Assembly: GCA_002269645.1 (NCBI GenBank)
Contig: NIVC01001009.1
Location: forward strand, 215,402-279,401
Length of the DNA stretch: 64,000 nt
Direction of reading: 5' to 3'
From: Macrostomum lignano
Lineage: Eukaryota
Shown: positions 1-64,000 of the stretch, piece by piece
Layout of the letters: each line of letters opens with the position of its first letter
How positions within the stretch are numbered: the first letter of the stretch is position 1
Program-made: the position numbers and the translations under genes
Notes under the pieces: generated by a model
Databases searched by the model: none
Seen by the model: only the letters and a program-made list of their open reading frames with translations
Told to the model about the DNA's origin: nothing

Positions 1-492
1 TAGGAGGTCTTCGCCTCTCTGATTAATGCCAGTGCTGCCCCAGTGAGTGTGGTGGGCGTTGATGTCGCCGGCAACCATGAGCTCGTAGTTTTTGGCAGAG
101 CAGAGCTCTACCAGCGTAGCGAGGGCTCTGGGGACGACCGCAGCATCGCCTGGTAGGTAAACCGAGGCAATGAGGGTGGTCTTCCCAGGAAGAAGGTCCT
201 CGGATTGGATGACGCAGATGTCCCTGTTGGACAGGTCCGATCTGAGCCACGCACTGAGCGTTTTGCTCGCAAAGATGCAAGCTCTGGGAGGCTGGTTGGC
301 CTCGCGAGGGTAAGTATAAAAACAATTGTAGCCAGCAGGGGCGTTTTGAGGCTTACCTCTGAGAGTCCAGGGTTCCTGGACGAGGATGAGCCCCGGCTTG
401 TCGAGCTCGGCGTAACGCATAAGGTTGACCGAGGCTGCGACGCAGTGCTGCAGATTAATCTGCAGGCAATGGATTCCCTGGTTGCTGATCAT
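1..492 (-). CDS. LINE ORF2 N-terminus, AP-endonuclease domain (partial; not in the ORF track)
   Basis: Manual translation from ATG 492-490: MISNQGIHCLQINLQH...LILVQEPW...PRACIF...LIASVYLP...LMVAGDINAHHTHWGSTGINQRGEDLL. These are the QxNL, QEPW, SxYLP and GDxNAH motifs of APE-type retrotransposon endonucleases; the frame is open to the window edge. Confidence 0.92.
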   Translation of the reverse strand, partial: MISNQGIHCLQINLQHCVAASVNLMRYAELDKPGLILVQEPWTLRGKPQNAPAGYNCFYTYPREANQPPRACIFASKTLSAWLRSDLSNRDICVIQSEDLLPGKTTLIASVYLPGDAAVVPRALATLVELCSAKNYELMVAGDINAHHTHWGSTGINQRGEDLL

Positions 493-494
493 TA

Positions 495-821
495 TCACGC
501 AGTTGGGGAATCGTTGAGCAGGTCATCCTCCTCCTTTTCAGTGGTGGGTGACCCGCAGACCTCCATGGGAGTTTCAGCGTCCTCAGCAGTTAGGGTGGCT
601 GTGGAGTCCTCCGCGGACGTGAGCCCAGCGTGGACGTTACCGTCGCCTCTCCTGCGTGCTTCGGTGCTGTCACTGCCCGTCCCCTCTGCCTCGTCGGTCA
701 GGTCGATGCGGGTGGCGCCAGCCTCCTGGTGAGTCACAGACTCGAACCAGTCGGTCGGAGCCTCCCCGCTTAGAGTCTGGCCTTCTGGCTGTTGGGGTGA
801 GCGCGAGAAGCGCGGGCCCGC
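495..821 (-). CDS. Acidic C-terminal segment of LINE ORF1 in the -1 frame (ORF1b)
   Basis: Frame open 821->495, overlapping the ORF1 end by ~50 nt; acidic tail (DLTDEAEG...EKEEDDLL); ends TGA TAA with ORF2 ATG overlapping. Confidence 0.55.
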   Translation of the reverse strand, partial: AGPRFSRSPQQPEGQTLSGEAPTDWFESVTHQEAGATRIDLTDEAEGTGSDSTEARRRGDGNVHAGLTSAEDSTATLTAEDAETPMEVCGSPTTEKEEDDLLNDSPTA

Positions 822-1960
822 TCACGATGCGCACGAAGGTTCTTGGCCTGGTCCAGCGCGCGCTGGATCAGGCCGGACCTCCGGGTGCTCCTGGCGGGTC
901 TGCGATTGCGATTTCCGGTTTCAGCAGCGCGAACTGCCTTACCGGGCATAGGATCGGCCGTTTGCCTCGGCTTCTTTGCCGGAGGAGCCTGGGCCCCAGT
1001 TCCGGTTTCGGAAGCTTTGGCATTCTTGGCTTCATCAGCTTTCCGCTCCTCGCAACGGAGGATGGTCAGCTGAGTCAGACCAATATGAATTGTGGACTTA
1101 GGCGGCAAGCGCTTAGCCCAGTCATCAGAGAGCCCTAGGATCACCGTAGCCCCCTTCTCCTTGCGGGAAGTGGCGTGGTGTAGGAGCCCGTTGACCTTAA
1201 GGTCGGGGTGCAGCTTTAGCAATATTTGCCTAAGCTGATCTCCGGACTTAATGGCACTGCCGGCCGGGATCCAGACGCGAAAGCGCTGGGTCTTCTGTCG
1301 TTCGCCCTCGCTGGCGAAGACGAGCTTGCCGAGCTTCTTGGGCCAGTTCAGCTTTGGCAGAAGCTCGCGTAGATTGCGGCTGCTCTCCTCCGAGCTGCAC
1401 CAGATGAAGATGCAGCCGTCGGTCTTGGCAGACTTGACCACGCTCACAGGGCGGCCCGCCAGGAGCTGGTCGATGAGCGCAGCATCGATGGTGCGCCAGG
1501 CACTGTCGAGCTCGTCGGCCGTGAGGTCCTGCTCTTCCCCGAAGACGATGACCGCCGGTTGGAGCTTGACCTTTGAGGCGTAGTTGGTGGCGGCGGTTCC
1601 CGAAGGCCCGGCCGCGCTTGTAGCAGGTATACTGGGTGGCACACCAGCGGGGGTTGTATCCTGGGGGGCAGGGGTTGCTGTGGTTCCTTTCGGCCCAACA
1701 GCAGCCTCGCCCTCCCTAGGTTCCCCTTCCGCCGGTGGCCGGCCCGCAGTACCCCGTAGTCGCCGTCGCCGCTCGTTGCGGCGTTGGTTGCGGGTGCGTC
1801 GGGCTTCAGCGGAGGGCCCGGTTGCGCGTGCGGGCATGTCACCAGCCGAGCCGGCGGCAAGCCCATCTGCCCCCGGTGGGGCGGCGCTGGTGCCAGAGTC
1901 ACCGGCCGGAGTTGCCGGGGCCCCGGCTTCAGCGGGGGTTAAAGAGGCGGATGACGCCAT
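770..1960 (-). CDS. LINE ORF1, Gag-like/nucleic-acid-binding protein (DUF4780-like)
   Basis: Long ORF (open from 2074, first ATG 1960); Ala/Pro-rich N-terminus, basic RRxRxxR patch, TNYASKVK motif, FIWCSSEES...RFRVWIP core; immediately upstream of the APE ORF2. Confidence 0.8.
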   Translation of the reverse strand: MASSASLTPAEAGAPATPAGDSGTSAAPPGADGLAAGSAGDMPARATGPSAEARRTRNQRRNERRRRLRGTAGRPPAEGEPREGEAAVGPKGTTATPAPQDTTPAGVPPSIPATSAAGPSGTAATNYASKVKLQPAVIVFGEEQDLTADELDSAWRTIDAALIDQLLAGRPVSVVKSAKTDGCIFIWCSSEESSRNLRELLPKLNWPKKLGKLVFASEGERQKTQRFRVWIPAGSAIKSGDQLRQILLKLHPDLKVNGLLHHATSRKEKGATVILGLSDDWAKRLPPKSTIHIGLTQLTILRCEERKADEAKNAKASETGTGAQAPPAKKPRQTADPMPGKAVRAAETGNRNRRPARSTRRSGLIQRALDQAKNLRAHRERARASRAHPNSQKARL

Positions 1961-2829
1961 AGCTGAAAGCGGGAAGGAGTGAGCTGAGTCACAAAAGAAA
2001 GAGGAAAGAAGAAAAAGAAAAGGACCGCTAGCGACCGGACAACCCCCGGCCTTCCAGCCCATCGGCACGGTCAAACACCTTAGGCATTAGGGGGTACGTT
2101 AAGCAGTACCACGGCCTGCAGGCTGGCAAGCCAGACCCGCATACCCAAATTCGGCCGAAGCCACTGGATGGGTCGCCAGCGTCGGAGCCCAGTCTGTCCA
2201 GCAGCCCTAGGGTCTGCCTTGAACACACGCGGGGACGAGTACCCTGGGTCGACTTGTGAAACAGCGTGAGGGGGGGGGGTCTGCGGCTGCCAGTGGCAAA
2301 TAGCGGGTGCAGACCTCCCTCTCCAGCCTTGACCTGCTGAATATAGGGGCAGGCGTGAAGCATCGCAGACCGTAGCCCTTAGGCCTGGTCTGTCTCATAC
2401 TTCACTGGCGTGCTGAATACACCTTCGCGTGCGTTCGGCTATGGAACTAGATTATTCCAAAATTCTGATTGCTTCACTATAATAGGAGTTTGCTTTCATT
2501 ATTGCTTATTGCATACCTAGGCGACACTCGACTTTCTGACATTAAATTGTGTTTTTTTACTTGATGGGGCTTCCACAACACTTGATTGCCTTCGGTAAAA
2601 AGCAATACCACAGAATTGCCTTTGTCGGTGCGAAATGAAACATCAATAACTTAGAAGCTATGGAGTAAGAAGCAGTTAACCCTGAATTAAAGCCTTGTGA
2701 TTATTGGCAAACGCCGCAACGGACTCACTTTCACCTAGGCAGGTTAGGCGGTTAACATCACTCCCTTATGATGAAGAACATAGGCTTTGCCCGAGTGAGA
2801 CTGGATGCTGTCAAAGACAAATAGTCTGA

Positions 2830-3588
2830 GGGACAAGAAGAGAGGTCTGAACGAGAAGAGAGGTTTTGGGAAGGAGAAGAGAGGTCTGGGGAAGGAGAAG
2901 AGAGGTCTGGGGGAGGAGAAGAGAGATCTGAACGAGAAGAGAGGTCTGGGGAAGGAGAAGAGAGGTTTGAACGAGAAGAGAGGTCTGTGGAAGAAGAAGA
3001 GAGGTCTGGGGAAGGAGAAGAGAGGTCTGGGGGAGGAGAAGAGAGATTTGAACGAGAAGAGAGGTTTGAACGAGAAGAGAGGTCTGGGGGAGGAGAAGAG
3101 AGGTCTGAACGAGAAGAGAGGTCTGAACGAGAAGAGAGGTCTGGGGAAGGAGAAGAGAGGTCTGAACGAGAAGAGAGGTCTGGGGAAGTTGAAGAGAGGT
3201 CTGAACGAGAAGAGAGGTCTGGGGAAGTTGAAGAGAGGTCTGAACGAGAAGAGAGGTCTGAACGAGAAGAGAGGTCTGGGGAAGTTGAAGAGAGGTCTGA
3301 ACGAGAAGAGAGGTCTGGGGAAGGAGAAGAGAGGTCTGAACGAGAAGAGAGGTCTGGGGAAGTTGAAGAGAGGTCTGAACGAGAAGAGAGGTCTGAACGA
3401 GAAGAGAGGTCTGGGGAAGGAGAAGAGAGGTCTGAACGAGAAGAGAGGTCTGAACGAGAAGAGAGGTCTGGGGAAGGAGAAAAGAGGTCTGAACGAGAAG
3501 AGAGGTCTGAACGAGAAGAGAGGTCTGGGGAAGGAGAAGAGAGGTCTGAACGAGAAGAGAGGTCTGTTGAAGGAGAAGAGAGATCAAT
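2830..3588. repeat. Purine-rich minisatellite, 18/21-bp units (AACGAGAAGAGAGGTCTG / GGGAAGGAGAAGAGAGGTCTG)
   Basis: Direct tandem repeats visible; they generate the spurious ORFs 2805-3659, 2811-3587 and 2987-3592. Confidence 0.95.
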
Positions 3589-5104
3589 TTGAAGTTATCA
3601 TTAGCAAGATTTTAGTTAAGCAAACGCAACTTAAAGCTTCAACTACTAACTCCTTATGATTAAGCCTTAATCTTCAGTTAAATAGACGCAATAATGAAAT
3701 GATTTATTTCATTAATTTGTTTTACTGCGATCAAATAGGCCGAAAATGGTCGGCTGGATTTATCGCGCCGTTTTGATTTTGAAAAATTCATTGACGCTTA
3801 TCGCTGAGCCGGGCTCCCGGGCGAGTGGAGAGGCGCTGACGACGAGCTGGAAAAGGGCAGATTTTTTATCTTTATAAATCGAATTGTCCAATGCAAACAG
3901 AACCATAGGGCCAACAGATTGCTCTCTATCTCCGTCTCGTATCAGTCCTAGGACTTCATTTAACAGGCTTAGTAACTTTGCTTTTTTATAATATTCTTTA
4001 TAAAAAGCGATTTTCTAGTCTAATATATGCCCAGTTAAAAGGCTCAATATGGCAGGTTTAATTGCATAGCAAACAACTTTAAAACTGGAGAGAGGGGGGC
4101 GAATGAAATGCCCATATGCCTCCCCAATTAAATCCGCCTTAGCAAAATGGCATCATCAGTCAGTGATTAAAGCTGCACTGGAAAGAAATTATTTGAATTA
4201 GGAAGGCGCCAAAGCCAAGGATTCAAGTTTATCAGTTCGACCCTGGCATTGCGGCTGGCTACAGAAAGGCAGAGAACGGAAATTGTGAAAAAGCGGCATA
4301 CCATCATCCACTATGAAATCCACCCACTTTATGGAATTTAGGACTTATAATGAAGCTTTGCTGTTATGAAAGGGGATGCTTGAGAGGTGAACAGAACCGT
4401 TTTCAAATGATGAAATGTAAAATTTGCGCACAGCTAGCATGCAACACGGACAAAAGCCGCACTTGGCTGTCACATTATTTTGGCAGGAAAACAGAAGTGT
4501 AAACTCTCCGGCCCCAACAGATCCCCAGTCAGTTCTGCAGGGAGCAGGGAGCAAACCAATTTGTTTAACAACACCAACAAAACTAATAAAACTTCTTTGT
4601 TGGCGGCGCCCGGGTCTCTACAAAGGCCGCGGCGGGGGTTGCAATAAAGAAATTCTCGGAGACCAAGGCTAAGAGGACTGATAAGTGTCATTCATCGAAA
4701 TGAACTCAGGCCGAGATTTTGATTCCCACAATTTTCTTGAAAGTTTTCCGCATTTCACTGGTTAATAGCTCACCCCCAACTGTAATAACACGGATTGCCG
4801 AAATTGCACTTCCATCATTCCAATGTCCTCAAGTACCAACACCTGTTCTTCTGGCAAACCTTGGGACCAAAATATCAAACATAATTTCCTCTTCTATCGC
4901 AGGGTTTTTTGTGTTTTTTGCTTTGCTGGTTTGGTCGTGTTTTCTTTTTTACAAGTTTCTGAATAGACAGGATGTAATAGAGGCAAGCAAATAGATGCAT
5001 TGCCGAAATCAGAAACAAAAATTCAGAGTCTGTCAATGCGATACAGATGGAATGAAAAAGATCCATCGTTTCTTTCAGTGTAACAGGCAAAAAGAGAATC
5101 GGAC

Positions 5105-6150
5105 AAGACTGAGGCAGACTATGAGACAGACTGAGGCAGACTATAGGGCAGACTATGAGACAGACTGAGACAGACTATAGGGCAGACTATGAGACAGACT
5201 GAGACAGACTATAGGGCAGACTATGAGACAGACTGAGACAGACTATGAGACAGACTATGAGACAGACTGAGACAGACTATGAGACAGACTATGAGACAGA
5301 CTGAGACAGACTATGAGACAGACTATGAGACAGACTGAGGCAGACTATAGGGCAGACTATGAGACAGACTGAGACAGACTATGAGACAGACTATGAGACA
5401 GACTGAGACAGACTATGAGACAGACTATGAGACAGACTGAGGCAGACTATAGGGCAGACTATGAGACAGACTATGAGACAGACTGAGGCAGACTACAGGG
5501 CAGACAATGAGACAGACTGAGACAGACTATGAGACAGACTATGAGACAGACTATGAGACAGACTATGAGACAGACTATGAGACAGACTGAGGCAGACTAT
5601 AGGGCAGACTATGAGACAGACTATGAGACAGACTGAGGCAGACTATAGGGCAGACTATGAGACAGACTATGAGACAGACTATGAGACAGACTATGAGACA
5701 GACTGAGGCAGACTACAGGGCAGACAATGAGACAGACTATGAGACAGACTATGAGACAGACTATGAGACAGACTATGAGACAGACTATGAGACAGACTAT
5801 GAGACAGACTATGAGACAGACTATGAGACAGACTATGAGACAGACTGAGGCAGACTATAGGGCAGACTATGAGACAGACTATGAGACAGACTGAGGCAGA
5901 CTACAGGGCAGACAATGAGACAGACTGAGACAGACTATGAGACAGACTATGAGACAGACTATGAGACAGACTATGAGACAGACTGAGGCAGACTATAGGG
6001 CAGACTATGAGACAGACTATGAGACAGACTATGAGACAGACTATGAGACAGACTATGAGACAGACTATGAGACAGACTGAGGCAGACTATAGGGCAGACT
6101 ATGAGACAGACTATGAGACAGACTATGAGACAGACTGAGGCAGACTATGA
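5105..6150. repeat. 10/12-bp minisatellite (GAGACAGACTAT with GAGGCAGACTATAGGGCAGACT variants)
   Basis: Tandem array visible in the sequence. Confidence 0.95.
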
Positions 6151-7418
6151 CTGTCTGGCAGACTAGAAGGCAGACTATGAGATGGACTATTAGGCAGAGA
6201 GCAGGAGATATACTATACTAAGAAGAGCCACATGACAGACACCAAGACGGACATTCAGACAGACACTTACTCCATTATTTCATTCGTCGCATTGTTCATT
6301 AAGATTAACTGCTATACAAATGACCATGTTTAGGACTAGCAGAAAAGCGCAAAACAGAAGTTGAGATATTATGAGAGAAATATTCCTACCGTGATCAACT
6401 AATGATGGACAGCGCTTTGAACCGGAGAAAAATGTCCCACATAGCAACGAAAAATTCGAACAAGTATATATTGATATGAGGAATGATGCCAGCAGTTGTA
6501 TTCATTCGTGGCCAGCAAAATGGGACAAAGGGGTCTCAGCGTAGAGATTTGATTCTCTGGTACAATGCGGGCTATCGCATGTCAATTGTCAACTGTTTTT
6601 GTCGACAGGCATGATGTCACATGTGCCCCTGTTTGCCATTCCATCATCGGTGCAGTCTGCCTCTTCACTGTCGAGCTCAGATTCAAAAATAGCCCTTATC
6701 TATATCTATATAGCTTTGATTAAGTCAATAGCCTTGTAAAATGTATGAGCTAGCAATCGCGCAATGTCAAGTTTTAAAACACATTAAATTATACAAGGCT
6801 TATTGCCAGGGGGTGTCGGAGTTATCAGTCCGAAGCAGCAATGGAGAGCTATCGTGTGTCCACCTAGCAACTACCATTGTCTTATTGTAGTATCACTGAT
6901 TGAGGTCAGTGACCACCAATTCATCTGATATACTTGTGGCTTACAAAATTGACTGTATTACAGCAATTACAAAAGTTGCGCAATCCTAGGTCATGCTTTA
7001 CTGGCATAACAACAAAGACCAAGATTGAGTCTGCGGGAGACTGAGGGCTGTGATTGACTACGGGCGCCATTCTCGATTGGCCAATTGAGAATGAAGTGAC
7101 CCCAGCGACTACATGTCATGGTGAGAACCAAGCAATCCAGCATGCGATTTTGAAAATGATTCTCAACAACTTCAAATTGCCTTCGCGCCCTCGAAATCCA
7201 TTGAATTCAATGCCGAGTTCCATCTCAGTAATCCATTGTTAATTTGATTTATTGACTCACCCATCACAATCGATTTTATTTTTAAATTTATTTGGGCAAT
7301 TCAAAATATTTTTCCCTTTATGATGTTTACAGAGATTTTTCGTTTGAGAGAAAAAAGTCCCTCAAATAGATCCTACGCCTTTCTTAAGGTAGCCCTCTCG
7401 TTAACGCACAAAGCAGCA

Positions 7419-8468
7419 CCCCCTAAACAAGCCAGCGCCCCCTAAACAAGACATCTAGCGGTGCCCTAAACAAGACAGCTAGCGCCCCCTAAACAAGACA
7501 GCTAGCGCCCCCCTAAACAAGACAGCTAGCGCCCCCTAAACAAGACAGCTAGCGCCCCCCTAAACAAGACAGCCAGCGCCCCCTAAACAAGACAGCTAGC
7601 GGCCCCCTAAACAAGACAGCTAGCGCCCCCCTAAACAAGACAGCCAGCGCCCCCTAAACAAGACAGCTAGCGCCCCCTAAACAAGACAGCTAGCGCCCCC
7701 CTAAACAAGACAGCTAGCGGCCCCTAAACAAGACAGCTAGCGGCCCCCTAAACAAGACAGCACCCCCTAAACAAGACAGCACCCCCTAAACAAGACAGCT
7801 AGCGCCCCCCTAAACAAGACAGCTAGCGGCCTCCTAAACAAGACAGCACCCCCTAAACAAGGCAGCACCCCCAAAACAAGACAGCACCCCCTAAACAAGA
7901 CAGCTAGCGGCCCCCTAAACAAGACAGCTAGCGCCCCCCTAAACAAGACAGCTAGCGCCCCCCTAAACAAGACAGCTAGCGGCCTCCTAAACAAGACAGC
8001 TAGCGGCCCCCTAAACAAGACAGCTAGCGGCCCCTAAACAAGACAGCACCCCTAAACAAGACAGCACCCCTAAACAAGACAGCTAGCGGCCCCCTAAACA
8101 AGACAGCTAGCGCCCCCCTAAACAAGACAGCTAGCGGCCCCCTAAACAAGACAGCTAGCGCCCCCCTAAACAAGACAGCACCCCCTAAACAAGACAGCAC
8201 CCCCTAAACAAGACAGCTAGCGGCCCCCTAAACAAGACAGCACCCCCTAAACAAGACAGCACCCCCTAAACAAGACAGCTAGCGGCCCCCTAAACAAGAC
8301 AGCTAGCGCCCCCCTAAACAAGACAGCTAGCGCCCCCCTAAACAAGACAGCTAGCGGCCTCCTAAACAAGACAGCACCCCCTAAACAAGGCAGCACCCCC
8401 TAAACAAGACAGCACCGACGAAACAAGACAGCTAGCGGTTACCTAAACAAGCCAGCGCCCCTAAATAA
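7419..8468. repeat. ~20-25-bp minisatellite (CCCCTAAACAAGACAGCTAGCG)
   Basis: Tandem array visible in the sequence. Confidence 0.95.
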
Positions 8469-9111
8469 GATAGTGGCATAGTGCCTTCTAAAATGCCAAG
8501 CTAAGATAAAATTTTACAACGGGTCGAGCATTGGCCCCACTATTAAATCCACCACTGCTCGAACATAGTCGATAATTACGTTAGCATGATAGCCGCTGTA
8601 CAAATAAATCTCTAAAGTGATTAATACCAATTAAGTCAGTCCGGTTGGAATAAAATCCCAATCAAATTTGAGATCCAAAGCAGATCGGTTCAACTTCATG
8701 GCAAACGTTTGGGCCATTGAAAATAAATTAGCATACAGCTCGGGCCAAATGGGCTGTGAGGAGGGGGTCAGGGGAGGCAACTGGTGGTCTGTGTTTGAGC
8801 AGCCCTGCTCAAATAGCATTGATCCAGCGCGCTCTCTATCTACTTATAATAAACGTCTGTCGTCTCTAAATTTAAATGTCATTTGTTGTTTGCTTAGCGA
8901 GCACCCACTTCTGGCTTAATGGGTCGAATTGCATTTACACCATTGGGCATTGGGCTTGAGTTGAGAACGTTACGGATGGCAGAGCTGGCGATGGTGCGAG
9001 CCTCGTTGGAGCTTGTAGCTGGCGAGACATTGAGATTAAGCGATTTCTGTGTATTCCCTTCTTATCTGCCTGTCCTAGCGTCCATCTGACATTTTGAACA
9101 TGTGTGTGTCT

Positions 9112-9297
<186 letters not shown>

Positions 9298-9690
9298 CTC
9301 CTTTGTATGTTGATTTATAGTTCAATTCTGATCGTGCTGCTTAATTTGTATTTTGTAAGTTTCATTAATCAATTTTTTCGAGCATCTGTAGAATTTATGC
9401 AGTCTCCTAAACGTTTAAGTGGGCTTCTTTGGTTCGATGTATTAAAGCTTCTAGCCTAATAATGCTACTAGGAGTAGACTAAATAAAAAATAGGGTAAAA
9501 TTGGTTAATCAAAATTTATTTTATCCTTCATTTGATCGATATGACTGGTGATGTGTTGTGAAAATATTTATTATTCTGTAGGCTGAATCAAGAGTTTGTA
9601 AACTGTATCAAACCTGAAAATATTATTCTTATAATAAATTAAGCGAAAAACAGCAAAAATAGATATTTAGGCTGAAGTAAGTATTCAGGC

Positions 9691-12600
9691 ACTACTATAT
9701 GAACCCGAACGGCGCGATTTTGGAGGTGAGGTGGGTGTCAACCCTCCTCGCCTCTCATTGGCTGGCGCCCCGATCACCAGGCGATCGATACGCGTATCGA
9801 TATCGGCGACTCGAACCCGCGACCCTCCCCAGCCGCAGGCGCACCCACCGATACCAGATCCCAACAAATCAATCAGATCCCAAATCAATCAGATCCCAAA
9901 TCAATCAGATCCCAAGCGCACCCTCCCGAGCCGCAGGCGCCCATGCAGCAGGCGCCCATGCCGCAGGCACCCCGAGTGTACACTCTCCCGATATGTGTGT
10001 ACACCGATATGTAGTCATCGATACGGGCCTCTTCCCCTCTCTCACCTACATCTCAACTAGCGAAATCGAACCCAGGTCGCGCCCATACTAGGACACTACA
10101 CGGTTGTGGGGTATAGGGAGCGAGAAGTTTCAACCCTAACGCTGACGCAGCCCTGTACAGTGAGAGTGTACGGGCAGAGAGGGGTGGGGCGGACAGAGAA
10201 CCAGCCACTAGGTTGTTATACTGTTGAAGCATAGGGAGCGAGAAGTTTTAACCCCGATGCTGACGCAGCCCTGTACACTGAGCGTGTACGGGCAGAGGGT
10301 GGGTGGAAAGAGATGTGAATAACACAGCCTGCTGCAGGAGCCGGATAGAGAGGCGCATGCTAGGACAGAGAGGTAGTGTGAGTCACACACACCCCACAGA
10401 GAAAGCCATACAGAGGATAGAGAGCTCCCTCCCCAGTTGCAGGGGACAGAGGGCAGGCAGGGTATGCAGGGGCATGCGAACCGTCAAGGGGCCACGCGAG
10501 GATAGAGTGGAGGAGCAGAGATGTGTTTGGACAGAGAGCCAGCCACGTGTGCGTAGTGTGAGGGAACAGAAACATATGGAGCAGGAGGGAGATAGGAAGC
10601 AAACGCGCAGGGTAAGGGAGCCATGCAGCAGGGAGCAGTGTACAGTGAGACACGGGCAGGGGTGGAGCCGTGCGTGGACAGAGCTGAACGGCACGGTCAG
10701 CTGCAGGAATAGGATGATAGAGAGGCGCGGAGGGGGACAGAGAGCAGTGTGCAGGGTAGGCAGCCACGCAGGCTGGGGAACAGAGAGGCGCGTGTCAGCC
10801 AGTTACAGCCCGGGACAGAGAAGTATGAAGGGGGCCTGGGACAGAGAAGTATGAAGGGGGCCTGGGACAGAGTTGCGAGCAAGGCACAGAGAGAGGTAGG
10901 GTCCGGTAGCTATGTATAGGCAGGGACCCACGCGAGGGCAGGACAGGGCATGCAAGGCATGCAAATTACATGCAAGGGCAGTGAGGTGTGCGCGGAGGGA
11001 GACAGAGAGCAGTGTGTAGGGGTAGGTAACAGCAAACTTTAGTAGAGGCGCGTGCGGGGACGGAGAAACCAGTCTGAGCGTACAGAGACGTTACAGAGAG
11101 GTACACAAACAGAGACCAAAGCGGGCAGAGCACGTGTAGGGACAGAGACGTGAGGGAGAATAGACCAAAACACGCTATGTATTTTCAAAAGTTGGTTTTA
11201 GTGCAGCATATTTAATAGCGGGTAGTATAATAGTATGTACATAGTAGGTATAATGGTAGTAATAATAGTAAGTATATTAGCCCAAAAGGTAGGCTAAAAC
11301 AGGCTAAACTGTGTGTACGCATCCTCATCACCCCACAAGCCCCCTCTCCCGCCAGACTCACTCTTCCATACCCTCCTGTATTGCTGTATGAAGGAAAATA
11401 TAGTGTAAAAATACAGATCTTAACCGTCAGACCGCTGAAATCAGGGCACACTAGAGGGGTTTCGGGGTCTGCATGCTCTATGTAAGCTGTTTCAATTATG
11501 TTTTGAAAAAACTAGGGGCTTAAATACAACGTTTTATTCAAAAAGTAGGTTATTTTAATGAAATAGCTGACACAATCATTGTCGAGAGTAGAAATTTTTA
11601 TAAGAAACCAGGCATTTTAGCAAAAATAAACCTTCAAACCACATAAAATTGAATAAAAAGCAGACATTTTCAATTATAAACCGCAAGTATTTTAATAGAA
11701 AAGTAAGCAAACAAGGCACAAAACCAGCAAATTTTACCTTTTTATTTTAATGTTACTGATAAGGTAGAGAGTAGAAACTTGTGAGCTGTACGGAGTTAGA
11801 AAGTATTAACCATTATGTATCGTATGAATTATTAGTTCAGTACCAGCCATTGGTCAAGCGAGCATTTATGAAGTTATTACGAGTGATGAAGGGATAGAGA
11901 GCTATATACAGGAAGACAGTATCCTTCTAAACCACCACGAACAGATTGCTAATAGAGATAAGCTTTGTCTGTGTGCAGTATGAGTAAGCGAAGGCGGGGC
12001 AAATACTTTTCCACATGCCGGACAGAACAGTATTGTGCTAGGATTTCTCTCGAAATCACGGTACGTTACTAGTTTTTATCACACCATCCAGATGCGTCAA
12101 CTAGTCAGCAGTAGTCATTTATATGTTATTAGAACTTACAAACCCAGGTCAAGTAAATATTACAAAGAGTATATTACGTACACACGCCAACTCCGAATAC
12201 CAAGCCATACTAGTCTACTTGCAGTGCTCCTGGAGGGAAGGGACGGCGGGGTGTACATCCGGCAGGGTGGGCGTCCAGCGAGTGTACATCTGACAGGATG
12301 GGTGTTCAGCAAGTGTACATCTGACAGGGTGGGCGTTCAGCAAGTGTACCTTCAGCGTCGAGTAGGTGTACACCCGTCAGTGGGGAACTCCACCCCTCCC
12401 ACCAATGTCGTGTGCATGCGGTTAGTCAGTATAGTGGTGGGGTAGACGGTGCAGGAAGGAAACCCAGATGCTGACGCTGCCCTGTACAGCGAGCAACCAG
12501 CCCCCTGTAGCAGGAGGGGGACAGAGAGTGCGTGGAGGCAGTAGGAGATAGAGGACGCTACCCGGCATGTCGCAGCACGCGGCGCGGGACAGAGGCAGTG

Positions 12601-15600
12601 TGTAAGTCACCCCCGCGGAGAGAGCTCCCCTGGCAGGAGGCGCGGGACAGAGAGGCGGTGAATCACACCCCACGGAGAGAGCCGTACAACGAGCTTCCCC
12701 ACCCGAGTCCGGTAAATATTACAGAGTATTACGTGCACACGCCAGCCCTGAATACCAAGCCATACTAGTCTACCTGCAGTGCTCCCAGAGGGAAGGGATG
12801 GTCAGGAGTTACACACCAAGAATGCATTCATACAAAGAGTACACAACTCGAGCCCAGACACCAAGTCACAGTCTACTTACAGTAGAGATGGTAGATTAAT
12901 AGCAAGATTATATTACAATTAGACCTCCCTAGCACATGAGGAGTGAAATTCAATAATAATTGAATTCAATAATAATACAACATTTAGACGTAGTAATTTA
13001 ATTACAAAATACCACTAACACTGAGCCAACGAATTGTAGGTTACAAAGGAGTTGCCACTCATATGGAAAGCCAGTATAATGCAGGTGTGTATTATTAAAA
13101 CATAGACAAAAACGATGCAGACGTATATACACACTATTGATTTTGTACATGTACATTTCGGCATATTACCACACATCGCGGGCACATATTATATATCGGG
13201 GGATAGGTTAAAATACACACATCGTAGATGTAGAAGCAGACACAATGCAGAAAATTATGATACGAGTGTACATATTAGTGCGTAAAAGTATCATATTATG
13301 ACACCCTGTAGCACATATTGACATAATGCAGGGGAAAATATTGACAGAAATAGTACACAATTGTAGAGGTAACAACCAGCCAACTAGTAAGGGCATCCAG
13401 CACTTGTTCAGGTTTTTTTTTATTTCGAGACGAGTGTCATGCCCCCGCAAGAGATCTTATCAGAAATTTGTTGAACTCCACTGCAACTCTCCCCAGAACC
13501 TCCAAATGGGAGTTTTAACACTTGAGGGGATCCCGCTCAGTGTACAGTGCGGACGGAGAGGGGTAACAGAAAGCGCTGCATCAGACCGCGGAGCTGCATT
13601 CCTCCCCCGAGGTAGGCGCGTCAGCTCCCACTCCTCATTTAACCATCAAGTAAACTAAAGAAGTCAAGCAGAAAGCCTTACAATCACCCGCAACCAGCAC
13701 AAGTAAGAGTACTTTCCACTAGAGAGCCATAGTGCAAGATTCGCGAGCCAAGTTGAAGAAGCACACCAAATTACACTAAAGACATATGTATTAAAAAGCA
13801 TACCGGCACCTCTACAAAAACACAGTATGTACCGATTAAAGTTGCTTTTGGTGCAGTGTATTTAATAAAAAGCAGGTACCTAACACAAAAGTAGGCATCA
13901 ATGCAGTGCACGGGCTAAACTGTATTTACAAACGCAGGGCAACGAACTACACACAATGTAGCGCATAGACATAATTGTACACATAAATGTACGCAATCTC
14001 CGGTATATAGGACCAAATGTACGCAAATGTACACAATGCACACAAACACACACACACTCAGGCGCATCCTGCAGCGCATCCTGCAGCACCGATCGCCGCA
14101 GGCGATGGCGCCATCGGCAGGAAGCTCTTGCTGTGAATACGCCTGAGTGTGTGTGTGTTTGTGTACATTGTGTACATTTGCGTACATTTGGTCCTATATA
14201 CCGGAAATTGCGTACATTTATGTGTACAATTATGTCTATGCGCTACATTGTGTGTAGTTCGTTGCCCTGCGTTTGTAAATACAGTTTAGCCCGTGCACTG
14301 CATTGATGCCTACTTTTGTGTTAGGTACCTGCTTTTTATTAAATACACTGCACCAAAAGCAACTTTAATCGGTACATACTGTGTTTTTGTAGAGGTGCCG
14401 GTATGCTTTTTAATACATATGTCTTTAGTGTAATTTGGTGTGCTTCTTCAACTTGGCTCGCGAATCTTGCACTATGGCTCTCTAGTGGAAAGTACTCTTA
14501 CTTGTGCTGGTTGCGGGTGATTGTAAGGCTTTCTGCTTGACTTCTTTAGTTTACTTGATGGTTAAATGAGGAGTGGGAGCTGACGCGCCTACCTCGGGGG
14601 AGGAATGCAGCTCCGCGGTCTGATGCAGCGCTTTCTGTTACCCCTCTCCGTCCGCACTGTACACTGAGCGGGATCCCCTCAAGTGTTAAAACTCCATTTG
14701 GAGGTCTGGGAGAGTTGCAGTGGAGTTCAACAAATTTCTGATAAGATCTCTTGCGGGGGCATGACACTCGTCTCGAAATAAAAAAAACCTGAACAAGTGC
14801 TGGATGCCCTTACTAGTTGGCTGGTTGTTACCTCTACAATTGTGTACTATTTCTGTCAATATTTTCCCCTGCATTATGTCAATATGTGCTACAGGGTGTC
14901 ATAATATGATACTTTTACGCACTAATATGTACACTCGTATCATAATTTTCTGCATTGTGTCTGCTTCTACATCTACGATGTGTGTATTTTAACCTATCCC
15001 CCGATATATAATATGTGCCCGCGATGTGTGGTAATATGCCGAAATGTACATGTACAAAATCAATAGTGTGTATATACGTCTGCATCGTTTTTGTCTATGT
15101 TTTAATAATACACACCTGCATTATACTGGCTTTCCATATGAGTGGCAACTCCTTTGTAACCTACAATTCGTTGGCTCAGTGTTAGTGGTATTTTGTAATT
15201 AAATTACTACGTCTAAATGTTGTATTATTATTGAATTCAATTATTATTGAATTTCACTCCTCATGTGCTAGGAGGTCTAATTGTAATATAATCTTGCTAT
15301 TAATCTACCATCTCTACTGTAAGTAGACTGTGACTTGGTGTCTGGGCTCGAGTTGTGTACTCTTTGTATGAATGCATTCTTGGTGTGTAACTCCTGACCA
15401 TCCCTTCCCTCTGGGAGCACTGCAGGTAGACTAGTATGGCTTGGTATTCAGGGCTGGCGTGTGCACGTAATACTCTGTAATATTTACCGGACTCGGGTGG
15501 GGAAGCTCGTTGTACGGCTCTCTCCGTGGGGTGTGATTCACCGCCTCTCTGTCCCGCGCCTCCTGCCAGGGGAGCTCTCTCCGCGGGGGTGACTTACACA

Positions 15601-18512
15601 CTGCCTCTGTCCCGCGCCGCGTGCTGCGACATGCCGGGTAGCGTCCTCTATCTCCTACTGCCTCCACGCACTCTCTGTCCCCCTCCTGCTACAGGGGGCT
15701 GGTTGCTCGCTGTACAGGGCAGCGTCAGCATCTGGGTTTCCTTCCTGCACCGTCTACCCCACCACTATACTGACTAACCGCATGCACACGACATTGGTGG
15801 GAGGGGTGGAGTTCCCCACTGACGGGTGTACACCTACTCGACGCTGAAGGTACACTTGCTGAACGCCCACCCTGTCAGATGTACACTTGCTGAACACCCA
15901 TCCTGTCAGATGTACACTCGCTGGACGCCCACCCTGCCGGATGTACACCCCGCCGTCCCTTCCCTCCAGGAGCACTGCAAGTAGACTAGTATGGCTTGGT
16001 ATTCGGAGTTGGCGTGTGTACGTAATATACTCTTTGTAATATTTACTTGACCTGGGTTTGTAAGTTCTAATAACATATAAATGACTACTGCTGACTAGTT
16101 GACGCATCTGGATGGTGTGATAAAAACTAGTAACGTACCGTGATTTCGAGAGAAATCCTAGCACAATACTGTTCTGTCCGGCATGTGGAAAAGTATTTGC
16201 CCCGCCTTCGCTTACTCATACTGCACACAGACAAAGCTTATCTCTATTAGCAATCTGTTCGTGGTGGTTTAGAAGGATACTGTCTTCCTGTATATAGCTC
16301 TCTATCCCTTCATCACTCGTAATAACTTCATAAATGCTCGCTTGACCAATGGCTGGTACTGAACTAATAATTCATACGATACATAATGGTTAATACTTTT
16401 TCAACTCCGTACAGCTCACAAGTTTCTACTCTCTACCTTATCAGTAACATTAAAATAAAAAGGTAAAATTTGCTGGTTTTGTGCCTTGTTTGCTTACTTT
16501 TCTATTAAAATACTTGCGGTTTATAATTGAAAATGTCTGCTTTTTATTCAATTTTATGTGGTTTGAAGGTTTATTTTTGCTAAAATGCCTGGTTTCTTAT
16601 AAAAATTTCTACTCTCGACAATGATTGTGTCAGCTATTTCATTAAAATAACCTACTTTTTGAATAAAACGTTGTATTTAAGCCCCTAGTTTTTTCAAAAC
16701 ATAATTGAAACAGCTTACATAGAGCATGCAGACCCCGAAACCCCTCTAGTGTGCCCTGATTTCAGCGGTCTGACGGTTAAGATCTGTATTTTTACACTAT
16801 ATTTTCCTTCATACAGCAATACAGGAGGGTATGGAAGAGTGAGTCTGGCGGGAGAGGGGGCTTGTGGGGTGATGAGGATGCGTACACACAGTTTAGCCTG
16901 TTTTAGCCTACCTTTTGGGCTAATATACTTACTATTATTACTACCATTATACCTACTATGTACATACTATTATACTACCCGCTATTAAATATGCTGCACT
17001 AAAACCAACTTTTGAAAATACATAGCGTGTTTTGGTCTATTCTCCCTCACGTCTCTGTCCCTACACGTGCTCTGCCCGCTTTGGTCTCTGTTTGTGTACC
17101 TCTCTGTAACGTCTCTGTACGCTCAGACTGGTTTCTCCGTCCCCGCACGCGCCTCTACTAAAGTTTGCTGTTACCTACCCCTACACACTGCTCTCTGTCT
17201 CCCTCCGCGCACACCTCACTGCCCTTGTATGTAATTTGCATGCCTTGCATGCCCTGTCCTGCCCTCGCGTGGGTCCCTGCCTATACATAGCTACCGGACC
17301 CTACCTCTCTCTGTGCCTTGCTCGCAACTCTGTCCCAGGCCCCCCTTCATACTTCTCTGTCCCAGGCCCCCCTTCATACTTCTCTGTCCCGGGCTGTAAC
17401 TGGCTGACACGCGCCTCTCTGTTCCCCAGCCTGCGTGGCTGCCTACCCTGCACACTGCTCTCTGTCCCCCTCCGCGCCTCTCTATCATCCTATTCCTGCA
17501 GCTGACCGTGCCGTTCAGCTCTGTCCACGCACGGCTCCACCCCTGCCCGTGTCTCACTGTACACTGCTCCCTGCTGCATGGCTCCCTTACCCTGCGCGTT
17601 TGCTTCCTATCTCCCTCCTGCTCCATATGTTTCTGTTCCCTCACACTACGCACACGTGGCTGGCTCTCTGTCCAAACACATCTCTGCTCCTCCACTCTAT
17701 CCTCGCGTGGCCCCTTGACGGTTCGCATGCCCCTGCATACCCTGCCTGCCCCTCTGTCCCCTGCAACTGGGGAGGGAGCTCTCTATCCTCTGTATGGCTT
17801 TCTCTGTGGGGTGTGTGTGACTCACACTACCTCTCTGTCCTAGCATGCGCCTCTCTATCCGGCTCCTGCAGCAGGCTGTGTTATTCACATCTCTTTCCAC
17901 CCACCCTCTGCCCGTACACGCTCAGTGTACAGGGCTGCGTCAGCATCGGGGTTAAAACTTCTCGCTCCCTATGCTTCAACAGTATAACAACCTAGTGGCT
18001 GGTTCTCTGTCCGCCCCACCCCTCTCTGCCCGTACACTCTCACTGTACAGGGCTGCGTCAGCGTTAGGGTTGAAACTTCTCGCTCCCTATACCCCACAAC
18101 CGTGTAGTGTCCTAGTATGGGCGCGACCTGGGTTCGATTTCGCTAGTTGAGATGTAGGTGAGAGAGGGGAAGAGGCCCGTATCGATGACTACATATCGGT
18201 GTACACACATATCGGGAGAGTGTACACTCGGGGTGCCTGCGGCATGGGCGCCTGCTGCATGGGCGCCTGCGGCTCGGGAGGGTGCGCTTGGGATCTGATT
18301 GATTTGGGATCTGATTGATTTGGGATCTGATTGATTTATTGGGATCTAATATCGGTAGGTGCGCCTGCGGCTGGGGAGGGTCGCGGGTTCGAGTCGCCGA
18401 TATCGATACGCGTATCGATCACCTAGTGATCGGGGCGCCAGCCAATGAGAGGCGAGGAGGGTTGACACCCACCTCACCTCCAAAATCGCGCCATTCGGGT
18501 TCATATAGTAGT
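9691..18512. mobile_element. 8.8-kb fold-back (palindromic) inserted element with 6-bp TSD; no intact enzyme ORF seen
   Basis: 9691-14064 is the reverse complement of 14140-18512 (mirrored ORFs in the track are identical, e.g. 12035-12445 vs 15754-16164). Ends are ACTACTATAT...ATATAGTAGT; TCAGGC lies at 9685-9690 and 18513-18518; unique AT-rich flanks on both sides. Confidence 0.9.
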
Positions 18513-18674
18513 TCAGGCTTAGAGCCAAGCCTCTCTAATAAGTTATATTTATTATACAGAAGCCTGGGCAACCCAAAGAGAAACTTATATCATTATAAAA
18601 TAGTGTGTAGTCCAAAACACATATGCACAGTTGCAACAGAACAGAAGTTATTTCGAACAATAAATTTTCTTAAT

Positions 18675-19553
18675 TTATTTACTCTTCTCTCCGGTGTACA
18701 ATTGCTTCGTTGCGTTTCGTAGCTTCCGGATGTCCTTGGAGAACTCTTGCTCCTTTAGTAGCTCATCGTGCTGAATTTCCAGCTTCCTTTTGTGCTCTTG
18801 GAGCAGCCTTGTCTGCTGAATCATGTGCAGTAAATCTTTACGAAGCTTTCTATTCTGCAGCTTGACGGTGTTCGAATGATCTATGAGAGACGTGATAGCC
18901 TCCTTGTATGCTTCCTTGGAAAGCTGGTGAACTTTCTGTTCGGATTCCTCTTGAAACTCTCGCTTTTCGCGCATGAATTTTGCCTTGAGCTGCTGCAGCT
19001 GCTCAGAATGCTGAATTCTCAAGTTCTGGGCCTCTTTCTCCAAATGCTTGATCATTTCAGCTTGCTCATCCTTAAGCTTTTTGAACTCAGCAAGTTCATC
19101 CAACTCGTCGCGCGCTTTTGACAGTTCATTTTGCTTCGAAAGTAGTGTCTGTTTTAATTCTTCCTTCTGGTAACTGTACGCTTCAAGCATCTCTTCTCGC
19201 TGTTGTAGCAAAACCTTGATTTCGTGCTCGTTATAGTCGCTGAGCGTAATCAATGCCTTCTGTCTCTTGTCGGCGCGTTTCTCCATGTAGCCCATGTATT
19301 CATGACTTTCAACTCGAATTCGCTGAGACTCTTCCTGGAGCCATTCGTTTTCACTCTTCAATTCCGAAAGCTTCTTTTTAGCATCTTCAACTTCTTTGAT
19401 AACTTTTGCCAATTCTTCTTTTAACTGCTGCTCTTTGTCAACGACTTCCTCTTGCGGCTGTTCTACTTCGGGTGCCACGGATTCATCAGCTTTCTTGGCG
19501 CTCTTATCTTTTCCTTTGCTTTTTCCTTTCTTTTTTCCTTTCTTTGGTGGCAT
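18675..19553 (-). CDS. CCDC166: Coiled-coil domain-containing protein 166 (DUF4515/BBOF1 family), intronless
   Basis: 292-aa ORF with MPPKKGKK start; ENEWLQEESQRIRVESHEYMGYM, EHSEQLQQLKAKFMREK-type and NRKLRKDLLHMIQQT segments align by eye to CCDC166; AATAAA on the minus strand at 18674-18679 and 18548-18553. Confidence 0.82.
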   Translation of the reverse strand: MPPKKGKKKGKSKGKDKSAKKADESVAPEVEQPQEEVVDKEQQLKEELAKVIKEVEDAKKKLSELKSENEWLQEESQRIRVESHEYMGYMEKRADKRQKALITLSDYNEHEIKVLLQQREEMLEAYSYQKEELKQTLLSKQNELSKARDELDELAEFKKLKDEQAEMIKHLEKEAQNLRIQHSEQLQQLKAKFMREKREFQEESEQKVHQLSKEAYKEAITSLIDHSNTVKLQNRKLRKDLLHMIQQTRLLQEHKRKLEIQHDELLKEQEFSKDIRKLRNATKQLYTGEKSK

Positions 19554-20385
19554 TTTGCTATGAAAATTTGCGCAAATTGGAGTAAAAGTTTAGAAAAATG
19601 AATTGAAAAGAAAAGTTAAAACTATATAGTAATACCACACTTTTAAGAAGGGTTTTACTTGTTTTATAACAAACCATGTAAGTTATAGAAAAAAATATAA
19701 GAAACATTATTACTACAGTAAAAAAAACTATAAAAAAATAGAAGTAACGTATGCTTTGTTTTAACAGTTCAAAATTAGTTACATATTTAATTTCGATCTT
19801 TCCTGTAAAGAACTTCCTTCAACTGACCTGTGTATTGCAAGTGCACAGTAGAAATGCCAATGCCCTAACTCTTCCACTCTCCAAATTAAAGAAATTATAT
19901 TATTTTTCATTTTGACGTGTTTACTACCAAGTATTTGAATGGTATATTTAGAATATATAATATACGTACAATCATTTTAATCATCTATGTATCTGAAAAT
20001 AAATTATTAGTGCAGAAAATTTCGCGAAAGGGTAATTAGGTACAATTGAACCTTGGATAGGAGTAAAATTTCTGGAATTAAATAGGACCAAGACTCCAAG
20101 TTTTGTTGGGATTCTGGGTTTGATGATAATATGATATAGAAATTATAGATTCAGACACTTTCTGTTAATATAAAAGCAAGTTGTGGTTGAGCAAGATTAA
20201 AAAATCTTTGAGATTAGATGTGGTAGCATAAAAAGGTTGATTAAAATCCTAACTTCAAATGATCAGTATTTTGGTTTTTACCACAGTTAATAGTTTATTA
20301 TATAGTTTCTCACCACAATGCTATAGCAAAGTAAGTCATTACTTAGCTTCAAAGTAAGTCAAAGCTAAAAATATAAGTTTTTTTC

Positions 20386-20500
20386 CTATCTTCTTAATAT
20401 TAAAGTTGGTGCGATGTTTGTTTGTTTGTCTGTATGTGTGTTGCAATTTTTCTCCTAGACTACTGGCAAGTCAGCATTGAAACTTATATGGGAAAACTGC
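20386..20500 (+). mobile_element. Possible 5' end of a non-autonomous Helitron-like element
   Basis: TATCTTCTTAATATTAAAG...GTTTGTTTGTTTGTCTGT...ACTACTGG resembles 5' ends of invertebrate non-autonomous Helitrons; no convincing 3' hairpin/CTAG end located. Confidence 0.3.
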
Positions 20501-21956
20501 AAATTATCTGGATTGAGTCTATTCAATAGCTATTTTAATCTTTCATTTTTTCATTTTAAGATCCCTAAAACTGATTTCTTAACCTTCTTTGGCCCTTCTG
20601 TGGCCACTCTGCCTCTCCAGTGGAGGGGTTGCAGTATGTTTGTAAAAATAGCCATCCCAACCTCTGCCCGCAGGTTGCTGTGTATTTTTGGGGGGGTAGG
20701 TATGCATGTTCTGCATTCTGCATTCAATGCAAATCAAATCACCTGCATGTTAGGGGTTCAGTTAAATTTAATGCTTCTCCAGAATGGGGAGTTGGGCTTG
20801 GGCTGAGTGTACATAGCAGTTGTATAGTATAAATAGATAGATAGGACTGTGCCTAAGATTCAATTAGTTTTATAATTGGCACCATTAGTTAGTGCATTGC
20901 ATTGGCTGGGCAGTGGAGCTTAAGATTCTTTTTTATTGATTTTTACTAACAAAAAAGGTGTACACTGGCCTTTTTTAGGGAGGAGAATTTTCAATTCTCT
21001 CTAGAGATTTCTCTCTTATCTGCTGAATCTGGCGATATTCTATTTGCTTATTCTTTTTATTAGCTATTATCTTACTTCTGCTTATTATCTTTTGTTTATT
21101 GTCTACTACTGTTTTAAATAATAAGTATAAGTTGAGTATAAGTCAAAAATGTCCAAGTCAACACAGTCTAACAACAACCTGGAGAAATTTGAAAGGCTGC
21201 AGAAAGCCATGGAGCAGCACTTCAGTTTGTTCATAAGAAAGACAGCTAAAATGCTTTAGGAGGAGCCCCTACGTCACTATGTTTTGAGGGATAGGAGTGC
21301 ATGTTCCATGTTCAATTCAAATAAAACCTCCGCGTGTTGGGGGTACAGTTAATTTAATCGGAATAGGAGGGGGGTTGGTTTAGGCTGAGTGTACATAGCA
21401 AATAGTTAGGACTGGGGTCAAGATTCAATTGGTTTTATTTATTGCCACCTTTCTAGATGCAGCCCTATGTATTTGCTAGGCAGTGAAATTCAATGAATAA
21501 ACTTGCGAGCCTCAAGTCTCAGCTCAGCAAGTCTCAGCTCAATGTAGCAAACAATCAGTCAGGGAATCGGGAAATTTCAAATGCTAACTATTCCTTAAGT
21601 TTTACACTTTAACAGAAGAGACTTATATTTCTAGAAAGATTGCAATGCTGAGTTCGGAGAAAAAGTTGTTTGCTTTAAATATGAAAACTGAAAGCATAGC
21701 ATTTGAAAAAAAATTTCTATACTTTTAACTTTCTGCAAAATTGCACTTAGTTTCACAAGATGTAATAGATAAAGTTAGGGGGAAGGTTCAACTTCTTATT
21801 GCCGCTGTGTATTAGAGGGTTGATTTAGATTGTGCAATCATTTTGTTAACTTTAACTGAGACTGATACTGACTGACTGAGAAAAAATCAATATATTGATT
21901 CAATTAGTTTAATTTTTATCAGACCTTTTTAACATATAGCTCTGTGCAGCTCCAAT

Positions 21957-21981
21957 CCTAACCCTAACCCTAACCCTAACC
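21957..21981. repeat. Short interstitial telomere-type repeat (CCCTAA)4
   Basis: CCTAACCCTAACCCTAACCCTAACC. Confidence 0.6.
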
Positions 21982-23327
21982 AATGAATCCTGAGAGTTGA
22001 TTCCTTTTGATGGAGAATATTTTGATTGAGTCCAGTTTTGTGGAGAAGATTTTGATGTTCTTCAGTTTCACAGAGAGGATTTCTGTTTTGCAGAGAGGAT
22101 TTCAATGGTGTTCAGTTTCATGGAGAGGATTTTGATGGATTTGGAGAAAAGTTGGATAATGGGATTCGGGTCATGGGATTCAGCTGATGAATTTCAGAGA
22201 ATGGGATTCTGGCTATGGGGGTTCTTCCCATTTCTCCTCCAATGGAAGAGTTGGCCTCATACTATAGACTATAGCTACAGCGTTGCCTAACTAGCTATAC
22301 ATGTAGGTAAGGGATAATAATAAGATTTTGAAAGTTATTTGTTCTTTATTTTTATTTAATTTGATAATTCTTATTTGCCTAAATAAAAAGATAGCTTAGG
22401 CCTAATTTTGAAAATAGATTAAGTACTAGTAATAACTATCAAAAAGTTTTAACTAGGCCAATCCTATAATATAATCATTCATTAAATTATTTTTTCATTT
22501 GAATTGGATTCCTTTTTATTATTTAAGTCTAAAAATATATAACAAGTAAATAAGTTAATAGTTTAACATGTAATGGCACTAAATTATTTGTTATACTTTA
22601 GTCAATTACCACAAATATCATGGCAAGAGGGTACTATTTGAATGTTAAAACAGGGTAATGATGTGACTTGGTAATTTTATCCTAATGCTAATATGTCAAG
22701 AATTCTTAAAATATAATAATATCAATTTTGCACATACAAAGCATGAAAATATGTCTATAGTCAAAATAAGCAATTATGGGCAGACTTTTAAAGGGATCAA
22801 TACATTTGAAATTGAAAAATTAGTTTTTAAGCTGCCAATACTGGGATTTAAGTTAAGACATTGCTTATTTTGACTAGTGATGGATCTGAATATTTAGATT
22901 AAGAATCTGAATCTGAAAAAAAGTCTCACTTTTTTAGAAATCCAAATGTTTTGGATTAGGAAATTTTATTTTCTAAATTTCTGAATGTGCTTCCAAATAT
23001 GAAAAAAATAAAAAAACCAAAACAAAATTTTGCAAACAAAAAATACAACTTTTGAAAAAAGAAAGTAAATTAAAGAAATGAGAATGAAAAATTTAATATC
23101 ATATTATTCATTTTTACAATTGTCTGTTTTTGCAGTAATGTATTTTGCATTTTTAAAAAGTGTTATTAAGTAAAGTTACTTAACTTCAAGACCATTGAGG
23201 CATTCAACCTAAAGTTGCAGAAACATTTTTAGATAATCATTGTTAAAGTGTAATCATCACTTTGTTTTTTTCATAGCAATAGACTTTACGTGTACTGTAC
23301 ATGGTAAAGTTATCAAATTCCACAAAT

Positions 23328-23640
23328 CATACATGCACAACAGTCGGCCGAGTCGGCCGATCCGGCCGACCGATTTGGTGGCCAACCAAAGAAGTCGCAA
23401 AAATGCCCACCAAAAATACCAAAGTATTAGTACTAAGTAGCTGACGAGGCATTCTGGCTTAGTAAGACAGTTATAGTTACTCCTGCCGTTTACCCAAAGT
23501 TGCGTTTATTTTGCTTTACGTTTTTATATGTAAGTCGCATTTTTTTACATGTAAGTCGCATTTTTGGCCAAAAACTACGTCGCATTTTTGTTAAAACTAA
23601 GTCGCACGGCCGACCGAATTTTCGAGGTTGCGCATGTATG
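23328..23640. mobile_element. 313-bp hAT-type MITE
   Basis: 14-bp TIRs CATACATGC(A/G)CAAC / GTTGCGCATGTATG; 8-bp TSD CCACAAAT at 23320-23327 and 23641-23648; five AAGTCGCA-like subterminal motifs. Confidence 0.9.
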
Positions 23641-24269
23641 CCACAAATGTAATGTCAGTTAGTATTATTAATTGGAATTAGTTAGATTAGATATATAAGA
23701 ATTGAGTTCAATTCTAAATTCAATTCTATTCAAATACTAGATAGATATAGTATAAGCCCAAGATAGATTGAATCTTGTCAGTAAATTAATGTAGAGCACT
23801 AATAGAATTACTAATTAGATGACAAGGCATTTTTGTAACTAAAAGGTATCATAGTTATACCCATCGTTTACCTTTTACTTTTTTTCTACATTTGGAGACA
23901 CATTCGGATATTTGGATTTGGATTTGGAATTTTTTTGTACATTCAGATTAGGTTTCAGAAAATTGCAAAAATCAACATTCAGTCCATCACTAATTTTGAC
24001 TATAATAATAGAATGGAATTGAATTCAAGCAAAAATAATTTAACAAATGATTCTATAGGATAGCCAAAGTTACAAAACTTTTTGTATTTATGTTTTCAAT
24101 ATTTTCATAATGCATTTTTAAGATTTTGCATATGCAACCCCCTGATTTTTATTGGCTATGCAACTTATTTTTAACTGAAAATTTGACTTATAAAAGAATT
24201 CTAAGCAAAAATTAAAGTAATTTTAATCAATAGGAGTTTTATTTATGACAAAGTATATTTGCTTTTAAT

Positions 24270-24925
24270 TCTATGTAATTGCATTGCAAAGTTATTCATT
24301 GACCCAAAAGACTTTTGCCATGTGCTTCATAGCAGACTGAATAGTCTTGACCTTGCTAGATAGCAGGTAGGGCTTCATCAGGTGCCTTCTATACACTACT
24401 CTGCTACTTGGTCTCTGGTGTTTGTAGTTGTGAAACTTTGATTCATCACTAATTACTAGGCAACCAAAAAAGTCAGGCTTATTTCAATAAGCATTTAGAA
24501 GTTGATTGTAGATATGAACACTCTCTTGCAGCTAGGCCAGTTTTAGGAGTTTAGGGACCCATTGAGCAACAACTTGTATCATGTTGAGATGATCAAAAAT
24601 GATGTAATGAATGCTCTTCATAGGTATCTCCAAAGTCGAAGTTGCCTAAGTGTCATACAATAATCATCATTCAGGGTATGTAGCACACATAGGGCATGGA
24701 TGTTTTCATCTGAGGTAGGTCTGTTCTGTATAGAGCACCTGAGCAAGAAACATCATCTATAGTCACCTAGCTAGCTTCAAAGTGCTGGACCTACATGACA
24801 GTTTGTTTGGATGGTGCCTCTGTCAAATATTTGTTATATTTTATGAAATATTTTGGCCTGCTTCTTTTGTTGTTTCTACAATGACCAAATGAGAGTATAA
24901 ATTTTGAAAATTCACCTTTCTCCAT
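24270..24925 (-). pseudogene. Decayed mariner (Tc1/mariner) transposase, N-terminal two thirds
   Basis: Manual translation across stops and frameshifts: MEKGEF...APSKQTV...IDD...DHLNMIQVVAQWVPKLL...PDFFGCLVISDES...PETK*QSSV*K...SAMKHMAKVFW, matching mariner WVPxxL, (V)TGDE and MxxVFW motifs. Confidence 0.85.
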
Positions 24926-25759
24926 TGATCATGGTGGCTTAAGAGGGTGGTATAAAAGATAGGATTTTTTTGTCTTATATTAAATTTAGAAAAAAAGAAG
25001 ATCTTTCCATAGACATAATTGTCATGAGCCTTAGAGCACTAGACTAAAATATCAACTTATATTCTAATAAGAGAGAAAGAGATGTTTGTCAGCAGATTTA
25101 TGACTCAACCCTCATAGATAGTGCATAAGTAGCATATAGATAGCTCATAAATTGTCCTTAAAATATTTTGGCATAGAACATACATGCGCAACTTCTGAAA
25201 TTACGCTGGCCGTGCGACTTAGTTTTCGATAAAAAATGCGACTTACCTATGAAAGAGCCAAGCAAAAACTTTAGGTAAACGGCAGGAGTAACTATGACCA
25301 TATTTTTAAAGCTAAATGCCTCGCCAGCTAATTAGTGCTGCGTGCAGATTCCGCGTTTTTATAACAGCTAATCAGTGTCATCTAGTGGCGGCATGAAGCA
25401 ATTAGTAAATTGTCAGTACAGTGTAGTGAGCATACTACAAAAGTCATGATTCATGAATGTCCAGAAGTAAGTGAAGTGAATACAGTGTGACCTATAGCTC
25501 AAGAACGATTTGCTAGACGATTTGGCATGGAAGATGAGAGCCCTGATTCAGATGGCTCATCAGATGCAGAATACGAATCCAGTAGAGATACAAGCTGTGA
25601 AAACCCACAGATTTTTAAACCACTGAATTCTAATTCCCGGAACTATTTTTGCATAGATTCTAAATTTGAAGTCATGCTCAAACAAAAACTTGTTAACAGT
25701 TAGGAAAAAGGCAAAGATGGGAGTAATGCATGTTAAACTAAGATTTGAGGCCTTTGCAA

Positions 25760-26420
25760 ATTCTCTCCATTCCTCAATCTTCTCATCCTCTTTTTCTTTT
25801 CTCTCTCATCCCTTATCCCTTCTCTCTTTCCTCTCCTCTCTCCTCTCTTTCCTCTCCTCTCCTATCTCTTCTGTCTCCTCTCTACATTCTTATCTCTCCT
25901 CTCGTCTCTCTCCATTCCACTCTACTCTCTCATCTTATCTTCCCTCTCGTCTCTCTCCACTCTACTCTCTCATCTTATCTCTCCTCTCTTTTCTACTCTC
26001 TCATCTCTCCTCTCATCTCCTCTTTATCCTCTCTTCTCTCATCTACTCTCTCCTCTTTCCTCTCTTCTGATCTCATCCATCATCTTTTCTTTCCTCTTTC
26101 CTCTCATCTCCTCTTCTCTCTCATCTCTTTTTCCTCCCTCAGCTTTTCTCTCCTCTTCTATCTTTTCTCCCATCGCATCGCTCGCCTCTCCTCTGTTTGC
26201 TTATCTCTAATCTTCTATTCCCTCTACTTTGAAGTAAGAAAATATGCACATATTTTTGCTGAAGATAAGAGGAGAGAAGAGGGCATTGAGGAGAAAGAGT
26301 AGAGAGAAAGGGGGAGAAGAGAGGAGAGTAAAAATGAGAGGAGAGAGAAGAGGGAAAAGGGGGAGAGAGAGAAGAGGGGAGGCAAGGTAGAGAAGAAGAG
26401 AGAGATGAGAGTTGAAGAGA
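25760..26420. repeat. CT-rich then GA-rich low-complexity tract inside the hAT element
   Basis: Pyrimidine tract 25760-26230 followed by purine tract 26270-26420. Confidence 0.8.
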
Positions 26421-26489
26421 CACCAACCTTGCTACTCGTAGTTAGGAAGTTTCAAAGAACCCGAGGGGCGAGGGCCAGATAGAGGGGCT

Positions 26490-26516
26490 TCGCGAGCCGG
26501 AGTTTGCCAACCCCTG
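26490..26516 (-). mobile_element. Orphan hAT/Charlie-like terminus nested in the hAT element
   Basis: Minus strand reads CAGGGGTTGGCAAACTCCGGCTC, a typical hAT-Charlie TIR start; partner end not found. Confidence 0.4.
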
Positions 26517-26674
26517 CTCCAGAGTTTAGGAAATCAATGGGAAACTGTTGACGCGGGCTTCTGATTTCAAAGATCTTGTCTGTGGTTGAAGGCTTCTATT
26601 CTGTTTTTGCTCTCCTGCCACACTTGCACCTACTACCCCCTGATTGCCTCTAATTGTGACTTACTTCCCTCTTA

Positions 26675-27345
26675 TTGCGACTTAGTTGCTTCTTTTTGCG
26701 ACTTACCTAATCCTTTTTGCGACTTACTTAATCCTTTTTGCAACTTACATAATCCTTTTGCGACTTACCTAACCCTTTTACGACTTACCTAATCCTTTTT
26801 GCGACTTACTTAATCCTTTTTGCGACTTACTTAATCCTTTTGCGACTTACCTAACCCTTTGTGACTTACCTAATCCTTTTTGCGACTTACCTAATCCTTT
26901 TTGCGACTTACTTAATCCTTTTTTCGACTTAGCTGATCCTTTTGCGACTTACCTAACCCTTTTGCGACTTACTTAATCCTTTTTGCGACTTACCTAATCC
27001 TTTTTGCGACTTACCTAACCCTTTGTGACTTACCTAACCCTTTTGCGACTTACTTAATCCTTTTTGCGACTTACCTAATCCTTTTTGCGACTTACCTAAC
27101 CCTTTGTGACTTACCTAATCCTTTTTGCGACTTACCTAATCCTTTTTGCGACTTACCTAATCCTTTTTGCGACTTACCTAACCCTTTTGCGACTTACCTA
27201 ATCCTTTTTGCGACTTACCTAACCCTTTTGTGACTTACCTGATCCTTTTTGCGACTTAGTTTGCTTCTTTTGCGACTTACCTGATCCTTTTTGCGACTTA
27301 CCTGATTATTTTTACAACTTAGTTTGCTTCTTTTGCGAATTTTTT
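26675..27345. repeat. 22-24-bp tandem array (TGCGACTTACCTAATCCTTTT) inside the hAT element
   Basis: Roughly 30 units, each carrying the element's subterminal TGCGACTTA motif. Confidence 0.9.
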
Positions 27346-28711
27346 TTCTTTTGCTTCACGATTTTCCCTGAACTGCTCTTTCTTTCGCTTTCCTCTTGCC
27401 TTTCTTGGTTCTTGTGTTTTTCGGTTTTTGGTTGACTCAATTTTGCGACTTACCCCTGGTCAGCCACGATTTACAGTGGCCGGATCGGCCAGGTCGGCCA
27501 GCAGTTGCGCATGTATGGCATAGAATATAAGGCATAATCATAATCATAATGCATACTATAGTCCCTGGCAATATGATAAACAACTTTATTAGTATAAGTC
27601 AATATAAATTCTAATATTTATATAAAATTGTTATAAAACACAATTTTTGTTGACTAATTAGTTTTTTAATGTTTAATTTTGTTTTTATTTTTATAGATTT
27701 GAACTTAAAATCAGTATATATTTGATACCTAGATAACATATAGATGGCATAGATTATCCCCAAAAATATTCTAGTATATGCTATATCACTTTCTTGACTA
27801 TGGCTTCTGACAAGGCCTATAGGCCATATGTAGGATGAAATATTGTCTGTATAGGTAAAATCAAACTTTTATGCTATTTTCCTTAGAAATGATTACTCAT
27901 CTGTCTTTAATAACTCAATTGAAAACAATCCATTCTGTTGTAGTTGATTTTTTACTTCTTAGAACTGGTTTTAAGGTGAGAGTAGACTAAATCTTTTTTG
28001 AAAGCTTGGGCACTTTTGCTTAACTTATGGTTGCTTTTTACTAATTGTATAATGTAAATAACAGTTATTATACAAATGAAAAAGTAAATTTATACTCCAA
28101 AATATGATCTGACTAGACAAAATGTAAGCAGATAAAAGTTTGGCTAAAAACTGTTAAAATTAAAAGTGCTTTATCATTTCTCACTATGTTTTCTCTTTAC
28201 ATAGCACCCTTCATATAGAACCCACCACAATACATTCTTCCCTTCAAATAATCTGCTTTCATTTCTTTAGGGCTCAGCCCTACACACAACATCACAACCC
28301 ACTATTCCATATTACCTTTCTTTCCTATAGCAACCCCTAATTTTTAAGCTGTCCTCTTTTCATACAGCACCCTTCTCTTTTTATAGAATGCATCAGTTCC
28401 TATAGTATCCTTACACCATGGAAATCTTGACTTTGTGGGTCACTGGATGACTTTGCTGGAATAATAAATACCAATTACCTATTAAAGGGGGGTATAAAGA
28501 AAGACTACAATCTAATCCTAAGTGTGCATAGAAAGTTATTGATTTTTGTTGGCAAGAAGACATGCTAGAGTAAACCTTGGCTAGAAAACATTGCTAGCCA
28601 TTGTAATTAAAAAATTAATTAGTGACTACTCAAACTACAAATGTTTCCTTATATAACAAGCCTAGCTAACCCTATCACAGAAATTGCATACCTTCATAGC
28701 TACTGTTAGTA

Positions 28712-28780
28712 GGGGCAGAGCAGCTCAGTGTTAAACGTGTCTGACTCGCACGCCGCAGTCCCTGGTTCGATTCCAAATCC
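28712..28780 (+). ncRNA. tRNA-derived SINE head or tRNA pseudogene (tRNA-Ala-like)
   Basis: GGGGCAGAGCAGCTCAGTG (A-box-like) ... GGTTCGATTCC (B-box) at tRNA spacing; cloverleaf not intact. Confidence 0.5.
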
Positions 28781-29839
28781 TTTTAATTACAGGGCTTGTG
28801 CAGGAAAGTAAAGTCAGGACCGCTGTACACCCTGTGTGAGCGTGTGTACGAGTGCATGCCTTCGTGCAGTAACCGCGCATTTGTCAGCGTACAATACTCA
28901 GGAGTCAGCGAAATGGGTAGAATTGTTTCACCAGCTGTGGCACGCTCAAAAAAGATTTCTTTTATTCCCTACTGTTAGTAGTATAGTTGAATTTGAGAAA
29001 TGCCATATTTTATTTTTAAGCGAAGGCATGATAGAGGTTAGGCTTTTTCTAGCGCCTTCGAATAGTTTTATGCTGAGCCATGAGTAAGCGAGAGTGATTG
29101 ATCTGCTTTCGTTTGTCGCTTAGAAGTGGTTTAGAGAATAAGCGGCTTTTGCAAAGCTTAAAATTTGCAAGTGACGACAAGAGCTTTCTTTGATGTTTAT
29201 GGATGGCAAATATATATATTTCCCTCCTCTCCCAGCGCGAAAATTGCCAGATTTTCTAATCTCAATTCAACTTCTTTGCTTTTTACTTTTGCCCAGCCTT
29301 GCAGCTGCAGCCGCCTTGATTCGAAAGTTCTTTTTCTTCTTCTTTCATACCAGAGTCTTAAAGCTCTGCCCTGTCTGTCATCGGCTTTCTCGGTTCGCAT
29401 CCTCTTCCCACCCTAAGACCAGTCCGCTCTCTGCACAGCGTCATTTAGAGCCCGTAGCCCAGCCCAAGCACCTGTGATTGGTTTCTCGTCTCCGGGCGCA
29501 TATTTTTTATAATGCACCGATTCCTTTTAGCCCGGCCAGTGCCGACCTCGAAATATGCAGTTGTGCTTCAAACCCCTCCCCGAACTGCTGCAGCTGTGTT
29601 TCCCACCAGTCTGTGCCCATTGGTTGATTCTTATCTGCCTCTCAGCCCTTTCCTCTTCGTGTGTGTGTGTGTGTGTGTGTTTTGTATGCGCTCTTTTCCA
29701 TCTCTCTGATTCCCTTTGCTACCTGTGTGTTGCCATCCCCTCTCTGCCCTACACCAGCCGCACTCTATATAATAGTGAACACTCGTTCAGTTTATAGTGC
29801 TTGCACTTCACGCTAGTTTTAAAAATTGAAAAAATAATT

Positions 29840-44638
<14,799 letters not shown>

Positions 44639-44650
44639 CGGCTTTTGTGC

Positions 44651-45990
44651 TTATCTTGCTGGCATGTGTGTTTATCTAGATGACACTGTTTATTCATCTG
44701 GCAGTCATGTGTTTGTCTAGGTTAGACGTGTGTTTATCTTGCTGGCATGTGTGTTTATCTAGATGACACTGTTTATTCATCTGGCAGTCATGTGTTTGTC
44801 TAGGTTAGACGTGTGTTTATCTTGCTGGCATGTGTGTTTATCTAGATGACACTGTTTATTCATCTGGCAGTCATGTGTTTGTCTAGGTTAGACGTGTGTT
44901 TATCTTGCTGGCATGTGTGTTTATCTAGATGACACTGTTTATTCATCTGGCAGTCATGTGTTTGTCTAGGTTAGACGTGTGTTTATCTTGCTGGCATGTG
45001 TGTTTATCTAGATGACACTGTTTATTCATCTGGCAGTCATGTGTTTGTCTAGGTTAGACGTGTGTTTATCTTGCTGGCATGTGTGTTTATCTAGATGACA
45101 CTGTTTATTCATCTGGCAGTCATGTGTTTGTCTAGGTTAGACGTGTGTTTATCTTGCTGGCATGTGTGTTTATCTAGATGACACTGTTTATTCATCTGGC
45201 AGTCATGTGTTTGTCTAGGTTACACGTGTGTTTATCTTGCTGGCATGTGTGTTTATCTAGATGACACTGTTTATTCATCTGGCAGTCATGTGTTTGTCTA
45301 GGTTACACGTGTGTTTATCTTGCTGGCATGTGTGTTTATCTAGATGACACTGTTTATTCATCTAGCAGTCATGTGTTTGTCTAGGTTACACGTGTGCTTA
45401 TCTTGCTAGCAGGTGTGTGTTTATCTAGATGACACTGTTTATTCATCTGGCAGTCATGTGTTTGTCTAGGTTAGACGTGTGTTTATCTTGCTGGCATGTG
45501 TGTTTATCTAGATGACACTGTTTATTCATCTGGCAGTCATGTGTTTGTCTAGGTTAGACGTGTGTTTATCTTGCTGGCATGTGTGTTTATCTAGATGACA
45601 CTGTTTATTCATCTGGCAGTCATGTGTTTGTCTAGGTTACACGTGTGTTTATCTTGCTGGCATGTGTGTTTATCTAGATGACACTGTTTATTCATCTGGC
45701 AGTCATGTGTTTGTCTAGGTTACACGTGTGTTTATCTTGCTGGCATGTGTGTTTATCTAGATGACACTGTTTATTCATCTGGCAGTCATGTGTTTGTCTA
45801 GGTTACACGTGTGTTTATCTTGCTGGCATGTGTGTTTATCTAGATGACACTGTTTATTCATCTGGCAGTCATGTGTTTGTCTAGGTTACACGTGTGCTTA
45901 TCTTGCTAGCAGGTGTGTGTTTATCTAGATGACACTGTTTATTCATCTGACAGTCATGTGTTTGTCTAGGTTAGACGTGTGTTTATCTTG
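44651..45990. repeat. 83-bp satellite, ~16 copies, directly after the KLHL stop codon
   Basis: TTATCTTGCTGG recurs at 44651, 44734...; the unit is built from ~21-bp GTGTTT(A/G)TCT subrepeats. Confidence 0.95.
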
Positions 45991-46729
45991 CTAGAAAGCT
46001 TATGTTTATTTAACTGACAGTTGTACTAATCTCGCAGAGGGTATGTGTTTATCTGGCTACCAGATTCGTGTGTTTACCACCCTCTCGAGCTGGTTTATTT
46101 AGCAGACCTTGCTAAACTTATATTCTTTTGATGTTTTCATTGACCAGTTCTTTTTGATTAATTTGTACTCGTATTTGAGCAGATTGTTTACAAGAGAACT
46201 AGCCAGATAATTATTTAAACCGATAGTCGTATTTTGCGTGTTTCATATCAGTTTCGTCATATTTGTACAATATCTTGCATGCTCTGCTGTACACCACAGT
46301 AGCTCCTGTTCATTAAATCTCATATATAATCCTTTTTGTTGTCTGTCTCAAAGTTTGTCGTATGCACTATTCATTTATTATTTAATAAATGATTAGCATG
46401 CAGCCGCAACCTACTCAATCACTACTCATGGGACCTACGATCTTTACTTTTCAATTTTTATTTGGGTTCCAATGATAGTTTTGTATTGATTTTTAAGCCG
46501 TAATTCAGATAAATTTTTCAATCTAAAATCTCTCTACCTGCCGATTTTGCTTATGTATATAATTATATATTTCTGCGCCTTTCAAATGTTGAATAAGCTG
46601 ATTTACTAAAAATAAATGCAATCATAATATTGTTAAACTTTTCGTTTTACTTTTGTTGTCTTTGTATCGATTCTTTGTACTTTCCTGGTTACATTTCTTA
46701 CATGGGAGATTTTGATTACTATATAAGTC

Positions 46730-48190
46730 ATTCCTTCCCTTCCCAGGCCCTTCATTCAATTCATCCTTTCCCAGACTCCCAGACCCTTCATTCTGTCCCT
46801 TCCCAGACCATTCCCTACCTCCCCAGACCCTTCCTTCGGTCTTTTCCCAGACCCTTCATTCCTTCCCCTCCCAGACCCTTCATTCCTAGCCCTCCCAGAC
46901 CCTTCATTCCTTCCCCTCCCAGACCCTTCATCCCTTGCCCTCCCAGACCCTTCATTCCTTGCCCTTTCAGACCCTTCATTCCTTGCCCTTTCAGACCCTT
47001 CATTCCTTCCCCTCCCAGACCCTTCATTCCTTCCCCTCCCAGACCCTTCATCCCTTGCCCTCCCAGACCCTTCATTCCTTGCCCTTTCAGACCCTTCATT
47101 CCTTCCCCTCCCAGACCCTTTATTCCTTGCCCTCCCAGACCCTTCATTCCTTCCCCTTCCAGACCCTTCATTCCTTCCCCTCCCAGACCTTTATTCCTTG
47201 CCCTCCCAGACCCTTCATTCCTTCCCCTCCCAGACCCTTCATTCCTTCCCCTCCCAGACCCTTTATTCCTTCCCCTCCCAGACCCTTCATTCCTAGCACT
47301 CCCAGACCCTTCATTCCTTCCCCTCCCAGACCCTTCATTCCTTGCCCTCTCAGACCCTTCATTCTGTCCCTTCCCAGACCATTCCCTACCTCCCCAGGCC
47401 CTTCCTTCTGTCTTTTCCCAGACCCTTCATTCCTTGCCCTCCCAGACCCTTCATTATTTCCCCTCCCAGACCCTTCATTCGTTCCCCTCCCAGACCCTTC
47501 ATTCCTTGCCCTCCCAGACCCTTCATTCCTTGCCCTCCCAGACCCTTCATTATTTCCCCTCCCAGACCCTTCATTCCTAGCCCTCCCAGACCCTTCATTC
47601 CTTCCCCTCCCAGACCCTTCATTCCTTGCCCTCTCAGACCCTTCATTCTGTCCCTTCCCAGACCATTCCCTACCTCCCCAGACCCTTCCTTCTGTCTTTT
47701 CCCAGACCCTTTATTCCTTCCCTTCCCAGACCCTTCATTCCTTGCCCTTTCAGACCCTTCATTCCTTCCCCTCCCAGACCCTTCATTCCTTGCCCTCCCA
47801 GACTCTTCATTCCTTCCCCTCCCAGACCCTTCATTCCTTACCCCCCAACCCTTCATTCCTTCCCCTTCCAGACCCTTCATTCCTTGCCCTCTCAGACCCT
47901 TCATTCCTTGCCCTCCCAGACTCTTCATTCCTTCCCCTCCCAGACCCTTCATTCCTTACCCCCCAACCCTTCATTCCTTCCCCTAACAAACCCTTCATTC
48001 CTTCCCCTAACAGACCCTTCATTCCTTCCCCTCTCAGACCCTTCATTCCTTCCCCGCCCAGACCCTTCATTCCTTGTCCTCCCAGACCTTTCATTTCTCT
48101 CTTTTCAGAAGCCTTTATTCCGTCCCTTCCCAAACCCTTCATTTCTTGCCCTCCCAGACCCTTCATTCCCTAACTCCACAGACCCTTCAT
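46730..48190. repeat. ~21-bp pyrimidine-rich minisatellite (CCCAGACCCTTCATTCCTTCC)
   Basis: Tandem array; Pro-rich ORFs 46630-48285 are by-products. Confidence 0.95.
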
Positions 48191-48699
48191 TTTGTTTTTC
48201 CCTACATCTCTGCTATGCTCTAGTCCCCAGATCTTTCCGCACAAAAGTGCATCAAGTGAACAGATCTTCACGGCTACAGGCTTGAGAAATTTGATTGATA
48301 AAACTCGATGAGTCATTACAATACAGGCCAGTGCAGGAATACTGCCGTCTGCTGCTTCTCTCTATTCCGCAGCCTATGCAAGGCCCTAAGGTAGAGTAGA
48401 CTGCCAGCCTGTGATTTTATCGTAAACAGCGATTTCGCTATGCTATCTGCGGCAGAAATACGCGCAGCTGATGAATTGAATAAAATGCTTTATTAGCTAA
48501 AATGGTTATAAAATGTATTCATTATTTAGATTGACATGTTAAGAAGTCAAAAAAATTTTGGATTTGACTAAAAGTTATATTCCTACATGTATTTAGTCTT
48601 AGGGGTAGTTAATTCTATTTTCACGTTATATTGTGCTGCAAACATTGTTACTGTTAGTAGCGTCAGTTAAGCAAAAATATATATAAGATGATCTGTCTA

Positions 48700-49930
48700 G
48701 CGCCTAGATAATTTCTATCCCCTAGATCACCAATCTATCCTCTATATCATTAATATATCCCCTAGATCTTTGATCTAACCCTCTAGATCATCAATATATC
48801 CTCTAGATCTTTGATCTATCCCCCTAGATCTTTGATCTAACCCTCTAGATCATCAATATATCCTCTAGATCTTTGATCTATCCCCCTAGATCATTCATCT
48901 ATCCCCTAGATCTTTGATCTAACCCCCTAGAGCATCAATCTATCCACCGGATCTTTGATCTAACCCCCTAGAGCATCAATCTATCCACCGGATCTTTGAT
49001 CTAACCCCCTGGATCATCAATATATCCCTTAGATCTTTAATCTATCCCCCTAGATTATTTATTAATCTACCCCCTAGATCACCAATATATCCCCCTAGAT
49101 CACCAATATATCCCCTAGATCTTTGATCTATTCCCCTGGATAATCAATCTATCCTCTAGATCATCAATATATCCCCAAGATCTTATCTTTGATCTATCCC
49201 CCTTGAGCATCAATCTTTCCCCCAGGATCATCGAACTATCCCATAGATCATCGTACTATCCCATAGATCATCAATCTATTCTCTAGACCATCAGTCAATT
49301 CCCTAGACTATCGATTTTTCCCCGAGATCTTTAATCCATTCCCTAAATCATCAATCTATTCCCTAGACTATCAATCTATCCCCTAGAGCATCAATCTATT
49401 CCCTAGACTATCAATCTACCCCCTAGATCATCAGTCAATTCCCTAGACTATCAATCTATCCCCTAGATTATCAGTCAATTCCCTAGACTATCAATCTATC
49501 CCCTAGATTATCAGTCAATTCCCTAGACTATCAATCTATCCCCTAGATCATCAGTCTATTCCCTAGACTATCAATCTATCCCCTAGATTATCAGTCAATT
49601 CCCTAGACTATCAATCTATCCCCTAGATCATCAGTCAATTCCCTAGACTATCAATCTATCCCCTAGATCATCAGTCAATTCCCTAGACTATCAATCTATC
49701 CCCTAGATCATCAGTCTATTCCCTAGACTATCAATCTATCCCCTAGATCATCAGTCAATTCCCTAGACTATCAATCTATCCCCTAGATCATCAGTCAATT
49801 CCCTAGACTATCAATCTATCCCCTAGATCATCAGTCAATTCCCTAGACTATCAATCTATCCCCTAGATCACCAGTCAATTCCCTAGACTATCAATCTATC
49901 CCCTAGATCATCAGTCAATTCCCTAGACTA
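48700..49930. repeat. 20/21-bp minisatellite homogenising into a 41-bp dimer (TCAGTCAATTCCCTAGACTATCAATCTATCCCCTAGATCA)
   Basis: Divergent monomers on the left, homogeneous dimers from ~49430. Confidence 0.93.
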
Positions 49931-50177
49931 TCAATCTATCCCCTAGATCTACCCGAGACTTTCAAAATCTGCAATTGTCAATACTGTATGGTATTCTCAT
50001 TTGCCTTTAACAGATGAAAATGCTCAATTAGTTTAAGTTTTAAGCAATAAATAACGGCTGAAAAACACTGTTTCGCTTCGTTTCATGAGAACCCCGGCTT
50101 GGCAACAAATCAGCGAGCCTCGCTGATCCACCTCATCTGCTTATTGGGATAATCATCCCCATAGCAACACGCGAGTT

Positions 50178-52821
50178 ATGATCCGCTCCGAGAGCTTTAC
50201 GGATGTTGGGGACGCCGAGTCTCCCGAGCCTGTGGACCGTGGCGCTCGTGGTCACCGGCGGGTGCAGTTCGTTCGCATGACCAGCCGCAGCTGCGAAGAC
50301 GTCGGAGCCGCTGACGCAGGCAATGCGGCGTCGTCCTGCTCAAAGGTGCACTCGGAAGGTGTCGGTTCGACCGGCTTGGTGGCGGCAAAGCCGTCAATTA
50401 AGGACGCCACCGCTGAAGAGGAGCGGAAGCGCCGGATTGCCAGGGGGCTGCGACGTCAGCCCTCAGTTGCTAAGGCAACCACCTCTAAGCCAATGGTGAT
50501 TTGTTTTTACTTTTGGACCTGAATTCAGTATAGATTGTATAAATCATGACACTCGTTCTAAATAAGAATCCCCATCCACCTTCTTCAAATTGCCCATAAA
50601 CCCACCTAAGAATGGCCTCCAATCTCACCTGAGAACCTCTCCTAACTTCACCTGAGGACGCCTGAGAACCTCTCCCAATCTCACCTGAGAATCGTCCCCA
50701 ATCTCACCTGAGAATCGCCCCCAATCTCACCGGAGAATCGCCCCCAATATCACCGGAGAATCGCCCCTAAACTTACCCTCGTCAGGTGGCCATCACGAAC
50801 ACCGCTTTGTACGAAGACGACGGTCGAGACTACACAGATCCGGCCCAGCTCAATGTCCTGTACCCGGCCGAGCGGGTGGACCCGGCCCTGGCGCCCTACC
50901 TGGACATGTCCCGCCCGGCCGAGTCCCTCCTATTGATGACGTCATCTATGGTGACTAGCGGTGTCTACGCCGACTTGTCGGGAACAGCAGGCAGCGGCGG
51001 TGGTCAGGCACCTTCCTCAGCTACTGGCTCGGGGTCTTGGCAGCTGGCCAATCAGTGGCAGTACGCCATGTCTCGGCCGATGCTGTTCCCGGAGCTGCAT
51101 AATTTTCAATTTCTTGACGAACCGTCGAAAGCGTTAGACAACAAACTTGTCGATCTGATTGCAGAATTGTTAGCTAGCCAGTCAGCCAGAGATTTGGCTG
51201 TTCATCTGTTTTATTACGATTATGTCTACCTGTTGGAAAATTACGATACTCAGTTGTTGCCGGGGCTTTATTGTCGGCTACAAACAATTGTGTTTGACGA
51301 GGCTGGCGAGCTGAGACGATTTCTCTTCTTCAGGTGGGTTATTGGTTTTTAAGGCTGAAAACTTCTTGAGGTGGGTGTCTGAATGCAGAGTGAGGTGGGT
51401 GTCTGAATGCGGAGTGAGGTGGGTGTCTGAATGCGAGTGAGGTGGGTGTCTGAATACGGAGTGAGTCGGGTGTCTGAATGCGGAGTGAGGTGGGTGTCTG
51501 AATACGGATTGAGTCGGGTGTCTGAATGCGGAGTGAGGTGGGTGTCTTAATGCAGAGTGAGGTATATTTTATCGATGAGTTTTATCAAACCAAGCCTGGC
51601 ACAAATTCTCCAGGCACAACCTGCTGCGCTGCCTCGTGTCCCTCACTGTACTGTCCCGGCGCACCACTCGAGAGCGAGTTAAACTGCTCTCAGTCTGGAT
51701 CGAAGTACTGTTCCTGTTGCGCAACGAATTCAAAGACCTGTTCGCTTATCGATCAGTCCTGATGGCTTTGACGTCTAGTCAGGTAATTTTCTCTTATTTT
51801 GACATGACAGGATATACAGCGGCCATGACTTTCTCACCGTTAGACATGTACATACTCTGCGCCTTGGGAGGTTGGACTTCGTGGATTAAGCCGAGCAACA
51901 AGCCCCATTGACCAAATTAATGTTCGTGCGCGGAATCAAACCCAGGGACTGTGGAACGATTGTTACTAGGATGGCTGGGGCAAAGAGTCAATTTAGCCGC
52001 GTTGACAGTTTTTTCAGGAAACATTACCCCCCCCCCCCACTAGAGGGGGGCAGCTGGACCCTTGACCTCCCTGAATGACTCACCCCTTCCAGCTTTGTGA
52101 TCATATTAAATACCTGGGCGGCAGTGCCCCATCTTAACACTAGTGAAGCGGCTGCACCCTCTGCCCCCCTGAGCTGTCTGAATCAAACCCTGGGACTTGG
52201 ATTCCCTACTAAATAGCTTCCCTGATCTTAAATACAGGTACTCTCACTGACTCACTCAATAGCTTCCCTGATCTTAAATACAGGTACTCTCACTGACTCA
52301 CTCAATAGCTTCCCTGATCTTTAATACAGGTACTCTCGCTGACTCACTCTTGGCGGCTATTGGAATCGCACGACAAAACTCGATTTGGCGTCTTCCAAAA
52401 GCAGACGCGGGAATTTCGCCGATTCAGATGTGTTGTAGACCCAGCTGATAAGCGCGTCATCTACGATCTCATACCGCTGGTGAAGTTTCCGGCTCATCTG
52501 TACACGTTCAGCTTTGAAGGTCACGACAAACAAATTGAAGACACAACAATGGACGAATTAGTAAATCTAGAACTTATGCTGCAGCGGTACAGCTTCGATG
52601 GGAACTCGCTTCACTCTGTTATGGAGCACTGTCGCACTCTCATGAAAATGCAGTCGCTTATTCCTATGGTGAAGGAGATTTTCTCTTCCGAGACGCTGCT
52701 CAAAGTTTTAATGGATCCAGCGATGTCTGAAGTTCCAACCGTGGAAAGATTCTCAGAGCTCTGTCAGTCTCTCGAAGCTTCAATGACTTCCATGGCGGCC
52801 AGGGCCGGATTCACACCGTGA
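50178..52821 (+). CDS. BCAR3/SH2D3 (NSP family)-like protein with a Cdc25-like RasGEF domain; join(50178-50495,50786-51333,51614-51782,52330-52821), ~508 aa; 5' end uncertain
   Basis: GT-AG phase-compatible exons (0,2,0). RHNLLRCLVSLTVL, ERVKLLSVWIEV...DLFAYRSVLMALTSSQVLSLTHSW, LIPLV, EIFSSETLLKVL and ERFSEL align by eye with the NSP-family GEF-like domain. Confidence 0.68.
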
Positions 52822-52889
52822 TTTTCTTTGGCAACGCCTTAATGCTTAGTTTTTGTGATTTTACTATTGCTTTCGGAGTGGAGTCGTTG

Positions 52890-53520
52890 CCTGTGGGTTT
52901 GTAGAGTGAGGTAATTGTCTATGGGTTTGTAGAGTGGGGTAGTTGTCTATGGGTTGTAAAGTGGGGTAGTTGTCTATGGGTTGTAAAGTGGGGTAGTTGT
53001 CTATGGGTTGTAGAGTGGAGTAGTTGTCTATGGGTTGTAGAGTGGGGTAGTTGTCTATGGGTTTGTAGAGTGGGGTAGTTGTCTATGGGTTTGTAGAGTA
53101 GGGTAGTTGTCTATGGATTTGTAGAGTGGGGTAGTTGTCTATGGGTTTGTAGAGTGGAGTAGTTGTCTATGGGTTGTAGAGTAAGGTAGTTGTCTATGGA
53201 TTTGTAGAGTGGGGTAGTTGTCTATGGGTTTGTAGAGTGGGGTATTTGTCTATAGGTTTGTAGAGTGGGGTATTTGTCTATGGGTTTGTAGAGTGGGGTA
53301 GTTGTCTATGGGTTTGTAGAGTGAGGTAATTGTCTATGGGTTTGTAGAGTGGGGTAGTTGTCTATGGGTTGTAAAGTGGGGTAGTTGTCTATGGGTTGTA
53401 GAGTGGGGTAGTTGTCTATGGGTTTGTAAAGTGGGGTAGTTGTCTATGGGTTTGTAGAGTGGGGTAGTTGTCCATAGGGTTTATAGAGTGGAGTAGTTCT
53501 GTGGGTTCTATAGAATGGGG
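52890..53520. repeat. 27-28-bp minisatellite (GTAGAGTGGGGTAGTTGTCTATGGGTTT)
   Basis: Tandem array just 3' of the stop at 52821. Confidence 0.95.
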
Positions 53521-54503
53521 TTGTCTATAGGTATTCATGGGGGATTTGTTTTGTAAGATGTATAGTTTCGTTATTTTGATGGCTTTTTACATTTTTAGCA
53601 ATTAAAAGTTCACTTAAGACTTGCTTATAGCAATGGAAGGCTTTACTGCTGACAGATATTTTTTGTTTTTGATTTAAATATTTTGACAATAAACGTCTAT
53701 TCACTTTGTCTCTTACAGCTAAATGCAATAATTTTTGTAACGCAAGCAATCCATTTGCATTATCAATGATTGGCATAATTAGTAATCTTCATAATTTTAC
53801 AATTCATATAGCTTACATTTATATGCCTGCATAGAATCTTGGCTCACTCGTTCAAGTTGAAGATGCACTTGACTATATTTTAATTCGCGCACGCTTTGCA
53901 ATCTAGCAATATTTATTATATTCATATTTTTTCAGTTCTTTTTCGCAGCTGTCTATCAATCACCTGATATTGAACTGTTTATCAGTCAGGCCTGCTTACG
54001 TTTTTCAGCTTTGCAAAATTTGTGATTTCATGTTTTTACTGATTTGTGTATATTACAAACAGATTATTATTATATTTATATACACTTTCGGCAAGTCTTT
54101 CTTGCGGATTCAATCGGTTTGTTTGCACATGCAAGTGTGATTAGAATTATGATATGTGTATTCATTAATAATTTAAAATGTCATATTTATCAATACTTCT
54201 AATTTCTAGGTTTAATTCCCAGTATTAGTTAGTTAGTAAGACTCAACTACAATAGAAATAGTGTTCTGTAATTTTACTCTCTGTCTGAGTAAATAAAGCT
54301 TTAAATACAGAATGCATTCTGAATGAATCTCTTCTTATTTTGTCTATATATCATTATTAAATATGCGTATCTATAATCAAGATTTTTTATAAAAAGCAAC
54401 ATCGATTGTAAGCTTTTGTTTTTAACGACTTTATTCATTTTTTATTGACAAATAGGTTCCCAACAACAAAGGTATCAAATCTATATATAACAATTGCTTG
54501 AAA

Positions 54504-54707
54504 TTAAAAGCAAGATTTTGAAAGCAAGATTTTGAAAGCAAGATTTTGAAAGCAAGATTTTGAAAGCAAGATTTTGAAAGCAAGATTTTGAAAGCAAGAT
54601 TTTGAAAGCAAGATTTTGAAAGCAAGATTTTGAAAGCAAGATTTTGAAAGCAAGATTTTGAAAGCAAGATTTTGAAAGCAAGATTTTGAAAGCAAGATTT
54701 TGAAAGC
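54504..54707. repeat. 14-bp perfect tandem repeat (AAAGCAAGATTTTG)
   Basis: About 14 identical units. Confidence 0.96.
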
Positions 54708-54929
54708 AAAAAATAGTCAGAACAGGGCTAACCGTATTAAGAAGAAATTTTTATTTCAGCAGAAGCTCGGCTATTTTACAGAAGGGGAGTCTAATAAGCT
54801 ACTTAGTAAGTAGTGTATACGTAAAATTTAATAAATATTTTTCAGTTTTGATCCTTCTATTTAGCAGAAATTCAGAATCCAATATGCAGTTCCGGTATCA
54901 TAAATGTAATTAAACATACAACTAGAACT

Positions 54930-55925
54930 GGTGGCGCTACCAAATTCAATTTGGCGCCACAGGACCCAACCCGGCGCCAAAAAAAACCAAACTGGCGCCA
55001 CGGAACCCAATCTGGCGTCACGGAACCTAACCTGACGCCACAGAACCCAATCTGAGGTCACAACCCAATATGGCGCCACGGAACCCAATCTGAGGTCACA
55101 GAACCCAATCTGGAGCCACGAAACCCAATCTGGCGCCACAAAACCCAATCTGGCGCCACAGAACCCAATCTGGCGCCACAGAAGCCAGTTTGACAGTATC
55201 AAACCCAATCTGGCGCCACAGAAGCAAACTTCACAGCTAGTATCAAACCCAATCTGGCGCCACAGAAGCAAACTTCACAGCTAGTATCAAACCCAATCTG
55301 GCGCCACAGAAGCAAACTTCACAGCTAGTATCAAACCCAATCTGGCGCCACAGAAGCAAACTTCACAGCTAGTATCAAACCCAATCTGGCGCCACAGAAG
55401 CAAACTTCACAGCTAGTATCAAACCCAATCTGGCGCCACAGAAGCAAACTTCACAGCTAGTATCAAACCCAATCTGGCGCCACAGAAGCAAACTTCACAG
55501 CTAGTATCAAACCCAATCTGGCGCCACAGAAGCAAACTTCACAGCTAGTATCAAACCCAATCTGGCGCCACAGAAGCAAACTTCACAGCTAGTATCAAAC
55601 CCAATCTGGCGCCACAGAAGCAAACTTCACAGCTAGTATCAAACCCAATCTGGCGCCACAGAAGCAAACTTCACAGCTAGTATCAAACCCAATCTGGCGC
55701 CACAGAAGCAAACTTCACAGCTAGTATCAAACCCAATCTGGCGCCACAGAAGCAAACTTCACAGCTAGTATCAAACCCAATCTGGCGCCACAGAAGCAAA
55801 CTTCACAGCTAGTATCAAACCCAATCTGGCGCCACAGAAGCAAACTTCACAGCTAGTATCAAACCCAATCTGGCGCCACAGAAGCAAACTTCACAGCTAG
55901 TATCAAACCCAATCTGGCGCCACAG
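54930..55925. repeat. 44-bp satellite (AAACCCAATCTGGCGCCACAGAAGCAAACTTCACAGCTAGTATC, ~16 copies) preceded by ~20-bp precursor units
   Basis: Period 44 measured at 55201 and 55245; contiguous units with no spacers. Confidence 0.95.
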
Positions 55926-56076
55926 AAGCCAATCAATGCCGGTTTGACAACAGAGAACCTAGTTTGGCGCCACAGAGCCCAATCGGCGCCACAAAAGCGT
56001 ACTCTACACTCTGGAACCGACCTATTCACCCTCGGAAGCCAATGGCAATTATCAGTAGAAGCGGCCAGTGCCACCA

Positions 56077-57016
56077 TCAGTTCCAATCGCAGGGCGTCAT
56101 GTACTGCCGGCTGTTGCACCTGAACCTCGCCACCTCGCTCTCCGTCATCGTCCGGCCGTTCATCTCCGAAGAATTCGCGGCCAGCAGCCGCGCCTCCGGC
56201 GGCACCGGGTTCGCCAGCTCCCGCGCCAGCACCTGCCTGGCATTGTTCCACGGCCGCTGATGATACAGATCCGGTAGCGGCCGACGCTTCTCCAGCGGAT
56301 TCGAGTCCCGGACCTCGGCTGGGTTGTTCACATACCAGGGCGAATTGTGCTTGACCTAAGACCCGAATGGATCAATGGCTTGTTACGTAAGGCGCTTATC
56401 TCCTAGATAATTAAAGCTAACATGCCTATGCATGCACGCGGCGGACTGCCTTGCCTGTTAGATAAGCATGCCTGTCAGATAAGCATATATGTTAGATTAG
56501 GCGCTTATCTGTTAGATAGTTAAATCCTATGTACTCATACCTGTTAATTAGATTAGCATACCTACACGCGGCGGACTGTCTTGCCTATTAGATAAGCATA
56601 TTTGTTAGATAAGTAAGTCTAATCTGTTAGATTTATTAGCCTAGATTTAAGACAAGCCCACCTGATAAACTAGCCTACCTGTTAGAGTAGACTAGTATAC
56701 ACATTAGATGAAGTTTAATTGTTAGACAATTCAACCGGTCACACAGCGCCCTAGTCAGCGCAAATACCTGATAGTGCGGGTCGGTGTGCAGCCGCCTGAC
56801 CCTGTCCTCCGTCTGCATATCTCGCAGCACTCTGTTGCGCAGCTGGGTCCGCTTATCCGGATAGAACAGCTCCCTGGCTCTCGGGTGCTCCCACAGCCAA
56901 GGGCGTCGGCGCCCGTCCTCCTTAGCGGTATTCGGCGGCGCGAGGGGAGCGGCGCTCAGCGCTTCCGAGGTCCAGTCGGGGTGGATCACGTAGAAATCCC
57001 GGGGATTTCGATTGGA
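56077..57016 (-). CDS. Uncharacterised multi-exon protein, last two exons 57016-56768 and 56355-56077; further exons probably near 58250-58330 and 58455-58700
   Basis: GC-rich, codon-biased exons with CAG/TAG acceptors and a phase-0 GT donor: SNRNPRDFYVIHPDWTSE...HTDPHYQ|VKHNSPWYVNNP...MTPCDWN*. No family recognised. Confidence 0.6.
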
Positions 57017-57064
57017 CTGAAGATGCGTTTGAATTTTAGGGACTAAGTAGTTAATCGCTTTAGA

Positions 57065-58228
57065 TCACTCTGAGAGAATCGTTTTCCAACCCCTTAGGAA
57101 CTCGCCCTCCAACCCCCTTAGAGAATCGCCCTCCAACCCCTTAGAGAATCGCCCTCCAACCCCTTAGAGAATCGCCCTCCAACCCCTTAGAGAATCGCCC
57201 TCCGACCCCCTTAGAGAATCGCCCTCCGACTCCCTTAGAGAATCGCCCTCCAACCCCCTTAGAGAATCGCCCTCCAACCCCTTAGAGAATCGCCCTCCAA
57301 CCCCTTAGAGAATCGCCCTCCGACCCCCTTAGAGAATCGCCTTCCAACCCCCTTAGAGAATCGCCCTCCAACCCCCTTACAGAATCGCCTTCCAACCCCT
57401 TAGGAACTCGCCCTTCAACCCCCTTAGAGAATCGCCCTCCAACCTCCCTAGAGAATCGCCCTCCAACCCCCTTACAGAATCGCCTTCCAACCCCTTAGGA
57501 ACTCGCCCTCCAACCCCCTTAGAGAATCGCCCTCCAACCCCCTTAGAGAATCGCCTTCCAACCCCTTAGGAACTCGCCCTTCAAGCCCCTTAGAGAATCG
57601 CCTCCAACCCCTTAGGAACTCGCCCTCCAACCGCCTTAGAGAATCGCCCTCCAACCCCCTTAGAGAATCGCCCTCCATATCCCTTAGAGAATCGCCCTCC
57701 ATATCCCTTAGAGAATCGCCCTCCATATCCCTTAGAGAATCGCCCTCCAACCCCCTTAGAGAATCGCCCTCCATATCCCTTAGAGAATCGCCCTCCAACC
57801 CCCTTAGAGAATCGCCCTCCATATCCCTTAGAGAATCGCCCTCCAACCCCCTTAGAGAATCGCCCTCCATATCCCTTAGAGAATCGCCCTCCAACCCCCT
57901 TAGAGAATCGCCCTCCATATCCCTTAGAGAATCGCCCTCCATATCCCTTAGAGAATCGCCCTCCATATCCCTTAGAGAATCGCCCTCCAACCCCCTTAGA
58001 GAATCGCCCTCCATATCCCTTAGAGAATCGCCCTCCAACCCCCTTAGAGAATCGCCCTCCATATCCCTTAGAGAATCGCCCTCCAACCCCCTTAGAGAAT
58101 CGCCCTCCATATCCCTTAGAGAATCGCCCTCCAACCCCCTTAGAGAATCGCCCTCCATATCCCTTAGAGAATCGCCCTCCAACCCCCTTAGAGAATCGCC
58201 CTCCGACTCCATTAGAGAATCGCCCTCA
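57065..58228. repeat. 24-25-bp minisatellite (AGAGAATCGCCCTCCAACCCCTT)
   Basis: Intronic tandem array; ORF 57472-58212 is a by-product. Confidence 0.95.
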
Positions 58229-59106
58229 GAAAGAACTCTGCACAGCTCACAGAAAATGGAGACGCCGTGTGAACCGCGTCCCGTTTGTCATTTCTCGGCC
58301 AAATGCTGCAAATTCGGAAGTGGATTGCAACTGTGCAAAAGAAAAAACAGCGCACAAAATGAAATGTTAAACAATGCAACATTAACACACAGTTCGCAGG
58401 ACTCAATGTAGGGTCTGGTTGTCACGTTGTACTGGTAGTCAGTTACGGACCAGGTTGCAGCCATTTCTCAGAGGGTGTCTTGAATTCTTGGAGTTTATAA
58501 CAATCTGATGATGAGCCGAGAAGGAACTGAGATGCAGAGCTGCTCTGGCGCTTACTGGGAATTTCTATTTCAGCTGAATAAAGGCATTTTAAGTACGCTT
58601 TCAGACCTTTCTCTAGCCTACCATTGTTTGCACTGGTGTAACTTGAACAGAGCAGCGGAATATGAGGGCCGCATTTCAATAGTAAATTGAGCCAGCTCTT
58701 CAAGCCTTAACAGCTTATTCATTTATTCTCTCTATTAAACTCATAATAGAGTATTGGTTTCAATGCTAAAGTGTTGTGCGAAACTTAGACAGCCGATCTA
58801 CAATTATTTTGAGTCAATGTACAAAACAGATAAACGGAGAGGCTGGGGATAGGAAGGAGAAAAAATGTACACTCCAGCAACGTACACCTCTTTTCGGGGC
58901 TGACTTCCACGCACCTCTCAACTCGGTCTCTCCTTTACACGCGCAGAAAGAGGCGTAGTCAATAGCAACGAGTGTACAAAAACCTCTTACCCTACACGCC
59001 TCTCCGCTCTGCCCCAGGTAAAAAGGCCAAACCCCAACACAGCTCACAGCAAGCCCACATTCCAATCTACCCAAGCCCGTCGTGATTTGCAAAGCCAGCC
59101 GGCACA

Positions 59107-59688
59107 ATGCCCCTGATCCTTCGAGCCAAAGTGATCGTAGTCGGAGACTCAACTGCCGGCAAGAGCTCCCTGGTGCAAATGTTCCACAGCGATGGCCAGC
59201 ATTTTCCAAAGAATTATTCCATGACCACGGGAGTTGAGCTGGTGGTGAAATCCTGCATGCTGCCGCAGACTCAAGGCGATCAGGTAGAAATGTACCTGTA
59301 CGACTGCGCCGGTAAAGACGCCTACAGCGATGTAGTTGAAAAGTATGTGCAAAAGCCTGACCTGTGCATTCTGGTCTACGATGTCACTAGCGAGGCTTCG
59401 TTCAGCAGGTGCGCCCAGTGGCTCGCCAAGCTGCCCAAGCTCGGCCGCTCAGGCGCCGTGCCGACCGCTCTGGTGGCCAATAAATCAGATTTGGACAATC
59501 GTCGAATTGTTACAGCCAGCCAAGGCCAGGAGATGGCCCAGAACAATGGCCTGCTGTATTTTGAGGCCTCCGCCAAGGAGGCGCACGGAGTCGACGCTCC
59601 ATTCATTGAGCTGGCAAAGAAGTACGCAGAGTTGTACGCTGAACGGTGCAGTCAGATGACCGAGATTGCCAGCAGTGGACGGGCGTAA
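59107..59688 (+). CDS. IFT27: Intraflagellar transport protein 27 (Rab-like 4 small GTPase), intronless
   Basis: GDSTAGKS P-loop, IFT27-specific FHSDGQHFPKNYSMTTGVELVVK, DCAGK (G3), ANKSDL (G4), EASAK (G5), no CAAX tail. Confidence 0.93.
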   Translation: MPLILRAKVIVVGDSTAGKSSLVQMFHSDGQHFPKNYSMTTGVELVVKSCMLPQTQGDQVEMYLYDCAGKDAYSDVVEKYVQKPDLCILVYDVTSEASFSRCAQWLAKLPKLGRSGAVPTALVANKSDLDNRRIVTASQGQEMAQNNGLLYFEASAKEAHGVDAPFIELAKKYAELYAERCSQMTEIASSGRA

Positions 59689-59802
59689 TCTGACACCATT
59701 TCATGCGTTTTTAATGCTTTATAATTATGGGCGTACTTTTGCAACATGTACTTTTTACCCCAGGTCTTATGAACTCTAGATGGGCCTCTCCTCCAAGTAG
59801 TC

Positions 59803-60486
59803 CCAAGGACAACTTAAGTAGAAGGACGCAACACTCGAAATCTATGGTAAATGTTTTGAAGGTAACTTTTCGCCGAAAAATACACTACGGAGATAGGAAG
59901 TTTTCATTTTTTCAGCACAAAAATTGTTATTGCTTTTGATAGGAGGCAGATCCAGTGTTCATCTTTTGATATGTTGTGCCTTTCTTATTGCTCTATCGAT
60001 ATTCATAAAGCTTTTCGTTCAGAAATAGTTTTAAAGGCAGGTTTCACCGGAAAAATACACTACGGAGGTAGGAAATTTCACGATTTTCAGCACTAAAACT
60101 GATTGGGTCTCTTAACAGTGTCTGAAAAAGTTCTAATCACACTATTTTGTGCCTCACATGCTGCTCTAACGACACATTAATTGATCTTTCATGTTAAATT
60201 TAGGCTTTTAGGCACAAGACACGTGCAAATGTACGTATAATAAAAAATTAACATTGAATCCTAATTTTCTGAACGAAAAGCTTTTTGAATATCGATAGAG
60301 CAATAAGAAAGGCACAACATATCAAGAGATAAGCACTGGATCTGCCTCCTATCAAAAGCAATAACAATTTTTGTGTTGAAAAAATGAAAACTTCCTATCT
60401 CCGTAGTGTATTTTTTGGGAAAACCTGCCTTCTAAAATTTTCTAGGAAACGAGGTTTCCCTTCCATCTACTTGAGCAGTCCTTGGT
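59803..60486. mobile_element. MITE-like element with ~220-bp imperfect inverted repeats
   Basis: 59866-60025 is the reverse complement of ~60270-60420 and similarity extends to CCAAGGAC/GTCCTTGG; an internal partial third copy at 60040-60085; no clear TSD. Confidence 0.65.
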
Positions 60487-61589
60487 TTGTACGAGCATAT
60501 GTGCTCAGGAGTCAGCGGAATGGACAGAGCTGCCTCAGCGCTGGTTTTGATGTCGCTCGGGGTCCTCACAGCCCTCTGTGAATGCTATTTGTTATAATAC
60601 AAATACAAATACGTTATTAGTTACACGTGCTCGCACAGCAGCCCTGACTTTTTTGGCTGTTTATGATTGATAGATGCTTATTTATCAACATCATAGTAAT
60701 ATATCTCGTGTGTGTATCTCAGGTTTGGAAGTCTGCATTATTCCAATTACTGAGGTATGAAAAATCAGTTTTTAATTTCTTTTCAATTGCAGAATGCACA
60801 ACAATACATTCCGTTCCTGCAAGTTAAATGTTATATTTAGACTTTGTAAGTATACATTAACGCTTGGTTTTGCCCCAATTATTCTAAATAAAAAGTGAAT
60901 TTAAGTTTTAACAGGCAGAATATTAAAATTGTGTTTCAATATGAATTACTTAATATTTGTCTTAAAGTTTAATTTGTTTGGAATTTAGTGAATTTAGAAG
61001 TTGTTATTAAAAACAGCCCGTTTTTATCTCTACCCACTGACTGACTAATTTGCAAACTCAATTTTTATTCGTAAATAGAAATTTTCAGAACGCATTCGGA
61101 ATACTAAAAACTAGGCATAATTATTTATTCACTACGTGCAGTTTTTCCCGTGGACTTGCTTCTCTGCTTGCGAATTTCTTTTGATTTACAAGCCATGTCC
61201 TTTTCAACGTGTCTCGGCATTGGAGTAGACCATGTTGATGCTGTTGTTGTTGTTTGCGCTGAGCATCTCACAGGGGCCGCCAGTCGACGGCTCCCAGGAG
61301 CTGCGCCACCATATCACCACGTGCAAAGCCCCAGTTGATGCTGTTGTTGTAGTTGTAGTATTCATCCCCAAACTGCTAAAAAAAACCCACGATTCGACTT
61401 TAATTTTCTGATCTACATAGTTCCAAAATGTGCATGCCCTATGCGATTTTTTGTTGTGTAAGCAGGATATTGATTTTGTGTAAGACTAGGCTTTTTTGCA
61501 TAGTCAACTTCTCCTCAAGCGCAAAAGTTAGAATTTGAATGACCTAAATAGGAAAAGCGAATATTGTTTAAAAAAGACTTTGGAAAAGA

Positions 61590-62244
61590 AAGGGGATGTG
61601 AACTTAAGAGTCGAAATGGAGCCTGAAGCATTGGGTCCCGATTTCTCTACGCCAATCCCTTCATTTGGAGCCAACTAGCTCCCGTTATGCCGAATCTCTG
61701 TGGGGAGAAAGGGGATAAATGGGGATTTTATATGAACTTAAGGCTCTAGAGATTATCTCAAGGATATGCAGCCCTTAAGCCATGTTAAGGATAGTGATTA
61801 TTTTGGAAACCAAGAAGCAAGTCAATGGCCCTCACATTTCAGTTTTTGGTTTAGGCTGTGACTTTTTTATGGTCTAATTGTAAAAGACCATAAGGTGCCA
61901 TCATCGCCACTCAGGCTGGCGGATGGGGAAGCGGTTTCCCCCCCCCCCTACCTTAGGAGGCGACCCGCAAAAAATTGTTCGGGAGGACCAATCGAATTTT
62001 TGCAAAAATCCAAGCCTGCCTTACTCCACCCTCCCTCTGCTAATCCTAGCTAATCCATTCTGGAGCTTAAGTTCACATGAAATCCCCATTTATCCCCTTT
62101 CTCCTCACAGAGATCTCCAAATGCTAAAGTGGTCGGGTTTTCGGCATAACGGGAGCTAGTTGGCTCCAAATGAAGGGATTGGCGTAGAGAAATCGGGACC
62201 CAATGCTTCAGGCTCCATTTCGACTCTTAAGTTCACATCCCCTT
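61590..62244. mobile_element. MITE-like element with ~155-bp inverted repeats
   Basis: AAGGGGATGTGAACTTAAGAGTCG... mirrored by ...CGACTCTTAAGTTCACATCCCCTT; the right arm has a ~27-bp insertion; TSD not evident. Confidence 0.75.
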
Positions 62245-63129
62245 GCTTCATTGCGCAATTTCGGTCTTGCATGAAGTTTCAACCTTGTTAAAGTCATTGA
62301 AATCTTTAATTTGTTTTAGCAGATATTTCTACTAACAAGTAGAGCATTCGTGTATTGCAGTATAAAATATCGAAACTGTAGTTCCGTTCTGCAACATGCA
62401 CATAAGAGAGCAATAAAAATTCTAGACTGAAGACATGATTTACAACCCCCAGCTGAGAATAATAACGAGTCAGAGAGGGATACTTCATACTGCAGTTTCC
62501 CGTGACGTGGAATTCGGGACTCAAGTTGCAGGAAACATGAGCCCTGCTTGAGCTGTGCAGCTTCGACTCGACTCGAAAGAAATATGATAATCTATGAATT
62601 TTGCCAGAGCTGCAGCACAGAACTTCAACATGGGGCTTCGTTTTTGGCTGAGTGCTCTGTGAGCACAAGTCCCAGTGAGTCTGTGTTTGTCTCCATTTTT
62701 CCTGATTTTATTGCTCAAGCTCACCTTGTATGGCCTTTGCTATTTGATTCTCAATTTTTTTCTCCTTTGATCAAATGCAAAAATCTGTCTTTTGATCCTT
62801 GAAATAGCATTCTATTCAGCTAATTACACGAAGCTATATGGTAAGCTTTTATCAGTTGATAGATTTTTTCTGTCTAGGTAGCTGCTTTTTACTTAAAACT
62901 TCAGTCATTACCAAATGGCCTAAAATTCAAGATTAGTTTAGCTCGTATCTAGATGCACTTTAAGCTTCTGATTATCTCTTTCCTCTTGTGATATTCTGAT
63001 TAGATCACATTGGATCACTTGATCGCGATCGAATAACCTGAGTGAACATGATTGGATCAGCTAGAAGATAATGAATTTACCATTTGATTGATTCGTATGC
63101 CAAAAGAACTTGGTTAGATCACCTGAGGT

Positions 63130-63950
63130 GATGATTAGATAGCTTGAATAATGATGATTAGATAGATTGAAAAATTATGATTAGGTACGATTGAAAGATA
63201 TTGATTAGGTAATCTGAAAAATGATGATTAGAAAAGCTGAAAGATAAGGATTAGATAGCTCGAAAGATGATGATTAGATAGCACCAAAGATGATTAGATA
63301 TCCTGAAAGATGATGATTGGATATTCTGAAAGATGATTAGATAGCTCGAAAGATGATGATTAGATAGCACCAAAGATGATTAGATATCCTGAAAGATGAT
63401 GATTGGATATTCTGAAAGATGATTAGATAGCTCGAAAGATGATGATTAGATAGCACCAAAGATGATTAGATATCCTGAAAGATGATGATTGGATATTCTG
63501 AAAGATGATTATATAGCTCGAAAGATGATGATTAGATAAGCTCCAAAGATGACTAGATATCCTGAAAGATGATGATTGGATATTCTGAAAGATGATTAGA
63601 TAGCTCGAAAGATGATGATTAGATAGCACCAAAGATGATTAGATATCCTGAAAGATGATGATTGGATATTCTGAAAGATGATTATATAGCTCGAAAGATG
63701 ATGATTAGATAAGCTCCAAAGATGACTAGATATCCTGAAAGATGATGATTGGATATTCTGAAAGATGATTATATAGCTCGAAAGATGATGATTGGATATT
63801 CTGAAAGATGATTATATTAGCTCGAAAGATGATGATTAGATAAGCTCCAAAGATGACTAGATATCCTGAAAGATGATGATTGGATATTCTGAAAGATGAT
63901 GATTAGATAGCGCGAAAGATAATGATTAGATAGCCTGAAATATGATGATT
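63130..63950. repeat. 22-25-bp minisatellite with higher-order ~70-bp period (GATGATGATTAGATAGCTCGAAA)
   Basis: Tandem array at the window end. Confidence 0.93.
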
Positions 63951-64000
63951 AGCGGCAAATAACCTGTATAGTTTGTCAGTGTATCATGGAGCTACCATAG

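Follow-up and report, generated by a model that had tools for sequence, protein, structure and literature searches.

The locus examined here raises the question of what a long palindrome without recognisable genes is, and on whose enzymes it would depend for its copying and insertion. In the stretch of Macrostomum lignano DNA analysed (64,000 nt of GenBank assembly GCA_002269645.1, contig NIVC01001009.1, positions 215,402 to 279,401 of the forward strand; hereafter the window), an 8,822-bp element occupies positions 9691-18512, with TCAGGC on each side (Table 1). It opens at 9691 with ACTACTATATGAACCCG and closes at 18512 with ...CATATAGTAGT; the 17-mer ACTACTATATGAACCCG, read inward at both element ends, has 2 matches in the window and none in 100 shuffles. 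The element is a near-perfect palindrome whose arms are 99-100% complementary, the left and right arms of this copy differing by 11 substitutions and 9 small indels. The original prediction had read the ACTACT...AGTAGT termini and the 6-bp duplication as those of a Polinton-like, protein-primed replicon that had folded back about 4.4 kb from one end.

Table 1. Features of the palindromic element in window coordinates; A1, A2, B1 and B2 are units described in the text.
Feature	Position	Strand	Basis or remark
Left target-site duplication TCAGGC	9685..9690	.	6-bp duplication and empty site
Terminus ACTACTA, 3-nt tandem repeat	9691..9697	+	predicted protein-priming origin and putative integrase end
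Hypervariable mosaic tip, nt 8-27	9698..9717	+	variants also in A and B units
Outer-TIR homology to pPolB unit A1, 82%	9691..9991 (arm nt 1-301)	+	
Left arm, no recognisable gene	9691..14067	+	
Arm stretch without detected source in A1, A2, B1, B2 or a canonical Polinton	10027..12140	+	exception: one 32-nt match to the B1 TIR
Homology to TIR of integrase/capsid unit B1, 71-72%	12247..12661 (arm nt 2557-2971)	+	
Weak match to inner part of a long A1 TIR, E 2e-4	13207..13575 (arm nt 3517-3885)	+	
47-nt match to A1, 98%	13503-13549 (from arm nt 3813)	+	inside the weak match to a long A1 TIR
69-nt non-palindromic spacer between (CA)n/(TG)n runs	14068..14136	.	predicted hairpin loop
Right arm, reverse complement of left	14137..18512	-	terminal AGTAGT at 18507-18512
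Right target-site duplication TCAGGC	18513..18518	.	6-bp duplication

Across the 764-Mb genome, ACTACTATATGAACCCG had 40 matches and the control had none. The duplication was exactly 6 bp in all 16 paired copies when lengths of 2-15 bp were tested; these copies represent 14 distinct sites, three of the copies being one insertion on duplicated contigs. When lengths of 3-10 bp were tested in 20 further pairs, two of which overlap the first 16, a 6-bp duplication was found in 19, the single miss having been paired with an internal end. The host locus is present three times in the assembly and the element is missing from two of these: at the first empty site the flanks are joined by a single hexamer, TCAGTC, and at the second they abut. 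The predicted termini and duplication are thereby confirmed, and the length of the duplication in other copies, which had been named as a point on which the prediction could fail, held at 6 bp throughout, barring the one internal-end pairing. Elements of the CACTA/EnSpm group have 5'-CACTA...TAGTG-3' ends and a 3-bp duplication; this assignment was rejected, since the C at 9690 forms part of the duplication and is not constant among copies, and the duplication is 6 bp long.

A search of the genome with the arm yielded many more copies, 95-100% identical and with differing tips (32 of 200 candidates scored). In a size census of 38 stretches, for which 6 bp was the only duplication length tested, two ends and a 6-bp duplication were found in 32, and the other 6 were without one end. 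At least 23 distinct palindromic sites were counted (called here class C), 22 of the 23 being 8.1-9.4 kb long, and these sites have the same centre or deletions derived from it. Older palindromes of the class are 85-93% identical. The class C insertions are real, repeated and young. Shorter one-armed forms of 3.4, 4.1 and 5.1 kb are also integrated, as are rearranged forms, so that neither the hairpin nor the size is required for integration. Such monomers have different junctions in different sub-lineages, which favours deletion from palindromes as their origin.

Regarding possible helpers, matches to the polymerase family PF03175 were located between paired ACTACT ends. The units so bounded (A1) are 8.7-9.6 kb long, with terminal inverted repeats (TIRs) of ~0.9 kb, ACTACT ends and 6-bp duplications, and carry a pPolB gene (PF03175 at E 1.8e-17 and 4.9e-13 in two frames) plus a few unassigned ORFs. 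The breaks in the pPolB frame recur in every A copy among those listed. Four GT..AG joints were found in the A polymerase region, in 3, 3, 1 and 2, respectively, of three runs from three studies that were guessed to be RNA, no run being recorded as such, and none was found in the run guessed to be DNA; because of this distribution, we conclude that the A pPolB gene is transcribed and spliced.

A second class of units (B1), of ~10.5 kb with TIRs of ~0.66 kb, has the same ACTACT ends and 6-bp duplications and carries genes for a Fic protein (E 7e-14), an rve integrase (E 7.5e-10) and a major capsid protein. An ATPase-like ORF (AAA_14, E 0.016) and a protease-like ORF (Peptidase_C48, E 0.073), weakly supported in Pfam, are homologous to ORFs of canonical elements, and a further ORF is, from its position, a putative minor capsid protein. 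The capsid had no match in the PDB by sequence and no relative in viral_contigs, and the fold search was decisive: a model built from a 100-sequence alignment (pLDDT 95.9) matched PBCV-1 Vp54 (E 1.3e-18, TM 0.59) and the mavirus capsid (E 1.9e-15), the modelled fold being that of a double jelly roll. A homologue of this protein carries the name F54H12.2-like. Both pPolB-bearing and integrase-bearing units thus have the ends and duplications of the palindrome, which supports the proposed Polinton link and the attribution of the 6-bp duplication to a retroviral-type integrase; the reservation that Polinton ends classically read 5'-AG, and these 5'-AC, is lifted by the same ACTACT ends on both kinds of unit.

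These genes are split over two units. All 12 duplication-bounded pPolB units were without integrase or virion genes (best stray matches at E 0.007 and 0.01), and all 8 integrase/capsid units were without pPolB at E 0.01 with queries from two polymerase classes. Among the matches listed, no partner gene lay within 25 kb of any of 62 B-type capsid loci or of any of 76 A-type pPolB loci; this test is weaker than the unit-by-unit one, as its control reached only 2 of 12 distant capsid loci. No ACTACT-ended unit among those examined carried both the polymerase and the integrase or capsid.

The arm of class C is a mosaic of A-end pieces, a B-end piece and ~2 kb without detected source. In older copies an A-type TIR piece stands in place of the B-type piece of the window (12247-12661). 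The predicted collinearity of the arm with one end of a parent fails beyond nt 1-301 for either class, and a simple fold-back of the first 4.4 kb of a parent does not describe an arm built from both A and B ends. Nucleotides 1-7 were invariant across 130 ACTACT ends, nt 1-6 being set by the search pattern, and the sequence common to A1 and B1 is limited to the first 32-34 nt. The 142 distinct ends carried 60 terminal 27-mers, of which 12 were found in at least two classes and 3 in all of A1, B1 and C; this sample of tips favoured the first 17-mer through the ACTACTATATGAACCCG search. In 103 A/C-type ends, nt 8-27 were 51% identical versus 89% just inside, and the four-gamete test was failed by 118 of 171 site pairs. 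No internal donor cassettes for the tip variants were found in A1, B1 or C. In some units the two tips differ, and the duplication is exact all the same. When 17 other palindromes were compared with the left arm of the window copy, 994 substitutions were present in both arms and 61 in one; because of this excess, the arms appear, from sequence comparison, to be copied from each other.

Taken together, we consider class C, a gene-less palindrome with the ends and the 6-bp scar of two Polinton-derived units, to be probably a snap-back satellite that A would copy and that B would integrate and perhaps package. The absence of pPolB and integrase had been correctly predicted, and the satellite reading is supported by the lack of genes in C, from which we infer its dependence on helpers, and by the ends that it has in common with them. 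Protein-primed strand displacement with jump-back, as in adenovirus, is the model for the mechanism that we propose. The A pPolB would prime at ACTACT and displace one strand; a displaced C strand would immediately form a 4.4-kb hairpin carrying the whole origin, no short-TIR panhandle being needed; copying through the loop would restore the 8.8-kb duplex and make the arms alike in every round; and the B integrase would insert this duplex. At ~8-9.4 kb, C is close in size to A and B, and one capsid would accommodate all three. Nascent strands that switch template near the origin would shuffle tips among the classes and build the mosaic arm. One B end (C1329) is short of exactly one ACT unit with the 6-bp duplication still present, a single case that is in keeping with a missed jump-back.

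A bolder version, which we hold only tentatively and judge to have about one chance in a few, is that of a live segmented integrating dsDNA virus, in which A and B would be packaged and inserted separately while swapping 20-nt tips, and C would be a capsid-sized snap-back parasite with dozens of germline entries. Edited dsRNA with helper-end sequence would then make C an inherited defective-interfering element restraining its helpers.

The identity of the arms could also arise from gene conversion inside the chromosome. Very long inverted repeats, lack of genes and mobilisation in trans are features of FB-type foldback and MITE-like transposons, and C might be an ordinary non-autonomous transposon of the foldback type, moved between chromosomal sites by the B integrase without replicating as a free hairpin. 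In its favour, every copy seen is chromosomal and the short non-palindromic forms move too. Against it, C has A-type ends and tip variants that recur unchanged in A and B units. Two insertions consist of 4,212 nt of C arm fused at the same point to a 5'-truncated pPolB, and the helpers themselves form partial copy-backs: an A unit (C1090) contains a 4.69-kb inverted repeat and a unit of the second B family described below (C1313) one of 3.66 kb. These copy-backs and the chimeras at two sites indicate that the replicons fold back and recombine; shared tips, chimeras and helper copy-backs are all easier to account for under shared extrachromosomal replication, and we regard the purely chromosomal transposon as unlikely.

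The satellite reading also has to be weighed against one in which C is no parasite but an indispensable third segment, carrying a non-coding RNA or an origin for a multipartite virus. The high copy number, the transcript cover along the arm, a size near that of A and B, and the retention of the spacer in copies 85-100% identical would suit such a role. However, none of the four arm ORFs matched a family in Pfam, the frame is shifted by 85 of 104 indels common to both arms of a copy, and parts of the arm, some of them large, are deleted or replaced in whole sub-lineages. The spacer has no fold above chance (z -0.63) and no Rfam family at the gathering level, the only match, mir-3149, lying far below the gathering score and coming from the CA/TG runs; and no C-like palindrome was met among the ACTACG-ended units of the second family that were examined. 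It should be noted that two arm stretches of 716 and 588 nt are free of frameshifting indels (only 16 and 12 substitutions are available in them for codon-position comparison) and that one 117-aa ORF is retained in 11 of 15 copies, so that, from the reading frame, the arm may hold a small gene. An indispensable third segment nevertheless seems improbable.

Nor is it at all likely that A, B and C are products of separate decay, with complete canonical Polintons in the genome serving all three. One such element does exist here: C2529, of 18,773 bp, has AGTAGT ends, a 6-bp duplication, and pPolB, rve integrase and capsid in one unit. It does not, however, have ACTACT ends, the identity of its proteins to those of B is 29-34%, and its pPolB was not reached by tblastn from the A pPolB. 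In 10 B loci the capsid frames are moreover intact and identical, and a second pair of units, with ACTACG ends of its own, shows the division into A and B once more. The latter comprises one bounded A2 unit of 9,698 bp, whose pPolB is 61-62% identical to that of A1, and four bounded B2 units of 9.8-10.2 kb, whose capsid is 87-88% identical to that of B1. The ACTACG ends of this family show that the triplet repeat need not be perfect.

That the element stems from a single copy-back about 4.4 kb into an autonomous Polinton of 15-25 kb, as in the original prediction, is now very unlikely. The terminal motif, the 6-bp duplication and the true copy-backs of A and B2 agree with it, and the ~2 kb of arm without detected source would allow for an unseen parent. 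However, a 15-25-kb element with the same TIR and all core genes, which the prediction called for, did not turn up when 59 B1-end matches, 100 A/C-end matches from the list and 20 unpaired ends traced inward were inspected, the genes being split instead over two classes of ~10 kb; and the arm combines pieces of A ends with pieces of B ends. The 20 unpaired ends revealed no further coding segments, and neither did four long units, one being C-type with B-type TIRs and nested inserts (C56), two being B units plus inserts (C4 and C2210) and one having a C-type end with LTR-retroelement-like ORFs inside (C558). The candidate lists of the genome searches were scored in part (95 of 448, 66 of 222 and 32 of 200) and 100 of 214 end matches were listed, which leaves room for an unsplit parent. 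Finally, a long-read or assembly artefact can practically be dismissed: fold-back chimeras are a known artefact and no contig bridging the palindrome centre was seen among the short-read contigs listed, but the copies have different flanks, exact duplications and empty sites, and at 23 sites the centre is either the same or altered by deletions derived from it.

The satellite and its helpers may be placed among known systems. Vertebrate Polintons have end motifs 5'-(AG)3 or 5'-(AGT)2, 6-bp duplications and, when intact, intronless ORFs (PMC8097293). Like Polintons/Mavericks (adintoviruses), the units described here have 6-bp duplications, a terminal triplet repeat and long TIRs (PMC8097293, PMC8502044, 10.1101/2023.08.22.554363), and the helper units have pPolB (PF03175), an rve integrase, a double-jelly-roll capsid and candidate ATPase-like and protease-like genes. 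Unlike Polintons, which are described as single units of 13-25 kb (10.1101/2023.08.22.554363), they form two units of ~10 kb, their ends read 5'-(ACT)2 or ACTACG, the pPolB is spliced and the element of the window is gene-less. In the same survey and in a second one (10.1101/2024.01.15.575659), core genes are required within 20 kb, a rule by which split forms would be missed; the second reports pPolB beside a TIR without integrase at 10 loci of C. elegans, taken there as remnants.

Bidnaviruses are bipartite with matching termini (PMC8502044), and Vesanto virus of Drosophila has as many as twelve segments, whose terminal repeats resemble one another (PMC8363768). Both resemble the present system in being segmented, in having pPolB and in the match of terminal sequences between segments, but they are ssDNA, parvovirus-like viruses with segments of 3-6 kb, and the accounts cited describe neither an integrase nor a double-jelly-roll capsid for them; in the present system all units integrate, and the capsid is of the Polinton type, with a double jelly roll. 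Snap-back defective viral genomes, as defined in PMC13506859, share with C a full-length palindrome, the ends of the helper and the lack of genes. They are described mainly as transient products of RNA viruses, whereas C is a long-lived germline-integrated dsDNA lineage whose copies are 85-100% identical; its arm is a mosaic and not a collinear piece of the helper. The yeast killer/helper linear plasmids pGKL1 and pGKL2 likewise form a complementary pair of linear dsDNA molecules, 9 and 13 kb long and akin to these viruses, but they are cytosolic and without particles, and the abstract makes no mention of integration (PMC13348850). From foldback and MITE-like transposons, which are mentioned in PMC6431247, C differs in having as helper a Polinton integrase/polymerase pair, with 6-bp duplications and no cut-and-paste transposase. 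C therefore resembles a snap-back defective genome and a bidnavirus-type segment but is a member of neither, and it is not a Polinton by the one-element definition.

Polintons are defined by a polymerase and an integrase in one element, a definition from which the split form departs. Neither a split Polinton nor a palindromic Polinton satellite is described in the literature searched at title and abstract level; non-autonomous Polintons may be listed in Repbase or in the founding paper of 2006. Replication modules have been suggested to move independently (10.64898/2026.10.13.758929, in the available text of which the words 'segment' and 'bipartite' are absent). If true, a two-part integrating Polinton, present in two families, would illustrate in a living system how the modules for replication and for the virion can travel separately, as has been suggested for polisuvirus mosaicism and for the transition to bidnaviruses. 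The palindrome would be an indirect sign of free, strand-displaced replication, which is not easy to show for animal Polintons, and a split-Polinton satellite would account for a class of giant gene-less palindromes. With an expressed helper and distinctive tips, free genomes, particles and small RNAs are open to direct observation.

Transcripts crossing the palindrome would form long dsRNA. Contigs of the runs guessed to be RNA cover the C arm and contain no GT..AG joints on it. In these contigs, which come from individuals other than that of the genome, T>C changes made up 74 of 92 differing places on the arm in run X13 and 39 of 77 in X14, compared with 11 of 66 and 15 of 108, respectively, on the A unit (Fisher p 6e-16 and 8e-8). 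The excess was limited to two of the three runs guessed to be RNA, and none was seen in the third (X10, 5 of 49) or in the run guessed to be DNA (X2, 5 of 48). Such an excess would be the expected outcome of A-to-I editing of a long hairpin. Of the T>C sites checked, 5 of 6 are T in all of the 65-66 genomic arms compared.

Between the invariant terminus ACTACTA and a conserved TTTT, all element ends carry a 20-nt tip (window 9698-9717 in the left arm of the palindrome) that is hypervariable and recombining, with 60 variants among 142 ends. This hypervariability may be caused by template switching, by selection or by both. At one locus (L138, G000:C1329), exactly one ACT unit was missing at one end; the exact 6-bp duplication was still present.

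Ends of these types also bound small derivatives (see table). At L067 and L068, an arm of the gene-less palindrome (class C) is fused to a truncated pPolB unit, and the junction is identical at the two sites. A composite unit of 18.4 kb with B-type TIRs and nested inserts was observed at L141-L142 (G000:C56); the C spacer and part of a C arm adjoin its right TIR, and one of the nested inserts is a 96% match to window 25179-27075. The transposase and ORFs tabulated for L144, L149 and L073 are other mobile elements inside units. The Fic-domain gene of the B1 units (integrase/capsid, ACTACT ends) had no match in the five B2 units examined (ACTACG ends).

Features identified in the window and in other stretches of the same genome (L)
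Feature	Location	Strand	Size	Remarks
P-element/THAP9-type transposase	L144:3255-6197			inside B1 unit
Tandem LTR-retroelement-like ORFs	L149			behind C-type end
ORF	L073:2110-6783		1,558 codons	inside A2 unit (second pPolB type)
Small derivative	L203:136-1279		1.1 kb	ends as in other units; 6-bp duplication
Small derivative	L197		3.2 kb	ends as in other units; 6-bp duplication
Pair of ends, same type	L216:9327-9789		0.46 kb	without exact 6-bp duplication
Fic-domain gene	L053:796-1599			in B1 units
Host ORF, DUF4515	window 18675-19589	-	304 codons	domain match E 2.8e-14
Long simple-repeat tracts	window 31225-31601 and 39700-39890			mutually opposite orientation

Regarding the canonical Polintons of this genome, TBP (PF00352) matches were found in ORFs within or beside them (L164:5516-6595 and L172:1839-3245), in one case accompanied by a deoxynucleoside kinase domain.

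The other inverted-repeat matches of the window arise because its two simple-repeat tracts are oppositely oriented. The end of the DUF4515 ORF lies about 160 bp from the right target-site duplication of the palindrome, and read-through from this host ORF would run into the palindrome.

What the first reader, a model, noticed from the sequence alone, without database searches (positions are those of the whole stretch)
9685..18518. 8.8-kb self-complementary (fold-back) insertion with a 6-bp TSD and no recognisable transposase
Seen: the whole element is one hairpin, with arms 9691-14064 and 14140-18512 (~4.37 kb each; in the stretches I compared only ~20 differences, many 1-bp homopolymer indels) around a 75-bp tip. 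It is bounded by a direct 6-bp duplication (TCAGGC) with unrelated unique flanks, the signature of a discrete integration event. Known: MITE/TIR arms are usually tens to hundreds of bp; Drosophila FB/Galileo and Mutator-type foldbacks have 7-9+ bp TSDs. Inference: this may be an unclassified mobile unit that is mobilised, or was created, as a full-length snap-back DNA molecule.
Basis: partly seen in the sequence, partly recalled or inferred. Interest (0 to 1): 0.9.

Follow-up and report, generated by a model that had tools for sequence, protein, structure and literature searches.

The report
Flatworm 8.8-kb palindromic transposon-like insertion
A real, recent insertion of an 8.8-kb non-coding, almost perfectly self-complementary DNA element sits inside a gene of the flatworm Macrostomum lignano; a duplicated copy of the locus still shows the empty site, but no second copy could be reached, so whether it belongs to a mobile family is untested.

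Summary
Window 9691-18512 is one palindrome. Its arms are 9691-14064 and 14140-18512, 4.37 kb each, with 11 substitutions and 9 one-base homopolymer indels between them. The loop is 75 nt. TCAGGC flanks the element directly on both sides.

The window is Macrostomum lignano, assembly Mlig_3_7. A collinear duplicated locus on another contig, about 94% identical, reads ...GTAAGTAT-TCAGTC-TTAGAGCC... with no insert. This is therefore a discrete integration with a 6-bp target-site duplication, not a fold-back read artefact.

The arms encode nothing recognisable. Nothing similar was found in any collection I could reach, none of which holds a flatworm genome. Family membership, copy number and the snap-back origin are therefore untested.

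My best reading is a non-autonomous foldback-type (very long TIR) DNA element. Its 6-bp duplication fits none of the characterised foldback lineages (Mutator-like 8-10 bp, Galileo/P 7 bp).

Two further points:
- TCAGGC also lies 1 bp from the inner end of each arm.
- All arm-to-arm substitutions are transitions with G/C in the left arm and A/T in the right, clustered at the arm edges.

The element lies in an annotated intron, so it should be transcribed into a 4.4-kb RNA hairpin. Interest is moderate.

The parts
9685..9690 (.). Left copy of the 6-bp target-site duplication, TCAGGC
   Evidence: Read directly. The single copy in the empty duplicated locus reads TCAGTC.
9691..14064 (+). Left arm, the 'half-element E', starting ACTACTATATGAACCCGAA. 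Non-coding.
   Evidence: No Pfam hit and no protein homologue. No inverted repeat longer than 18 nt within the arm.
14065..14139 (.). Asymmetric 75-nt loop (tip). It contains a 12-nt x2.2 tandem repeat and small internal stems.
   Evidence: No SMRTbell adapter. No similarity to the flanks, the rest of the window or L001.
14140..18512 (-). Right arm, the reverse complement of the left arm
18513..18518 (.). Right copy of the target-site duplication, TCAGGC
14058..14063 (+). Inner TCAGGC, 1 bp from the inner end of the left arm (mirror GCCTGA at 14141-14146). The half-element 9691-14057 is thus flanked by TCAGGC on both sides.
   Evidence: These are the only occurrences of the hexamer, in either orientation, inside the element. 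The window as a whole holds 27 occurrences in 128,000 strand positions.
9865..9972 (+). Subterminal short tandem repeats: 16 bp x3.2 at 9865-9915 and 15 bp x2.7 at 9933-9972. Mirrored at 18231-18337.
10190..12653 (+). Nine dispersed copies of GGGACAGAG(A), all in one orientation in each arm. Absent from the other 55 kb of the window. Mirrored in the right arm.
9710..9865 (.). Outer cluster of 7 arm-to-arm transitions: left arm C, right arm (18338-18493, arm sense) T
   Evidence: P about 1e-7 for 7 of 12 falling in 175 of 4377 bp.
18675..19553 (-). Host gene coding exon (DUF4515 coiled-coil protein, Mlig001659g2). Its stop codon lies 156 bp from the insertion.
3847..18682 (-). Annotated GT-AG intron of the host gene isoform. 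It contains the whole palindrome. The terminal exon is at 3788-3846.

Best explanation
The feature is a genuine, evolutionarily recent insertion of a pre-formed, non-coding, foldback-type DNA element. Each 'terminal inverted repeat' is 4.37 kb, and the two are separated by only 75 nt. It sits in the 3' region or last intron of a DUF4515 gene of Macrostomum lignano.

Shown:
- The palindrome itself.
- Exact inverted termini, ACTACT.../...AGTAGT.
- The 6-bp duplication of the target, and the empty site in the duplicated locus.
- The absence of any coding capacity.

Inferred:
- The two identical outer ends were joined to 6-bp staggered cuts by a transposase or integrase supplied in trans, so the element is non-autonomous.
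- The palindrome was made earlier from a 4.37-kb half-element. A hairpin formed at one end, by fold-back priming or template switching about 75 nt beyond that end. Copying then gave a dimer with two identical 'left' ends.
- TCAGGC at the inner end of the arm is then the old flanking duplication of that half-element. This would mean the family prefers TCAGGC-like targets.
- Because the element lies inside a transcription unit, it should be transcribed into a 4.4-kb perfect RNA hairpin. Its likely present-day effect is as a source of double-stranded RNA, a substrate for RNA interference or editing, rather than as a gene.
For: - Palindrome and boundaries.
- Empty site with a single TCAGTC in the collinear, about 94% identical locus L001.
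- Both TSD copies are identical to each other and differ from the homeologous site by one base, as expected if this lineage's own hexamer was duplicated.
- Arm divergence is about 0.25% against about 6% between the duplicated loci, so the insertion is younger than the duplication.
- No ORF longer than 190 aa, no Pfam domain, no homologue.
- Subterminal tandem repeats and nine one-orientation GGGACAGAG motifs per arm, absent from the rest of the window. This is a layout typical of transposase-binding subterminal regions.
- The inner TCAGGC is the only other occurrence in the element and lies 1 bp from the arm end. Chance expectation is about 0.1-0.5%.
- No adapter at the tip and no vector, phage or plasmid similarity.
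- The element lies inside an annotated GT-AG intron.
Against: - Only one copy is known. No relative was found, although no searchable collection contains flatworm genomes.
- No transposase partner is identified.
- The 6-bp TSD and AC...GT termini fit no superfamily I could test. Mutator-like foldback elements give 8-10 bp. IS3EU/GingerRoot have TA..TA termini. Polinton termini are AG..CT by my recollection.
- The half-element has no inverted repeat of its own. How it would have transposed before becoming a palindrome is therefore unexplained.
- A strict 6-bp target preference is unusual.
- The one-arm, one-direction transitions are not predicted by simple cut-and-paste.
Confidence: 0.5

Rival explanations
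1. A one-off insertion, not a transposon family. A linear single-stranded DNA or cDNA copy of some 4.4-kb sequence was captured at a 6-bp staggered break. It became palindromic during integration. This could happen by snap-back self-priming of the first strand. It could also happen if both target 3' ends primed on the same template end (twin-priming-like), followed by an end-to-end template jump that left the 75-nt loop.
For: - A single copy is all that is seen.
- The half-element has no TIR of its own and no coding capacity.
- All 11-12 substitutions are transitions with C/G in one arm and T/A in the other. Ten of them are C/T on the same strand, and they cluster in the first 175 nt and the last about 70 nt of the arm. 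This looks like cytosine deamination, or A-to-I editing of a template, on a single-stranded intermediate affecting one arm only.
- The asymmetric loop and the 0-1 nt microhomology at the arm/loop boundary resemble a template jump.
Against: - There is no poly(A) or microsatellite tail at the outer ends beyond (ACT)2.
- The cleanly symmetric termini abutting a fixed-length duplication are more typical of a transposase or integrase.
- The subterminal repeat layout looks transposon-like.
- The mechanism has no direct precedent that I could cite for a complete 4.4-kb palindrome.
- The transitions may be a polishing artefact (see the full report).
Confidence: 0.22
2. A two-step origin in place. A simple 4.37-kb element E first inserted here with a TCAGGC duplication. 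E plus its right-hand TCAGGC was later duplicated in inverted orientation at the same locus, by alternative or sister-chromatid transposition or by fold-back repair.
For: E (9691-14057) is flanked by TCAGGC on both sides, exactly like a simple insertion with its TSD.
Against: - The sequence after the inner TCAGGC (GCATCCTGCAGC...) is not the right flank of this locus (TTAGAGCC...), and it matches nothing in the window or L001.
- The right arm abuts TCAGGC in the direct, not the mirrored, orientation. A local inverted duplication would not give this.
- Both flanks remain collinear with the homeologue.
Confidence: 0.08
3. An assembly artefact. The palindrome, or its interior, was created by chimeric fold-back PacBio reads (missed SMRTbell adapter) or by Canu mis-joining. 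The true insert would be shorter or have a unique core.
For: - The assembly is built from PacBio RS II reads with Canu 1.4 and polished only with Pilon (PMC5730564).
- The nine homopolymer indels between the arms show that the interior was never properly polished.
- No independent assembly or read set could be inspected.
Against: - There is no adapter sequence at the centre.
- A fold-back chimera would mirror the left flank. Here the right flank continues the locus, as shown by collinearity with L001 and the exact TSD and empty-site relationship.
- A reproducible centre with a specific 75-nt loop cannot come from random shear points.
Confidence: 0.05

Closest known systems
Foldback (FB-like) transposons of the Mutator lineage: Drosophila FB, Tetris (D. 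virilis), Tm1 (Meloidogyne)
   Same: Very long composite inverted repeats containing short tandem repeats. Little or no middle domain. No coding capacity in most copies. Flanked by a target-site duplication. Mobilised in trans (PMC4079207, PMC3169594).
   Different: Their duplications are 8-10 bp, mostly 9, against 6 bp here. Their TIRs are dominated by long tandem arrays and average about 93% identity in Tm1. Here the arms are mostly unique sequence, 4.37 kb long and about 99.7% identical. No family or transposase is known here.
Galileo (P superfamily foldback-like element of Drosophila)
   Same: Shows that foldback architecture arises independently by TIR elongation. Long, internally repetitive TIRs with extra transposase-binding sites (PMC3573991, PMC3688188, PMC4079207).
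   Different: Galileo makes 7-bp duplications (my recollection of Marzo et al. 2008). Its TIRs reach about 1.2 kb, and autonomous copies encode a P-like THAP transposase. None of this is seen here.
6-bp-TSD elements using retroviral-type integrases or IS3-like transposases: Polinton/Maverick, IS3EU/GingerRoot
   Same: The characteristic 6-bp target-site duplication (PMC10045372). They have TIRs. Polinton TIRs can be hundreds of bp.
   Different: IS3EU/GingerRoot termini are TA..TA, occasionally TG..CA (PMC10045372). Polinton termini are AG..CT (my recollection). Here the termini are AC..GT. No integrase, polymerase or capsid remnants are present.
Mu killer of maize and animal hairpin-RNA (hpRNA) loci
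   Same: An inverted duplication of transposon-derived sequence, placed so that host transcription reads through it and produces a long hairpin RNA. This comparison rests on my own knowledge. Here the palindrome lies in an annotated intron.
   Different: No small-RNA or expression data were available. No target family is known. Any silencing function is purely inferred.

Membership tests
Foldback elements (structural class) | Long inverted repeats making up most of the element, with a short or absent non-coding middle domain | tested here: met
   Arms of 4374 nt each, loop of 75 nt, no coding capacity.
Foldback elements (structural class) | TIRs built largely of tandem subrepeats | tested here: inconclusive
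   Only short arrays are present: 16 bp x3.2, 15 bp x2.7, 26 bp x2.5, 31 bp x3.2, plus nine dispersed GGGACAGAG motifs. Most of each arm is unique sequence.
Foldback elements (structural class) | A repeated family, with several copies at different sites each having its own TSD | not testable with these tools
   No flatworm genomic DNA collection is available. There are no other copies in the window, L001 or L002, and none in the viral, metagenome, GTDB, plasmid or phage collections.
Mutator-like foldback (FB, Tm1, Tetris) | 8-10 bp target-site duplication | tested here: not met
   The duplication is 6 bp at most, and 4-5 bp if the end bases are assigned to the element. Reference values come from PMC3169594 and PMC4079207.
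Galileo / P superfamily | 7-8 bp target-site duplication and a P-like THAP transposase in autonomous copies | tested here: not met
   6-bp TSD. No transposase remnant. The reference values are from my own knowledge.
Polinton/Maverick | 6-bp TSD | tested here: met
   PMC10045372 gives 6 bp for Polinton.
Polinton/Maverick | 5'-AG...CT-3' termini, and integrase, protein-primed polymerase and capsid genes or their remnants | tested here: not met
   The termini are AC...GT. No protein similarity of any kind. The terminus rule is from my own knowledge.
IS3EU / GingerRoot | 6-bp TSD with TA..TA (occasionally TG..CA) termini | tested here: not met
   The TSD length fits, but the termini are AC..GT. 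The rule is from PMC10045372.
CACTA / Mirage / Chapaev | CACTA-type termini with a 2-4 bp TSD | tested here: inconclusive
   If the last base of the left TSD is given to the element, the left end reads CACTAC. The right end then reads ...GTAGTT, not ...GTAGTG. A 4-bp (CAGG) reading needs two chance coincidences. This comes from reading directly.
PacBio fold-back chimera (missed adapter) | Adapter remnant at the centre of symmetry, with mirrored flanks | tested here: not met
   No adapter similarity, score 10 against a shuffled background of about 18. The flanks are collinear with the homeologue.
Fold-back inversion from break repair | An inverted duplication that continues into mirrored chromosomal sequence, with no TSD | tested here: not met
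   The palindrome ends exactly at the two TSD copies, and both flanks keep their normal order and orientation.

The most novel reading that the evidence does not exclude
A class of mobile DNA that is generated and/or moves as a full-length hairpin (snap-back) molecule and integrates site-preferentially at TCAGGC with a 6-bp duplication. The half-element would be the real unit, and the palindrome its replicated hairpin form. The one-arm, strand-coordinated transition clusters at the outer end and near the loop would then be the deamination or editing scars of the single-stranded parts of that intermediate.
Probability: 0.1. Interest if true: 0.75.

Novelty: new variant of a known kind. Interest (0 to 1): 0.4.

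Why it matters
If a family exists, it would be a foldback-type element with a 6-bp duplication. That falls outside the Mutator-like and P-like lineages to which foldback elements have been assigned, in a phylum whose DNA transposons are little described.

A perfect 4.4-kb-stem palindrome that has survived in a genome, inside a transcribed gene, is also a natural test case for two things:
- Palindrome stability.
- Hairpin-RNA production (RNA interference, piRNA or A-to-I editing) in a flatworm model that can be grown and made transgenic.

There is a practical point for users of Mlig_3_7. The interior of such repeats is unpolished (homopolymer errors). RNA-seq was used for polishing, so single-base differences there should not be taken at face value.

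Tried and rejected
- **Other copies in the window, L001 or the extra part of L002:** none, by blastn with word sizes 7-11 and by a terminal 19-mer with up to 3 mismatches.
- **Terminal 24-mer scans:** 0 hits in the viral, metagenome and GTDB genome collections. This was expected, because none holds flatworm DNA.
- **Copies through protein space:**
  - Exact look-up of seven arm ORFs: not in the collection.
  - A concatenate of all 30 ORFs of 60 aa or more (2794 aa) against 5.8 billion proteins: no hit.
  - Pfam at E<=1: only a 0.12 noise hit.
- **Rfam:** nothing at gathering thresholds. At E<=1 only a sub-threshold 'mir-3149' match (45 bits against a gathering score of 100). This is just the (CA)n/(TG)n stem at the tip. 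No tRNAs.
- **Vector or contaminant origin:** no plasmid or phage similarity.
- **SMRTbell adapter at the tip:** rejected.
- **Tip as a relic of a terminal region:** local alignment is not above the shuffled background.
- **An inverted repeat within one arm, which would make the half-element an ordinary TIR element:** none longer than 18 nt.
- **Other foldback-like structures in the window:** only microsatellite-derived inverted repeats.
- **Literature on Macrostomum foldback elements, palindromes or ADAR:** nothing relevant.
- **'Old diverged TIR edges plus gene conversion' as the sole cause of the edge clusters:** rejected. It predicts differences in both directions, but all go one way.
Full report
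**1. The observation**

Window 9691-18512 is a single palindrome. The repeat finder reports six consecutive ungapped blocks of 384-1129 nt at 99-100% complementarity. A gapped blastn of the left half against the reverse complement of the right half gives 99.4% identity over 4401 columns.

Position by position, the arms are 9691-14064 and 14140-18512. They differ by 11 substitutions and 9 one-base indels, and all the indels lie in homopolymer runs. The loop is 75 nt, or 69 nt if G[C/T]AT is counted as arm.

The arms end outward exactly at ACTACTATATG... and ...CATATAGTAGT. Each is abutted by TCAGGC (9685-9690 and 18513-18518). Beyond that the flanks are unrelated to each other.

**2. Where the window comes from, and the empty site**

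ORFs in the window encode a BACK+Kelch protein, a Ras-family GTPase and a DUF4515 coiled-coil protein. Exact look-up placed two of these proteins in Macrostomum lignano, assembly GCA_002269645.1 (Mlig_3_7), on the 382-kb contig NIVC01001009.1.

The DUF4515 protein has a 98%-identical paralogue on contig NIVC01000077.1. I fetched 21 kb around it as L001. L001 is collinear with the window over its whole length at 87-96% identity. This is expected for a neopolyploid genome with 180 Mb of duplicated blocks (PMC5730564).

At the position of the element, L001 reads ...GGCTGAAGTAAGTAT-TCAGTC-TTAGAGCCAAGCCTCTC.... The left flank, one hexamer and the right flank follow each other with nothing between. 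In the window that hexamer is present twice, as TCAGGC both times.

This is the classical filled-site/empty-site pair. It establishes a discrete integration with a duplication of up to 6 bp. The sequence alone cannot exclude 4-5 bp if the terminal bases of the element happen to equal the adjacent target bases, but 6 bp is the parsimonious reading.

The flanks differ by about 6% between the two loci, and the arms by about 0.25%. The insertion, or the last homogenisation of the arms, is therefore much younger than the duplication.

**3. Is it an artefact?**

Mlig_3_7 was built from PacBio RS II reads with Canu 1.4. It was polished only with Pilon, using Illumina DNA and RNA-seq (PMC5730564). A missed-adapter fold-back read would leave adapter sequence at the centre and would mirror the left flank. 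Neither is seen:
- The tip has no similarity to the SMRTbell adapter.
- The right flank continues the locus.

The nine homopolymer indels all lie at least 556 bp from any unique anchor (flank or loop). That is what one expects of residual PacBio consensus errors in a stretch where short reads multi-map and Pilon cannot act. I treat them as errors rather than as divergence. I could not inspect reads, so confirmation by spanning reads remains a next step.

**4. Content of the element**

- No ORF exceeds 190 aa.
- The ten longest ORFs have no Pfam domain.
- All 30 stop-to-stop ORFs of 60 aa or more, concatenated, have no homologue among 5.8 billion proteins.
- There is no Rfam family at gathering score and no tRNA. 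The only relaxed match is a sub-threshold miRNA model hitting the (CA)n stem at the tip.
- A single arm has no inverted repeat of its own.
- The arms carry short subterminal tandem repeats. They also carry nine copies of GGGACAGAG(A), all in one orientation, and this motif is absent from the remaining 55 kb of the window. The layout resembles the subterminal binding-site arrays of many DNA transposons.
- Nothing similar exists elsewhere in the window, in L001, or in the phage, plasmid, viral, metagenome and prokaryotic genome collections. None of those collections contains flatworm DNA. The copy number in M. lignano is therefore simply unknown.

**5.

(a) *An inner TCAGGC.* TCAGGC occurs inside the element only at 14058-14063, 1 bp from the inner end of the left arm. 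Its mirror GCCTGA is at 14141-14146. The 4367-bp half-element is thus flanked by the target hexamer on both sides, like a simple insertion with its TSD. From the hexamer's frequency in the window, the chance of this is about 0.1-0.5%.

The sequence following the inner copy (GCATCCTGCAGC...) is not this locus's right flank and matches nothing available. A local, in-place duplication is therefore unlikely. The simplest reading runs as follows:
- The half-element once sat elsewhere as a simple insertion flanked by TCAGGC.
- A break about 75 nt into its flank folded back and copied it into a hairpin dimer.
- The dimer, now with two identical ends, inserted here, again at TCAGGC.

This requires a target preference. 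It is testable only with other copies.

(b) *One-directional transitions.* Every substitution between the arms is a transition, with G/C in the left arm and A/T at the mirror position in the right arm. Counting position 14065, that is 12 of 12 (two-sided P = 5e-4). Ten of them are C/T on the same strand.

They cluster. Seven lie within 175 bp of the outer end (P about 1e-7) and three within 70 bp of the loop (P about 8e-4). Divergence of old TIR edges with gene conversion of the interior would explain the clustering but not the direction.

Two explanations remain:

- *RNA editing written into the assembly.* The palindrome lies in an annotated GT-AG intron of Mlig001659g2. The donor is at 18682, the acceptor at 3847, and the terminal exon encodes ...TRRQRLSTRPGARLSDKRQ. 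The pre-mRNA therefore forms a 4.4-kb perfect duplex, an ideal ADAR substrate, and RNA-seq was used for polishing. Read as A-to-G, the changes have 5' neighbours U7, A2, C2, G0. This is the ADAR preference as I recall it, but the numbers are small. In the outer cluster G is the commonest background neighbour (13 of 38) and is absent from the 7 sites, P about 0.05. That all changes sit in one arm would need a deterministic tie-break for multi-mapping reads, which I did not verify. Against this reading, no edits are seen in the sense strand of the same region.
- *Real strand-coordinated C-to-T damage.* This would be damage to one arm while its ends were single-stranded, during formation or integration of a hairpin or linear intermediate.

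Raw DNA reads would settle this at once.

**6. What it is**

By structure it is a foldback-type element: very long inverted repeats, almost no middle domain, non-coding and TSD-flanked. [quoted passage not shown]

Membership of the known foldback lineages fails on TSD length:
- Mutator-like FB, Tm1 and Tetris make 8-10 bp duplications (PMC3169594, PMC4079207).
- Galileo makes 7 bp (my recollection).

The superfamilies with 6-bp duplications fail on the termini and on the absence of any gene remnant:
- IS3EU/GingerRoot have TA..TA termini (PMC10045372).
- Polinton termini are AG..CT (TSD length from PMC10045372, terminus rule from my recollection).
- Here the termini are AC..GT.

A CACTA-like reading of the left end (C|ACTAC) is not mirrored at the right end. 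I therefore file the element as an unclassified foldback-type insertion.

My estimates are:

| Reading | Probability |
|---|---|
| Non-autonomous member of a transposon family mobilised in trans | 0.5 |
| One-off capture of a snap-back DNA or cDNA at a staggered break | about 0.2 |
| Two-step origin in place | about 0.1 |
| Assembly artefact | about 0.05 |

**7. Verdict**

The feature is real and the integration is proven. The reading 'mobile family moved as a snap-back molecule' is not excluded, but it rests on one copy. Long loop-less inverted repeats are what foldback elements are, so the structure alone is not categorically new. What is unusual:
- The 6-bp duplication.
- The 4.4-kb, mostly non-repetitive, near-identical arms.
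- The inner copy of the target hexamer.
- The directional edge mutations.

Interest is moderate (0.4). The decisive tests are cheap: BLASTN against the flatworm assemblies and inspection of the raw reads.

Noticed in passing
window 9710-9865 and 13998-14065, against 18338-18493 and 14139-14206: All 12 arm-to-arm substitutions are transitions with G/C in the left arm and A/T in the right. Ten are C/T on one strand, and they cluster at the outer end and next to the loop. They are either ADAR-type editing copied into the assembly by RNA-seq-based Pilon polishing, or a real one-arm deamination cluster.
   Followed up: partly
window 14058-14063 and 14141-14146: The target hexamer TCAGGC recurs 1 bp from the inner end of each arm. 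The 4.37-kb half-element is therefore flanked by it on both sides. It occurs nowhere else in the element.
   Followed up: partly
window 3788-3846 and 18682-19553, minus strand: The annotated isoform Mlig001659g2 (309 aa) splices from a GT donor that overlaps the normal stop region to an exon 14.8 kb downstream, across the whole palindrome. The uninterrupted paralogue (L001) is annotated as a single exon with the normal ...GEKSK stop. I did not check whether the insertion changed 3'-end processing.
   Followed up: partly
window 10451, 10830, 10856, 11798, 12927, 13413, 13494, 13498, 13508: Nine 1-bp homopolymer length differences between the arms, all in the interior where short reads multi-map. 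They are most likely unpolished PacBio consensus errors in Mlig_3_7.
   Followed up: partly
window 9111-9297: A (TCTG)n microsatellite of about 47 units lies 400 bp upstream of the insertion. Similar 4-nt arrays at about 31.2-31.6 kb and 39.7-39.9 kb account for all the other long 'inverted repeats' in the window.
   Followed up: no
window 46600-50000: A region with extreme GC skew (-0.6) and overlapping ORFs of 200-410 aa. One gives a weak Cornifin/SPRR (proline-rich repeat) hit. It is probably a tandem-repeat array or a repetitive coding exon.
   Followed up: no
window 7400-8470 and 26650-27340, against L001: Tandem-repeat arrays whose copy number differs between the window and the duplicated locus L001. 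They appear as many staggered blastn alignments.
   Followed up: no
window 42822-43865 and 59107-59688: Long uninterrupted ORFs for a BACK+Kelch (KLHL-like) protein fragment and a 193-aa Ras-family GTPase. The Ras protein is present on two contigs of the assembly.
   Followed up: no
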